Source: Rebecca billardiae RCC1528
Taxonomy: Eukaryota; Protista; Haptophyta
DNA: 64,000 nucleotides
Direction: 5' to 3'
Assembly (NCBI GenBank): GCA_965240325.2
Contig: OZ251227.1
Span: forward strand, 2,480,001-2,544,000
Below, in pieces: positions 1-64,000 of this stretch. Numbering within the stretch: position 1 is the first letter of the stretch; each line of letters starts with the position of its first letter. The notes beneath the pieces are model-generated. The model was given only the letters and a program-made list of their open reading frames with translations. It ran no database searches and was not told the DNA's origin. The position numbers and the translations under genes are program-made.

Positions 1-543
1 CGGCAGCGAGCACGAGAGCGCCTGCGCGGCTGCGCGCGCTCGCGCCGTGCACTGCCGCGCGTCGCACAGCCGCGCGGCGCGCACGAGCAGCCCGCACTGG
101 CGCGTGTCGTCGGGCAGCACGATCGCCGGCCTGAATGTGGCGACCGCGTCGAGAACGTCTCCCGCTGTCAGCTCCGCGCCCGTCTGGCGCACCCAGCTGA
201 GCGGCTCGGCTGCGCTCGCACCGGCCCCGGCCGCGCGGGGGCACGCGCGCGGGCCGAGCATCCGCTGGCAGCCGGGCGCGAGCACGCCCACGTCCCATCC
301 GCTGTCCACGAGGCCGCCGAGGTACGTGAGCCAAGCCGGCGAATCGCGCGTGACGAAGAGCGCGCGCGGCACGTTTGCAGCGCGGAGCGCGGCGCACGCA
401 GAGCGGCTGCCGAGCGAGAGCGATGGGGAGTCTGCGACGACGTCGTCGCAGCGCACCGCGATGCCCAGCGCGACGACAAGTCGCAGCCGTGCCAAAGGCG
501 CACGCGAAAGGCCGCGGCGCGGCGGGCGGGAGTAGCCCGCCAT
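1..543 (-). CDS. 5' part of a hypothetical protein running off the window edge (MAGYSRPPRRGLSRAPLARLRLVVALGIAVRC...)
   Basis: ATG at 543-541, frame open as far as read, hydrophobic N-terminal stretch; absent from the ORF track, consistent with a stop outside the window. Confidence 0.45.
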   Translation of the reverse strand, partial: MAGYSRPPRRGLSRAPLARLRLVVALGIAVRCDDVVADSPSLSLGSRSACAALRAANVPRALFVTRDSPAWLTYLGGLVDSGWDVGVLAPGCQRMLGPRACPRAAGAGASAAEPLSWVRQTGAELTAGDVLDAVATFRPAIVLPDDTRQCGLLVRAARLCDARQCTARARAAAQALSCSLP

Positions 544-759
544 GCTGCTATTGACCGCTTACCGAGTTACCGTTGGTCAATTGCGGCACGATGGCGGATG
601 TGATGAAGCGCGAAGGAGATGGTCAGATGGACGATCGCTGTCGAACTCGATGACATCGTCGGCCGGGCATACGGCTGATGAGTCGTAGTCGACGACAGCC
701 GCCGAGCCCTTCGTGCGGCAGCTGAATGACTATACAGTAGTAGTACAGTACTCATTTAT

Positions 760-945
760 GGCCTGCGGTGCAGGGCGGAGCGCGCAGCGTGCAGACTGCA
801 GCCCGCAGCGCGGGCACTATTATAAAAACCTGTATGATACAGTAACCTGTAATTGTAACCATGCGTTATTTCAAAAAAGATCTTAGATCAAAGAAAAATG
901 GGCGAGGCAACGATTTTCAGGGCTGTTGGAGACCGAGTTTCGCGA
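760..945 (+). mobile_element. Terminal segment of a MITE-like family (copy 1)
   Basis: GGCCTGCGGTGCAGGGCGGAGCGCGCAGCGTG...AAAAAGATC...CGATTTTCAGGGCTG...GGAGACCGAGTTTCG matches the reverse complement of 3366-3499 and 53270-53475; preceded by AT. Confidence 0.8.
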
Positions 946-1380
946 TATAGCTAAAGCTAGAGAGCCATCTAGAGATTAGAGATCGAGATCTGAGAGAGAC
1001 ATCTAAGTCTAACTTAGAGAGAGATCTAAAGAGAGAGAGAGCTATAGTTAGAGAGACGTTCGGGAGAGCTACTGCTGAGAGGTTCCGCACGGATATCGAT
1101 CGGACGACGATCCATCTGGCCGTCACTACTAAGACGATAGCTATAAGTACGTATTACTATCCTGAGGCGTCCTAAAGGCAATAAATAATGACCGCGTTCC
1201 GCGGTCTTTTTCCGTAGAACGAACGTAGTTCGGGGCCCGCGGCGCACCCTCCGTCGGCTGCTGTGTCAGTCTGACATGTGTAACAGTTCGCCTGAGCTGC
1301 CACCGCCAACTCAGTCACTGCCGCCCACCGGGCCGGCGGGCCGAGGACTGTCGCCGCGGGTCCGCGGGCCGCCGCGGGGA

Positions 1381-2771
1381 CTAGCGGCCGGCGCGCGCGC
1401 GCAGGCAGGACGAGAGGCGCTGGCGCGGCGCGAGCCGGCGCGTGCGCGCGAGCGGGCGCACCTGCTTGAGGTACTCGCCCTGCGCCATGCGCTCGACGAC
1501 GGGCCGCTGGTCGCTCGTGCCGGCAGAGCGAGAGCGCGCGCCACTGCTGGCCCCGGCCTGCCGGCTGCGCAGCCTCGCACCGAGACCGACCGAGCGGAGC
1601 TCGGGGCGGTGGAACGAGGCGAGCGGCGCGTCGCGCCTGCCGCCGCGCGTGCGCGCCTGCTCCACCGCGCCGCCGTGCTCGCCCGCCGCCTCCTCCGCCG
1701 CGTCGGCCTCGAAGACGGCGGCTGCCAGCGGCAGGCTGAGCCGCGCGCCGGCTCACTCACACTGTGAGTCACACCCGCGGTCGCCTCGACGGCCAACTAT
1801 CCACAGCTGCTCGAGCTGCTGGAGGGCGCCGCGACGATGGCGGCGCGGGCGCCCAGCGCGTCCGTTGCCGCGTCGCTCAGCTCGTCGAGCTCGGCGCCGC
1901 ACTTCGCCAGCTTGGCGCCTAGCGCCTCCGTGTGTCACGTGCTCGTGCACGTCAGCCTGCTGATACGCCGCCGCCCATCGGCACTTCTGGCATCTGCGCG
2001 CGCAGCTGCTGCAGCTCGACGGCGGAGTCGTCGCGGCTGGCGGCGAGGGTGCGCACCGCGTCGATTGCCGAGGCCTGCAGCCCGGTGATCGCCGCGTCGA
2101 CGCGCGCGGCGATTTCCCCACGCAGCTCCTCGCGCCACGTGGCCGCCGCTCGCGTGGCAGGCAGCTGGGCACCGCTGCGCGACCCGGAACCGGCGCGCGT
2201 TTCACTGATGCTCCTGCTCGTCCTCACGCTGCTGCACCTCCGCGCCGCCGTCGACCGAGTTGAGGAGGAGCTCGCGCTCGGCGTCGAGGCGCGAGCTCGC
2301 GTGCTCGAGCTCGCCCTTCAGCCGCGCGAGCTCCGGGCGCATCCGGCTCATCAGCTCTGCCGCGCCCGCTCGCTCGCAGCGGCGCGCTCTGCTCCGGGCG
2401 GCGAGCGACGAGCTCGCGTGCTCCGGACTCGGCTCGCCCTTGCGCGCTGCTCCTCGAGTGACGAACGCCTGCGGGGCACGAACGAAAGTCGGTGATCAAC
2501 CGCGCAGCGCCACCGCTGCCGAGTGCGCCCTCCGCCGCCAGCACCTTGCGGACCTGGCCAAGGAGCTGCTTGATCGCTTTTGTTGACGTACGCCGTACTC
2601 GCTCGCGGCGCCGGGGATGGTCTGCTTGTGCCTGGCGACGGAGATGGCGGCAGCGGTGCTCTGGAACGTGGTGTTGTTCACCCGCGTCACCGTCCTCGAG
2701 TCGAGCAGCGCGTTCAATACGCGGCGAACGTAGTCCTGGTCGGCGTCGCCGGTCGAGGTGCTGCTTGCCAT
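1381..2771 (-). pseudogene. Probable decayed coiled-coil protein gene
   Basis: Protein-like segments (MASSTSTGDADQDYVRRVLNALL; KAIKQLLGQVRKVL; ELARLKGELEHASSRLDAERELL; WREELRGEIAARVDAAI) lie in different frames with no obvious introns between them. Confidence 0.45.
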
Positions 2772-3085
2772 CGCCCCCCACCCACGTGCGATCGGGCCCA
2801 CCTCTGTTGTTTTGCGTCGGTGACGGGGCCGCGACGACTTGACGGGAGCATCTTCAATAATCTATGATCATCTCAGGGTTACTACGTGAAGCGGTAGAAT
2901 AGAATTTCATTTACGAGCATTGATACGACGCGGTGCAACGTGAAGCGGTTTTTTTAAGATACGACGCGGTCTAATGACCCATTGTTCATACATGTACATG
3001 AATGGGTCGTCATAAACGGCGGGCGGCTCATTTATGACCAGACCGGGCCCTGGGTGATTGATGATCAGAACCCGCAAAAGCTAGC

Positions 3086-3146
3086 GGCAGTCCAGCACAC
3101 AAGTAATGAATTAATAACAAGCGCAGTCCAGCACACAAGTAATGAA
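3086..3146. repeat. Direct repeat GCAGTCCAGCACACAAGTAATGAA x2 (period 36)
   Basis: Read directly; abuts the MITE end at 3152. Confidence 0.85.
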
Positions 3147-3151
3147 CGAAT

Positions 3152-3499
3152 GGCCCGCGGTGCCGGCTGGCTATCTAGATACGTCGTCATCGCTCCTTGA
3201 TGACCTTGCGGCAATCTCATTGGCTGGAAAAAATCGCTTGTAACGGTTCGTTACGTTATGGATCCTAAAGGGCGTGAAGTTTTTTGGACGGGCGTCACTC
3301 CAATATGAACTTGCCGTGGGCGCGACCTTTTTCGACGCTAATGCACCTGTAAGGGAGTCTCAAAATTCGAAACTCGGTCTCCTCCAGCCCTGAAAATCGT
3401 CCCCCGTCCCTTTTTTCTTGATCAAAGATCTTTTTGAAACGTTGTTCGGGCCCGCTGGTGCGGGCTCCACGCTGCGCGCTCCGCCCTGCACCGCGGGCC
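3152..3499. mobile_element. Complete ~350-bp MITE (copy 2), TIR GGCCCGCGGTGC, AT on both sides
   Basis: AT|GGCCCGCGGTGC ... GCACCGCGGGCC|AT; non-coding, AT-richer interior; homologous ends elsewhere in the window. Confidence 0.75.
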
Positions 3500-3672
3500 A
3501 TAATCAGCAATATAAAGCTACTGCCGGCCTAATAATCGGGGGAGAGTGGTCTGGCATCAGAGGAGCTATTGTGGATGGTCCACGTTGCAGATCACTCAAG
3601 AGCGGTGAGCCATCTCACTGAGCGGTTCGGACTCAGAATCCGTCATCGTCGGACTTCGGCGTGGCATTGGCA

Positions 3673-6600
3673 TCACTGCTGAGTTGGCTGAGTAGCCTCG
3701 CCAGCCGCTGCGGCTTGCGCGGCTCGGCCGGCAGCCGGCGCCGTCGTCGCATCGGTCGAGGACCCGAAGAGGAGGATGGCGAGGATCTGCTCGCGCGTGA
3801 ACGGGCGGCGCGTGATGGGGTCGACGCTCTTGGTCTCGTGCACGAGCGCGCCCGCGCCGTCTGTCTTGAGCTCGAGCAGCCAGCGGCGCACGGAGGCGGC
3901 GAGGTAGGCTTGCGCCGAGCGCAGCGAGGCGTCGCCAGTCTCGCACGCGATCACGACGCGCTCGCCGCGGCGCACGGCCTCGTCGATCGACTCGAAGTGG
4001 ATGAAGTCGTGCCGCCCCGCGCACCGCTGCAGCGCGGCCTCGGGCTCGAGCGCGCGCACGCCCGCCATGCTGAGCGCCGCGGCGGACGCGCAGCCCGGGC
4101 CGACCAGGTAGACATCAAGAGCCTGCGCGTGGTCAGGGATGCATTCCTCCGCTGCGGGGGAAGGGCGGTGTTGGGTGGTGCGGCGCAGGGGTCGGGGGCG
4201 GCGGGCGAATCAGCGCGAGGCGCAGGCTCTCGGACGCACCCTCCCCAGCTCTCGCAGGCGCAAAGGTCGTTACAGAGAGCGCGAGCGCGCGGCACGGCGT
4301 CGCGGCCCCGCGCGCGCGCCCTGGCACGGCGTCGCGGCCCCGCGCGCGCACCGCGGCCGAGCACGTGGTCTTGGAGCCGGTCGAGCGCTGCCTCGTCCAG
4401 CCGGTCCGAGTTGAGCCCGACCAGGAAGCGCAGCCCCGCGGCGAGCGGGCGGGTCGAGTCGTGCGCGCCGCCGTCCGCGTGGAGCTCCGCGGCGCCGGCG
4501 CGCTGCTCGGCGAGCGCGGCCAGCGCCTCGGTGCCGCGCGACGCGCGCTGCACGCCGCGCGAGGCGGAGGAGACGACGATCAGCGTAGCGCGCGGCGCGA
4601 GCTGCGCCTCGCCGAGCGTGCGCGCGCGGTGCGCGGGCTCGGTCGAGAGGTACTCCGCGGGCGGCAGCACCACGCGCAGCCCGAACGGCTCCACGGCCAC
4701 GTGCGGAGGCAGCCGCTCGGCGACGGCCGCGAACACCTGCTCGAGCGTGTCCGCGGCGGTGCGCTCCAAGCAGAGACACTCGCCATCCTCCAGCCTCACA
4801 CGCAGCGTGACGCGTTGCTGCGCGCCGCCGCCGTCGGCGGCGTCGCGCGCGCCAGCCGCGAGCGCGGCGTCGCGCGGCGCCGCGGTGCCGGGCGCCGCCG
4901 CCGCCGCCGCCGCCGTCGGCCGGAGCTCCATCGGCGCGCCGCCGCTCGGCGCAGCGGGCGGGGCGAAGCGCTGGTTCCGGTCCTCGACGAGAGCGCGGCG
5001 GATGCGCTCGCGCTCGAGCTCGCGACGTGCCGCAGCCTCGCGGTGCGCCGCCACGCGCCGCTTGCGCTCGTCTGCGCTGATGCCCGTCTGCGCGCCGGCC
5101 GCGCCGCAGCCCTCTGCAGCCGCCGTCTGCGCCGTGGGCTGCTGCTGCTGCGGCTGCTGCTGCGGCTGCGGCGGCGGCTGCGGCGAGGCCGGCCCTGCGC
5201 TCGCGCACGCGGGCGGGAGAACACCCGCGGCCGCGGCGCGCGCGAGCACGCTGTTCTTCGGAGGGCGGTGCTGCTCCTGCGGCCGCGCGTGCTGCTGCTC
5301 CTGCTGCTGCTGGGCGGCCAGCTCGCGCGCGCGGATCTCCGCGGCTTCGAGCGCCCGCTGCCGAGCCGGATCGAGCGGCGCGCGCGGCGCGGGCGGCGCG
5401 GCAGCGGGCTGCACCGGAGCCGCCGCCGGCGCGTGCGCTGGCGTGGCGACGGGCGCCTCCGGCTCGGGTGGCGCCTGCGAGCGAGTCATGGCCGCGCGCA
5501 GGGCCGACGCGCGTCGCATGCTCGCCACGCGGTCGTCCGCCTGCTGCTCGGACGGCGCTGGCGCCGGCGGCTGGTCTGGAGGCGGCGGGTCAGCCGCGCG
5601 CGCGGCAGCGCTCGCGCCGCGCGCGGGGACGGCCGTGGCGGTGGCGGTGGCCTCAGCATCGGCCTCGGTGGCTGGCTGTGTGCGCCGCTGCAGCGCCTCG
5701 AGCCGTGCCTGCCGTATCTGCTCGGGCGTGAGCGCCGTCGCGGCGCTCTCGGCCGCGCCGCCGCCAAGCGCGCTGCCGCCAAGCGCGCGCCCTTGCCAGA
5801 GTGGCCCTCGGCCCGCCGGCCCTGCGCCGTGCGCCGGGAGGCCGTGCAGAGGCACAGCCTCGTGATCTCGAGGGTACAGGCCCTCCATGGCGTCATCGTC
5901 CTCGCCCTCCTCCTCGTCGTCGCCCTCCTCCAATCCGTCCTCCTGCTCCTCCAACCCCTCCTCCTCCTCAAATCCCTCCTCCTCAAATCCCTCCTCCTCC
6001 TCCTCCTCCTCCTCCTGCTGCGGCTGCTGCTGAGGCCATGCCGGGCCTGGCCACTGGGCACCGGCCGCCGCCTGCGCGCCGCCTTCGCGCGGCGGACGGA
6101 GCACCATCAGAGTGCCGTGGGGCACGAGGCCCGCGTCGGCGAGGGTCGTCGTGCGCAGCAGCTCCTCCGTGTCGTACTCCCGCCGCGGCGTCGGCACGAA
6201 GAAGAAGACGGGGTGCTGCGGCGCGTCGTCGAGCGCGACGTCTTCGGCCGCGGCGTGCGGCTGCTCGCGCGCGGGGCCCGCCGCGCGAAGGCGGCGGGCC
6301 TCCTCGCGCATGCGCTCCGTCTGGCGCTCAAAGTGCTCCCGCCCGAGCCGCGCCATCTCGTTGGGGACGAGGGCCTGCGTCGCACCGACGAACGGCCGCG
6401 GCGCCTGAGCGGCGGGCGTGGGCTCTGCGGGCGTCTGAACAAACCACTCGCGCACGTTCGCGAGCGTGTCCGTGGCGGCGAAGCGGTTGCACCGCGTCGT
6501 GCCGTCGGGGCAGCGGATGCGCACGTCCGCCACGCCGGCGCCGTTCGGCGGGGCCGCACTTGACCCGCGCGCACTCTGCGTCGGCGCGGCCGCGTTGGCT

Positions 6601-6740
6601 TCCTCTCCGGCTGCGTTGGCGGTGGGCGTGCGCTGCTGTGCACGCCGCTCCTTGTCTTCGGCGAGCTGCTGGCGGATTCGCGCGCGCTCCTCCTGATCAC
6701 GCCGCGCCTTGAGACCACGAAGCGCCGCCGAGTGCTCCAT
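3673..6740 (-). CDS. UBX-domain protein with two UBX/ubiquitin-like domains, acidic and Q/A-rich linkers and a C-terminal U-box-like segment; predicted intron 4152-4351, 955 aa
   Basis: VRIRCPDG..RFAATDTLANVREWF and PRREY..TTLADAGLVPHGTL; second LRVRLEDG..ADTLEQV..TLGEAQLAPRATL; a phase-1 GTGCGC donor and CCCCGCAG acceptor join in frame to the 3673-4068 ORF (SVRRWLL..DPITRRPF). Confidence 0.75.
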
Positions 6741-7016
6741 GGATGCGGGCGAGAAAGCGCGCGGTCGGTGAGTGAGGATATGGGGCGCGCGGGCGGCGGC
6801 GGCGGCTGCTTGCGGCCAGCCCCGCCCGGCGCGGCGAAAGCGGAAAGACCAGTCCACGCTGCGGAACCAAGCTACAAGCGCATGTTTCCCCGGACGCACG
6901 CATGAGTGTCCGGTCGGCCGTCGGCGGTCGCTCGAGGAAGGTCACCGTCGTCGTCGCTCCCGACCGGCCGCGACTCGTTCGGGACGTGCACAAACACGTA
7001 CTGCGCCGCGGGCCTG

Positions 7017-10000
7017 ATGGCCGATGTCATCGATTTGTTGACGTCGGAACTGCGCGCCAGCCGCGAGGGCGGCGACAGACGGCGCGAACTTAGATGCGTG
7101 TGCGATCTGGGCAGCGCGTATGATAGCCTCGGGCAGTACGACCGCGCTATCGAGCACCACACGCAGGCGCTGGCCATGAGCCGCGAGATCGGCGACCGAC
7201 AGGGCGAGGGCAGCTGCCTGGGCAACCTGGGCAGCGCGTACGACAGTCTCGAGCAGTACGACCGCGCCATCGAGCACTACACGCAGGCGCTGGCCATTAG
7301 CCGCGAGATCGGCGACCGTGAGGGCGAGGGCACTTGCCTGGGCAACCTGGGCAGCGCGTACGACAGTCTCGAGCAGTACGACCACGCTATCGAGCACCAC
7401 ACGCAGGCGCTGGCCATGAGCCGCGAGATCGGCGACCGACAGGGCGAGGGCAGCTGCCTGGGCAACCTGGGCAGCGCGTACGACAGTCTCGAGCAGTACG
7501 ACCGCGCCATCGAGCACTACACGCAGGCGCTGGCCATTAGCCGCGAGATCGGCGACCGTGAGGGCGAGGGCACTTGCCTGGGCAACCTGGGCAGCGCGTA
7601 CGACAGTCTCGAGCAGTACGACCACGCTATCGAGCACCACACGCAGGCGCTGGCCATGAGCCGCGAGATCGGCGACCGGCAGGGCGAAGGCACTTGTCTG
7701 GGCAACCTGGGCAGCGCGTACGACAGCCTCGGGCAGTACGACCGCGCCATCGAGCACTACACGCAGGCGCTGGCCATTAGCCGCGAGATCGGCGACCGGC
7801 AGGGCGAAGGCACTTGTCTGGGCAACCTGGGCAGCGCGTACGACAGTCTCGAGCAGTACGACCGCGCCATCGAGCACTACACGCAGGCGCTGGCCATTAG
7901 CCGCGAGATCGGCGACCGTGAGGGCGAGGGCACTTGTCTGGGCAACCTGGGCAGCGCGTACGACAGTCTCGAGCAGTACGACCGCGCTATCGAGCACCAC
8001 ACGCAGGCGCTGGCCATGAGCCGCGAGATCGGCGACCGGCAGGGCGAAGGCACTTGTCTGGGCAACCTGGGCAGCGCGTACGACAGTCTCGAGCAGTACG
8101 ACCGCGCCATCGAGCACTACACGCAGGCGCTGGCCATTAGCCGCGAGATCGGCGACCGGCAGGGCGAAGGCACTTGTCTGGGCAACCTGGGCAGCGCGTA
8201 CGACAGTCTCGAGCAGTACGACCGCGCCATTGAGCACTACACGCAGGCGCTGGCCATTAGCCGCGAGATCGGCGACCGGCAGGGCGAAGGCACTTGTCTG
8301 GGCAGCCTGGGCAGCGCGTACCACAGCCTCGGGCAGTACGACCGCGCCGTCGAGCACCACACGCAGGCGCTGGCCATCCGCCGCGAGATCGGCGAGATGC
8401 AGGGCGAGGGCGCTGATCTGGGCAACCTGGGCCGCGCGTACCACAGCCTCGGGCAGTACGACCGCGCCATCGAGCACCACACGCAGGCGCTGGCCACCTT
8501 CCGCGAGATCTTCTACAGGCAGGGCGAGGGCGCTTGCCTGGGCAACCTGGGCAGCTCGTACGACAGCCTCGGGCAGTACGACCGCGCCATCGAGCACTAC
8601 ACGCAGGCGCTGGCCATCAGCCGCGAGATCGGCGACAGGCGGGGCGATGGCGCTTGCCTGGGCAACCTGGGCAGCGCGTACCACAGCCTCGGGCAGTACG
8701 ACCGCGCCGTCGAGCACCACACGCAGGCGCTGGCCATCCGCCGCGAGATCGGCGAGATGCAGGGCGAGGGCGCTGATCTGGGCAACCTGGGCCGCGCGTA
8801 CCACAGCCTCGGGCAGTACGACCGCGCCATCGAGCACCACACGCAGGCGCTGGCCACCTTCCGCGAGATCTTCTACAGGCAGGGCGAGGGCGCTTGCCTG
8901 GGCAACCTGGGCAGCTCGTACGACAGCCTCGGGCAGTACGACCGCGCCATCGAGCACCACACGCAGGCGCTGGCCATCAGTCGCGAGATCGGCGACAGGC
9001 GGGGCGAGGGCACTGATCTGGGCAACCTGGGCACAGCGTACCGCAGCCTCGGGCAGTACGACCGCGCCATCGAGCACTACACGCAGGCGCTGGCCATCAG
9101 CCGCGAGATCGGCGACAGGCGGGGAGAGGGCACTGATCTGAACAGCCTGGGCGTCGCGTACCGCGACCTCGGGCAGTACGACCGCGCCATCGAGCACCTG
9201 ACGCAGGCGCTGGCCATCAGCCGCGAGATCGGCGACAGGCAGGGAGAGGGCACTTGCCTGAGCCACCTGGGCGTCGCGTACGACAGTCTCGAGCAGTACG
9301 ACCGCGCCATCGAGCACCACACGCAGGCGCTGGCCATCAGCCGCCAGATCGGCAACAGGCAGGGCCAGGGCGCTTGCCTGGGCAACCTGGGCGTCGCGTA
9401 CCGCAGCCTCGGGCAGTACGACCGCGCCATCGAGCACCTGACGCAGGCGCTGGCCATCAGCCGCGAGATCGGCGACAGGGAGGGCGAGGGCGCTTGCCTG
9501 GGCCACCTGGGCAGCGCGTACCACCGCCTCGGGCAGTACGACCGCGCCATCGAGCACTACACGCAGGCGCTCGCCATCAGCCGCGAGATCGGCGACAGGC
9601 GGGGCGAGGGCGCTGATCTGGGCAGTCTGGGCATCGCGTACCGCAGCCTCGGGCAGTACGACCGCGCCATCGAGCATCACACACAGGCGCTGGCCATCAG
9701 CAGCGAGATCGGCGACAGGCGGGGCGAGGGCACTTGCCTGGGCAATCTGGGCGGCGCGTACCACATCCTCGGGCAGTACGACCGCGCCATCGAGCACCTG
9801 ATCCAGGGCCTGGCCATCAGCCGTGAGATCGGCGACAGGCAGGGAGAGGGCACTCGCCTGTGCGACCTGGGCATCGCGTACGACAGCCTCGGGCAGTACG
9901 ACCGCGCCACCGAGCATCACACGCAGGCGCTGGCCATCAGCCGCGAGATCGGCGACAGGCGGGGCGAGGGCACTGATCTGGGCAACCTGGGCAGAGCGTA

Positions 10001-13000
10001 CCGCAGCCTCGGGCAGTACGACCGCGCCATCGAGCACCATGCGCAGGCGCTGGCCATCAGCCGCGAGATCGGCGACAGGCGGGGCGAGGGCGCTCGCCTG
10101 GGCAATCTGGGCGGCGCGTACCACATCCTCGGGCAGTACGACCGCGCCATCGAGCACCTGATCCAGGGCCTGGCCATCAGCCGTGAGATCGGCGACAGGG
10201 AGGACGAGGGCACTCGCCTGTGCGACCTGGGCATCGCGTACGACAGCCTCGGGCAGTACGACCGCGCCACCGAGCATCACACGCAGGCGCTGGCCATCAG
10301 CCGCGAGATCGGCGACAGGCGGGGCGAGGGCACTGATCTGGGCAACCTGGGCAGAGCGTACCACAGCCTCGGGCAGTACGACCGCGCCATCGAGCACCAT
10401 GCGCAGGCGCTGGCCATCAGCCGCGAGATCGGCGACAGGCAGGGCGAGGGCACTTGCCTGGGCCACCTGGGCAGCGCGTACAGCAGCCTCGGGCAGTACG
10501 ACCGCGCCACCGAGCACCACACGCAGGCGCTGGCCATCAGCCGCGAGATCGGTGACAGGCAGGGCCAGGGCACTGGCCTGGGCCACCTGGGCGTCGCGTA
10601 CAGCAGCCTCTGGCAGTACGACCGCGCCATCGAGCACCACACGCAGGCGCTGGCCATCAGCCGCGAGATCGGCAACAGGCGGGGCGAGGGCGCTCGCCTG
10701 GGCAACCTGGGCGTCGCGTACGAGAGCCTCGGGCAGTACGACCGCGCCATCGAGTACCACACGCAGGCGCTGGCCATCAGCCGCGAGATCGGCGACAGGC
10801 GGGGAGAGGGCACTGGTCTGAACAGCCTGGGCGTCGCGTACCGCGACCTCGGGCAGTACGACCGCGCCATCGAGCACCTGACGCAGGCGCTGGCCATCAG
10901 CCGCGAGATCGGCGACAGGCAGGGAGAGGGCACTTGCCTGAGCCACCTGGGCGGCGCGTACCGCAGCCTCTGGCAGTACGACCGCGCCACCGAGCACCAC
11001 ACGCAGGCGCTGGCCATCAGCCGCGAGATCGGCGACAGGCAGGGCCAGGGCGCTAGCCTGGGCAACCTGGGCGTCGCGTACTGCAGCCTCGGGCAGTACG
11101 ACCGCGCCATCGAGCACTACACGCAGTCGCTGGCCATCAGCCGCGAGATCGGCGACAGGCAGGGCCAGGGCGCTTGGCTGGGCAACCTGGGCAGTGCGTA
11201 CGACAGCGTCGGGCAGTACGACCGCGCCATCGAGCACCACACGCAGGCGCTGGCCATTTGCCGCGAGATCGGCGACAGGCTGGGCGAGGGCGCTCGCCTG
11301 GGCCGCCTGGGCATCGCGTATGCAGGCCTCGAGCAGTACCAGCGCGCAGCGGAGCACTTTACAGCTGCCTTGGCTGTGCACGACACGCTGTGGATCGACC
11401 TCAGCTCTGATGGGGCGCGCGTGTCTTTTGGCGACACTGATCTGCCAGTCGGCGCCTCCGCAGGCCTGCAACGGATGCTCGTGCGTTCAGGGCGGCAGGC
11501 AGAGGCGCTCGAAGCGGCCGAGCGCGGCCGCGCTCGCTCGCTGGCGCTCCTGCTGGCGCGGCAGCACTGCGCGCGGGACCCGCGCCGCGCCGCCGCTCCG
11601 GACGCCTCGACTGCCTCGCGCGCCCTGCCGCCAGCGCTCTCGTGGCAGCAGATGCGCGCGTATGCGCTGCGCCACCGAGCCTGCCTTGTGCTCTTCTCGC
11701 AGCCGACGAGCAGCGACCGCGTGTACGCGTGGGTGCTCCGACCAGACGACAGCTCGCCGCCGCTTTTCCACGAGCTCTCGCTGGGCGAGCAGTCGGTGCT
11801 CACGCTCGTGAAGGAGACGCGTGGCGCCATCCGCCGGTGCCGCAAATACGCTTCTGACGCCTACAGCCGCATCGACGGCAGCGCAGCAGGCGTGGCCGCG
11901 GCCACGCGTGTCCGCGCCTCAGTGCGGGTTGGGGCGCAGGAGAGGGGCAAGCGCCGGCGCAGCGATGAGGAGTTGGCCGAGGCGGAGGCGGCTGCACAGC
12001 AGCAGCTGCGGCGGTGTCACGAGCTCCTGCTGCAGCCGCTGGCGCAATCGCTCACCGGGTGCGACAGGCTCATCCTGCTGCCCGACGGCGAGCTGCACGC
12101 GCTGCCGTTCGCCGCGCTGCTCGACGCCGATGGCAAGCACCTGGTCGAGCGCTATGACATGAGCGTGGCGCCGTCGGTCGGCACGCTGATTCAGCTCGAC
12201 GAGCAGCGCTCCGCCGGCCGCGTGTCCACCTCGGCCGCGGGCGTGGCCCAGCGCGCGCTGGTCGCGGGCATCGACGAGTACAGCGCGCACGCGCTGCCGT
12301 GGCGGCTGCGGAGCGACGACCTGGAACAGGCGCAGGAGGCCGTGCGCACGAAGGCCAGGTGGTGCGTCTGGGTCGAGGCGCAGGCCGTGGACGGCGGCTC
12401 CCGCGTGCACGTGCGCGAGCTCGAGCGCAGTGCGCGGAGGCAGCTCGCAGAGCAGCTCCAGGTGGGCGACGTGGTGGGCGAAGCGCTGGACGACCTCTGC
12501 GAAGCCGAGCTGGAGGCATTGCAAGTGGCGGTATATCTGGGGAACTCGAGCGCGGGGAAGGCGCGCCGGCTGGAGGTGACGAGCCTGACTGGCGCGCAGG
12601 TGACGAAGCGCGCGCTGCTGCGCGAGCTCAGGCACGCAAACCTCGTGCACCTCGCGCTGCATGGCTCGCCGACGGGCCTGCATCTGGCGGGCTCGAGCGC
12701 TGAGGAGGCGACGCTGGACATGGCGGATGTCGAGCCACTCGACCTGCGCCACGTGCGGCTTATGCTGCTGAGCGCGTGCGACACGTTCCGCGGCGAGCTG
12801 AGCTCGGAGGGCCTGATCGGCATCGCGCGCGCCTTCCTCTCCGCGGGCTGCGGCACGCTGCTCGCCTCGCTGTGGCCCGTGGACGACACGCAGACGCGCG
12901 AGCTGATGCAGGAGCTGTACCCACGCCTGGCTGCGGGCTTGGATCCTCAGCCAGAGGCGGGGGGCGATGGGCGCGTGGATGTGGCAGGCGTGCTGTGCGC

Positions 13001-13103
13001 CACGATGCGCGAGCTCGTGCACAGGAAGCGCGAGGATGGCTCGCGCGCCTTCCTCTTGCACCAGTGGGCGCCTTTCGTCGTCTTCGGCGCTCCTTCCATC
13101 TGA
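7017..13103 (+). CDS. TPR-CHAT protein (TTC28-like architecture): 36 TPR repeats plus a caspase-like CHAT domain
   Basis: 40-aa repeats EGxxLGNLGxAYxSLGQYDRAIEHxTQALAISREIGDR; CHAT motifs ERGRARSL, LPDGELHALPFAAL, HLALHG, LSACDT, LASLWPVDD, WAPFVVFG; first ATG at 7017. Confidence 0.93.
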   Translation: MADVIDLLTSELRASREGGDRRRELRCVCDLGSAYDSLGQYDRAIEHHTQALAMSREIGDRQGEGSCLGNLGSAYDSLEQYDRAIEHYTQALAISREIGDREGEGTCLGNLGSAYDSLEQYDHAIEHHTQALAMSREIGDRQGEGSCLGNLGSAYDSLEQYDRAIEHYTQALAISREIGDREGEGTCLGNLGSAYDSLEQYDHAIEHHTQALAMSREIGDRQGEGTCLGNLGSAYDSLGQYDRAIEHYTQALAISREIGDRQGEGTCLGNLGSAYDSLEQYDRAIEHYTQALAISREIGDREGEGTCLGNLGSAYDSLEQYDRAIEHHTQALAMSREIGDRQGEGTCLGNLGSAYDSLEQYDRAIEHYTQALAISREIGDRQGEGTCLGNLGSAYDSLEQYDRAIEHYTQALAISREIGDRQGEGTCLGSLGSAYHSLGQYDRAVEHHTQALAIRREIGEMQGEGADLGNLGRAYHSLGQYDRAIEHHTQALATFREIFYRQGEGACLGNLGSSYDSLGQYDRAIEHYTQALAISREIGDRRGDGACLGNLGSAYHSLGQYDRAVEHHTQALAIRREIGEMQGEGADLGNLGRAYHSLGQYDRAIEHHTQALATFREIFYRQGEGACLGNLGSSYDSLGQYDRAIEHHTQALAISREIGDRRGEGTDLGNLGTAYRSLGQYDRAIEHYTQALAISREIGDRRGEGTDLNSLGVAYRDLGQYDRAIEHLTQALAISREIGDRQGEGTCLSHLGVAYDSLEQYDRAIEHHTQALAISRQIGNRQGQGACLGNLGVAYRSLGQYDRAIEHLTQALAISREIGDREGEGACLGHLGSAYHRLGQYDRAIEHYTQALAISREIGDRRGEGADLGSLGIAYRSLGQYDRAIEHHTQALAISSEIGDRRGEGTCLGNLGGAYHILGQYDRAIEHLIQGLAISREIGDRQGEGTRLCDLGIAYDSLGQYDRATEHHTQALAISREIGDRRGEGTDLGNLGRAYRSLGQYDRAIEHHAQALAISREIGDRRGEGARLGNLGGAYHILGQYDRAIEHLIQGLAISREIGDREDEGTRLCDLGIAYDSLGQYDRATEHHTQALAISREIGDRRGEGTDLGNLGRAYHSLGQYDRAIEHHAQALAISREIGDRQGEGTCLGHLGSAYSSLGQYDRATEHHTQALAISREIGDRQGQGTGLGHLGVAYSSLWQYDRAIEHHTQALAISREIGNRRGEGARLGNLGVAYESLGQYDRAIEYHTQALAISREIGDRRGEGTGLNSLGVAYRDLGQYDRAIEHLTQALAISREIGDRQGEGTCLSHLGGAYRSLWQYDRATEHHTQALAISREIGDRQGQGASLGNLGVAYCSLGQYDRAIEHYTQSLAISREIGDRQGQGAWLGNLGSAYDSVGQYDRAIEHHTQALAICREIGDRLGEGARLGRLGIAYAGLEQYQRAAEHFTAALAVHDTLWIDLSSDGARVSFGDTDLPVGASAGLQRMLVRSGRQAEALEAAERGRARSLALLLARQHCARDPRRAAAPDASTASRALPPALSWQQMRAYALRHRACLVLFSQPTSSDRVYAWVLRPDDSSPPLFHELSLGEQSVLTLVKETRGAIRRCRKYASDAYSRIDGSAAGVAAATRVRASVRVGAQERGKRRRSDEELAEAEAAAQQQLRRCHELLLQPLAQSLTGCDRLILLPDGELHALPFAALLDADGKHLVERYDMSVAPSVGTLIQLDEQRSAGRVSTSAAGVAQRALVAGIDEYSAHALPWRLRSDDLEQAQEAVRTKARWCVWVEAQAVDGGSRVHVRELERSARRQLAEQLQVGDVVGEALDDLCEAELEALQVAVYLGNSSAGKARRLEVTSLTGAQVTKRALLRELRHANLVHLALHGSPTGLHLAGSSAEEATLDMADVEPLDLRHVRLMLLSACDTFRGELSSEGLIGIARAFLSAGCGTLLASLWPVDDTQTRELMQELYPRLAAGLDPQPEAGGDGRVDVAGVLCATMRELVHRKREDGSRAFLLHQWAPFVVFGAPSI
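7081..11400 (+). repeat. Coding tandem array, 36 units of 120 bp
   Basis: Exact 120-bp periodicity with no indels; each unit encodes one TPR. Confidence 0.97.
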
Positions 13104-13987
13104 CGCGCGAGGCGCGCAGCTGCTACTGCTGCTGTTTCGCGCGGCTAAATGTGCGCGCAGCAGGCTTCAGCAGAGGCGTGCGGCGGTGGCGGCGATGGTG
13201 ACTCTGACAGGACCGTTGCCACGCGGCCTGTTCTGCAGTTCTGACTGTCGTCTGCCAGTAGCTTAGTAGTCAGTCCGAGGTCATACGTTCATCAGCACTG
13301 ATAGCTGCTGTACAGCATATATACACATTATGAGCGCGCAGCCATCACTATATCCGAGTCTCGTCCGATTCATCTGCAATCTGCGTTATACCAAGGCTAC
13401 GCGGCGCGACGACTGATGACGACGAGTGAGTCACAACGAGAACGACTCCGGCCGCGACGACGGCCGCGGCCGGCGCGGCGGCTGGGCGGGCCCGCGCCCG
13501 CGGCAGGGCCGGGGTGGCGGGCGCTGATGCGGCGGCCCGCGATGCGGCCTGCGGGCCGCCCGCCCGCCGCCCGGCGGGCCGGGTCTGCTACGGATGGCCT
13601 CCCCTCCCGGCGCGGCCGCGGTGCGGCGGCGATGTGACTACTTCGTCAGCAGACTTGTGAACCGGCGGGCCCGCGTCCCGCGGACTCATCAGGCGGCGGA
13701 GCGCTTATGACGACAATGGCCCCCATCCACAGAAATTGTCCGTCAGCCATCATCTGCCGTGGTCCGATGGCTCTCAGTGTCAGTCTCTGCGACCGCCAAG
13801 GGCGAGGCGTGCCAGCAAGCCGTGACGGCAGGACGACGGCTCGGAGGGGGTTGGCGGTGGGGGGTCATCGTCACAGACGCGCTCGCCCGCAGCGGATCCG
13901 TCTTCCACGAGCAGTGCCGGGCTGCTCGCGCGAGCAGCGCTGGGGCTGCAGCCGCCGTAGCTGTTCGGGCGCCAGATGCCAACAGCC

Positions 13988-14716
13988 CTACGCGCTGTCG
14001 GCGATCGACGGCTGCAGCCGCTTCCATCGGCCGTGCATGCCGCTGTGCGCGCAGGCGGTGGCGAGGATGAACCAGCCGACGAACGCGGCATTGATGTAGC
14101 ACGCCACGCGGAAGACGTAGAACACCGTCTGCCACCCGCCGATCGCGCCCGCGATCGCGTACGCCGCGACCGTCGGTCCAAACGTCTGCAGCACGCCCCA
14201 CGCCGTGGTGAACCGGCCAGTCAGGAAGAAGGCGGCGCACAGGGTGACGACGTTCCAGCGGCGATAGAGCGGGGCGCGCTGGTCGCCCTGCCCGTACTGA
14301 AGGTCGTTCAAAAAGTGCGCGAGCAGGCTGTGGCAGTTCCACAGGATGAAGTTGTACGCGGGGCCGCGCGCGCTGTTGAAGATCTCGACGGCCGCATGCA
14401 GCTTCTCGTCCCACTCCTCCGCGCTGACGGGGTCGAACTGGATGTAGCGCACGGGCCAGCCGAAGGCCATGTGGTCGCGGTTGATGATGCCGACCCAATC
14501 AAACACCACGCCCTCCGATGAGCACACGCCAACGTGCCCGATGTACGGGCAGAGCGCGGTGATCGGCGGGATCGGCGTCCACACGATGCACGCGGGGTAG
14601 CGGTGCCGCGCATGCGAGACTCGCGGCATCCGAAGGCGTGAGCCGTCTCCGCCGACACCCGTCGACGCAGGCGAGTCCGTGCTTGGCGCGAGCGGCGCCG
14701 GCGACCAGGTGTCCAT
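13988..14716 (-). CDS. TMEM222: TMEM222/RTE1-like (DUF778) protein
   Basis: RYPACIVWTPIP..IGHVGVC..G..D, MAFGWP.RY, YN...NCHS, WNVV motifs; start uncertain (ATG at 14716 used). Confidence 0.85.
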   Translation of the reverse strand: MDTWSPAPLAPSTDSPASTGVGGDGSRLRMPRVSHARHRYPACIVWTPIPPITALCPYIGHVGVCSSEGVVFDWVGIINRDHMAFGWPVRYIQFDPVSAEEWDEKLHAAVEIFNSARGPAYNFILWNCHSLLAHFLNDLQYGQGDQRAPLYRRWNVVTLCAAFFLTGRFTTAWGVLQTFGPTVAAYAIAGAIGGWQTVFYVFRVACYINAAFVGWFILATACAHSGMHGRWKRLQPSIADSA

Positions 14717-14924
14717 GCGTGGCCGGGGGGGGGGGGGCGCCGACGGGCGAGCCGTGGTGTCTTGCGATGTGACAATGGCGGCCAAAGTTTCGTCCGGGAC
14801 TCAGACGATAGTATTTCCGCCATCATTGTCATCAAGCCGGCACTCGCGCAACCTCGAGCGCGACTTGGGCTGCCACGATCGCGCGCGAGCTGCCGTCGGA
14901 GGCGGCTAGCGGGCGGGCGTGGGC

Positions 14925-15698
14925 ATGATCCTGGGCCGGCGGACACTTGCGTGGATCCGGCTCATCCGCCGGCAGGTGGTCGCCGGGCTTGGCGAAGCCC
15001 CGCACCACCACCACGACGGCTCAGCGCTCGACGACTTTGTTGGCCGGCTGTGGTCGTACGCCAAGTTTGGGGGCATGCTCGTGTGCTGCCAGACGTACCT
15101 GCTGGACATCACGATGTGCATCGGCCCATCGATGATTCCGACGTTCAACGCGGTGGGCGACATCGTGCTCTGCGACAAGCTCAGCCCGCGGCTCCGGCTG
15201 CTCAAGCGGGGTGACGTGGTGGTGTGCAAATCGCCCACCAACAGCGGGCAGACGGTCTGCAAGCGGATAATCGGGATGCCGGGCGACGCGCTGGACGGGA
15301 AGCACAGGCAGCACTCGTGGCTCGACCAGCGCGTCGTCCCGGCGGGGCATGTCTGGCTCGAAGGCGACAACCGGCTCAACTCGATGGACTCGCGGAACTA
15401 CGGGCCGATTCCGTTCGCGCTCGTGCAGAGCCGCGTCCTGCTCAAACTGTGGCCGCTGCATCAGGCGGGCCTGGTGACCGCGCGGAGCGAGGGGCCACGG
15501 ATGCTGCGCTACAGCGACAGCGTCCGCGCCCCCTTCAAGGCGCTGGCGGGCTTCGTCACGCCGCGGCCAACACCCCGCACAGACCGAACCACCTCGAGGG
15601 TAACGGCGAGCATGCAGCGGCACACGGACGCGGATGACCCGTCGCCTCCGGGCGGCGCGTCGCCAGAAGGCGGCGCCGCCGGGCAGCGCGGGTTATAG
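14925..15698 (+). CDS. IMP1: Mitochondrial inner membrane protease subunit 1 (peptidase S26)
   Basis: GPSMIPT (Ser), CKRIIG (Lys), GHVWLEGDN..NS.DSRNYGP. Confidence 0.9.
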   Translation: MILGRRTLAWIRLIRRQVVAGLGEAPHHHHDGSALDDFVGRLWSYAKFGGMLVCCQTYLLDITMCIGPSMIPTFNAVGDIVLCDKLSPRLRLLKRGDVVVCKSPTNSGQTVCKRIIGMPGDALDGKHRQHSWLDQRVVPAGHVWLEGDNRLNSMDSRNYGPIPFALVQSRVLLKLWPLHQAGLVTARSEGPRMLRYSDSVRAPFKALAGFVTPRPTPRTDRTTSRVTASMQRHTDADDPSPPGGASPEGGAAGQRGL

Positions 15699-16324
15699 CG
15701 CGGTGGCTACGTGCTCCGCCCCGTGCAGTTCAAAGCTCGACATTCGTTCCGCAGCTGAACCCGGCCAGGTGTCCGCTTGTGGGCGGGCCGCCCGTTGGCT
15801 GCAGCTCAGCCATCGGAACTTGCCCGGCTACATTGGCGACTCCTCACTCCTCAATGCTGTCGTCTCTCCTGGCGGACAACGTGAACGGCCAACGCGGCGA
15901 CGGGCCCTCGGTAACACAGACTACTCCTACTGTACGACACGCCGACGTATCGGACAGCACTGGCTACGCTACAGTTCGACTAGCAGCTAACTCACGGTAC
16001 GTTGATACGGCTAGCGGCCCCGTAGCTGAGCGAGACGCGAACTCGTGCGATGGCGCAGCCGAGCGGGCGCGGCCGAGCCCCCGCCTGACGGTCTGCGGCT
16101 GACGAGTGACTCGTCAGCCGAGTGACGACAATAATATGCTATATATATCCCCTACTTAGCGCAGGTTATTGATGCGCTTCTATCCGAAGTTAATAATAAG
16201 CAGCAGATATGGGTAGTGCGCGGCCCCCGGCCCCGCGCCCGCCCAGTCGCGGGTACCCGCGCGCTGCAGGCGTCGACCATAGCTGGCAGCCGGCAGCTGC
16301 CAGTAGCCTACTGATCCGCGTCGA

Positions 16325-18277
16325 TCAGCCGCCGGCACATCCATGGTGGCATAGCACAGGCGAGGACGATGCCGCCGTCGACGCGGCACGGTCGCAGCGA
16401 AGCTGACCGCCCGCGCGCGCACTCGCGCCGGCGCGCAGCAGCTCAGCCAAGCGCTCGAGCGCTGCTGCTGATCTGTCTGTACGCGACGCGTGCACCGCAA
16501 AGGCAATGTCGTCGAGCCTGCGCTCGGCTGTGGTCACATTCATGCGCTCTGGCTTCAGCGCGGCGGTGGCGTTGCCCAGCTCTCCAAGCGCGCGGCACGC
16601 CGCCAGCTCGTGCGCCCGCACCTGCGCCCAGTGCACCTTCTGCCACCTGCCGGCGTTTTCGCGGCTGAAGGGCGAGCGCACGTGGGCGACGCGTGCCGCG
16701 AGGGGCAGGACGAGCGTGGCGGGCGCGCGCCAGCGCTGCTGCAGCTCGGCGACGTCCGTCGCGAGCTGCCACTGCTCCGACGGGGGCTGCGCGCACAAAG
16801 CCATCGGCTGCGCCCGCGCCGGCTCGAGGACGAGGAAGAGCCGGCCTGCGTCTGCGCACGCCGTCGCGTCCAGCGCGCCCGACCAGTCGCTCACGTTGAG
16901 CTCCCGCGCGAACAAGTGGGGCGTGCGCGCCAGGACGAGCTCGGCGGCAGCGGGGAGCACCGCGGCCTCGTATCCGAGGGCTCGGAGTGCCGGCAGCACC
17001 AGCGGCAGCGCCTCCATCAGCGTCCCGAACGCGAGCTGGTCCGCCCTCGCCGCGCGGCCGCCCTGGGTGCCGCCGCTGCGCACGCGTTCCGGCGGGCGCG
17101 TGAGCACGGCTGGCGGCACGAACTTGTCGGCGAAGCCGTTCCAAAAGTCGGGGGCGATGCCGAAGCCGTTGCGCATCGCGAGCGCGCTCGTCAGCGCCGA
17201 TGCGGGCGAGCGCCGCGCCGCGAGCGCGCGCATCGAGTACAGCTGCAGCGCCTCGACGTCGATGCCGCCCGCCTCATACACGCCCGCACCAAAGAGCGCC
17301 GGCGCGTGCCGCGTGTCAAACAGCAGGTGGAGCTCGTTGGCGCGCACGATGGCGGCGCCGTGCACACGGCACTCGGCGCAGGCGAGCGCGCGCGGCGAGT
17401 ACATGCACTCGACCCCGTGCGCGCGCAGCCGCCCCACGAATCCACCCAGCATCGACGCGTTGTACAGCAGGGCGTGGTCCTCTGCAAAAGTGGACACGTC
17501 CGACACCCACGGGGCGGACGAGGGGAGCCCGGCCGGGCGGGTGCCGCGCTTGATGGGCCGGTTGGAGCGGGGCGGGACCTCGACGCCGTGGGTCTCGGCG
17601 CCTTCGAGGGTCTTCCGGTTCGACGGGAGCATGCTGTTCACGATGTACGTGTTCACGGCGAGCAGCGGCGCGTGACTCGCCGCCTTCAGACCGCCGCCTG
17701 TCTGCGAGCACCTGTTCCGATCCGCGTGCGAGCCGGTTTGTGACGCGCGGTGCGCGGTGTCGGCGAGCAGGGTGTGCAGCATGCGCTCGATAATGGTCTG
17801 CATCGGCAAGTGCCACGCATGCCAGACGGGGAGCGGGTGCAAGTCGCAGTCCATCGACGCGAGCGCGGGCACGTCAGGCCACAGCCGCAGCGCGATTGCC
17901 TGTGCGAGAACGTTACCCGAGATCCGATCGAGCTCCACGAGCGTCGCGCCGCGCGTGGGCGCGGAGGAAAGCACCTCGCGCGCGTGCAGGACGCGCGCGA
18001 GCTCGTGCCCGAACACGTACGCGGTCTCCCAGCGCGGGTCCAGGAACCGGCCGAGCGAGTGGCAGCCGAGCACCAGCTCTCTGTGCTGCACAACAACTGC
18101 GAGTGGCAGCGGCGCCGGCAGCCGGCTCGGCTCGGCCGCCGCGTGATGGGTGAGCCCGACAACGCCCAGGTCGGCCAGATCGGCCACGGCGCGCACGCCC
18201 AGTCCCTGCGCCGTCGAGATGACGCTCGCCATCGTCATCAGGCGCGCAGCATTGGCGCGCCTGGTGACGACAGCCAT
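16325..18277 (-). CDS. Hypothetical protein, possibly glycosyltransferase-like
   Basis: 650-aa ORF with globular-looking composition; DxD (MDCD) and LYNASMLGG are only suggestive. Confidence 0.55.
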   Translation of the reverse strand: MAVVTRRANAARLMTMASVISTAQGLGVRAVADLADLGVVGLTHHAAAEPSRLPAPLPLAVVVQHRELVLGCHSLGRFLDPRWETAYVFGHELARVLHAREVLSSAPTRGATLVELDRISGNVLAQAIALRLWPDVPALASMDCDLHPLPVWHAWHLPMQTIIERMLHTLLADTAHRASQTGSHADRNRCSQTGGGLKAASHAPLLAVNTYIVNSMLPSNRKTLEGAETHGVEVPPRSNRPIKRGTRPAGLPSSAPWVSDVSTFAEDHALLYNASMLGGFVGRLRAHGVECMYSPRALACAECRVHGAAIVRANELHLLFDTRHAPALFGAGVYEAGGIDVEALQLYSMRALAARRSPASALTSALAMRNGFGIAPDFWNGFADKFVPPAVLTRPPERVRSGGTQGGRAARADQLAFGTLMEALPLVLPALRALGYEAAVLPAAAELVLARTPHLFARELNVSDWSGALDATACADAGRLFLVLEPARAQPMALCAQPPSEQWQLATDVAELQQRWRAPATLVLPLAARVAHVRSPFSRENAGRWQKVHWAQVRAHELAACRALGELGNATAALKPERMNVTTAERRLDDIAFAVHASRTDRSAAALERLAELLRAGASARAGGQLRCDRAASTAASSSPVLCHHGCAGG

Positions 18278-18750
18278 TGCAGCAACGGGACCGCCCGTTT
18301 TTCGACTCTATGGATACAATACAGTTTCAGGTCGCGGGCGGTTGACTACGTAAATTAGATGGGGGGACTTCCCGCGAGTAGAATGACACAGTATGGGGGT
18401 ACGTACCGGTCGAATAAATGTCGATAGATTCGAATGAGTCACAGCCTGCTCCGGGCTCCGGCACTTGGCGGCAGTGCCGTCACAGCGGCTCACTACCCGC
18501 AGCGTAGGCCTAGCTAGGGCTAGTAACCCGACGGTGTTGCGCCGTCTCTGTACCGTAGTTATACGCCCAGTACGCGTCGTTCCACCATCCCGTATTCCGT
18601 CTTTATTTAGTCCGCGACGCGCCGGCGCGTCCCATGGCTGATCAATTGATCATCCCGCCGGAGCCTCCAGAGCCTCGTCGGCACGCCACCGGCCGGTCCA
18701 TCACGGCTCGAAGCTCATGTCGCAGGTGAGCTGTAGCCTGTAGCCCGGCG

Positions 18751-19803
18751 TCACCGCCGCCCCCCGGCGGCAGACGAGTTGCGCTCCTTCTCGAGCACGT
18801 GCACGGCGTGGAGCATCTTGGCGATGCCCCCATCCTGATCCCCCACGGCTTCATCTCGCGGGCCCTCGGCGTCGTCGTTGAGCGCCGGCTCTCGGGTCGA
18901 GAGCTGTTGCTGCAGGTGGCGCAGGGTGAGCGCCGCGTCGTGCAGCCTGCCGGCTTGCACGTACACGCACGCGAGCACCCTGCACGTGCGCGCCAGCTCT
19001 GCCGCGTCGCCGGCTGCATCCGCCTGCTGCGCGTCGCGCGCCGTGAGCAGCTGCGCGATGGCCTCCGCCTCCTTGCGCCGCTGCATGAGCGCGAAGGCCA
19101 GGTCGACGCGCGCGAGTGACGTACGCGCGTGCCGCTCGCCGCACGACCGGCCCAACGCGCCGACGGCCTTGCGGTACGCGTCGACAGCAGCGCCCTTGTC
19201 GCCGGCGCGTAGGTGCGCCTCGCCGAGGGCACAGAGGATGTCGCCCAGGTCGGCAGTCGGGGGTCCGAGCACGCAGCGCGCGAGGGCCTGCGCGCGGAGG
19301 AGGTGGTGCTTCGCCTGTCGGAGCCGGCCGCCCTCGAGGTACACGAGCCCGAGGTTGAAGTGCGCGCTCGTCGCCCCGGGGAAATCCTTCCCAAACGCTT
19401 CCGTCAGAACCTCCGCCGCGTGGTGGTAGCTCTCTTCCGCGAGCTCGAGCTGATGCCGGCGCGCGTTCGTGGCGCCGAGCGCGAGGTGGATGGCGCCGAG
19501 TAGCTGCGGGTCGGCAGGCACAAGCCGGTTGTGCGCCTCCAGCGCCTCGCTGAGCGCCTCGGCCGCTTTGTCCGCGTCTCCCGACTCGACGTGCGTGAGC
19601 CCGAGCTGATGCATCGCGGCGATATGTTCGCGCGAGCCATCGCCATAGGCCGTGCGGCAGTGCTCGACGAGGCGAGACAGGCTTTGCGCACTCTCGCGGT
19701 ATCGCCCGGCACACCGATGGCGCCAGCCAAGCTCCAGCAAGTCCATGCGGCCATCCGGCTGCGGCGGCGAAATGACCGCAGCGCTGCTGGGCAGCGGCGC
19801 CAT
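18751..19803 (-). CDS. TPR protein (kinesin-light-chain-type ~42-aa TPRs)
   Basis: AMHQLGLTHVESG..AAEAL, AHFNLGLVYLEGG..A, LGEAHLRAGD..A..AYRKA. Confidence 0.8.
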   Translation of the reverse strand: MAPLPSSAAVISPPQPDGRMDLLELGWRHRCAGRYRESAQSLSRLVEHCRTAYGDGSREHIAAMHQLGLTHVESGDADKAAEALSEALEAHNRLVPADPQLLGAIHLALGATNARRHQLELAEESYHHAAEVLTEAFGKDFPGATSAHFNLGLVYLEGGRLRQAKHHLLRAQALARCVLGPPTADLGDILCALGEAHLRAGDKGAAVDAYRKAVGALGRSCGERHARTSLARVDLAFALMQRRKEAEAIAQLLTARDAQQADAAGDAAELARTCRVLACVYVQAGRLHDAALTLRHLQQQLSTREPALNDDAEGPRDEAVGDQDGGIAKMLHAVHVLEKERNSSAAGGRR

Positions 19804-19892
19804 CAGTCCCGCGCGGAGAGGAGAGCCAACCTGCCCGACACTGTCTTGGCACGGGCGGCCGTTTGACTTTTGAAAACGGACAGCGCGGGACG

Positions 19893-21644
19893 ATGGCGGC
19901 GGACGACCGCGAGAACGGCGCGGTGGTGCTCGAGCACGTCCGGCAGCTCGAGCAGGAGCTGGCGATCTGGACGGCGGAGAATCGCGAGCTCGACGCTGCG
20001 ATCGCCGCCGCCTCGGACGTCTCCGCTGGCACGGGCGCCGCCAGCGCCAGCCGGCGCGGAGTGTCAGCGGACGACCAGCGAGATCTGGAGGACGCGCTGC
20101 TCAGCCGGCACGAGGAGTTCACCCGCACGCAGCGACAGCTGGCCGACGCCGAGAACGAGCTGGACCTCAACCGCACCGAGCTTCGCGGGCTGTACCGCGA
20201 GCTCGCGTCGCACCGCCAGGCCGGGAAGGCCGCCGCCGTCGAGATGGCCACGCTGCAGGTCGCCCTCGAGGAGAGCCTCACCGCCGCGCTCGCTGCGGAG
20301 AACGCCGCGCTCCTGCACGACCGCGTGGGGCGCTTCCGCGCGCGTACGCAGGCGGGGCCACCACACAGTGCGAGCGCGAGCCCGCCGCGCAGCCGCAGCT
20401 GCGCGCGCGCGGGCAGCGCGGACACGGCCGCAAGCAGCGCGGTGCGCGCCGTGGTCCAAGCAGACGTCGAGCACCGCGCGCGCTTTGCAGAGGCGGCGAT
20501 GCCGCTGCTGTGCCAAGAAGCGCAGCGGCTTGACGAGGCGGTGTCCGCGCTCGCGGCGGAGCTGGGCGAGGGCGTGGCGCGCGCGAGGCTCGACGCCGCC
20601 GCGCAGCTCCGCCACGCGCGCGAGCTGCACGACGAGGCCCTCGCGCGAGAGGCGGAGGAGGCAGGCCAGCTGGTGCTGCTGCTGCGCACGCGGCGCAAGA
20701 GGCTTGGCGAGAGCGCGGCGCGGATGGCCGAGCTGCTCGTCGCGGCGCGCGGCGCGGCCGAGCAGTACGTGCAGCTGCGGCACGAGCGGCACACCCAGCT
20801 CGCCACACAGCTGCAGCTGCGCGCTGCGCGGTGCAAGGCCCTGCTGGGCTCGATGCGTGAGGGCGGCGACGGCTCGGCGGCCACACTCCCGGGCGGCGCG
20901 CCGGGCGGCGCGCCGCGCGCTGAGGCGGAGATGAAGCTGGAGGCCACCCTGCTGGACGAGGAGCTGCGCGCTGAGCTGCAGCGCGTGCAGAAGCTGATCC
21001 ACGCCATCGACTGGGAGTCGAGCCGCGCGAAGCGGCTGCAGCAGTACGCCGCGCTCGCACGCTCGCAGGCCTCGCGCTGCCGCGCGGCCCACCGGTCGGA
21101 CAATCTCGTGCCCGAGATCGAGGTGCGTCAGGTGGAGACGGCGCACGTGCTGCGCCGGCGGGAGCGGCAGGTGGAGCGCTTGCGCGGCGCGGAGGTGTCG
21201 GCTGGCACGCTGTTGGAGGAGCTCATGGCGGACGTCGGCCGCGATCCGCTCGCGGAGCAGGCCGAGGCGTGGCGCGAGGTGTGCGCACACTCACAACGCC
21301 TGGCAGAGCGGCTCAACAGCACCGTCGCGGCCGCCGAGACGTCCCACCTGGCCACGGCGCTGAGCCCAGCGAGCGAGGCACCGCGCGGCGCAGCCCAAGC
21401 GGAGCCGCGGCCGGGCGCGGTCACCGCCTCGTGCAGTGCACCGTCAGGCAGCGGCGCCGCGTCCTGCAGCCCCGCTGCCGCCGTGCCACGAGCGGTGCCG
21501 ACGGTCCTGGTGACGACGCCATCGCGCGAGTCATCGTGGGCTGACGAGCACGAATCGCACGACGTCGACGCCGACGGGGTCACCGCAGCGTGCCGCCACG
21601 CGGCGCCAGGTGCAGGACCGGCGGCGGCGGCAGCATCAAGATGA
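19893..21644 (+). CDS. Coiled-coil hypothetical protein
   Basis: Long E/R/L/A heptad-rich ORF divergent from the TPR gene. Confidence 0.7.
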   Translation: MAADDRENGAVVLEHVRQLEQELAIWTAENRELDAAIAAASDVSAGTGAASASRRGVSADDQRDLEDALLSRHEEFTRTQRQLADAENELDLNRTELRGLYRELASHRQAGKAAAVEMATLQVALEESLTAALAAENAALLHDRVGRFRARTQAGPPHSASASPPRSRSCARAGSADTAASSAVRAVVQADVEHRARFAEAAMPLLCQEAQRLDEAVSALAAELGEGVARARLDAAAQLRHARELHDEALAREAEEAGQLVLLLRTRRKRLGESAARMAELLVAARGAAEQYVQLRHERHTQLATQLQLRAARCKALLGSMREGGDGSAATLPGGAPGGAPRAEAEMKLEATLLDEELRAELQRVQKLIHAIDWESSRAKRLQQYAALARSQASRCRAAHRSDNLVPEIEVRQVETAHVLRRRERQVERLRGAEVSAGTLLEELMADVGRDPLAEQAEAWREVCAHSQRLAERLNSTVAAAETSHLATALSPASEAPRGAAQAEPRPGAVTASCSAPSGSGAASCSPAAAVPRAVPTVLVTTPSRESSWADEHESHDVDADGVTAACRHAAPGAGPAAAAASR

Positions 21645-22788
21645 CGACGACGCACTACAGCACATCAATCATCATCAGCAGGTAACGTGGTCTTGAGTCG
21701 AGTCGTCACTCGTCTTCATCATCATCATTCATCTCAGACATCTGGCGGTGCGTGACACTTTGACTCTGCTGTCATCAGCAGACCGGTCGTATAACGACTC
21801 GGCCCGACGACCCTCGCCGACGGGCCTCGCCTCGGTCATCGCGCCCGCGGGCGCGGGCAGTGCCGTGGCGGGCGTGAGCATCATCGACATCAGCAGCGTC
21901 AGCGTCTCGCCGTCTCCGAGAGTGCGCGTGGCAGCGTGATCCACTGATCGCCCGATCGGACTCGGTCTCGGAGTCGGACCGCGCCTCGGCGCCTGCTAAA
22001 TGCCTGCTAATCCAGTATTCGCCCGAGCAGTAGTAATCAATAATGTCAGCTAAGCCTGATGAGACATGAGTGATGATGACTGATCTGAGATGCTGCTGCT
22101 GTAATACTCGGTGTCACGGTAGTCCAGTACACAGAGTCAGACGGTGACTCACGCCCACGGCACGGTGTCGGTGACGCCGCCGTGACACAGACAGTGACAC
22201 TGAGTCACACTGACACTGTCTGTCACTGACGGTCTGCTGACCCATTCTATGATTTAACGACACAGGTAGGACGACGCGGGTCTCCTGATTCGTCGGCGGC
22301 AGTGCCCGATCGTCGACACGAAGTCGGCGTTGGTGGCAGAGCATAGCCTGCACCGGGGAACCTTAGACTTAGAGTCTGCAGCGGTGATTAATTCCGGTGA
22401 ATATTTCGCGTCGTCGACATATTATATTGTTATATATATTATGCCGGGGGCCGAACCGGTGCCCATGATGACTAGTGGATGGACTCCGTCCGCCTACTTG
22501 GACTCGCCGGTGACTCCGTCTCCGACGGTCCCGGTCCGGAGCCCGCGTCTGGCGCAGACGCCGGAGTCCTGAGGCTGAAGCCACAGAAGAGGTCCTCGTC
22601 AAACCTCATTCAGGGACAGGAGTCCGGCAGCTCATCAGCAGGCCTCACCATGGACGCCGGATGACGCGACACTGGTGCGACGCCGTTCCACGAGGCGGCC
22701 CTGCCTGCCAGTCTGCGCGACTACCAGCCGCGCATCGGCGCGTGGTGCCGCGCAGCTGCGTAGGACCGCCGCCAGCGCAGCGGCCTGG

Positions 22789-23337
22789 TCACTCGGGCGG
22801 GTGGCTCTTGATGAGGCCGAGCTTCTCGGCCTGCTGCGAGGCGTGCTTGGAGACGGTGTCCGACGCGCGCTCGACGTACGGCGCGGTGCGCGCGATGAAT
22901 TCGGGGTAGAGGAAGAAGGCGGCCGCGCCCCCGCCGACCACCAGGTTGCGCACGAGCGGGCGGATCCCTGAGCGGTACGCCGGCGCGACCGCGAGGAACG
23001 TGACGCCCGCGACCACCAGCGCGGGGTTCTCGCGGCGCAGGTCGAGGGCCCGCTGCTTGGTGATGTCGAGGTGCGACGATCCCGTGTTAAGCACGTCCTC
23101 CACCTTCTCGCGTCCGCTGCTGATGACAGAGGTGACCGAGCCGACCGACTCCTCGCATCGCTCCCGCATCTCGCGCACGCGCACGCGGAGCCAGTTGTCC
23201 TCTTCAGTCGCCTGTAGCTCCTTGAGGGCGGTGATGGCTGGCGAGGCGGCCTCGTTCACCCACTGCCATTGCTCCTGCACCTTCCCGGCGAGCTCTTGCA
23301 GCTGTTTGAGGTTGTCCTCACCCACCTGCTTGGACAT
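22789..23337 (-). CDS. Small membrane protein, MICOS MIC26/MIC27 (ApoO)-like
   Basis: Helical N-terminus, two hydrophobic segments separated by a basic loop, the second ending GGGAAAFFLYPE. Confidence 0.55.
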   Translation of the reverse strand: MSKQVGEDNLKQLQELAGKVQEQWQWVNEAASPAITALKELQATEEDNWLRVRVREMRERCEESVGSVTSVISSGREKVEDVLNTGSSHLDITKQRALDLRRENPALVVAGVTFLAVAPAYRSGIRPLVRNLVVGGGAAAFFLYPEFIARTAPYVERASDTVSKHASQQAEKLGLIKSHPPE

Positions 23338-23572
23338 GCCGCCGATCGACACGGGTGGCTCTGGACGCGGGCCAGCAAGGATGCCTGCCCTGGAAGTCCG
23401 GCGGCTCAGCAGGCCCTGGTCCGGGCGAGCTGCCCACACAGCAGCCGATTTTGTTTTGTGAGCCGGCGCGCGATTTTCGGCAGCGCCAAAAAGAAAGACA
23501 GGCTGGGCTGCAGTGCTGCACAGCTCGACATCTCCGCCAGCGCGGAGGTGTCGTTCGTCGCAGCTCGGCACG

Positions 23573-26500
23573 ATGCTGCTAACGCCTGGCGTGCTGCTCC
23601 TAGCGGCCGTCTCGGCGGGGGTGGGACCTGCGGCCCCGGCGCAGGTGGCGCCAGGCGTTGCGCACCGGCTCTCGCCCGCGCGCACGCTCGAGCTCCCGAC
23701 CGCGAGCTCCTTACCCGCGCACGCCAGGCCACGCGGCGGGTACGGCGTTCGCGTCGAGCTCCACGGCGCGTCTCTCGCGCTCAATGGATCGACGCACCGC
23801 GTGGAGAACGGCACGTGGGTGTGGCGCATGCAGCTGCGCAGCGCCGGGGCGCACTCGCTGAGCGCCCACCTCGACGGCGTGCGCGTCGAGCCGGGCGACG
23901 CGCTTTACGTCTACAGCGGAACGCACGGACACGGTGCGGGCCGCGCCTACTCGCACTCAGCGGGCGCCAGCCGGAGGAGCGAGCAGCTGGTCACCGCGCC
24001 CCTGCCGGGCGAGGCGCTCGTGCTTGAATATTGCGCCGCGCCCGGCTCGCCCGCGGCTGCGGGCCCTCCGCTCCGCGTGCGCGCCGCGATCGTGGGCGTG
24101 CGTCCGACATTCGGGATCCACCGGTTTGGCGGCGGCGGCGGCGGCGGCGGCCTCGGCGAAGGCGGCGAAGGCCTCAGCAGCGGCGGCGACGGCGGCAACG
24201 GCGGCAACGGCGGCGACGACCACGCCGCCGTTCGCGACGACGGCGCCGCTCCCGCCGCCGCCGCCGAGGAGAAGGCGGGCGGCCTCCCGACGGAGCGCGT
24301 TCCACCCAAGAGCTCCGCCGCCGCCGCGGGCGGCACGAACGAGGACCGCGGGCACTCGCGCCGCGCGCGCGTGCACAACTCGAGCTGGACGTTCGACTCC
24401 CTCGTCTCCGAGCTCGAGTACGGCGTGCACGCCTCCGAGGCCGCGCACCTCAGCTGCCAGGTCAACCCGTCCTGCCCCGAGGTCGAGCAATGGTCGGAGG
24501 TGACGCGCGGCGTGGCGCTCGTACTGAACGAGTACGGCGCGCTGTGCTCCGGCTCGCTGGTGAACACGCTCACGCCCGCCGCCTCCGGCGGGCGCGGCGG
24601 CGCGCGGCACCAGTACTTCCTCACCGCCTTCCACTGCATCCGCGAGGTCGTCGAGGCGCCGGCGTTCGACGTCGCCAACGAGAGCTCGACGTGGCTGCCT
24701 TTTTTATTCGTCTTTAATTGGGTCTCGCCCTCGTGCCACCCGTCGCGCGCGCCGTCGAGCCGGCGCGCGCTCGAGGCGGCGGGCGCGGACGCGGTCTTCG
24801 GCGCGCACATCCGCGCGTACGGCAACGACTCCGACTTCGCGCTCCTCGAGATCGAGGAGCCCATCCCGCGCGCGTACAATGTCCGGTACAACGGCTGGGA
24901 CGCGACCGCGGCCGTGCCGGCCGGCGCGTTCGTCGTGCATCACCCGGAGGGCGACCTGATGAAGGTGGCGGTGGAGCGCGACGCGCTGCGGCTCGGGCTG
25001 TTCGGCGGGCAGGGCTACCACCAGACCATCGCGCACACGCGGCGCACGTGGCAGGCGCCGCACTGGTACGTGCAGCACTACGAGCTCGGCTCGACCGAGT
25101 CGGCGTCGTCGGGCGCGCCGCTCTTCTCCCCGGATGGCCTCGTGGTGGGCGTGCTCCACGGCGGCTTCGCGACGTGCGAGGACCCGTCGCACGACTGGTT
25201 CGGCCGGCTGTCGTACATGTTCCACAACCGGCTGCTCTTCGAGCAGGGCATCCGGCACGGCCAGCTCCAGCCGTGGCTCGATCCGGGCGCGACCGCGCGG
25301 CTGCGCACGCGCGGCGCGGACGGCGAGCCGCATGCCAACGTGCCGAGTGCAGACGCAGGCCTGATGGTGCAGCCCAAGCTGATCGAGCTGGGCGCGGTGG
25401 GCGCGGCGCACGTGCGCGCGGAGCGGAGGCGCGAGCGGCACGAGCCGAGCGCCGCCGCCGCCGACCCCGTGCGCGTGCGCCTCTCCCTGCTCGCGCGGCC
25501 GACCGCGCCCGTGGCCGTGTACGCGCGCGCCGCCGAGCCCGCCGCGCCGGGCGCGCACGCGCGCGCGCACGGCACCTCCCGCCGTGGGCGCATGCGGCGC
25601 GAGAGCGACGCGCACAACAGCCTGAACCGGCTCGACGACATGGACCCGCCTCCAGAGCAGCCCGCGCCGGCGCCGCGCTCCGGCCCGCGCGCGGGCGGCG
25701 TGGGCAAGGCGTCCCTCCCGGACGCGACGAGCAAAGCGCCCGCCTCCGACGGCGGCGCGGGCGGTCCACCATTCTCAGCGGCGCTCGCCGACGGCTCGGT
25801 GCTCGTGGCGGTGCTCGCGGACGCGCAGGCGCCGAGCGACGCGCGCGCCGACGCGGAGGCCGCCCCGTGGTTCTCGCCGCGCGACGTGCAGCTGCCGCCG
25901 GCGCTCGTCAGCCGCGCCGTCGGCGCCGCGCGGCACAAGCAGGACCAGCCGATGCTGCAGCTGTGCGCGCGCTCCGCGGACGCGGCGTACGATGGTGTGG
26001 TGCTCGACCTCGCGATTGCGACCGCGACGCCGCCGGCGGGGGGTCGGCACGCGCAGCCGGGCACGCCGCCGGGCGTGCAGTTCGAGACGTGCGTGCGCGT
26101 GCTGAGCGGCACCTCGCAGCTCCCCGGCCTCCTCCCCGGCAGCGGGTACGACGTGCGCTCGTGCTACGCCAAGTGCAGAGGTTCGCCTTTCTTCGGCCTC
26201 GCCGCCTCGCGCTGCGTGTGCGCCTCGCGGCTCGGCGCGCACCTCTCGGTCGTGCCGAGCGACTGCGGGCCGCCGTGCGCCTCGGAGGTGGACACGGACG
26301 TGTACTCGCTCTGCGGCTCCGAGTACTACGTCGCCGTCTACACCACGGGGGCGCACGGCCACGAGCACGCGCTCGAGCTGAGAGGCGCGCCGCGCGCGCA
26401 GCCGACGGGCGCGCGGCGGGCGCGCGGCGCGCCCGCGCTGCGCCCGCTGGCGGCCGATGCGCGCGCACTCGCGCGGAGGGCGCTGCCGGCCCTCGCCGTG

Positions 26501-26689
26501 TGCTGCGTGGCAGCTCTCTTGCTTGCCGCGCGCAGGCGCGCCATCTCACGACGCCGGGCTGATGGCGGCTTGGCGTGGCGGAGCTGCTCGGATCGCCCGC
26601 TGGCGATGCACCGGGCCACCGCGTCTGCCGTGGCGTCGCCATTGGCATCAGCAGCAGTGGCGGCGCCGGCCCTGGCTCCGATGCACTAG
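23573..26689 (+). CDS. Secreted/membrane-anchored lysyl-endopeptidase-like serine protease (S1) with WSC domain and C-terminal hydrophobic segment
   Basis: Signal peptide; CSGSLVN, YFLTAFHC, SDFALLEI, GWD, HHPEGD, TESASSGAPLF, VGVLHGG, DWFGR; WSC cysteine pattern C..KC...FFGL....CVC....C..PC......CGS....VY. Confidence 0.85.
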   Translation: MLLTPGVLLLAAVSAGVGPAAPAQVAPGVAHRLSPARTLELPTASSLPAHARPRGGYGVRVELHGASLALNGSTHRVENGTWVWRMQLRSAGAHSLSAHLDGVRVEPGDALYVYSGTHGHGAGRAYSHSAGASRRSEQLVTAPLPGEALVLEYCAAPGSPAAAGPPLRVRAAIVGVRPTFGIHRFGGGGGGGGLGEGGEGLSSGGDGGNGGNGGDDHAAVRDDGAAPAAAAEEKAGGLPTERVPPKSSAAAAGGTNEDRGHSRRARVHNSSWTFDSLVSELEYGVHASEAAHLSCQVNPSCPEVEQWSEVTRGVALVLNEYGALCSGSLVNTLTPAASGGRGGARHQYFLTAFHCIREVVEAPAFDVANESSTWLPFLFVFNWVSPSCHPSRAPSSRRALEAAGADAVFGAHIRAYGNDSDFALLEIEEPIPRAYNVRYNGWDATAAVPAGAFVVHHPEGDLMKVAVERDALRLGLFGGQGYHQTIAHTRRTWQAPHWYVQHYELGSTESASSGAPLFSPDGLVVGVLHGGFATCEDPSHDWFGRLSYMFHNRLLFEQGIRHGQLQPWLDPGATARLRTRGADGEPHANVPSADAGLMVQPKLIELGAVGAAHVRAERRRERHEPSAAAADPVRVRLSLLARPTAPVAVYARAAEPAAPGAHARAHGTSRRGRMRRESDAHNSLNRLDDMDPPPEQPAPAPRSGPRAGGVGKASLPDATSKAPASDGGAGGPPFSAALADGSVLVAVLADAQAPSDARADAEAAPWFSPRDVQLPPALVSRAVGAARHKQDQPMLQLCARSADAAYDGVVLDLAIATATPPAGGRHAQPGTPPGVQFETCVRVLSGTSQLPGLLPGSGYDVRSCYAKCRGSPFFGLAASRCVCASRLGAHLSVVPSDCGPPCASEVDTDVYSLCGSEYYVAVYTTGAHGHEHALELRGAPRAQPTGARRARGAPALRPLAADARALARRALPALAVCCVAALLLAARRRAISRRRADGGLAWRSCSDRPLAMHRATASAVASPLASAAVAAPALAPMH

Positions 26690-27584
26690 CAAGTGCGGTA
26701 TATTCGTCAATGCTGTCGCCATATATATAGTCGTGGTCGATCTCATATCATAGTCCGGCAGCGCGCATCATCACTCTACATCATAGAGCCGAGTAGCGGA
26801 AGTGACTGCCCGAAGTGCCGATGACGGGCCCGTCACAGCTAGTCTTGCACTCCGACTCCGTCTCCGATCCGAGACTCCATCAGTCACTGCTGATGTCTGC
26901 TGATCCGGACGAGCAGCACGGACTCCCTCCAGGCTCCAGCAGCCACTCTGCAGCCAGCAGGCTGCCCTGATAATAAGCAATTATTAATCCGCCGCCAGCA
27001 GGGCTCCGCAGGACTGCTACAGCTTAGCCTGCCTAGTACAGTAGTTATTGAACTGTAGTCGTACTGCATCACAGCAGCTTTAAGCCTTTAAAGACGCCAG
27101 CACTGCTAGTTACGACTCATCATCACTCAGTCTCAGACATCTGAGTAGCAGTAGGGACTACACTATACTGCTACTAGTTAGTCGTCAAGTCACACTATTA
27201 CAGAGTCAGAGTATAACAGTACAGATAGACGTGCGTGCACGCGCGTTGACGTTGTCCGCAGCGGCCCGCGCGAGGCCGCGGACACTGATCAATATCAAGC
27301 GAGTGACAGGACACACTCGTAACACATATGCAGGTCCGTCGCATATATCAATCAGGCCATACGTATGTATACATCATGACGACATCATCACGTATCACTC
27401 AATACTCATCGGCATCGGAGTATCGGACCCGATGACTTATGAGTCATCATCATCATATATATATATGGCGGCCGATGATCCGCCCGATCCGCCGCGGGCC
27501 CGATCCGCGATCGGCCGATCGCACCGATGGCAATGGCGCGATGGCCCAATCGATGGCGGCGATGACCGGATGACGCTAATCATT

Positions 27585-29321
27585 CTAATCAGCAGCCGTG
27601 CGTTTCAACCTCGTCGTCTGCTTCTGGCTGGCGCCGCGCCGCCCAGGGCTGCTGCCAGGCCACGCCACCGGGCGCCCCGTGGGCGAGGCGGAGGCGCTGC
27701 TCACCGAGCGCACGGTGATGAGCCGTGGCTTCTTCCGCGCCGCCGCGCCGCCGCCGCCCCCGGCCTCGGAGACTGTCGTCGCGCGGCTGCCGGCCCAGAC
27801 CATCGCCTTCTGTCGCAGCGCGTGCAGCCGGTTGGCGCCCTTGCCCTCCGGCGGCGGCCGCGGCACCCGCTCGAACTCGACGACCCTGCTCGCCCCTTGC
27901 GCGGCGGGGAACAGCCCGAGCGGCGCGCCTGGCAGCGGGCGCAGGCAGCTCTCAGGCAGCGGGTAGCCCAGGCACGCGTAGTCCTGCACGTACACGCGGC
28001 ACACTACCTGCATGAGGACGGGGTCGGCGTCGAGGATTGCGCGCAGCGTCGCGCGGCTGGGCACGCCCGTGGTCGCGTTGATCCGCTCTCGGCGCTGCGC
28101 GATCCGTATCGCGCTGCCCCGCAGCTTGTCCGACTGCTCGAACTTGGGCGCCACGTTGGAGATCCGGCTCTGCGGCAGCTGGCAGCCGCGCGCGCGCACG
28201 CGCGCCGTCGCGTTCACACGCTCAAGCATCCGCGCCAGATCAGCCGCGAGCGTCTCCTGCCGCATGATCATCGTGATCGGCGGGGGCTCGGTGTCGATGG
28301 GCTCGCACCACGGCCGCCGCCTCGCCGACGCCGCGAAGAGCCGCTCGTTCAGCTCGCTCAGCGGCGAGACGCCCAGCAGCGCGCTCACAGACTCGACGTG
28401 GCCGACGCGGTTGTACCGGCCCGCGCACTCGAGCGAGCGGAGGAACGCGCGGAAGCGCGCGGCCTCGTCGAGCTGGCCGCGCACGTTGGCGAAGCGGCCC
28501 TTGCCCGTCACGGCCGCGGGCGGCGGCCAGTCCGCCCGCCCGCCCGAGTACCCGGCCACCAGCCAGCCCGCCTGCGTGCGGCGCAGCTCGTCCGCGAGCG
28601 CGCCCGCCTCGCCGCCCACGCCGGCCATGCGCAGCGCCGACGCGATGCGCGCGTCGCTGTCGACGAAGGAGGCGAGCATCTGGCGCATGTGCACGGTCGA
28701 GGGCAGCCGGAAGATCCGGCCGCTCGGCATGCTGCGCACCGCGCGCGTCGAGCGCAGCAGCAGCTCGCTGTACCCGCTCAGCAGCCGCTCGAGCGGATCG
28801 CGCGCGAGCGCGACGTGCACCGCGCGCGCCGCGCGCCTCGGGCCCCAGTCGAGCGGGCCGTAGCGGCGCTCCTCGCCTGGGAAGGCGCACTTCCAGAAGG
28901 TGCGCAGGGCCGTGGACCCGGCCTTCAGCACGAGGTGCGCCACGACCGCGTGCTCGGCATCGGCGAGATAGCCCGCGTGCGAGCGGCACGGCACGCGCTC
29001 GAGCTTGCGGACGCGCGCGGAGCAGTGCAGCGGCTTGGGCCAGTCGTCGTCCTCGAACTTTGGGAGCGTGCGCGCGCCCCACGCAGCCGGGCGCCACAGG
29101 CTGCGCACCGACCGACGCGGCGCCGCGTCCTCGACGTTCTTTGCGAGCACCGGCTCCGCGCCGGGCGGCGCAAACTGGTCGTCGAGCTTGTGCAGAGCCA
29201 TGTGGTGGGCGAGCAGCATGCGGCGCGCGCGGGGGCTGGCTATGGCCTCGTTCGGGCAGAAGGGCGCTCGCGCGAGCGCCGCGAGCAGCAGCACGAGCGC
29301 CCATGGCACGTGCCGCTGCAT
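27585..29321 (-). CDS. Golgi-type carbohydrate sulfotransferase (Sulfotransfer_2-like)
   Basis: HLVLKAGST (5'-PSB), RDPLERLLSGY (3'-PB), YVQDYACLGY; signal anchor after the ATG at 29321. Confidence 0.8.
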   Translation of the reverse strand: MQRHVPWALVLLLAALARAPFCPNEAIASPRARRMLLAHHMALHKLDDQFAPPGAEPVLAKNVEDAAPRRSVRSLWRPAAWGARTLPKFEDDDWPKPLHCSARVRKLERVPCRSHAGYLADAEHAVVAHLVLKAGSTALRTFWKCAFPGEERRYGPLDWGPRRAARAVHVALARDPLERLLSGYSELLLRSTRAVRSMPSGRIFRLPSTVHMRQMLASFVDSDARIASALRMAGVGGEAGALADELRRTQAGWLVAGYSGGRADWPPPAAVTGKGRFANVRGQLDEAARFRAFLRSLECAGRYNRVGHVESVSALLGVSPLSELNERLFAASARRRPWCEPIDTEPPPITMIMRQETLAADLARMLERVNATARVRARGCQLPQSRISNVAPKFEQSDKLRGSAIRIAQRRERINATTGVPSRATLRAILDADPVLMQVVCRVYVQDYACLGYPLPESCLRPLPGAPLGLFPAAQGASRVVEFERVPRPPPEGKGANRLHALRQKAMVWAGSRATTVSEAGGGGGAAARKKPRLITVRSVSSASASPTGRPVAWPGSSPGRRGASQKQTTRLKRTAAD

Positions 29322-30943
29322 CGCCGCCGCCAGCGCGCCCTCCACCGCCGCCAACCTCCCGCGCTGCAAGCGGCGCCGGCAGGTGGCAGGTGTGCCCGGC
29401 ACGCCGCGCAGCTGCCGAGCGAGCGACCGGCGTCGGTTGAATTCGTGAAGCAAGACGTTGACGAAGCCGGCTCCGTGCATCAAGTTCGCCGCCATCACTC
29501 TGAACTCGGCGGAGGCCCGTCTCCTCCGGGGGACGTCGTAGTCCTTCATCACCTACTGAACCTCGACGCCCTGGAGTCCTCATCCTCGACTCAGAGGCTT
29601 GATGCCTACCTCTTGGCACCCAGATGGCCGCGGCCCCGCAGCCGTCCGCGCTGGCGTTTCACGGCTGTCCGTGGGCGTGGGTCAGCGCCATAGACCAGGG
29701 TCGTGCGAGCGTGCAAGCCAGCGTGATTGCAGATCAGCAACGGCGTTGCATGCAACGGCGGCACCGCCTCGAGACTTTGGTCTGTGCACGGTTGCCGCGC
29801 GGGTTGTGCACTTGTTCACCCACGCGTCACGCGTGACTCCGGAGTCACTCGGCCTGAGTACGGCGAAATCGGCTTATCTGACAGTGGTGTGTTGTCGTTG
29901 GATCGAGCAGGGATATCCAAGGTCAGTAGGCTGCGAGCCTCCATAGCCATCGCGCAGTAGTCGCGCACACCGTTGTTCCGTCGTTCGCCACCTGGAAGCC
30001 ATCACCGGCATCAGCAGCTGCTCGGTCCGTACTTATCTGAGACTGAGTGAGAGTAGCTAGTCAACAATAGTGTTGGCAGCGTAGAAGCATAATACGGAAC
30101 GGTATCACTAGCTAGCTACCGTGTCTAAGACGGCTGCTACAGAGTACATCAGTTTACTAAGATCGAATTACTAAGAGACGCACACAGCTCAGGCAGGCGA
30201 GATTACAGTACTTCGATATATCTTTCATCTGATTACTGATAGCCGGCTAGTTCTAGCTAGAATAATCCGAATAATAATCGACTGTCTCCGCGGGCCTGCT
30301 TACCGGGACGATTCATACCGCATACGCATAGACCATAGTTAGACATAGTCACATAGTGATCGGACCTCCGCCCGCGCCTCCGGCCCTGCTGAGCCAGGAT
30401 GCTCCGCGGGGCCGCCGAGGCCCGGCCCGCGGGCGGGCCCGGCCCCGGGTCTCCGAACGGTTCCGAACTATAAAGACGCGAATTACAGTCTGGTAGTACT
30501 TTGAGTCTGGCGAGGCTCCGCGAGTCGTAACTGCCGATCGCGGATCGCGGCATCCGTCGGCATCCGTCGGCCTCGTCGTCGCCTCACCCCGTCCCCGACC
30601 CGTCAGGCCGGCGTCGTCCGCGCGTCAACACTGATGTGCCAACAGTCGTGGCGGTGGTGCCCGTAGTGGGCGGTCGGCGACGGTGCTGACAGCGTAGCCG
30701 ATGCGCGACGATACTCGCGTCTCGCGTCGCGCGGCGGAAGTCCAAATCTGGTGTCGGACGTATACGTCGGAACTGACGGAAGTCCAGCCTGGGGGAAAGC
30801 GAGGTAGACGCTCCGCAAGGCGGGCAAGCATTTCCCGGAGTGTACGAGACAGTCTCAGCGAGCGCGCAGACAGGCACTCAGCGCGCGCGGCGAGCACGGC
30901 CGCAGGCTGCCTGCCTGCCTGCCTGCCTCGGCGCCGGTCCGAC

Positions 30944-31964
30944 TCAGAGCGCGAGGTCGAAGAACTCGAGCAGTGTCGGCCCCGGCGCCACGGGCTCGTT
31001 GCTGTTGGCGTAAAAGCGCGCGTCCGGCTCGCTCGTCAGCGTCATCCGGCCGGGCGCGAAGACCGTCTCGTCGTTCACGTCGCGCATCTTTTCCCTGAAG
31101 CCGTCGTACTCCACACTGCGAGTGAGCAGTCGTTCGAGCAGGAGGGAGGGAGGGAGGGCGGGACCCAGTGAGAAAGAAGCCAGAGGGGTTGATCGAGGGA
31201 AGGCAGGAGCGACGGGAGCAGTTGAGGGGGGCATGCACCGCGCGCGGAGAGCGGGGCGGTGGTCAGACGGAGGTGCCCGCGGCCGTGGGGCACGTGCGCG
31301 CCCGGACGCGCGCGCGCGCACACCGCAGGAGCTGCACGTCGTACACGATCGGCGTGCCGGGCGGCAGCACCGCCTGCTCCGCCTCGCTCAGCGCCGGCGC
31401 GCCGCCCCAGCTCAGCCGGTAGGTCGCGCCTGTGCACACGCCGGTGAGGGCCTGGCTGAAGCCCGGCAGGTAGAAGGCGTCCCCGAGCTGGAAGACGAGG
31501 TCGCGGTCTCTGTACCGCACGTCGACGGGCGTGCCGTCCTGCCTCCGGCCCTCGTACCGGACCCTCACAAAGTCGTCCCTCAGCGTGCGCGACTGGCACG
31601 CCTGTCGGGTGCGCGGCGCAGGTCGAGGGTGCGCAGGCTGCGTCAGCGCGGCACGCGCGGACGGGCGGGCACGCAGCACAGCGCAGGACGGACTCACCTT
31701 TGGCTGCGCGAGCACCTCGACCGTGGGCCCGAAGAGCTTCGGGAACGCAGCGAGCGAGCGCGTCGGCACCAGCCCCAGGGCGAGCGCGCCGCCGAGCGCC
31801 GCGCGGCGCGACAGCTGCGAGCTCCCATCGACGCGGGCAGCGCTTGGTGCGCCGAGCCGGGGCGTCGACAGATGGCTGAACGCGCGCGTGGAGCGCGTTG
31901 CGCACGCCACGGACGACGACGCCGCGGCCACGAGCAAGGCCAGGGCTCGTGCGTGCGCAGACAT
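30944..31964 (-). CDS. Thylakoid-lumen FKBP-type PPIase; exons 31964-31698, 31601-31324, 31115-30944
   Basis: VRVRYEGRRQDG, FQLG..LPGF..ALTGVC.G, LPPGTPIVYDVQLLRVE after splicing; signal peptide followed by an SRRAAL Tat motif. Confidence 0.85.
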
Positions 31965-32066
31965 CGCAATGACGTGATCGCAGATCGCCGGCGGAGTCGT
32001 GTGGGCTGCCACCGGACGTGCAGGCGGCAGGCCGCTCAGCGCGCATCCCCCGCGGAGGAAGCAGAG

Positions 32067-35000
32067 ATGGCGCCGACGGCAGAGGACGCGCCGATCGATC
32101 GGCTCATGCTCGCGATCGGCGTGGACCGGCTCGGCCGCGCGAGGGTCACCCTCGGGTGGCACCCGTGCGCCGTGCTGCAGGAGCTCCACACCAGCGTGCT
32201 CCGGCTCAGGCTGCTCGAGCGCGCGCAGCGCGCGCACGTGGAGCAGCTCGCGCGCGGCGCCGCGGCGGGGGCGAAGCATGGCGCGCAGATCGCACTCGCG
32301 CGAGTGATGCGCCGCGCGCTCGTGCGCTCCGCGGAGGCCCTCCTCCGTGCCCGCCAGCTCGCGGACGAGGCGCTGCTCTCGCCCTCCGCACCGCGCGGCT
32401 CGACGCTCGCGCTCAGCCGCAGCCTCTGGGCGTTAGCTGAGGACCTTCGGGAGGAGGTGAGCGCGTGGGACGCCGAGCAGCTCGCCGCGGGCGTGCACCG
32501 CCCCGTCGACCCACGCGCCGTCAGCCGCGACGCCACGCTCGCGAGCGACGACGCCGCGGCCCGCCAGCTCGCGCAGCGCGCGCTCGCGGCGGGCGACCGC
32601 GAGGGTGGCGCGCGCGCGCAGCTTCTAATGGACACCTGCCGCCTGCTCCGGCGGGTTGAGAGCGGGCGGCGCTTCCAGGCGGCGCTGGCGGCGGAGGCGC
32701 GCGAGCACTCGCGGGCGTACTCGCGCGAGAACTTCGCGTACGGCTCGACGCCGCTGTGCTCGTGGCTGCGCCTCGCCGCCGCGCCGCCCGTGGCCGCAGC
32801 CCTGCAGCGCGCGCGCGCGCGCGCGCCTGAGGTGTGCGTGCTCGTCGGTGGGTCCTCGATCGGCTGGTTCGGCGTGTACCTCGCGCTCGCGGCGGGCGTG
32901 CGCGCGCAGTGCTTCGAGCTGCTCCCCGCGCTGCACGCCGTCGCGTGCCGCGCGCGCGAGCGGATGGCGAGCGCCGCGCGCGCCGCGGGCTGCGCGCCGC
33001 CCATGCCTGAGTTCTGCTGTGCTGACTTCCTAACGGCCGACGTCTCAACTGCCGAGCTGGTCGTGCTCACGTCGCAGTGCTGGGACGCGGCGCTGCGCGC
33101 GCGCGTGTACGCCAAGCTGGGCGCCGAGTGCCGCGCCGGCGCCGTCGTGCTCGACTACGCGCCGCCGCCGCCGCCGCCGCCGCCGTCGCCCCGCGCGACC
33201 GGGGCGCCGGACTCTGGAGCGCCGGACTCTGGAGCGCCGGACTCTGGAGCGCCGGGCAGCGCCGGGCGCGCGGTGCGCGTCGAGTGCACGGTGCGGGTGC
33301 CCGTGTCATGGGAGCCGGACGCCGAGCTCGTCGTGTGCACCGTCGGTGACGCGCCGCCGCCCGCCACCCAGCCGGAGCCCGCGGCTGGCGGCGGCGCGCC
33401 ACCGCCGCCGCCGCCGCCGCCGTCTCTCACCGAGCGGCTTCCGGCCGAGCTGCTCGTCCGAGTCCTGGCGGCGCTGCCGAGTCCGGAGGACCTGGCCCGG
33501 GCGGACTGCGTGTGCCAGCTGTTCCACAGCGCGGCCCCCGTGGCCGCTCGGCAGCCCGCGCAGGGCGTGCTCAGCGCCGTCGCCGACGCCGAGGCGGGCT
33601 CATCCTCCGCCTCCCAACCGGCGGGCGGCCGCGCGGGCGCGGCCGGCGGCGGGCCCTGCCTGGCCGTGCGTCGCGCGCCGCGCGCCGACGCGCTGCCGGC
33701 GCACGCGCAGTCGCTCGTGGAGCAGGCGCTGCGCGTGCGCGCGCGGCGGCGCGCGCTCGCGCTGCGCGACGGCGCGGCCGAGCCGGCGCGGCTGCCCCCG
33801 GCCGAGCGCTCGTGGACGCAGTGGCTGCTGTGGCGCGAGCTGGCGGCGGCGGCGCGCGCCGCGCCGTCGGCCGACGCGCGCGTCGCCGCGGGCAGCAACC
33901 ACGCGCTGGTGTGCACGGCGGACGGCGCGGTGTACGCGTTCGGCCAGGGCGCGCGAGGGCGGCTGGGCCACGGCGACGAGTGGGCCGCGCACGCGCCGCA
34001 GCGCGTGCGCTCGCTCGCGCCGCCGCGCGTGCGCGTGCTCGGCGCCGCCGCGGGCGAGGCCCACTCCCTACTGCTCACCGCAGCCGGGCGCGTGCTCAGC
34101 TGCGGCTGCGGCGAGTACGGCCGGCTGGGGCAGGGCACGGAGCGCGACGTGCACGCGCCGCGCGCGGTGCGCGGCGCGCTCGCGGGCGTGCGCGTGGCCT
34201 CCGTCTCCGCGGGCTCGGCGCACTCCCTCGCCGTCGCGCACGGCGGCGCGCTGTTTGTATGGGGCGCGGCGGGCGGCGGCCGGCTCGGCCTCGGCGGCGC
34301 CGAGTGTGACGACGTGAGAGAGCCGCGAGTCGTCGACGCGCTGAGCGGCGCGGGCGTGCGCGTGGTGTGCGCGGCCGCGGGCGAGTTCCACTCGCTCGCC
34401 GTCTGCGCGCGCGGCGACGTGTACGCGTGGGGCGTCGGGCTGAACGGCCGGCTCGGCCACGGCGACGAGGGCGGGCGCACCGTGCCGGCGCGCGTGGAGG
34501 CGCTCCGCGCCGAGGGCGTGTGTGCGCGCGCGGCGAGCGCGGGCGGCGCGCACTCGCTCGTGCTCGCGCACGACGGCGGCGTGTACGCGTGCGGCGCGGG
34601 GACGTGGGGCGTGCTCGGGCTGGGAGACACGCGCGACCAGCAGCTCGTGCCGGCGCGCGTCCCGCTCGGCGGCGGCGCCGTCGGCGGCGCCATCGGCGGC
34701 GCCGTCGGCGGCGGCGGCGCGGGCGCGTGCGTCGCCGTGACCCACGTGTCCGCAGGGCTGAGTCACTCGCTGCTCGCGACCGCGGACGGCACGGCGTACG
34801 CGAGCGGCGTGGGCGTGCACGGCAAGCTCGGGCTCGGCGACGAGCGGACGATCACGTCGTTCCGACCGATCGGCTCGTTGCTCGCCGCGGGCGTGCGCGT
34901 CGTCGGCGTCGCGGCGGGCGCGCACAGCTCGCTGCTCTGGGCCTCGGACGGGCGCGTCTTCACCTGCGGCTTCGTGCGCGGCGCGCGCTCGGTGACGGAC

Positions 35001-35219
35001 GCGCGCTGCCATGATGCGGAAGGCTGGCGGGCGCAGAGCGTGCCCGAGCTTGTTGCGGGCATCCACCTCGAGGCCGGGGCGACCGACGGCGACGGCGCGG
35101 AGCCGGAGCTCGCGGCTGGGCCCCGCGGCGAGGCGGTGCGTGCGGACGTGATCCCAGGCCTGCGCCCCGTGCGCGGCCACGCGAGCATCCACGGCGTGCT
35201 CGGGCTGGGGCCGCTATGA
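32067..35219 (+). CDS. Class I SAM methyltransferase (DOT1-like) + F-box + RCC1-repeat protein
   Basis: NFAYGSTP, VGGSSIGW, FELLP, ADFL..DVS, LTSQCWD; LPAELLVRVLAAL..EDLARADCVC; about 7 AG..HSL/VY.WG.G..GRLG.G repeats, all in one ORF. Confidence 0.8.
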   Translation: MAPTAEDAPIDRLMLAIGVDRLGRARVTLGWHPCAVLQELHTSVLRLRLLERAQRAHVEQLARGAAAGAKHGAQIALARVMRRALVRSAEALLRARQLADEALLSPSAPRGSTLALSRSLWALAEDLREEVSAWDAEQLAAGVHRPVDPRAVSRDATLASDDAAARQLAQRALAAGDREGGARAQLLMDTCRLLRRVESGRRFQAALAAEAREHSRAYSRENFAYGSTPLCSWLRLAAAPPVAAALQRARARAPEVCVLVGGSSIGWFGVYLALAAGVRAQCFELLPALHAVACRARERMASAARAAGCAPPMPEFCCADFLTADVSTAELVVLTSQCWDAALRARVYAKLGAECRAGAVVLDYAPPPPPPPPSPRATGAPDSGAPDSGAPDSGAPGSAGRAVRVECTVRVPVSWEPDAELVVCTVGDAPPPATQPEPAAGGGAPPPPPPPPSLTERLPAELLVRVLAALPSPEDLARADCVCQLFHSAAPVAARQPAQGVLSAVADAEAGSSSASQPAGGRAGAAGGGPCLAVRRAPRADALPAHAQSLVEQALRVRARRRALALRDGAAEPARLPPAERSWTQWLLWRELAAAARAAPSADARVAAGSNHALVCTADGAVYAFGQGARGRLGHGDEWAAHAPQRVRSLAPPRVRVLGAAAGEAHSLLLTAAGRVLSCGCGEYGRLGQGTERDVHAPRAVRGALAGVRVASVSAGSAHSLAVAHGGALFVWGAAGGGRLGLGGAECDDVREPRVVDALSGAGVRVVCAAAGEFHSLAVCARGDVYAWGVGLNGRLGHGDEGGRTVPARVEALRAEGVCARAASAGGAHSLVLAHDGGVYACGAGTWGVLGLGDTRDQQLVPARVPLGGGAVGGAIGGAVGGGGAGACVAVTHVSAGLSHSLLATADGTAYASGVGVHGKLGLGDERTITSFRPIGSLLAAGVRVVGVAAGAHSSLLWASDGRVFTCGFVRGARSVTDARCHDAEGWRAQSVPELVAGIHLEAGATDGDGAEPELAAGPRGEAVRADVIPGLRPVRGHASIHGVLGLGPL

Positions 35220-35335
35220 GCTCGCCGCCGCCCGTACGAGTACGCGCTCCCTCAAGCTGATACACCGGCGGGCGTGAGGGCGTCCGCCATCGTGCGTGGG
35301 AGGAGCGTGAGTGCCAAGTTGAAAGTCCGGGCGCG

Positions 35336-35556
35336 CCACGGCAACCACGTGGCGTTCCTGGGCGCGAGGTGCGTAGCGCACGACCGCGTGCAGTCGAGAC
35401 GCGCATTCGGCAGTTGGGTCGCTGCGGCTCGGTTAGGCGGCGCACGCCCTCCGGGGGCGGGCGTGAAGTACTCACCCTGGACGTCTGGGCGTGTCGGAGC
35501 GGTCTTGAAACCACGTGTCCGGAGCCGGTCGGCAGCGGGTCTTGAAGCTGACGTGG
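35336..35556 (+). promoter_or_regulatory. Candidate unfolded-protein-response elements upstream of BiP
   Basis: TGACGTGG at 35549-35556; CCACG cores at 35336, 35345 and 35511. Confidence 0.45.
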
Positions 35557-35574
35557 CAGCAGCACTTCCGCACA

Positions 35575-36226
35575 ATGAAGCGCGTAGGCAGCATCGTCGC
35601 GGGTGCGCGCAGGCTTGGTGCCGTGAGCGGGGGAGCCGCCGGGGGTGCACGTTCGCGGCGCACGCGTGCAGCTCTGCCGCCGCCACCCACTCCGCGCGCG
35701 TGGGGGCCAAGCTGACGCCGGTTGCTCACGCCGCGCGGTGCCGCGCGCGCGCGCCCTCGCGCGCGCAGCCGTCGCGCTGCTCGCGGCGGTGAGCCTGGTG
35801 GCGGCTGATGAGCCGGTGGGCACCGTGATCGGCATCGATCTGGGCACGACGTACTCGTGCGTCGGCGTGTACAAGAACGGCAAGGTCGAGATCATCGCAA
35901 ACGACCAGGGCAACCGTGTGACACCATCGTACGTTTCCTTCACAGACACTGAGCGCTTGATCGGCGACGCGGCGAAGAACCAGGCGTCGCTCAACCCGAC
36001 GAACACGGTGTACGACGCGAAGCGGCTGATCGGCCGACGGTTCAACGACGCGACGGTGCAGCACGACATCAAGCTCTGGCCCTTCGTCGTCGCGAACAAG
36101 GACGGCAAGCCGTACATCCAGGCGCAGGTCGCGGGCGAGACTAAGACGTTCGCGCCCGAGGAGATCTCGGCGATGGTGCTGGTGAAGATGAGGGAGGTGG
36201 CGGAGGCGTTCCTGGGCTTCGACGTG

Positions 36227-36291
<65 letters not shown>

Positions 36292-37877
36292 GGGCACGAT
36301 CGCCGGGCTGAACGTGATGCGGATCATCAATGAGCCGACCGCCGCGGCGATCGCGTACGGCCTCGACAAGAAGGACGGCGAGAAGAACATCCTGGTGTTC
36401 GACCTGGGCGGCGGGACGTTCGACGTGTCGCTCCTCACCATCGACAACGGCGTCTTCGAGGTGATCGCCACCTCGGGCGACACGCACCTCGGCGGCGAGG
36501 ACTTTGACAACCGCGTGATCCAGCACCTGCTCAAGGTGTTCAAGCGCAAGCACACCAAGGATCCGAGCAAGGACAAGCGCGCGATCCAGAAGCTGCGGCG
36601 CGAGGTGGAGCGCGCGAAGCGCGCGCTCTCGACGCAGCACCAGGTGCGCGTCGAGATCGAGTCGCTGCACGAGGGCATCGACTTCTCCGAGACGCTCACG
36701 CGCGCGCGCTTCGAGGAGCTCTGCCTCGACCTCTTCAAGAAGACGCTGGGCCCGGTCGAGAAGGTGATCGACGACTCGGAGCTCAAGAAGTCGGAGATCG
36801 ACGAGATCGTGCTGGTGGGCGGCTCGACGCGCATCCCCAAGGTGCAGCAGTTGTTGAAGGACTTCTTCAACGGGAAGGAGCCGAACAAGGGCATCAACCC
36901 GGACGAGGCGGTCGCGTACGGCGCGGCGGTGCAGGGCGGCATCCTGTCGGGCGAGGGCGGCGACGAGACCAAGGACCTGCTCCTGCTCGACGTGACGCCG
37001 CTCACGCTCGGCATCGAGACGGTGGGCGGCGTGATGACGAAGCTGATCCCGCGCAACACCGTGATCCCGACGAAGAAGTCGCAGGTCTTCTCCACCTACC
37101 AGGACAACCAGCCCGCCGTGCTCATCCAGGTCTTCGAGGGCGAGCGCACGATGACCAAGGACTGCCACCTGCTCGGAAAGTTTGAGCTCACCAACATCCC
37201 GCCGGCGCCGCGCGGCGTGCCGCAGATCGAGGTGACCTTCGAGATCGACGCGAACGGCATCCTCAACGTCGGCGCGGAGGACAAGGGGACGGGCAAGTCG
37301 GAGAAGATCACCATCACCAACGACAAGGGGCGGCTGTCGCAGGAGGAGATCCAGCGCATGGTCGAGGAGGCCGAGGAGTTCCAGGAGGAGGACCGCAAGA
37401 TCCGCGAGAAGATCGAGTCGCGCAACGCGCTCGAGAACTACGTCTACTCGATGAAGAACACGATCTCGGACAGCGACAAGGGCGTCGCCGACAAGATCAG
37501 CGACGACGACAAGGAGGTGCGCGCACGCGCACGCGCACGCGCACGCGCACGCGCACGCGCGCGCGCGCGCGCGCGAGGGAGAGCGAGCGAGCGAGGGAGC
37601 AAGCCGCGCGCGCCCAAGCCCAGCCGCTCACACGCACCCACCGCGCGCCCGCCGCCACGCCGGCGCGCAGGTCATCGAGAAGGCGCTCGACGATGCGAAC
37701 GAGTGGCTCGACGACAACCAGGACGCGGAGAAGGAGGACTTCGACGAGAAGCTCAAGGAGGTGCAGGAGGCATGCAACCCGATCATCTCCAAGATCTACA
37801 AGGAGTCGGGCGGCGCACCGGGCGGAGGCTTTGACTCTGGCGACGACGAGGACCTCGACGGCCATGACGAGCTGTGA
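35575..37877 (+). CDS. BIP: ER luminal HSP70 BiP/GRP78; exons 35575-35602, 35769-37516, 37671-37877
   Basis: Spliced signal peptide [22 protein letters not shown]; [29 protein letters not shown]; C-terminal HDEL. Confidence 0.97.
37519..37575. repeat. (GCGCAC)n/(GC)n microsatellite at the 5' end of BiP intron 2
   Basis: Read directly. Confidence 0.9.
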
Positions 37878-38299
37878 GCCTCTCGCGCCGCGCATGACTC
37901 TGATGCATGATCAGTGAGACGGGGTCAGCAGTGAGCGCGTGACCCTGTCGCCATACGCCATAACACATGTAGCAACAGATACTCCGCATGAACCTTCAGT
38001 TAGAGCCGCTCATTTCTCATTTATCTAGTCATAATGGCTCAGGAGACCGCGCGCTCGCAGTCGCACGACGCGCGCGGCGGTCGCTCTCACTTGACCTGGT
38101 TGTGAGTTGTGTGAGTTGTCGGTGACTTCTTTTTCCGCGCCCGCGGTAGCGCGGCTCCATCATTGTTGACGAATGTCGATCATATCGGTTTTTTTGGCGC
38201 GACCGCGGCACCGCGGTCGTCTTTGGCTCAGTGCTCGCCAACGCGTCGTCGCGCCTCGCCGCCGCCGGGCGTGAGTGAGCGCGTCGCGTACGGCAAGCC

Positions 38300-40570
38300 A
38301 TGGCCGCCGCCCCGGGGCCTCCATCCCACCCCGACTACACGTGCGAGCGCACGCTCGGCCGTGGGCAGTACGGCGTGGCGTACCTCATGAAGCCGCTGCC
38401 CGGCCGCGCGCAGGAGCCGGTGGTGATCAAGCAGGTCAACCTGGCGGCGATGGCCGAGGCGGAGCGCACGGCGGCGCAGAAGGAGATCGATGTGCTCAAG
38501 ATGTTCGAGCACCACAACATCGTCGCGTTCATCGACTCGGCCGTCGTCGGCCCGCCGGACTCGCCCGTCCTCTCCATCATGATGGAGTACGCGAACGGCG
38601 GCAGCCTGCAGCAGTACCTGGGCGAGCGGAAGAAGGCGGCCACGCCGCTGCCTGAGGAGCAGGTGTGCGACTGGCTGGTCTCGCTGCTCTCGGCGCTGGT
38701 GCACATCCACAGCAAGAACGTCCTCCACCGCGACATCAAGACCGCCAACGTCTTCCTCCACGCCAGCAGCTTCATCACCTACCCGTACCCGCAGATCAAG
38801 CTGGGCGATTTCGGCATTGCGCGCGTGCTCTCCAACGACGCGAGCATGGCGTCGACGGTGTGCGGCACGCCGTACTACCTGAGCCCGGAGCTGGTGAACG
38901 GGCAGCCGTACAACGCGCCGTCCGACGTGTGGGCCCTCGGCGTGCTCATGTACGAGCTCACCTGCTTCGTCCGGCCGTTCGAGGGCACCAACATCGGGCA
39001 GGTCGCGCTCGCGATCGTGACGCAAGCGCATCAGCCGTTCCCGCCGAGCGCGGGCTACTCGGCCGAGCTCGAGGCGATCGTGGGGAGCATGCTGGAGAAG
39101 GACTCGAGCAAGCGCGCGCGGCTTGAGGAGGACCTGCAGTGCAACCCGTACATCATCGCCGCGCGCGAGCGCCACGTGCTGCGCAAGGAGGCCGCGTACC
39201 TGGCCGCTTCGGCGGCGGGGCTGTGCGAGGACGCGGAGGGCGCGCGCGCGCAGCACCGGCCGACGGCGGAGGGGCTGGCGGCGGCGTACGGGGGCGGGAG
39301 CCTGCCGTCGTCGGGCTCCGGCGGGCTGGGCGCGCTCTCGGGCGAGTGGACGCGCAAGGCTGGCCAGCTCGCTCCGGTCCAGCCGGCTCCGGCCCAGCCG
39401 CGCGTGCTGTGCTCAGCCACGGACTCGAGGGGCAAGCTCGCGTGGGCAGCGGCCGCGGCCGAGCTGGGCGGCGCGGGCGAGGCGGCGGCCGCCGTCGGCA
39501 CTGACGCGCACGCCGGCGCGTTCGTGCTTGCCGAGTCGGGCCGCGTGGTGAGCTGGCGGCTCGGCCGCGCCTCGCGCTCCGCGCGCTCGGCCGCCTCGCC
39601 GCTCAGCGCCAGCGAGCGCCTCTTCGACGGCGAGAGGGCATGCGCTTTCGCGCCACTCGCCGGCTATAGCGTGCACGCGCTTGCGTGCTGCTCGGCGAGC
39701 GCGGAGCCGCGGCTGGTCGCGGCGGGCGTGCCGGCGGGCGGGGAGGGCGAGCACGTCCTCCTCGCGTGGGAGCAGGGCGCCGCTGCCGCCACGCCGCTGC
39801 GCGGCCTGCCGCCCGGCCGGCCCGTGCTCAAGCTCGCCTGCGGCAACGCGCACTGCGTCGCCATCGTCGCGCACGCGCCCGGCGCGGAGCGCGGTGACGT
39901 GTACGCGTGGGGCAGGGGCGCCGAGGGGCAGCTCGGCCATTCGATCGAGGACGAGGACGACGCGCGGCTGATCAACCAGATCACGAACACGAGCCGCGGG
40001 CTCGAGCAGCCGCTCGTCGTCGCCTCTCTCGACGGCGACCCGGTCGTCGACGTCGCGTGCGGGCCGGCGTGCTCGGCCGCGGTACTCGACGACGGCACAG
40101 TCCTCACGTGGGGCGCCAATGAGAGCGCGCAGCTCGGCCACCCGATCGACCGGCGCACGGTGTGGACGCCTGAGCAGGTGGCGCTGCCTGACGACGCGCC
40201 CGCCGTGCTCGCGGTCGCGTGCGGCGCGGAGCACATGGCCGCGCTCGGCGAGGACGGCCGCGTGCTCAGCTGGGGCCGCGGCAGCGCGGGCCAGCTCGGC
40301 CGCGAGCAGTCGCACGTGCGCTCGTGGCCGTGGGGCGAGCCGGATCTGATCGACTGGGGCGAGCTGCCCGCAGGCGCGCGCGTCGAGCGCGTCGCGTGCG
40401 CGGGCCACCTCACCGCGGCCGTGCTCGCGAGCGGCGAGGTCGCGGCGTGGGGCCGGCAGGGCAGGTTCGACTCGCCGCTGCCCGCGCTCGTGCTCGCGGC
40501 GCCGCCCGCGGCCGAGCGCGTCACCGGCGTGGCCGCTGCGGAGGATGGCATCCTGCTCCTCGTGCGGTGA
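38300..40570 (+). CDS. NIMA-related kinase with RCC1 repeats (NEK8/NEK9-like)
   Basis: GRGQYG, VIK, HRDIKTANVFL, KLGDFGIARVL, GTPYYLSPE; C-terminal ACG..H/WG.G..GQLG repeats. Confidence 0.92.
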   Translation: MAAAPGPPSHPDYTCERTLGRGQYGVAYLMKPLPGRAQEPVVIKQVNLAAMAEAERTAAQKEIDVLKMFEHHNIVAFIDSAVVGPPDSPVLSIMMEYANGGSLQQYLGERKKAATPLPEEQVCDWLVSLLSALVHIHSKNVLHRDIKTANVFLHASSFITYPYPQIKLGDFGIARVLSNDASMASTVCGTPYYLSPELVNGQPYNAPSDVWALGVLMYELTCFVRPFEGTNIGQVALAIVTQAHQPFPPSAGYSAELEAIVGSMLEKDSSKRARLEEDLQCNPYIIAARERHVLRKEAAYLAASAAGLCEDAEGARAQHRPTAEGLAAAYGGGSLPSSGSGGLGALSGEWTRKAGQLAPVQPAPAQPRVLCSATDSRGKLAWAAAAAELGGAGEAAAAVGTDAHAGAFVLAESGRVVSWRLGRASRSARSAASPLSASERLFDGERACAFAPLAGYSVHALACCSASAEPRLVAAGVPAGGEGEHVLLAWEQGAAAATPLRGLPPGRPVLKLACGNAHCVAIVAHAPGAERGDVYAWGRGAEGQLGHSIEDEDDARLINQITNTSRGLEQPLVVASLDGDPVVDVACGPACSAAVLDDGTVLTWGANESAQLGHPIDRRTVWTPEQVALPDDAPAVLAVACGAEHMAALGEDGRVLSWGRGSAGQLGREQSHVRSWPWGEPDLIDWGELPAGARVERVACAGHLTAAVLASGEVAAWGRQGRFDSPLPALVLAAPPAAERVTGVAAAEDGILLLVR

Positions 40571-41521
40571 CGGGCGACCGGCGCCGGGCGACTGGCGGCC
40601 GGCTCGGCGCGAGCGGAAGCCGAAGGTGCGTGCGTGCGAGCCGCTGCGAGCGCGCGCTCGGTGCCCGCGGCGCGGACCCGCTGATTCGAACGCACAGAAG
40701 GTTGGAAGGACGCGCGGGCAAGATGGCGCCCGCGCGCGCGAGCCCAGGCCGGCCCCTCTGCGCGGCTGCCTGTTCGCGCGCGCCGATACACTTGATATGA
40801 TGGGGAGCACGCGCGCTGCGGGCGGCCGGCCGGGCGGCAACCGACGCCGTCGCTGCGCCGGCACTCACCCTCACGCTCGTCATCGCCCCGCCTTTCGTTG
40901 CCTTGCTCGCGGCTGTCCGTGCCCACGCGCGCACTGCAGCGAAGGAATGCCGCAGACGACACTGGATTCGAGCCCGCCGAGGACGACGACTCACGGACCT
41001 GGATAGCGTCGTGTCAGTGGACCGGCGACGGTCCAGGTGCCACTCGGTTCGCGATGCCGATGGCCGGCTGGCAGGGCTGGGCACCCTGCAGCGGCCTGCC
41101 GGCCGCCGGCGCCGCCGGCTGCCGCTGGCTGCGCGCAGATGGTCTAGCTTAGTAGCTAGATTCGCACCGTCCGACCGTGTCAGACGGACAGACGGTTACT
41201 GTCTCACAGCGTAAAACGTACCGATCTTGATCTAGCAGCTTATCCGGATTCCGCCATTCTGGTACTTGGCAGTGAGGTCTACGCGCAGTGTCAGGCGATC
41301 ACGATTATCGGCGCACCGCGCGTGCCGCGGATGGCGATCTTCGAAGGCGCGGGCATTCCCGTCTTCCCGATATTGCCGCATGTCTTCATTTGATAGATGT
41401 TTAAATAACGACGTGGTAGCTATGCAACGACGGGCCGAGTCGCGTCAGAGTCAGCCACCGTGCTGGAGCTCAGCAGATCGAGCAGCAGAGACAAACACCA
41501 GGATCAGCGCTCCTCGCCGTC

Positions 41522-41523
<2 letters not shown>

Positions 41524-41558
<35 letters not shown>
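41524..41558. repeat. Poly-C tract (35 nt)
   Basis: Read directly. Confidence 0.9.
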
Positions 41559-41561
<3 letters not shown>

Positions 41562-41887
41562 CGTAGTCGCCCATCACTCCATCGCCGAGCGGAAGCTCGA
41601 CGCACCGTCTGGCGTCGACGCGCGCGCGCCACCGCGGTGGTCGCGGTGCCACGCGTCGTCAGCCGTCGTCTCACGACGACTTATTTTGCGCGCGGGTTTT
41701 TGCTCTCGTCTGATTTTCACTCTGAACTCGTCCGATTGCATGATGGCTCCAAGGGGGTTGGCTCGTCAATCGTCATTGGCTGGCTCGTCATTTCATCGCG
41801 TCCTCGTGGCTTCCGACGACGACACGCCTCAGCGGTGCGACAACGGCGACGACGATGGGGAGGAGCCAGCCTCCCTCTGGTGCTGCG

Positions 41888-43663
41888 ATGCCGCTCGATG
41901 TGGTTGGCTGCCTCTCGGACTACCTCGAGCCGCCCGACATCACGCGCCTCTACTTTGCGAACGGCGTCAAGCCCGATGACTTGGGCGTCGTATGCGAGTG
42001 CGTCGTCTTTGCGCAGGTGTCGCTGCGCCTGGGCTTGTCGCTCTCGTGCATCCCGACGCGCGCGAACGAGGAGACCAACATGGACGAGCGCTTCAGCCTG
42101 CCTCCACTGCCGCTCCGGCACAGTGTCGCAGACGTCCGCCTTGCGGCGCGCGGCCGCTGGCTCGTCGTGCAAGCGCGCCACAAGTGGGTCAGCGTCTTTG
42201 CCGCCGACCTGGCCGCGCACCTGCGTGATGGCGCGCCCTTCCGCTGGCTGCCGCTCTTGACGGATGTTATCGTTGAGTACTCCCCCGGTGGCGTCGCGGC
42301 CCAAGCTGGCGACATTGACCTCGACATCTTCTTCCTCGATGGCTCGCACGTCTCTGCGCTCAGCGCCGTGTTTGATCTGTCCGCGTTCGCGGCAGCCGCC
42401 GAGTACGGGCCCGCGCCGCCGCCCAAGGCACTGCTGGACGTGGCGCACGATCAGCAGCTTGACGCAGCCAACGCCATCGCCATCGGCCTGCTCGCTCGCG
42501 CGGCCTACGGGCCGATCGATCCGTCCGCGCTGCCGCAGGCTCGCATCACCCAGCGCTACCTCGCGCGCGCGGCCGCGACTGGGTTTGGCAGCCTGCACAC
42601 CGTGCTCCCGGTGCTGCTCGACATCTCCACGCGCGAGCCAAACGGCGGGCACGCGCTGTCCGTGAGCGCGCGCGCAGCCTTGTCCGCGATGACGCAGCCC
42701 GCGTGCCTCCGCCTCGTCGACCGGCGCGTCGTGCAGGCGCGCCGCCAGCTCGCGCTTGCGCCCCGCGACAATCAGCTCGAGCGCAATGAGATCGAGGAGG
42801 TGCACCCGTGGGCCGGGGCGGGCGGGCCGGCGGACATCGGGCTCGTCGAGGCGGCGGTGGTGCAGAGCGAGGCCCCCGCGGCGGAGGGTGCCGAGCTGCA
42901 CCACTCGGCTTTCCTCTACCCCGGCATGATGGGCCGGATGTCGCTCGTCACCACCGTGGACGGCTCCGTGGTGTTTGCCAAGCTGAGTCCGGATCCGGGC
43001 CCGTTCGAGCCATCGGCTGTCGTGCTCCTGCGCGCGGCCGCGCGGCATGCCTGGCGCCCAGGCGCGTGCGTCGAGATGCTCCACCACTTCGACTGCTCGA
43101 TCTGGGCGGACGGAACGACCCACTCTGAGCATCCGGACACGCAGCTGGCAAGCCTCGTCTCGGGCAAATACGGGCTGCGGTTTCCGTGCATGGTGCCGTG
43201 CCCGCTCGGCGAGCGCGCCCTGGGCATCTTTGTGTTCTACCCGTTCGACAACAGCGCCGTGCTCATCACGCACAGCTCGCGCGGTCGCACGCGCAGGCAC
43301 GACCTGACGGAGCACGTGCGCCCAATCTGTCGCCGCACGTCCCATGGCCCAGCCAATCTCGTCGGCCCGGCGGTTTGGCCGACTCCGTTCCGCGGCGGCG
43401 CGCTGCTCGTCGGCGGGCAGACGCTGCTGTGGGTGTCGCCGGATGGCGAGGCGCGCGCGGTGAACGACCAGATCGGCCCGTGCCTCGATCCGGTGCTGAT
43501 CGAGAGCGACGACGTCGACAACTACGACGCCACCGATTTGCGGACGCACGTGGCGGCTGCGACCTGCTCCTGGATCAAGTACGCGCCCGGAATGGGCCCT
43601 GCCCAGCCGTGCGGGCACATCCGACCCAAGTCGCAATTCGCATCGTCGTCTATGGGAGCTTAA
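41888..43663 (+). CDS. Hypothetical protein with a possible N-terminal F-box-like motif
   Basis: Intronless 591-codon ORF; MPLDVVGCLSDYLEPPDITRL resembles an F-box start. Confidence 0.65.
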   Translation: MPLDVVGCLSDYLEPPDITRLYFANGVKPDDLGVVCECVVFAQVSLRLGLSLSCIPTRANEETNMDERFSLPPLPLRHSVADVRLAARGRWLVVQARHKWVSVFAADLAAHLRDGAPFRWLPLLTDVIVEYSPGGVAAQAGDIDLDIFFLDGSHVSALSAVFDLSAFAAAAEYGPAPPPKALLDVAHDQQLDAANAIAIGLLARAAYGPIDPSALPQARITQRYLARAAATGFGSLHTVLPVLLDISTREPNGGHALSVSARAALSAMTQPACLRLVDRRVVQARRQLALAPRDNQLERNEIEEVHPWAGAGGPADIGLVEAAVVQSEAPAAEGAELHHSAFLYPGMMGRMSLVTTVDGSVVFAKLSPDPGPFEPSAVVLLRAAARHAWRPGACVEMLHHFDCSIWADGTTHSEHPDTQLASLVSGKYGLRFPCMVPCPLGERALGIFVFYPFDNSAVLITHSSRGRTRRHDLTEHVRPICRRTSHGPANLVGPAVWPTPFRGGALLVGGQTLLWVSPDGEARAVNDQIGPCLDPVLIESDDVDNYDATDLRTHVAAATCSWIKYAPGMGPAQPCGHIRPKSQFASSSMGA

Positions 43664-43733
43664 TTAAATTATAACAATGTTGATATGATGAATAAGCAAT
43701 CAGCTCTATAGACTATACTCGATCTCTCTCTAA

Positions 43734-46700
43734 TATAGACAGGTTGCCACTGGGGACACGGCACCCAGGGTCGGAGAAATCAGAAAATCGGCGCGCTTTT
43801 TATTTCCGCCTTGCATTTATTCAGCCGCGCGCTGCGCGACGGACGCGCGCGTCTCGGGCGAGCGGGCGACGGCGCCGCGCTCCCGTGCGTGTGGACGATC
43901 CCGCGAGCGCAGAGCCGGCGAGCTAGGCTGGGCAGTCGTGCTGAAGTGCCATTCGCCGCTTCGCGCCGCGCATCGCATTCGGCTGTACTTGCCTCGGGCC
44001 AGCACTTGTCTGTGCACACCGCCACACGGCCAGCCCGTCGCCCGCGTGCGCCATGCGAGGCGAGACACACACGGAGCATGCGCTTCCGCGCGGCGAGGCC
44101 TACGCTGTACCCACTGCGCTACCTTGCGCCGCCGCGCATGAGCGCGGGTCCGAACAGCTGCGTTCAGGTGTGCTGATTGCATCATTCATACGAGCCGATT
44201 GGTCGAACAAGCGCTCTGGCCCGACGATGACGTTGCAGCGCACGCCATGCTGATATGCGGTGACGCGGAGCATGTGCGCTCGCGCGGAGTGGCCACACGC
44301 GTGACCGCTGTCCAGCTCTGCCCCGGCATTGAACTCCCTGACTCGTGCTCCGACGTCAATCTTGGCCCGAGCTAGTGCGTGCATGTATGCGTGCTGATGC
44401 AGAATATACCTGAACGAGGCCCATGATGGCCTGCCTGCGTGTATGTGCCTCCTCGGATGACACGGCGCGTGTATGAATGTGTGTATACTACCTTGTCAAG
44501 CAGTAGCTCACGTCTGGACGTTCGTGTCGAACTTGACGGTGCGCATCGCGCACACACGGTCAGCCTTGATAGACGCACCCGTGCAGCCGGAAGGCAGCAT
44601 CAGCCTGCCTAAGACGTGAGCATCCAGCCCCGACGCCGCTTCCGGTGCCTGATGGCGCGCGCTCCTTATTCACGCGGGAATGTGTGGCTGAGTCAGTTTA
44701 AATTCCCCTTCGGCGAAGGGAACCTTTTTCCGCGCAAAGCCCGGTCAAAGAAAGTCGAAACCCGCTGACTCACCCGCAAGCTCTCAGAGTGGGCCGCCCT
44801 TGCGGTGCCAGCATGCCTGCGGTCGGCCGTCGTGGGCGAGCCGCGGTGATCGGAGCCAACTGGATGGGCTCGGTCGCAGCCGAGTCAGCAGGGAGGTGAT
44901 CGTAGCGAGCAGCACCGCCGACATGCGGCATGTTCAAGGACGAGGTGCTGAGTCATGCAGCAGCTCGGCTCGCGGCACGGAGCGGCTCACGTCGGATGGC
45001 GGCGTGGAATGATGCCGGCCTCGACAAGCACCAGACACGCTGCCTACAGGCCTGACAGGATGCACTGAGCAAGCTGCGCCAGTGGGTGCGGCAGCGACAT
45101 GCGTCTCTAGCTGCGCCGTGACCTCTTGACGCGCTGGCCGCCGCCCGGCGCCCAGCGCGCGCGCTGCCGCGCGCCGCGCGGCTCAGGCTGGAGCCGTCTC
45201 AGATCCAATCTGACTCACACTTCTCAGAAATTCAAAAAAATGAATTTTCTCGCCCAATTTTGGTCCTTCGTCGACGTTCTTGGGCTCTACGTGCTCCTCG
45301 GCGACGAGGCGCTTCGGGTGGGCTAGCTAACTCGGATCGCGACCCCTGCACTAAAAAGGGGATTTTAAACTGACTCAGCCACATGTGCTCACTACATCAC
45401 TATCCAGAAGGGCGCATGTCCGTGCTTTGCATGCTCACATGACCCTCGCCGTAGGTCGATGCCAACCGCTGCGTGATGCTCGATCATGTCTTTTGACGGC
45501 TGTGTGACCCGTGCAGATGCGTATGCCAGGCAGCGTACTGTGACGAGCGATGACGCGTGCATAAACTACCTGGACATTGCCCAGTGCAACCAAGTGCCGG
45601 ACGCCGACGCCGCTGCTCGCGGCACGCGTGCAGTCAGCCGAGGAATGCACACAACTTCCTTGTTGGTGCGGCGCACGCGATGGCCTGAGGCGCGGCGGAT
45701 GCAGTGATTCCGAACGGCGAGCGGTGGAACGACGCAAATGGCTGCTCTTCAGCCGCGCTCAACCACGCGCACCGCCTTCGCGGGCACGCAACCACCGCAG
45801 GAGGGCGCGCAGTCGGCGCCCATCTCGCCCCTCCAGCGCCGCCCAGCGCGCTGTCAGCGCAGCCGCCAGCGGCAGAGGTTGGTGGTGCTCTGACGGCATC
45901 ACCAACATATTCGGAAAAGAAAATCCCCACCCGAAATTCCTGCGCCCAGTGGACAGGAAACTGTCCTTGGTGTTACATTTCTGAGAGACGGCGCCTCTGA
46001 AGGATGGCGCCCGCCCACTCGCCGCTCGTGGGTGGCGCGCGCCTCGCGTGTCGATGCAGCCCCGCATCATGACTAGCTGAATGCGCGTGTCGTCAGGACT
46101 TGTCCGCGTGCGCTACATCCCTTGAGCTAGCACAGCCGGGACCCCCTCGCCGTCGGCAGTGACTGTCATCATCCCATCACACGTCGCGTGAGACGGCAAA
46201 CAGCCACAGCAGCATCACCCTCTCGTCCAGGATCATCAGGCAGCTGGAGACAGTCCTCCCTTCGACGCGTCTCGGAGCGAGCGCACACGCCCAGCTCTAT
46301 CTGCGTCACATCGCCCGCGCCATCCGTCTCGAGCCCAACGCCCGTCACCACGCGCAGTATGGCAAACCGTCATGATCGAACCGAGCTCGTCGCCCGAGTG
46401 CAGCCTTCGCCCGCAATGCCGCGCGCGAGCATTCGAGTTCGACAATAAGTCGTCAGCGACTTGTGGGCCGGCGGGGAGATCCACGCGTGGCATAGATACC
46501 ATGTAGGTCGTCAGCTCCTGCTCGGTGTACGCACGCGCTCTGCATCTGAACACTTGATAGAAGCTCTCGATCATCACCATCGAGCTGTCTACGTGAGCCT
46601 GTGCGACCGTCTGCGCAACACCTCGCGCCTCACCCTTGATGCTGAGCTCACGCGAGACAAAGAAGGCTATGTAGGGCTCAATGACATTCATACAGTGAGA

Positions 46701-47634
46701 GCGTCCTTGCCGCAGCGAGCGACAGCTTCCTTCCCCCGCTTCTTAGCACTCGCCCTGCTGTTCTTGGGCGTGAGTGAGGCGTGGTGCCTCGTCAGCCTGC
46801 TGAGCGGTTCTTGTCGATGCGTGTCACAGCGCGGAAGCAGGTGTGCGTTCGCGAGGCGTCGTGCGTGGATGCCGTTCTTCATGCTGACGACATAGATAGA
46901 CTGCGTAGCGGCCGTCTCCTCATCCAAGAGCCTCGAGCATGCCACGACTCTGACACTTCAGCGCTCCGGCCGGCGCGCATGCACCATCAAGTGCAACCGA
47001 GCGGTTGAGAGGTAGCCGCCGCCAGCTTTTCGACCCTCACCAACACGCGCTGGATGAACATTGCAAGGTTGTCGCATACTATGAGTGTCGCGTGTCTCTT
47101 CCCGCGACTGTTGCTGCGCAACGTGATGTGCAAGACCAGTCGCGCGCGCGCTCCATCCAATACACGCACGGCTGATGAATGGACGTGGCCGAGCGCAAGC
47201 ACGCACGCGCGAGTCGTAGGCTGCGAACGTCGTGTGCGGCCAGACTGCGACGTGCACGGCACGTATCCACCTTGCATTGCTACGTCTCTTCACACCGGGC
47301 CTGGGACTCTTCCAGGCTGAGACGGCCTGCTCTGCTGCCCTCTGTGACTCAGATGCCGCGCGAACGTGCCGCGCGGCTGCGCGATGTCGCGATTGGAGCT
47401 CAAGGGTGGTTGACTTTCGGTACATGCTACTCAAGCAGGAAGAGGCCGATCGAGGCGCGGAGTGGCGCGCTGCACCCGCAACAGCGGGCATCGTGCAGCG
47501 CGCGAGAGCGCGCGCCGCTTCCGGGCGCACGGCGACGGCGCCATGTACCGAAAGACGGGTGGACAGGTCGCGTCCACTGGGAATGTAACATCTGTCAGTC
47601 GCGGGCGGTCATTTTTCCGTGCAACCTGTCTATA
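43734..47634. mobile_element. Degenerate ~3.9-kb TIR DNA element
   Basis: TATAGACAGGTTGC at 43734 and its perfect inverse at 47621-47634; interior lower in GC, TG/CA-rich, with only broken ORFs; CCCAGTGG and TGTTACATT motifs recur internally. Confidence 0.65.
44684..45382. mobile_element. Nested ~700-bp MITE with 27-bp TIR and ATGT target duplication
   Basis: ATGT|GTGGCTGAGTCAGTTTAAATTCCCCTT ... AAGGGGATTTTAAACTGACTCAGCCAC|ATGT, one mismatch. Confidence 0.9.
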
Positions 47635-48210
47635 CTGCTTGGCTCTCTCTCTCTCTCTCTAGCTGCCCTGCTAGCAGCGCTGCCAGATCCACAGCCGAGC
47701 TGTGCTGATATATGTATGTTGATGTTCTTAAAACTTTAGCAGTGCGACGCGGCGCTTGCGTCTGAGTGCCATCTGACCACTGACTTGATGAGCGATGCAT
47801 GGGAAGTGAGGTGAGACCGGGAGGCCTGACTCAGGTGCCTGCCCAACGCCCGCCAAAGGCGCTGCAAGAAAACGCGCTCGGCGCGCTCCCCCGTTGGCTC
47901 GGCAAGCGATGGAGCCGATGGCTCGGGCAACTTGAGCATCGGCCTTTTGGTACGGCGCCTGTCGCGCGAGGCGGGCCGCGTGCCTTTCACGTGCGGCCTG
48001 CGGCGCGCCCGTTTGGCCCGGACGTTCACTGTCCGGCTCAGCCGGTGCGGCTGATGCAGAAGTAGTCGTAAGTTACCACGAGCCTTCGGTCGTTATCAAC
48101 TTACTTTATCACCGCCACATCAAACTGCAGTGTTGGATGGCGTCAATCACGCCTTAACCAAGTGTGCACGTTAAAACATAGTTAAACGTACTGTAGCTAG
48201 CTTACTGGTA

Positions 48211-49045
48211 CAGGGATGCCGAACATTGAATCAATGAAAAACAAAATTCAATGAATCATTGATCTCATTGCAGACACTGAATCGCGGCAGGATTCAATGA
48301 TTTCCTGACCAGTAGTAGCATCAGTGACTAGTAATACTGTGTGTGCAGCGCTGCCGCACGTGCGCGGCGTGCGGGGCTGTGACCGCGGGGCCACCGACGG
48401 CGAGTCATGGACTATAGCATTGCGCGCACAACATGCACCCATTCCGCCCCCATTCACGGCATCATCAATAAGCAGATTATTCACTCAGACTCGTCAGAAT
48501 CGGACTGTGTGCTGGGCTAAGTTCCACAGCACCGCGACTGCGCGACCTGGCGGGCGTCGGTGCATCGGCGATTCGGCGTCCAGTGAGCTGAGGACTGGCT
48601 AGTGGCTGAGGACTGCTGTGGATGATGCTCAGACCGTCGCCAAGTACATCAAGCGCCGCACTCGGCCATCGGCGCTCTTCAGGGACCTCCGCCTCGCCAA
48701 GACCGCGAGAATTCTCGGCTCTTGGCAAAGGCCGCCGACAAGGCCACGGCTGCGCGCACGCGACCGCGTGCGCCGAGGTCCGGCACGGAGACCCTGCTGC
48801 ACGGGTGCAGGACCTCGAGCAGGGTGCCTCCAGCGCCGCCGCCGACTCGGAGGAAGTCTGACACGCTGTAGGGTCACATTTGGCGCCTCTAGACTGCATT
48901 TAGGCGCCGTTTGCCAGGAGACTCGAAAAAACGTTGAATTCGGATTCATTGAATTCATTGAATTCAGCAGTGAATTCAATGAATTCAATGAAATAACCTG
49001 CTGTTGAAAGGCGATTGAGATTCATTGATGAATCCAGCATCCCTG
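48211..49045. mobile_element. Non-autonomous hAT-like element (835 bp)
   Basis: TIR CAGGGATGC/GCATCCCTG; multiple subterminal TTCAATGA/TCATTGAA motifs; internal peptide WLRTAVDDAQTVAKYIKRR..ALFR reminiscent of hAT transposases. Confidence 0.8.
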
Positions 49046-49170
49046 TACAGTTTATTTGTTTTAACGTGTGTAAGGCTCACGGTGGCAGGTTGCCGCGCCA
49101 TCCTTCATCGCACGCACAGTACTAGGTATTGGTATTGGTACCTCTGCGGGGAGAGCATCATCAGGGCGTC

Positions 49171-52100
49171 ATGCGCGCCCTGCTTCTCTCGCTGGCACTG
49201 GCGACGGCCCGTGGTGCCGTGACGGTGGACGACGTCCCTGTTGGGCCGGAGGGGCTTCGGCCGAAGCAGGAGTGCAGCGACCTCCACCTCTGGTTGCGCT
49301 GGCTCGTGCACAATCGGTCGGTCGCGCCCGCCATTGCGTGCGGCTCCGTGCCCACGCCGCAGTGCGTGGCGCTCGCGCGAGACCAGGCGCCGGACTGCGA
49401 GGACGTGGGCGACGCGGCGTTCTTTCGAGCGGCGCTGCACGACGTGCGCACGCGCCATCGCTCGGAGCTGTGGGACGGCATGGCTGCGTTCACCATCTCC
49501 GCCTTCAACAACTGGGCGGTGGTCGAGGCGTTCCTCGAGTCGGTGCTCTCCACGAATCCCGCGCTCGGACACGTCGTCTGGTTCGTCGCGGACCGGGTGG
49601 AGTCGGACCACCCAGAGGTCCACGCCATCCTCCGCGAGTTCGCCGCGCTGGCCGCGCGCCACCACCCGCGTCGCGTCGAGATGATGAGCGTCGCCGACGT
49701 GCAGCGCTCGATGGACTACGACCCGCGCGAGCTGGCGATGCGGTACGAGCTCAAGACGTTCAACACGGCGATCAAGCCGCACGTGTTCATGCGCCTCTTC
49801 CAGATGAACGTGTCCGCCGTGCTCTACTTCGACCCGGACATCCACTTCTTCTCCGACCTCGACGAGATTGCGCTGCTGCTGCGCACGCGCAGCATCGTGC
49901 TCACGCCGCACATTCTGCGCGAGACGCCGTCCGACGGGAAGTGGCCGTCCGACCTGGCGCTGCTGCGCGCGGGCGCGTTCAGCTTTGGCTTCGTCGCCGT
50001 CTCGCGCGCGCACCCCTCAGTAACCGACCATTTCCTGCCATGGTGGGCCGCGCGGCTGCGTTACCAGCGGGACGTCGACCTCACGCACGGGCTATTCTAC
50101 GACCAGAACTGGGCTATGTACATCCCCGCGTTCTACCCGCAGAGCACGTACGCTGTGCTCATCGACCCGCGGTACAACGCGGCGTACTGGAACCTGCACT
50201 ACACCGCGGCGCACATCGAAGTGCGCAACCTGACCGCGCGCGACGTGCGGTACAGCGGCGCGCCGCTCGTTTTCTTCCACTTCTCTGGCATCGCGATGAA
50301 CAGCTTCGACATGCAGGCGGTCTCGCCGCACCAGTCGCGCTTCAAGCTGTCGGACATCGCGCACGTGAAGCCGCTCTTCGATTTCTACGTCGCACTCACT
50401 GGCCCCGAGCGGCAGGCGCGCTTCCGCAGCGTGCCATACGGGTACAGCTACTTGGACAACGGCGTGCCTGTGCCTGTGTACCTGCGGACTTGTATGTTCG
50501 AGGTGCACCCTGAAGGGCGCACTGAGCAGCTGGCGATGTACCACCCCGAGCCGGCGTACGCGCATCATCTGCGAGACGTGCTCTCGATGGATCCATTCGA
50601 CGTGCGCCATCGAGGCTCACTGTGGGACTGGCTGTCGTCGAGCAGCTCTGAGATGCTCATCATCGACAGCCCCAGTGCTGAGGAGCACGTGCCGAATGCA
50701 GCAGTGCTGTTCCTGCGCACGATGGCCGGGGTCGCGCGCGGCGCGTGCGGCTCGCCTGCGGCAGAGACGAGCTGGGCGCTCTCCTTCTTCCCGCTGCTCG
50801 TGTACTTCGACGCTCCACTCCTCCACGACCCACCTGTCATGGACCTGATCGCACGGCGCCCGTGTGCGGCGCTCTCGTCCTCGAAATGGCACTCTGCTAG
50901 AGGCGAGTGCAATAACAAGCAGGAGGGAGGGCCAGCAGACATGCACGCCAGCTTCGGCAAGGGGTGCCCCCCGGCTGTCGCCGACCTGATGCGAGCGGAG
51001 GGGAACCCCCTGGCGCCGTTCATCCCGGAGTTCTGCAATGCCATGTTCTCCCACCAGGGCCAGCGCGCCCACTTGAACTTGGAGCCGGTCAGCCAGCTGT
51101 GGTGGCGGCGCGATGGCGCGAACAGCGCGGCTCCGCTCGGCCGGGCAGACGCTCAGTCTTTATTGCCAGTGCCCCCGCCTGGCTCGCTGCTGTTCGAGAT
51201 TGAGCGGCAGTGCGGCATCGCGACCGAGTCGGCAAACGAGAGCGCCCCCATGCCTCACCGCGTGTGGTGGCGTGCGCTGCACACGCGCGTGCCACCTTGG
51301 GACGCCGACGTGCGCCGGCCACACACCCGGCAGTTTGGGGTGAATGTGATTGGCCACTTTGGCGGCGTGTTCGGCATCGGCAAGGAGGCGGAGTACCTGC
51401 ACGCCGGGCTGCGGCAGCACATGCCCACCCACGCGCTCGCCTTTCCCCGCGCGCACGAGCACGTGTACGCGCCTTACCAGCTCAACCGCTCTGCGCCGTA
51501 TGCGATCAACCTCGTGTGCATCAACCACAACCAAGTGCACATGCTCGCGAACGCATACCCGTGGTCGGAGTGGCGCACACAGTACAATATCGGGTACTGG
51601 GCGTGGGAGACCGAGCTGATTCCCCCGGAGGCGCATAGCGCTGTGCTCGCCTTCGACGAGATCTGGGCGATCTCCGAGTACACCGCGCAGGCCATCCGCG
51701 CGCGGCTGCAGCACGACCCGATCGGCCGGAACATTCCGGTACTCGGCGACCAGCTGATCGGCGTGCCGAACCTGAGGCCGCTGGAGGAGGTCAAGGCGCT
51801 GCGCGCACAGAGCCGCGCGACGCTCGAGCTGCCGCGCGAGCGCTGCGTGTTCCTGCTCATCTTCGACTGCATGTCCATCCCCGCGCGCAAGAACCCGCTG
51901 GGCGCGGTGCGCTCGTTCCAGATGGCGTTTGCGCGCAACGACTCGTCCGTGCAGCTGATTGTGAAGCACCTCAACTGCGACGTGGCCTTTTCGAACGAGC
52001 TGAGTGACGCGATCGGTGGCTGGCCGTCGATCGAGGCGCTGGCGGGCCACTACCCCATAGAGAGGCTGCGCGCGCTCAAGCTGAGCGCGGACTGCCTCGT

Positions 52101-52845
52101 CTCGCTGCACCGCTCAGAGGGTTACGGCCTCAACCTGCTCGAGGCGATCCTCGACGGCACGCCAGTGATCGCGTCCATGTACTCTGGCAACCTCGATTTC
52201 ATGAAGGAGCTGCCGCCGGCGCTGCGTGACGGGCTCGGCGTGCGCTGCCCGAGCGTGCCGATCGGCACGCAGCAGGGCCCGTACACCGCTGACGACGCGT
52301 GGTGTGAGCCCGACCTCACCAACGCTGCGCACAAGCTCGCACGCTTCCGCGACCAGCGTGCGCGCCTCCAACGGCTGTCGGAAGACGCGGCGGTCGAGAT
52401 GCGCCACAAGTTCTCAGCGAGCGCGATGGGCAAGGTGCACACGGAGCGGCTGGGCAGCGTGTACGACCGGCTGCACAGGGGGGATCTCTTCGCTTCCACG
52501 CGCAGCAAGTCTCTGCCCCCACGATCCGACCTCAGCTGCTTGTGGTTGCACTGGCGAGACAAGGAAATCGCTCATGCGCTGAAGCCAGGCACCAACCCGC
52601 TCCGAATTCAGGCTGTCGGCAGGCGCAGGCCATCGGACAGGAAGCTGCGCAACTTGGCGAAGGCGTACACAGAGAAGGCGAAGCACAGCCAGAAAGGCAG
52701 TCGGGCGGACGTCTCAGCATCGTCGTGCGCCTTCTACTCGGCGTCGGCCATCAAGCACGCCATGGTCACAGTGAATGGCACCAGCCCCTGGTGGCCATGG
52801 GTAAACAGCATCTTGGCCCGGCGCGGTGCAGGGCGGAGCGCATAG
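49171..52845 (+). CDS. Two-domain glycosyltransferase (N-terminal GT-A-like plus C-terminal GT4/GT-B) with signal peptide
   Basis: NTAIKP, YFDPDI, IVLTPH, FYDQNW, YNAAYWNLH, FFHFSG; GYWAWET, DEIW, RKNP, SLHRSEGYGL..LEA, YSGNLDF, W.EPD. Confidence 0.88.
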   Translation: MRALLLSLALATARGAVTVDDVPVGPEGLRPKQECSDLHLWLRWLVHNRSVAPAIACGSVPTPQCVALARDQAPDCEDVGDAAFFRAALHDVRTRHRSELWDGMAAFTISAFNNWAVVEAFLESVLSTNPALGHVVWFVADRVESDHPEVHAILREFAALAARHHPRRVEMMSVADVQRSMDYDPRELAMRYELKTFNTAIKPHVFMRLFQMNVSAVLYFDPDIHFFSDLDEIALLLRTRSIVLTPHILRETPSDGKWPSDLALLRAGAFSFGFVAVSRAHPSVTDHFLPWWAARLRYQRDVDLTHGLFYDQNWAMYIPAFYPQSTYAVLIDPRYNAAYWNLHYTAAHIEVRNLTARDVRYSGAPLVFFHFSGIAMNSFDMQAVSPHQSRFKLSDIAHVKPLFDFYVALTGPERQARFRSVPYGYSYLDNGVPVPVYLRTCMFEVHPEGRTEQLAMYHPEPAYAHHLRDVLSMDPFDVRHRGSLWDWLSSSSSEMLIIDSPSAEEHVPNAAVLFLRTMAGVARGACGSPAAETSWALSFFPLLVYFDAPLLHDPPVMDLIARRPCAALSSSKWHSARGECNNKQEGGPADMHASFGKGCPPAVADLMRAEGNPLAPFIPEFCNAMFSHQGQRAHLNLEPVSQLWWRRDGANSAAPLGRADAQSLLPVPPPGSLLFEIERQCGIATESANESAPMPHRVWWRALHTRVPPWDADVRRPHTRQFGVNVIGHFGGVFGIGKEAEYLHAGLRQHMPTHALAFPRAHEHVYAPYQLNRSAPYAINLVCINHNQVHMLANAYPWSEWRTQYNIGYWAWETELIPPEAHSAVLAFDEIWAISEYTAQAIRARLQHDPIGRNIPVLGDQLIGVPNLRPLEEVKALRAQSRATLELPRERCVFLLIFDCMSIPARKNPLGAVRSFQMAFARNDSSVQLIVKHLNCDVAFSNELSDAIGGWPSIEALAGHYPIERLRALKLSADCLVSLHRSEGYGLNLLEAILDGTPVIASMYSGNLDFMKELPPALRDGLGVRCPSVPIGTQQGPYTADDAWCEPDLTNAAHKLARFRDQRARLQRLSEDAAVEMRHKFSASAMGKVHTERLGSVYDRLHRGDLFASTRSKSLPPRSDLSCLWLHWRDKEIAHALKPGTNPLRIQAVGRRRPSDRKLRNLAKAYTEKAKHSQKGSRADVSASSCAFYSASAIKHAMVTVNGTSPWWPWVNSILARRGAGRSA

Positions 52846-52900
52846 CGTGGAGGCCCTCGCCGGGGGCCCTCACGGCTCACTCTACGTTGTCAAAAAGATC
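52815..52900 (+). mobile_element. Degenerate terminus of the GGCC MITE family (copy 3), overlapping the glycosyltransferase stop codon
   Basis: GGCCC(GGC)GCGGTGCAGGGCGGAGCGCATAGCGTGGAG...ACGTTGTCAAAAAGATC aligns with copy 2. Confidence 0.7.
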
Positions 52901-52935
52901 ATCATCATCATCATCATCATCATATATATATATAT
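52898..52935. repeat. (ATC)n followed by (TA)n microsatellite
   Basis: Read directly. Confidence 0.9.
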
Positions 52936-53085
52936 GTCTAGCCGTCCTCGCGAACGCCGACGCCAACTGCTGGCCGAAGGTGGGCACGCCGCCAGGCATG
53001 TCGATGCCGAGACGGCTGCCTGTGTTCCTACTCAGTGGGATTTACGTGTCCTCATGCAATAAAGGCGAGCGGCAGCAGATGCGGA

Positions 53086-53167
53086 TATATATATATATAC
53101 ACACACACTTATACATACATACATACATACATACATACATACATACATACATACATACATACATACA

Positions 53168-53203
<36 letters not shown>

Positions 53204-53222
53204 TATATATGTATATATATAT
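53086..53222. repeat. (TA)n-(TACA)n-(TA)n compound microsatellite
   Basis: Read directly; about 21 TACA units. Confidence 0.95.
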
Positions 53223-53238
53223 CAGCAGTAGTGCAGGC

Positions 53239-53475
53239 TTCTCAAAATTATTCGAATATACTGCGTAGTACTCGGTCTCCACCAGCCCTGAGAAATCGCC
53301 CGCCCGCCGCGTCCCTTTTTTCATATTGCGATCGTCAAAGCAGACGATAATCATCTTTTATTATTATTATATTTGAAACATATTTTAATTATTATTATTA
53401 TATTTGAAATAAACGTGGCGGTTAGTGCCCGCACTGCGGGCTCCACGCTGCGCGCTCCGCCCTGCACCGCGGGCC
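53239..53475 (-). mobile_element. Terminal segment of the GGCC MITE family (copy 4)
   Basis: TCTCAAAATT..CGAA..ACTCGGTCTCC.CCAGCCCTGA..GCGGGCTCCACGCTGCGCGCTCCGCCCTGCACCGCGGGCC matches 3358-3499. Confidence 0.85.
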
Positions 53476-53683
53476 AGTATGCATAGTAGTACTGTAGTAG
53501 CTTAGGTCAGTCGTATAGTTACCGTCACGCGCGGCCGGCGCGGCGGCGCGCGCGAGCCTGCGGCTGCCGCGAGCGGGGCGGCGAGCCCCGACATTCCGAG
53601 CCGCGGCGGAGGTCGTCGCCGCCTGCGAAGCCCTGCGTCCGAAGACTCGCGGACCGCAATTCCGACGATTCGGAATCTCACAC

Positions 53684-56134
53684 TCACAACGCATCGACAA
53701 AGCAGAGCTGCTGGTCGGCGTCATTACTCCAGCCCGCCAGATCGTCGTGGTGGAGGACGTCCGATGACTCGTGGAAGTCGTCTGATAGCGATGAATACGA
53801 ATAATCGACGAACGTGACGTCGCCGCCGCGTGCGCGCGACGAGGTCGACGTCGAGGCGGAAGCCGCCGAGTGCTGCGAGTGCGACAGCTCGTCGTCCGAC
53901 GCGATCCCGTCGTCCGTCCGGCGGCGCAGTCCGGACGCGGCGGCGCGCGAGCCGACGCGCGCGCCTTCGCTGAAGGAGCGCTCGATGCCGTCGCTGAGCT
54001 CGAGCTCGCCCAGCAGCGCGCGCGGCTGGTTGGACCTCGACGCGCGAGGGCGCGCGCCTGCCAGCGCGCCCGCGGTCGCTCGGCTCGAGGGCGAGAGCGA
54101 GCGAGACAGGCCGCTGCTGCCGCCACTGCCCAGGCCGCGGCGCGTCGCGCCGTCGGCGGCGCCGCGCTTCTGCCGAGCGCCGGCGGGCGAGGCACTCGAC
54201 GGGAGCGCGCCCCCGGCGGTGCGCTTGCGCATCACCTGCTGCAGCGTGGGCGAGCGCATGAGCGCGCCGCTCGGGCTGGTGAGCACCTGCGTGCCGTCCA
54301 CCACCTTCCGCGCGTTCTTCGTGAAGAACGCCTTAATGGCCTGCAGCCGCTGCACCTCCGCACTCACATGGTACTGGTCCAGCAGGTAGCGCGCAGGCTT
54401 GATGAGCCGCGCGCGGATCAGCGCGGCGCGCGCGTGCCGCAGGGGGAGCACGATCGCCGTGCCGACGAGCTTGCCGGTCGCGGCGGCCGTCTCCATCGCC
54501 GGCCGCGCGGCCGCGAGCAGCGTCGACGCGCTGCCGCGCCAGCCGTCGAACAGCTGAGTGAGCAGCACACCGAGCGCGCGCGCGGTCGCGGCCGCCGAGC
54601 GTGCGGCGACCGCGACGGCCGCCAGCACGCGCGCGGCGGGCGCGGCGAGCGCGCTGATCGCGTCCATCGCGCCCGCCGTCGCGATCACCGCCGCGGTGAT
54701 TGCCTGCTCGACCACGACCGAGAGCGGCCCGAGGAGCACCTCCAGCGGCCGCAGGTACTGCAGCCAGAGCAGCGTGAACGACTGAAGGCCCCTGTTGAGA
54801 AACGAGAGCACCGCCTCGAGGTAGCGGTACAGCAGCCGCACGAACGGCGACAGCAGCTCGTGCAGCAGCGGCAGGTTGCGGTAGAGCTGCCAGCACGCCC
54901 ACACGATCGAGATCGCCGACCAGAGCGTCACGGAGAGCTCGATCGCGCGGCGCAGCGTGGGCGAGTACACTTGCGGCGGGATCAGCTTCACCCAGCGAGG
55001 GAGCGTGGTCAGGTGGAGGGGCGGCGCGCGGCCGAGGGCGCCGCTGCCGGCGGCGCCGCTCCCCACGCTCGAGGCGAAGGAGGCGGATGAGCGCCCGCCG
55101 CGCACGAGCCGGGCGGGCGGCGCGCGCCACGAGCCGCCCCCGCGCACCTCGTCGCCGCCCGACCCGCCCGCGCTCGGCTCGAGCAGAGGGGAGGCGGGCT
55201 CGCTCGGCAGGCTCAGCTCACGATCCTCGTCAAGTGGCGGCGGGCGGCCGCGGAAGGCGGGGGCGAAGCGGAGGCGCGGCGAGGGCTCGGGCGAGCTCGG
55301 CGAGCTCGGCTCGTAGGCCCCGCCCGCCGAGCACCGCCACGCCGCGCCCGGGGCGCGCCACGAGCCGTCGGGCGTCGAGGGCGTCCCGGCGGCCTCCGTG
55401 CTGCGCGAGACCGGGCTGCCGGCCGACGCGGAGGCGCTGCCGTCGCACGCGCCGTGCTCGCTGCCAGCGGCGGCGTGGGCCGGCTCCACGCAGTCGAGCA
55501 CGGGCGCGATGGCGCGCGTCGAGTGCCGCTCGGGCTCGGGCGGCTCGGCGCCGTGCTCGCGCTCGACGAAGCTCGCGCGCGCCCAAGCGAGCGCGGCGGC
55601 CGCGGCGGGCGGCGGCGTCGTGGGTGTCGGCGGCTGCGCGATGGACACGCGCCGGCTGGGTGGCTGCGAGGCGAAGGCGGGCTCCCCACGGAAGAGCGCT
55701 CGCACGAGTGGCGTCGTCGACTCCAGGTCGAACGTGCCGACGAGCAGCCTGAGCGTGCCCGCGGGCCTGAGCCCGAACACGCGCCGCTCCTGCTTGTGGT
55801 TCATGTCGCCGTACGCGTCGCGCGCATGCGTGTTCACCGGCGCGGCGGTGAGCAGCTCGACGGTGAGCGTGAGCAGCGGGCCGTGCGGCACGACGGGCAC
55901 GATGCTCAGATCGCTCGACGCCACCCGGCCGAACGAGGCCGACACATGTATGTCCCTGCGCGCGTAGTTGGGCGCGGTCTGCACCACCTGCCAGCGCAGC
56001 ACGCCCTCATCCAGGTCGATGTACGCGGTGAGCGAGGTCTTGGCGGAGGTGTGGAAGTGGGGCCGCACCAGCCCCATCTTCAGGCTGACTGGCGCCAGCT
56101 CCACCCGCCCGGCGCCCTCCCGGTCCGCTAGCAT
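53684..56134 (-). CDS. Hypothetical membrane-associated protein
   Basis: Long ORF from the ATG at 56134; globular N-terminus, S/P-rich linker, hydrophobic segment (LWSAISIVWACWQLYRNLP). Confidence 0.7.
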   Translation of the reverse strand: MLADREGAGRVELAPVSLKMGLVRPHFHTSAKTSLTAYIDLDEGVLRWQVVQTAPNYARRDIHVSASFGRVASSDLSIVPVVPHGPLLTLTVELLTAAPVNTHARDAYGDMNHKQERRVFGLRPAGTLRLLVGTFDLESTTPLVRALFRGEPAFASQPPSRRVSIAQPPTPTTPPPAAAAALAWARASFVEREHGAEPPEPERHSTRAIAPVLDCVEPAHAAAGSEHGACDGSASASAGSPVSRSTEAAGTPSTPDGSWRAPGAAWRCSAGGAYEPSSPSSPEPSPRLRFAPAFRGRPPPLDEDRELSLPSEPASPLLEPSAGGSGGDEVRGGGSWRAPPARLVRGGRSSASFASSVGSGAAGSGALGRAPPLHLTTLPRWVKLIPPQVYSPTLRRAIELSVTLWSAISIVWACWQLYRNLPLLHELLSPFVRLLYRYLEAVLSFLNRGLQSFTLLWLQYLRPLEVLLGPLSVVVEQAITAAVIATAGAMDAISALAAPAARVLAAVAVAARSAAATARALGVLLTQLFDGWRGSASTLLAAARPAMETAAATGKLVGTAIVLPLRHARAALIRARLIKPARYLLDQYHVSAEVQRLQAIKAFFTKNARKVVDGTQVLTSPSGALMRSPTLQQVMRKRTAGGALPSSASPAGARQKRGAADGATRRGLGSGGSSGLSRSLSPSSRATAGALAGARPRASRSNQPRALLGELELSDGIERSFSEGARVGSRAAASGLRRRTDDGIASDDELSHSQHSAASASTSTSSRARGGDVTFVDYSYSSLSDDFHESSDVLHHDDLAGWSNDADQQLCFVDAL

Positions 56135-56300
56135 CGCCGCAGCCGGCCGGCGAGGGATGCTGCTCTCGTCGAGCTGGCGTGGGCTGCTGCCGTGTGTGCG
56201 GCTTGTGCGCTGGCCAACCGCTCGCTGCCGATTTTTCGCTGCTGTCGTGATTTTCGCGCCGCGGCGAGAAAATGTCGTAACTCGCCGGGGCTTGCCCACG

Positions 56301-57348
56301 ATGACGCTCGTCGGGGGCGTGCTGCGTCGCCTCTCGACGCAGGCGGCGCTGGCGGCGGTGCGCAACGCGCCGGCGGCCCCCGCGCCTGAGGCGCTGAGCG
56401 CCCTCGCGCGCGACTGGGCGCCCCGGAGCCGACGCACCGGCGTGATCGGGCGGAAGGCGGGCATGATGTCCGTCTGGGACAAATGGGGCGAGATGCGCCC
56501 AATCACAGTCGTCGAGCTGCAGGACAACGTCGTCGTGCAGGCGAAGACGATGGGGAAGGAGGGGGTCGACGCGGTGCAGGTCGGCGCGGGCTGGCAGAAG
56601 CAGAAGCGCGTGCGCAAGTCTGAATGGCGCCACTTCGAGCTCAAGGGCATCGAGCTCAAGCGCGACGTGGGCGAGTTCCAAGTGAGCGCAGACGCCGTGC
56701 TGCCCGTGGGCACGCGCATCGTGGCGCGGCACTTCGCGCCGGGGCAGCTGGTGGACGTGCAGGGCACGACCAAGGGCAAGGGCTTCGCCGGCGTGATGAA
56801 GCGCCACGGCTTCAAGGGCCAGCCCGCCTCACACGGCGTGACGAAGGCGCACCGCAAGCCCGGCTCCAACGCGGGCGGCACCAACTCCTACACGGGCGGC
56901 AAGGTGATCAAGGGGAAGAAGATGCCGGGGAACATGGGGAACAAGACGGTGACGACGAAGAACGTGCGCGTGTACAAGGTGGACGTGCCGCGCAACCTCC
57001 TCTTCCTCCTCGGCAGCATACCCGGCGCGGAGGGCGGCGTCGTGCGCGTCACAGACGCAAAGTCTTGCAAACGGCTCGTGCCGGAGGGAGCGGACCCGCC
57101 GCCGTTCCCAACCTTCCTGCCGGACGACGCGAGAGAGGACGTGCGCGCAGCGCCGGGCCCGCCCAGCCCCCTCCGCGCGCGCGCGCTCGCTGCCCCTGCC
57201 CGCGGCGTGCACCATCCGACCACGCTCCGTGTGCGCGCGCCCACCCGCCGCCCCACTCCCCGCCGCCGCTGCGCCGCACGCACAGGACCCGTCTGAGCTC
57301 GTGATGCCGGAGGCAGAGGTGGATCCGTTCAACTACGAGCAGGCGTGA
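56301..57348 (+). CDS. MRPL3: Mitochondrial ribosomal protein uL3m; intron 57141-57285
   Basis: RRTGVIGRKAGM, HFAPGQLVDVQG.TKGKGFAGVMKRHGF, KGKKMPGNMG, PPFPT; presequence-like N-terminus. Confidence 0.93.
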
Positions 57349-57934
57349 TAGCCAAGCGGTGGCATGGTTGGGCTGTACGGGCATGTCGCGCGCGACCCGC
57401 GGCGCCGCCCGGATCCGACTGCCCGGACGCTCGTCACCGCGCGGCCACCGACTGTCCGACATCAGCCTGGCGCCGCCCTGACGATGTTGATTGATGATCG
57501 TCGTCCGACGACTACTGTGAGGAGCAGCGAGTAGTTATCATCGTTATCGATGATCTATCTGATGCATGTATGCGCTGTAGTCATCCGACTGCGCTAGATA
57601 TCGCCGCCCCCACTGGTCACACCCGCCAGTAGTCGTCACCCCACCCGCCAGGCCGCCGGCAGGCTGAGGCGGGCTGCCACGGGCACCCGTGGGCCACGGC
57701 GCGGCCGCGGGCCGGCACCCGGCCCCGCGTTACCCGTACGGCCGCACGTGAGAGTTCCGCCGGCGGCCGGATCGGATTCGCTGCTACTGGCGGTATGATG
57801 ACGAGTACGTTGCTAATGCTAGACACTGCTGTTCCGGTGAGTCACTGTTCGCGAGTGGTCTACGTACTGCATGATGCTCATCATCTGTATGGCCGCTGAG
57901 AGAAACGTCTGGCAGGCTAGCTACGAGTAGTAAG

Positions 57935-60900
57935 CTACGAGAGCTCGAAGCCCGAGTTGGAGTGGATGGCGGTGCGCAGCTTGTCGCGCAGCAGCTTCTT
58001 GCTGCGAAAGTCGGGCAGCTTGAGCAGGTTGAAGCACGTCGCGGCGGTCGGCAGCCGCTCGCGCTCGGCCGGTGTGAGGCCGACCAGGGTGAGCACCCCG
58101 CTGAGCGCGCTGCGCGCCTCGCCGCCCGCGGCGACGCACTGGATGGCAAACGGCGGCTCGAGGTTGGCAAAGCCGAGCAGCGGCGGGCGCGAGCACGCGG
58201 TGACGAACTTGAGGAAGGCCTTGCGCTCCGCGGCGTCGAACTCGGCGAGCACCTGCCACAGGTGGCGCACGGTCGGGCTGAGATCGTGGTACCCTCCGTG
58301 GTACCGGGTGTGCCGGCGCAGGTCGTCCACGTCGATCTCGACGTCATCTCCGACCAGCAGCCGCACCGCCTCGGGCGCGGAGAAGAGCCGGAGCCAGCCC
58401 GGCTGCAGGCAGTCGACGAGCCCGCGGTGCAGCGCGCGCGCCTGCGACGAGACCTGCTTGTTCAGGTGGTAGTCTGCCACCAGGTGCACGTACTGAATCC
58501 GGTTGGCGTTGTCCACGGGCACCGCCGCGCCGCCCGGCTTCAGCTCGACCTGCCGGCGCGCGCCCAGCTCGTCCACGTCGATGGCGAAGCTGAGGCACAG
58601 GTCGGCCTCGACGTCGCCGGCGTAGCCCTTGACGCAGAGCAGCGAGGAGTGCAGCTGCGCGTCGAGCTGCGGCAGCTCGTCCAGCGAGTTGGCGCCGCCG
58701 AGCGCGCGCCGCACGAAGAAGGGCGCCAGCGGCACGTCGAGCGTCACGCCCTCGTACAGCGCCTTGCCCAGGATGCGGCCGACGAATTCAAATAGCGCCT
58801 CGTGCTGGGGGTGCAGCGCGGCCGCGTGCGGACTGGCGTAGAGCAAGCCGTCGGCGGTGCTGGCGAAGAGGCCGAGGTTCGCGTCGAAGGCGGCGCGCGT
58901 CGTCTCCTCCATGAACTCTTTGAAGACGCCGTTGTGGTCGATGCCCGCCTCCGCCGTGCCGAGCGCCGAGACGAACTTGACGCGGAGCACGTGCCGCAGC
59001 GCGCCGCGCGGCTGGCGCGCGAGCTGCGCGTAACCGTCTTGTAACAGCTCGGCGCGGCGCACGACGATGAGCAGCTCGGGCGCGGTGCGCGGGCGCTCGG
59101 CGGAGCCGTCGCCGCCGCGCACGCGTAGCTTGTCCGCGCGCACCAGCGCGCGGAAGATCTCGACGCGCCGCTCGAAGGGCAGCGCCCACGGCATCTGGCA
59201 CAGCGCGCCAAGCGCGGGCGCCGAGCCCGCCAGTGCCTCGGCGCCCAGCTGCTGCGCCCGCGCGCCCACGAGCCACGCCGTGTCCGAGCAGATGGGCTGG
59301 CGCTCGTGTCTCTCGCGCAGCTCGCGCAGCAGCTCGAGAAGCGGCTGCGTCAGCCCGCTCGCGCCGCCGCCGCCCGCGGGCGCGGCGCACACGCACTCCC
59401 ACGCGAGCGGGTTGAGCGCTCGGACGATCGCGCCAAGCTCGGCGGTGCAGAATCGGCGGCGTGTTCCGTCGTCCGCGAGCGCCGCCGACTCGAGCTCCGA
59501 GTCCTCGAGAGTGGGCAGTAGGACGGCCATGGCGCGCGCGAACAGCTCGAGCGCGCGCAGCGTTGGCCCGCTCGCGCCGGGCCCCGAGCCGCCGCCCAGC
59601 GCCGAGCCGAGCAGCGACGACCACAGCGCGCCCGCGCCGCCGCCCGCGCCGCGCGCCTCGCGCAGTCGTGGACCGAGCGCGCGCGCCCATAGCCTCGAGA
59701 GCAGGAGCGTCGGATACGCGAGGGCGGAGAGAAGCTCGGCGCGTCGCGCGGGCAGCGCGGCGAGCGCGTGCAGGTACAGCTCCACCGCGTCCTCCGGCAG
59801 CGCCACCGCCGGCGCGGACGCCTCCTCCTCGGCGCGGGCGCCGGCCTCGCCGGTGAGCGACGCAGCGAGACTCGACCCGAAGAGCCAGCTGACAGTTGGC
59901 GCGGCTGACAGCCCGCTGATCTGGCGCTCGATGGCGTGCGCGTGCGCGCGGCACGCCGAGCCGAGGTCGAGGGAGGAGCTCACCCAGCCGAGGAGCGGGT
60001 GGTACGCCCGCGAGCCGCCCGGACCCCCGCCGCCGCCGTCCGCCGGCTGCGCCGAGCGCAGCGTCTGCAGTCCATGCCGCGCCGCGCGCGCGAGCGCGTG
60101 AGGCAGCGACGGCGCGACGGCGGGCGGCGGGGCGGGCGGGGCGGAGGACGCTGCGCGCGTGGCGAGCGCGAGCGCGTTGCCGACGAGCCCAAGGGCGCTC
60201 GGCCCGTCGAGCTCGAGCGCCGCCGGCCCCGCACCCGCCGCGGACCCCGCCGGCGCGGCGTACGCGCCCGCGAGCGCGGCGCAGCACGCGCCGTGCACGC
60301 GCGCCCAGAGGGCCGCGGGGAGTTCCGCGGCCGCGCGGTCCACCAGCGCGGGCACGGCGAGGAGGTGGCGGGCGAAGTGCGCGCACGCGGCGGCGCGCGG
60401 CGGCTCGGCGCGCTCCGCGCGCAGCGGGCGCACGCCGAGCGACAGCGCGCCCGTCAGCACCGGCGCCGAGAGCGGGCCGGACTCGAAAAGTCCGGCGAGC
60501 GCGCCGAGCGCGCGCGCGAGCGCGCCGCTCGACGCGAGCGAGCTCAGCTGCGCCTCGGCAAAGGCGGCGAGCTCGGCGCGCGTGGCGTCGGCGGCGGGGG
60601 CGGCGGACCACGTGCGCGCGTCGGTGAGCACCAGGCACAGCCGCACGGGCGGGCCGAACGTGCGCGCCGCCTCGGCCGTAGCCGCGGACGGCGCGGGCGC
60701 GCCCGCCGCTCGCGCGCGCCGCTGCGCCCTCGCCGCGCACTCCACCGCGCGCAGGCAGGCGCCGAGCAGCGGTCGGAGCTGCGCGCGCCAGCGGTCGGCG
60801 TGCGTGGGGCTCAGCGCGGCCGCCGTGTACGCGCACCTCGCGCCCGCGCTCGCGCCGCCCTCCGCCGCGCCCTTCGCCCCGTCCATCGAGGCGAGAAGGC

Positions 60901-61252
60901 AGAGCGTCAGCGCGCGCAGCCTCGGGTCGTCGTCGGCGTCGTGGGCGGCGGCGGCGTGGGCGTTGGAGGCGGCGTGGCGCGAGATCGCGAGGTAGCGATC
61001 GACGAGCGAGACGAGCGCCTCGCACCGAGCCGGCGGTGTCTCGGGCACCGCCCACTCAGCCTCGAGCCGGCGCGCGAGCTGTCGGCGCGCGCGGTGCCGC
61101 CGGAGCAGGCGAGTGATGACGAGGCTTGCCGCGTGATTGGCGGCGGTCTGGCCCTGGTTGGCGCGCGCCGAGCGGGCCTCCTTGGCGCGTCGGAGGACCT
61201 CCTGCTTCGACTGGGCCTTGCCCGAAGGGAGCGAGCCGCCCAGGAAGCTCAT
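57935..61252 (-). CDS. HECT E3 ubiquitin ligase, UBE3B/UBE3C (UPL6/7)-like
   Basis: IQ-like N-terminus; PFERRV.IFR, EAGID..GVFKEF, GKALYEG, LPTAATCFNLLKLP, SGFELS. Confidence 0.93.
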   Translation of the reverse strand: MSFLGGSLPSGKAQSKQEVLRRAKEARSARANQGQTAANHAASLVITRLLRRHRARRQLARRLEAEWAVPETPPARCEALVSLVDRYLAISRHAASNAHAAAAHDADDDPRLRALTLCLLASMDGAKGAAEGGASAGARCAYTAAALSPTHADRWRAQLRPLLGACLRAVECAARAQRRARAAGAPAPSAATAEAARTFGPPVRLCLVLTDARTWSAAPAADATRAELAAFAEAQLSSLASSGALARALGALAGLFESGPLSAPVLTGALSLGVRPLRAERAEPPRAAACAHFARHLLAVPALVDRAAAELPAALWARVHGACCAALAGAYAAPAGSAAGAGPAALELDGPSALGLVGNALALATRAASSAPPAPPPAVAPSLPHALARAARHGLQTLRSAQPADGGGGGPGGSRAYHPLLGWVSSSLDLGSACRAHAHAIERQISGLSAAPTVSWLFGSSLAASLTGEAGARAEEEASAPAVALPEDAVELYLHALAALPARRAELLSALAYPTLLLSRLWARALGPRLREARGAGGGAGALWSSLLGSALGGGSGPGASGPTLRALELFARAMAVLLPTLEDSELESAALADDGTRRRFCTAELGAIVRALNPLAWECVCAAPAGGGGASGLTQPLLELLRELRERHERQPICSDTAWLVGARAQQLGAEALAGSAPALGALCQMPWALPFERRVEIFRALVRADKLRVRGGDGSAERPRTAPELLIVVRRAELLQDGYAQLARQPRGALRHVLRVKFVSALGTAEAGIDHNGVFKEFMEETTRAAFDANLGLFASTADGLLYASPHAAALHPQHEALFEFVGRILGKALYEGVTLDVPLAPFFVRRALGGANSLDELPQLDAQLHSSLLCVKGYAGDVEADLCLSFAIDVDELGARRQVELKPGGAAVPVDNANRIQYVHLVADYHLNKQVSSQARALHRGLVDCLQPGWLRLFSAPEAVRLLVGDDVEIDVDDLRRHTRYHGGYHDLSPTVRHLWQVLAEFDAAERKAFLKFVTACSRPPLLGFANLEPPFAIQCVAAGGEARSALSGVLTLVGLTPAERERLPTAATCFNLLKLPDFRSKKLLRDKLRTAIHSNSGFELS

Positions 61253-61364
61253 GCTCGCCGGTGGGCGGGGCGATGCCGCGTCTGGATTGTGGGCGCGGAC
61301 TCCGGTGCGGCCGGAGCTCACCTGCGGCTGGTGTGCGCGATGGCTGCCGCAGGCTTGATGCACG

Positions 61365-63315
61365 ATGCGCAGTGAGCTGCTCCTCGTCATCGGCCTGCTC
61401 GCGCTTGCGGCCCTGTGGTCGAGCGTCGAGCTGTACGCCGCCTTCATCCACCGCGGCGCGCCACGCGAGGTCTCGGAGAAGCAAGCCGTTCAGTCCTGCA
61501 CCGAGCTGCTGCTGAGCACCGGCTGCCGCCCTGAGCTGCCGCTCGAGTGCCGCGCGCTGTGCGCGTCGGAGCCGTCCGTGGAGAAGGGCGCCGGCGCGAG
61601 CGCCGCCCGCCCATCGACCTCGCCACTGAACGGCAGCGCGGCGAACGAGCGCTCTGCAAGCGGCCTGGCGGGCAACGCCAGCGGCGTGCCCGCTGCTGAG
61701 GACCCGTCTGACGCCGGCGCGGACGAGGAGGCGGATGCGGACTCGGACTCGGACTCGGACGCGGACGCGGCCGCGGACCCGGCCGCTGACGAGGACTACG
61801 GGGCCGACCGTCCGCCCCCCGCGCGCAACCTCACGCGCTGCGCGCAGCGCGTCGAGGCGGGCGCGTGCTTCTCAGACCCGGTGCGGATGCTGCGCCGCTG
61901 CCGGGACGACTGCGTGCCGTACCGCGGCCTGCCGCGCGAGATCAGCCGGTGGAGGGCGCCGCGCGAGTGCTTCGCGAACGGCGCCCCCGGGCTGGTCCGG
62001 CACGACGGGCTGCCCGCCGTCGACCCCGTGGGCTACGTCCAGCTCGTCGGCGGGCGCGAGCAGATGAACAAGCACCGCTTCCTCGTGCTCGATGGGCTGT
62101 TCTACGCGCACGCGCTCAACCGCACTTTTGTCGAGCCCGCCGTGGCGAACTCGCGGCTGGTGGAGTCGCCGCGGCGGGCGCGGGAGCTGCTCGGCTCGTC
62201 GGAGACGCTCGGCTTCGGCTCGTACTGGGAGATGGACTCCCTGTGCGCCTTCCACCGCACGATCGACCTCGTCGCGTTCACGAGGCTCAATGTGCGCGCT
62301 GCTGCCTGCCGCCCGCGCCGCCGCACGCGCCGCCGCACGCGCTGGGTGCCACCCTCCCCTCCCCGTGCCCGCTGCCGGGGCAAGCACGGGCGTGGCGCGG
62401 GGCGGCCGCTGTGGGAGGCCGCAGGGGCACCCCTGGCCCGGCCTGCCACGGCGCGTGCGCGCGGGGCAGCGGCTCACCCCTCACCCTCGCCCTCGCCCTC
62501 CCCCCCCCCCCCCGCGCGCGCAGGAGGCCAACGCCCTGCGCTCCGTCCTCGTGCTCCCGCGCACGGCGCGCGAGACGCGGATCGGTGGCATCAACCTCGA
62601 GACGGAGCGGCAGGTGCAGGCTGCGTTCGAGCCGTTCACAGAGTACAAGCTGATCCAGCTCGACACGTTCTACCGCTCGTCGCTGCTCCGACCCGTCGCG
62701 CTGCGGCTCTCGCCCAAGATCGAGGCGTTCGCCAAGCGGCAGGCCAAGTCGTTCATGGGCGCCAAGTACATGGCGGTGCAGTGGCGCTCGGAGACGGTGG
62801 CGCGCGACCGGTGGGAGCCGTGCGTCGAGTACGTGTCCGCGGTGGTGCAGCGCATCGCGTCGCGGCTGCGCTTCGGCGGCATGCAGATTCTGCTGATTTC
62901 GGACGTCTTCCCGGACACTTCCGACACCGACTTCCGCGGGCCGAGCGCGCGGCTCGCCGCGCTGCGCAAGTTCGAGGAGAAGATGCCGGGCATCATCTCG
63001 CAGCCGATCCACCCGGCGATCGCGATGATCGCCGACTCGGGGATCAAGGCGATCGTCGAGCAGTACCTCGCGATCAACGCGCCCTACTTCTTCGCCGCGT
63101 CGATGGGGGAGACGAACAAGGTGGTGGGCGAGGGCGGCACGTGCGCCAAGCCGGGCTCGGGCTTCGTCGACACGATCGTGCGCGAGCGGCTGGAGCGCGG
63201 GCTGAAGAGCTACCCGCTGCTGCACGTGCGGCTCACCAACGCGGCGGGCAAGGTGATCGAGTCGTTCGGCGGGCCGAACGTGGGCGAGACGACGGTGCAG
63301 CGGCCGCGGAGGTGA
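61365..63315 (+). CDS. Type II membrane O-fucosyltransferase-like (GT-B) protein with a small Cys-rich module; intron 62292-62523
   Basis: Signal anchor; A.ALNRTFVEP, YMAVQWR, LISD, AIVEQYL...APYFF..S, F...I.RER; phase-0 GTGCGC..GCAG intron joins the two ORFs. Confidence 0.72.
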
Positions 63316-63560
63316 CCAGGTGGTGGGCGGTGGAGGGTTGAGACCCGGCGGCACGGTTGCTCGAGCTGACGTCTAACGTCAGGTCGCAGGCACAGCCAGT
63401 CAGCCACAGACGCCTCCCATCGTCAGTATTGGCGCTCGATCGCCCATCAATAATGAAATGAATAACCAATAACTACATCATCCAATATAACATTTCCAAC
63501 GTGCTTTTCTGAATTTCCACCTGACGAGACTGCGGAGAAGTCCGCACAAGCGACACAAGG

Positions 63561-64000
63561 ATGGCGGCCGACACGTCCGGCACGGCCGAATCATCAGCGC
63601 AGCAGCTGCGCCACCGCGCAGGGGCGGCGCGCCCAGCGGCCAGGCGCCTGCCGCGCGCGGACTCGAACGAATCCGAGCTTGGCGACACCGATGGCGACGT
63701 GAGCGCCGACGAGACGGACCGCAGCCTGCACGCACCGGCGGCGTCGTCGTCGAAGGAGCCCAAGTGGCGGCGCGTGGCCGTGCGCGCCTTCTCCGCGTGG
63801 TGCATGACGGCGGCGGCGCTGGTGATCCTCTACCTCGGCCACCTCGCCGTGTGCACCCTCGTCTTCGCCATCCAGGTGATGATCTTCAAGGAGGTCACGA
63901 TGGTGCGCTACCGGACGGAGAAGTCGTCCGAGGTCCCAATGTTCCGGACGATCCAGTGGCTGTGGTTCGCGGTGGCGATCTTCTTCAGCTACGGCGACGC
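63561..64000 (+). CDS. CDS1: Phosphatidate cytidylyltransferase (CDP-DAG synthase), 5' part
   Basis: KWRRVAVRAFSAWCM...ILYLGH...LVFAIQ..IFKEV...P.FRTIQW.WF. Confidence 0.85.
   Translation, partial: MAADTSGTAESSAQQLRHRAGAARPAARRLPRADSNESELGDTDGDVSADETDRSLHAPAASSSKEPKWRRVAVRAFSAWCMTAAALVILYLGHLAVCTLVFAIQVMIFKEVTMVRYRTEKSSEVPMFRTIQWLWFAVAIFFSYGD

Follow-up and report, generated by a model that had tools for sequence, protein, structure and literature searches.

A 36-unit TPR array joined to a CHAT protease in a pavlovophyte haptophyte: a candidate sensor-protease with shuffled repeats

Comparison with described systems

Bacterial and environmental TPR-CHAT proteins (PF12770, "Caspase HetF Associated with Tprs") include Leptolyngbya P0005 and the environmental proteins P0295 and P0450. 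Like the haptophyte gene described here, they encode TPRs, a linker, and a CHAT domain, in that order. Their whole-module models superpose with the model of this gene at a TM of 0.70 to 0.73 and about 3 Å over 455 to 478 residues. They share the 40-residue consensus GEGxxLGNLGxAYxxLGxYxxAIxxxxQxLAIxREIGDRx, and the cyanobacterial and environmental members have the same most variable columns (14, 11, 15, 4, and 40, then 33 and 26). The architecture and the pattern of variable columns therefore belong to the family and are not specific to this gene. Unit-to-unit identity of at least 50% was found in 15 of the 143 TPR-CHAT representatives. The haptophyte array is the longest and most homogeneous of those compared, with 36 units and a window self-identity of 0.96 versus a maximum of 0.78. 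Unlike the bacterial genes, it is eukaryotic. Loci L002 and L004 contain an adjoining second TPR-CHAT gene and Peptidase_C14-DUF4384 genes, which the haptophyte gene lacks.

Csx29, from the type III-E CRISPR "Craspase," gave the best match of any solved structure to the C-terminal module (8eey_B, E 1.5e-12, and numerous further entries). It also contains TPRs before a CHAT protease, and it is switched on by binding elsewhere in the complex. The identity is 10 to 13%, and the TM is about 0.45. The TPRs of Csx29 are few and divergent and dock onto Cas7-11, whereas the eukaryotic haptophyte gene has 36 homogenised units and no CRISPR effector.

Animal TTC28 (TPRBK) and the coral TPR-CHATs have an extended N-terminal series of TPR_12-type repeats and, after it, one CHAT domain. 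Cnidarian "TTC28-like" clusters were among the nearest predicted structures (TM 0.67 to 0.70), a likeness of architecture and fold that does not imply orthology. The coral expansions comprise 276 to 362 copies in haplotype-variable regions, and their TPR regions are as long as 3,832 residues (PMC12314368; PMC9145168). What the coral papers describe is variation in copy number and length, and not homogenised units that are hypervariable at particular positions. Human TTC28 has been linked to mitosis and cytokinesis (PMC12314368).

The fungal NLRs (Podospora HET-E/D/R, NB-ARC-TPR; TPR, ANK, and WD repeats) contain near-identical units with repeat-number polymorphism and concerted evolution by unit exchange (PMC4986451). 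The positively selected or polymorphic sites of their TPRs are on the concave face (PMC4986451). In fungi, CHAT is also the effector of some NLRs and some NOD-less repeat proteins, which control gasdermins (PMC10197012). The haptophyte protein resembles them in its near-identical repeats, its unit exchange, and its variable, probably concave TPR face. It differs in that it contains no NACHT or NB-ARC, and its effector lies on the C-terminal side of the repeats, where the fungal effector lies on the N-terminal side. No gene resembling a gasdermin was detected next to it.

The NB-ARC-TPR and ROCO-LRR candidate receptors of Ectocarpus diversify by shuffling of repeat cassettes (PMC3341825, PMC11378527). 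They are algal, repeat-based, and cassette-shuffled, as proposed for the haptophyte gene. They have one exon per repeat, exon-level shuffling, and an NTPase/GTPase switch, whereas the haptophyte array is a single exon with no switch.

Of the natural solved TPRs, those of LGN/GPSM2 and Pins come closest both by sequence (E 1e-37, in a gapless 40-residue register) and by fold (TM up to 0.77). In their solved complexes, helix A lines an inner channel in which extended peptides lie. Columns 6 to 8 of the haptophyte unit correspond to the Leu-Gly-Asn motif. LGN differs in having eight divergent repeats, fixed partners, and no protease.

The gene and its surroundings

The window is the whole stretch of 64,000 nucleotides analysed, from a pavlovophyte haptophyte. 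The gene is in an ORF at 6906 to 13103 on the plus strand. The first ATG is at 7017, and the protein starts with MADVIDLL. The gene contains 2,028 codons and a stop in a single ORF, with the TPR array followed by the CHAT protease module. Its GC3 is 0.91.

7017 to 13103, plus strand: complete TPR-CHAT gene without introns (ORF and Pfam domains)
6884 to 7016, no strand: intergenic stretch of about 134 bp, common to the TPR-CHAT gene and a divergent UBX-domain gene

The UBX-domain gene is at 3954 to 6899 on the minus strand, and the stretch between the two genes may serve as a bidirectional promoter. It leaves no space for an NTPase exon upstream. The protein encodes no NTPase or any further domain beyond the TPRs and CHAT. 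Known partner genes (gasdermin, NTPase, or CRISPR effector) were not found near the gene, and there was no match to a PADLOC defence family. The proposal that CHAT replaces an NTPase as the output was right in that the NTPase is absent and CHAT is the effector. It was wrong about the NTPase, which in an NLR is the switch and not the output.

The protease module

11403 to 12002, plus strand: linker and N-terminal half of the protease module (helices and a small beta sheet), conserved in TPR-CHAT relatives
12003 to 12947, plus strand: CHAT domain PF12770 (Pfam, E 2.4e-41)
12660 to 12662, plus strand: catalytic His codon, H1882, motif HLALHG, in a column at least 90% conserved in 70 relatives
12777 to 12779, plus strand: catalytic Cys codon, C1921, motif LSACDT, invariant in 70 relatives

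The first of these regions is the structural counterpart of the region before the active domain in Csx29 and separase. A second His at 12648 to 12650, which precedes H1882, is invariant in the 70 relatives. The AlphaFold model of the module had a pLDDT of 85.7, with a low-confidence insertion in the CHAT domain at model residues 330 to 420. Besides Csx29, the best solved matches were separase, DdvA, SAVED-CHAT, and gingipain. Among 1.8 billion cluster representatives, none is more than about 50% identical to the module. Judged by its motifs and its model, it appears to be an active CHAT (caspase/separase-fold) protease with an intact His-Cys dyad. The predicted fusion of a TPR array to a caspase-like protease is supported by Pfam, by the conservation of the catalytic columns, and by the structure matches.

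The repeat array

The array was the only large tandem array in the window (Tandem Repeats Finder). It was found at 7107 to 11347 with a period of 120, 35.3 copies, 89% matches, 0% indels, and a score of 6142. It contains 36 TPR units of 40 residues (120 bp) in register with no indels. The motif Q-Y-D-R-A occurs 36 times in the ORF at an exact 40-residue spacing. Two DNA framework strings matched 35 and 33 times with at most three mismatches, versus about zero by chance. In units 2 to 35, 57 of the 120 nucleotide columns are invariant. The predicted near-invariant DNA framework of 36 units is therefore present. Mean identity in units 2 to 35 is higher in nucleotides (88%) than in amino acids (80%). 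Thirty-two of these 34 units are distinct in DNA, and 26 distinct groove signatures occur among them.

7083 to 7202, plus strand: unit 1, degenerate N-terminal cap (16 to 31 of 120 mismatches to other units)
7203 to 8282, plus strand: units 2 to 10, homogeneous block (0 to 9 mismatches per 120 bp; 94% amino acid identity)
8283 to 11282, plus strand: units 11 to 35, diversified block (78% amino acid and 88.5% nucleotide identity)
11283 to 11402, plus strand: unit 36, degenerate C-terminal cap (44 to 53 of 120 mismatches)

The hypervariability resides in units 11 to 35. Units 2 to 10 are near-identical to one another, with the recurring groove signature (T/S)CGNSDS. These 9 of the 36 units look closer to a recent neutral expansion than to a diversified surface.

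Repeat recombination, which had been proposed, left several traces. An exact two-unit duplication of 294 bp is present within the block of units 2 to 10 (7145 to 7385). Units 11 to 13 are duplicated as units 14 to 16 (292 bp exact), and units 23 to 25 match units 26 to 28. Units 18 to 20 match units 32 to 34 over 137 bp exactly, 1,680 bp apart. The array also contains mosaic units and four-gamete pairs a few bases apart. Given the exact multiunit duplications and the mosaic units, the array is therefore undergoing reshuffling. It is rearranged by tandem duplication of blocks of one to three units, by longer-range copying, and by short-patch exchange.

Variable columns and the groove face

Unit columns were numbered as the TPR position plus 2 (Pfam TPR_1 alignment); L7, G8, Y11, A20, and A27 fall at columns 9, 10, 13, 22, and 29. 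Every residue set listed in the original prediction is present in the array. Columns 4 and 5 contain the pairs SC, TC, AD, AC, TD, TR, AR, TG, AS, and AW. Column 7 contains G/C/N/S, column 8 N/H/S/D/R, and column 11 S/V/R/I/G/T. Column 14 contains D/H/R/S/E/C, with A in a cap, and column 15 contains S/D/I/R, with G in a cap. The seven codons for TPR positions 2, 3, 5, 6, 9, 12, and 13 hold 46% of the nucleotide diversity in 17.5% of the unit length, and 62% is reached with columns 17, 26, and 40. The claim that the differences cluster in a few codons thus stands, but its list missed columns 40 and 26, which are as variable as the listed positions, and it does not describe the near-identical units 2 to 10.

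Columns 40, 4, 5, 7, 8, 11, 14, and 15 lie together on a single face of helix A, and the invariant packing residues are on the opposite one. On a helical wheel, the mean direction of the variable positions is 130 degrees, versus 315 degrees for the core, and only 144 of 43,758 subsets matched this clustering. The concave hypervariable positions of TPRs are 2, 5, 9, 12, and 13, and the ligand contacts of HOP are positions 2, 5, 6, 9, 12, and 13 (PMC1261162, Magliery & Regan). By the wheel and these positions, the variable sites are on the exposed side of helix A and probably face the groove, as predicted. From established TPR structure, this face would be the concave groove for extended peptide ligands. 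The model of the TPR segment had a pLDDT of 96; of five single-sequence TPR models, only one was confident. The best structure matches of the segment were LGN/Pins-peptide complexes (TM 0.70 to 0.77; 32 to 33% identity), and its sequence aligned to Pins over 205 residues without a gap. The units are LGN/Pins-type 40-residue TPRs.

Selection on the variable codons

The dN at variable codons was 0.385, versus a dS of 0.105 at framework codons. A tree-free minimum gave 1.54 nonsynonymous events per variable site and 0.63 synonymous events per framework site. Amino acid change at the variable codons is thus 2.4 to 3.7 times the framework synonymous rate. Relaxed constraint alone is insufficient, because relaxation cannot push dN above the neutral rate. 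Inside the variable codons, dN/dS was 0.93 (about 0.9 to 1.2), and synonymous change was raised there too. Because synonymous change is as high as nonsynonymous change in these codons, part of the pattern could come from mutation or exchange acting locally. Differences between recent duplicates were 32 nonsynonymous to 10 synonymous, a near-neutral ratio.

Under a single synonymous rate, omega exceeded 1 at five or six columns: 4, 5, 11, 14, 40, and (26). With site-specific synonymous rates, it did so only at columns 4, 14, and 40, and alpha exceeded beta at column 5. These site tests use one tree, which recombination among units violates, and all of them are inflated by it. The per-codon dN/dS suggested as a check is accordingly not uniform, with framework and variable codons differing, but the evidence for positive selection at groove codons is model-dependent. 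Columns 11 and 14 vary at bases 1 and 2, and the third base is C in 32 to 33 of the 36 units.

An environmental relative has alleles with 1, 2, 4, or 12 units beside a protease that is 98 to 100% identical. Its allelic nonsynonymous changes are at columns 4, 7, 8, 11, 14, 15, and 33. Its variable-codon diversity is 0.39, 0.35, and 0.07 at codon positions 1, 2, and 3.

Interpretation

We favor, with a probability of roughly 0.55, a one-chain sensor-protease without a NOD switch, in which a shuffled TPR solenoid diversifies ligand specificity and controls CHAT. The 36-unit array would be a long ligand-binding solenoid. Unit shuffling, together with diversity-favoring selection (or local hypermutation) at groove codons, would diversify its specificity. 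A ligand in the groove may switch the protease on, or the groove may deliver a substrate to it. If Csx29, SAVED-CHAT, and separase are a guide, the ligand could act by relieving autoinhibition or by causing the proteins to cluster.

A possible but clearly less probable explanation is a scaffold protease of the ordinary kind, whose array expands neutrally. The TPRs would recruit a few fixed partners or substrates, as suggested for TTC28 or the separase helical domain, and slippage during replication or unequal crossing-over would make unit number drift. The variable columns would simply be unconstrained and solvent exposed, perhaps with raised local mutation or import of patches from paralogues. 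The dN/dS near 1 and raised synonymous change in the variable codons, the ratio in recent duplicates, and the single near-identical block of units 2 to 10 agree with this. Variation at these same columns is a feature of the TPR fold in general and is seen in all TPRs (PMC1261162). Neither a switch domain nor a partner gene was found, and it is mitosis, rather than immunity, to which the animal homologue TTC28 has been linked (PMC12314368). Against it are the excess of amino acid change over the framework synonymous rate and the chemically radical swaps (C/D/R/G/S/W, S/V/R/I/G/T, and D/H/R/S/E/C). The variation of columns 11 and 14 at bases 1 and 2 also speaks against it. So does the environmental relative, in which codon positions 1 and 2 show a clean excess and the alleles differ only in the variable columns.

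It is improbable that the length, order, or homogeneity of the array, especially of units 2 to 10, come from a misassembled shorter array or merged paralogues. Exact repeats of up to 294 bp do occur within the 4.3-kb array, and assembly collapse could produce the environmental 4-unit and 12-unit contigs, which are otherwise identical. However, all 36 units are in frame with no indel, each end has a distinct cap, both flanks are unique, and 32 of 34 units can be told apart in DNA. The biological conclusions are independent of the exact unit count.

Multicopy spread of TPR-CHAT genes by transposons, with an array irrelevant to host function, is the least probable explanation: no inverted repeat of at least 11 nt links the 780 bp upstream to the 900 bp downstream, no transposase was present among the larger ORFs scanned around the gene, and the gene is in an ordinary gene-dense context, 134 bp from the UBX gene.

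The haptophyte gene is not the only one of its kind: bacteria and corals also have TPR-CHAT proteins, and fungi have repeat-CHAT proteases. A sensor-protease of the kind that we favor would most likely serve in sensing of non-self or viruses or in control of cell death.

Architecture of the TPR-CHAT gene

Tandem Repeats Finder returned a single array at 7107-11347, with a period of 120 bp, 35.3 copies, 89% matches, no indels, and a score of 6142. The array lies within one long open reading frame.

6906-13103 (+), ORF around the array; the first ATG, at 7017, gives a protein of 2,028 residues

The GC3 of the gene is 0.91. The motif Q-Y-D-R-A occurs 36 times in the ORF at a spacing of exactly 40 residues. 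The array was divided into 36 units, the first beginning at 7083, and units 1 and 36 are degenerate caps. Just 22 residues precede the first unit. The two framework strings of the original prediction had 35 and 33 matches at up to three mismatches, against about 0 expected by chance.

The Pfam model TPR_12 (E 8e-284) and further TPR models span the array. CHAT (PF12770) covers ORF residues 1700-2014 with an E value of 2.4e-41 and 142.5 bits, above the gathering cut-off of 24. The TPRs are directly N-terminal to a protease module of the caspase/separase-type fold. No NTPase (NACHT or NB-ARC) or other domain was found among the Pfam matches over the whole ORF. The proposed architecture, a TPR array fused to CHAT without an NTPase, was borne out by these matches. 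It differs from that of NLR/STAND receptors, which have a central NACHT or NB-ARC NTPase.

A hidden NTPase or extra exons were considered and rejected. The plus-strand ORFs upstream have no Pfam match, and the true upstream neighbor is a UBX gene on the minus strand. Its start is about 134 bp from the ATG of the TPR-CHAT gene, so a hidden upstream exon is unlikely. The stop codon is at the usual C-terminal end for CHAT proteins.

The UBX-domain gene (3954-6899, minus strand) is divergent from the TPR-CHAT gene, with a gap at 6884-7016. The two genes probably share a promoter region. An antisense ORF of 1,509 residues (6942-11471, minus strand) also spans the array. It shows no sign of being a gene and is open only because this frame of the repeat unit is free of stops.

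Variation among the TPR units

Units 2 to 35 share a mean identity of 88% in nucleotides and 80% in amino acids, with 57 of the 120 nucleotide columns invariant. Amino-acid identity is below nucleotide identity, so the differences fall preferentially on replacement sites. Units were placed in register with the Pfam TPR_1 alignment (L7, G8, Y11, A20, and A27 on columns 9, 10, 13, 22, and 29), in which the unit column equals the TPR position plus 2. The TPR positions 2, 3, 5, 6, 9, 12, and 13 that had been named as variable are therefore columns 4, 5, 7, 8, 11, 14, and 15. All of the residue sets listed for them were found in the array. The list was incomplete, since column 40 is equally variable and was missing from it.

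By entropy, the ten most variable columns are 11, 14, 5, 40, 26, 8, 4, 17, 38, and 7. The seven variable codons make up 17.5% of the unit length and carry 46% of its nucleotide diversity, or 62% when columns 17, 26, and 40 are added.

The variation is not even along the array. Units 11 to 35 have 78% amino-acid and 88.5% nucleotide identity, and the predicted hypervariability holds for them. It does not hold for units 2 to 10, which form a near-identical block with 0 to 9 mismatches per 120 bp and one repeated groove signature. "High internal conservation" has been defined by repeats that are at least 85% identical across 100 residues or more (Dyrka et al. 2014; PMC4986451). Units 2 to 10 exceed this fungal-NLR threshold, with 94% amino-acid identity over 360 residues, and units 11 to 35 are under it.

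Third-base variation between C and T (7083-11402; columns 5, 8, 15, and 26) is concentrated in codons whose amino acid also varies. In these four columns the site-wise synonymous rate is 4.7 to 13 times the average, and the intervening framework codons show hardly any such variation. The excess is explained neither by hitch-hiking nor by a simple hot spot. It is absent in L004, a contig of the environmental cluster around P0295.

Position of the variable residues on the TPR fold

A single-sequence AlphaFold model of units 17 to 26 had a pLDDT of 96, one of five models being confident. Its DSSP limits place helix A at columns 39-15 and helix B at columns 19-35. On a helical wheel, variable columns 40, 4, 5, 7, 8, 11, 14, and 15 have a mean direction of 130 degrees, and the invariant residues L6, L9, G10, Y13, and L16 point to 315 degrees. 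Equally one-sided subsets were 144 of 43,758.

The most variable TPR positions are 2, 5, 9, 12, and 13, with 33 and 34, and all are on the concave face (Magliery & Regan, PMC1261162). The ligand contacts of HOP are at positions 2, 5, 6, 9, 12, and 13 (Magliery & Regan, PMC1261162). Five of these six contact positions are among our ten most variable columns (hypergeometric P = 0.002). The nearest natural solved TPRs are the LGN/Pins domains, which match at E 1e-37 in a gapless 40-residue register and at a fold TM of 0.70 to 0.77. These domains were crystallized with peptides in the inner channel. Placement of the variable columns on the concave face is well supported but indirect, the surface being assigned from the DSSP helix limits, the helical-wheel statistic, and the literature.

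Reshuffling of the array

A unit-by-unit mismatch matrix revealed several multi-unit duplications. Units 2-3 equal units 4-5 (294 bp exact), and units 11-13 are almost the same as units 14-16 (292 bp exact). Units 23-25 are almost the same as units 26-28. Units 18-20 are almost the same as units 32-34, which are 14 units away (137 bp exact). Changes between recent duplicates are clustered in neighboring groove codons, for example, columns 4 and 5 or columns 11, 14, and 17. Four-gamete pairs made up 219 of the 1,326 informative-site pairs, and some were 1 to 6 bp apart.

The proposed repeat recombination is supported by the exact duplications and the four-gamete pairs. Together they show the array to be a mosaic, made either by block duplication and short-patch exchange or by recurrent mutation. 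Mutagenesis of the DGR type was rejected, as all four bases occur at the variable codon positions and the variation is not limited to A. The larger ORFs scanned in the window include no reverse transcriptase. The array itself, its architecture, the location of its variability, and its ongoing reshuffling were all confirmed.

Probable selection on the groove codons

Pairwise Nei-Gojobori estimates were a dN of 0.385 and a dS of 0.412 for the seven variable codons and a dN of 0.047 and a dS of 0.105 for the 30 framework codons. The per-codon check on the units gave a clearly non-uniform dN/dS, not the uniform ratio that would speak against the original prediction. Within the variable codons the ratio is 0.93. 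A tree-free count of minimum events gave 1.54 replacement changes per site at the variable codons, with 0.63 synonymous changes per site at framework codons and 1.71 at variable codons.

The codon tree had an omega of 0.78 and a kappa of 3.1. Custom site-wise likelihood fits (FEL-like) were repeated from several starts. Recombination among units inflates every tree-based selection test here, including the following.

Omega > 1 with one shared synonymous rate: columns 4 (8.4, p 1e-5), 5 (3.9), 14 (3.7), 40 (3.2), 11 (2.9), and marginally 26
Beta > alpha with site-specific synonymous rates: columns 4 (p 3e-4), 40 (0.012), and 14 (0.034)

With site-specific rates, column 5 takes the reverse sign (alpha > beta).

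Replacement change at the groove codons is 2.4 to 3.7 times a neutral proxy taken from the rest of the unit, so relaxed constraint alone is insufficient. The excess vanishes against the synonymous sites of those same codons. Part of the pattern may come from a local hot spot or from patches imported from paralogues, as synonymous change in the variable codons (dS 0.412) is as high as replacement change (dN 0.385). Selection favoring diversity at the groove codons is likely but not proven.

The protease module

The C-terminal 606 residues were aligned with 69 relatives. The catalytic Cys C1921 (LSACDT) is invariant in this 70-sequence alignment, and the catalytic His H1882 (HLALHG) is conserved in at least 90% of it. 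The model of the module had a pLDDT of 85.7. Its best Foldseek match was Csx29 (E 1.5e-12), the TPR-CHAT of the type III-E Craspase. Separase, the anti-sigma factor DdvA, SAVED-CHAT, and gingipains were the next matches. Superposition on predicted TPR-CHAT proteins of bacteria (mostly Cyanobacteriota and Acidobacteriota) and on cnidarian "TTC28-like" proteins gave a TM of about 0.7.

The setting is not that of a Craspase. Neither Cas7-11/gRAMP nor a CRISPR locus was found with the gene; the genome is eukaryotic, and the neighbors are UBX, RTE1-like, and S26 peptidase genes. Among known defense families, PADLOC gave no system match and merely a marginal match to BovA around the catalytic Cys, and NCBIfam gave nothing.

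Foldseek also matched ciliary central apparatus proteins of Chlamydomonas and mouse (7n6g_1N, 7sqc_R0/R1, and 9ijj_A/B) to the TPR-plus-CHAT-like module, at a TM of about 0.4 to 0.45. These matches indicate that a structural, non-immune use of this fold exists in eukaryotes. Human TTC28 is described as the single-copy counterpart of coral TPR-CHAT and is tied to cytokinesis (PMC12314368; PMC9145168). The likeness to TTC28 seen here is a fold-level closeness to cnidarian TTC28-like clusters, and no named TTC28 was among the sequence matches listed.

Relatives and the environmental cluster

The CHAT family contained 72,705 cluster representatives at E values up to 1e-3, of which only 109 score 1e-30 or better, and identity is about 54% at most. 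The exact protein was absent from the public collections searched. Unnamed environmental proteins are the nearest relatives. Some relatives carry extra domains of eukaryote type: PUB and UBA in P0121, and a Myb domain with a trypsin-like tail in P0122. The best-scoring relative of the protease module, the environmental protein P0292 (2,498 aa), contains an AAA ATPase and two successive TPR-CHAT modules. In this version of the family an NTPase is present.

The 40-residue unit consensus of the TPR-CHAT gene recurs in many relatives, among them a Leptolyngbya protein. They also have the same most variable columns, which are 14, 11, 15, 40, and 4, followed by 33 and 26. Identity between adjacent units is at least 50% in 15 of 143 representatives, with a maximum of 0.78, compared with 0.96 in the TPR-CHAT gene.

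The environmental protein P0295 has a protease 42% identical to that of the TPR-CHAT gene. Its cluster at 90% identity contains proteins of 562, 602, 682, and 1,002 residues, with 1, 2, 4, and 12 units, respectively. Their C-terminal 480 residues are 98 to 100% identical. As DNA, L002 (the contig with 4 units) does not differ from L004 (the contig with 12 units) outside the array, and its four units are units 1, 2, 11, and 12 of L004. This difference in unit number could be either a real deletion or an assembly collapse.

A further allele, L003, has 21 differences in 1,440 nt of the protease (8 replacement, 11 synonymous). Its three comparable TPR units have 11 replacement and 4 synonymous differences, and all of the replacements are at columns 4, 7, 8, 11, 14, 15, or 33. 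Across the 12-unit array, diversity at codon positions 1, 2, and 3 is 0.39, 0.35, and 0.07 in the variable codons and 0.03, 0.05, and 0.09 elsewhere. This environmental array is a clean case of replacement excess.

The loci of this relative differ from that of the TPR-CHAT gene in their gene content. In both L002 (770-6818) and L004 (326-7334), the TPR-CHAT gene is in a compact cluster with a convergent second TPR-CHAT gene, a TPR-only gene, and a Peptidase_C14-DUF4384 gene. The cluster may be a multi-protease module. No confirmed relative was found in metagenome contigs searched with the protease module as DNA, and genome contigs searched with the protease module of P0295 gave no relative.

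Neighboring genes

The window has a GC content of about 70%, with uneven composition. It contains eukaryotic genes for F-box-RCC1, kinase-RCC1, HECT, UBX, RTE1, and BiP proteins. The BiP shares 95% identity with the Diacronema lutheri protein and 88% with the Emiliania and Tisochrysis proteins, which places the host among the pavlovophyte haptophytes, near D. lutheri but distinct from it. UBX, RTE1-like, and S26 peptidase genes are the neighbors of the TPR-CHAT gene. Other features of the window are as follows.

16328-18277 (-), ORF downstream of the 350-residue TPR_12 protein, with no Pfam match and no similarity to the CHAT module
18754-19803 (-), TPR_12 protein of 350 residues with divergent repeats, without CHAT
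23513-26686 (+), ORF of 1,058 residues with a Trypsin_2 peptidase domain
31122-35216 and 38300-40567 (+), RCC1-repeat proteins on either side of the BiP gene, one with an F-box and the other with a protein kinase
49129-52842 (+), large ORF with matches to glycosyltransferase group 1 and "GT4 in conflict systems" (E about 1e-5 to 1e-6)

A second TPR-CHAT gene on the minus strand (18754-19803 with 16328-18277) was considered and rejected, since the repeats of the TPR ORF are divergent and the ORF next to it has no relation to CHAT. The Trypsin_2 ORF has no similarity to the trypsin-like C-terminal tails of the relatives P0001 and P0122. Transposon cargo was also rejected, since no inverted repeats flank the TPR-CHAT gene. 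No gasdermin family was found among the ORFs within about 10 kb of the protease gene, a search by Pfam that divergent gasdermins could escape. In corals, genes that join GT1 to repeats are expanded together with TPR-CHAT genes (PMC12314368). The glycosyltransferase ORF here showed no repeat array.

Possible function and significance

In fungal NLRs, the TPR, ANK, and WD repeats are highly conserved, their number is polymorphic, and positive selection acts on the concave face; repeats conserved to this degree are only 0.4 to 1.2% of repeats generally (PMC4986451). Fungal gasdermins have as neighbors CHAT proteases that carry TPR, ANK, or WD repeats and may or may not have a NOD (PMC10197012). 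In corals, 276 to 362 TPR-CHAT genes lie in haplotype-variable regions, and their TPR regions reach 3,832 residues (PMC12314368; PMC9145168). In Ectocarpus, NB-ARC-TPR and ROCO-LRR genes shuffle repeat exons (PMC3341825; PMC11378527). The TPR-CHAT gene is an extreme new case of a known kind, not a new kind.

We found no paper on haptophyte TPR-CHAT genes and no pathogen or non-self receptor for haptophytes in the searchable literature. The papers found on CHAT with TPR and hypervariable repeats concern DGRs, fungi, and corals, and none was found on arrays both homogenized and hypervariable in TPR-CHAT proteins. Haptophytes are major marine primary producers. Caspase-like activity accompanies the virus-driven collapse of their blooms.

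The TPR-CHAT gene may have a receptor or immune role, which we infer by analogy. Tentatively, with a probability of about 0.3, haptophytes and the wider bacterial and coral TPR-CHAT family would have NOD-less single-chain sensor-proteases. The long TPR solenoid would read extended peptides, either foreign or altered-self, with a helix-A "code", and unit duplication and exchange would re-deal this code continually. Peptide binding would fire the caspase-like protease directly and trigger cell death or defense.

In bacterial and environmental TPR-CHAT proteins, too, units are homogenized, their number differs, and the hypervariable helix-A columns are the same. These three shared features suggest a property general to this very large family, which numbers more than 70,000 sequence clusters. 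Published work covers its architecture and copy number, and we found no paper on this way of evolving. If the helix-A positions are a readable peptide-recognition code, the arrays would be of interest to repeat-protein designers. As a receptor candidate, a protease family wired directly to a peptide-binding solenoid that is quickly re-dealt is concrete and testable. If the proposal is true, these sensor-proteases would form a recognition system in parallel to NLRs, and haptophyte algae would have their first candidate family of innate immune receptors.
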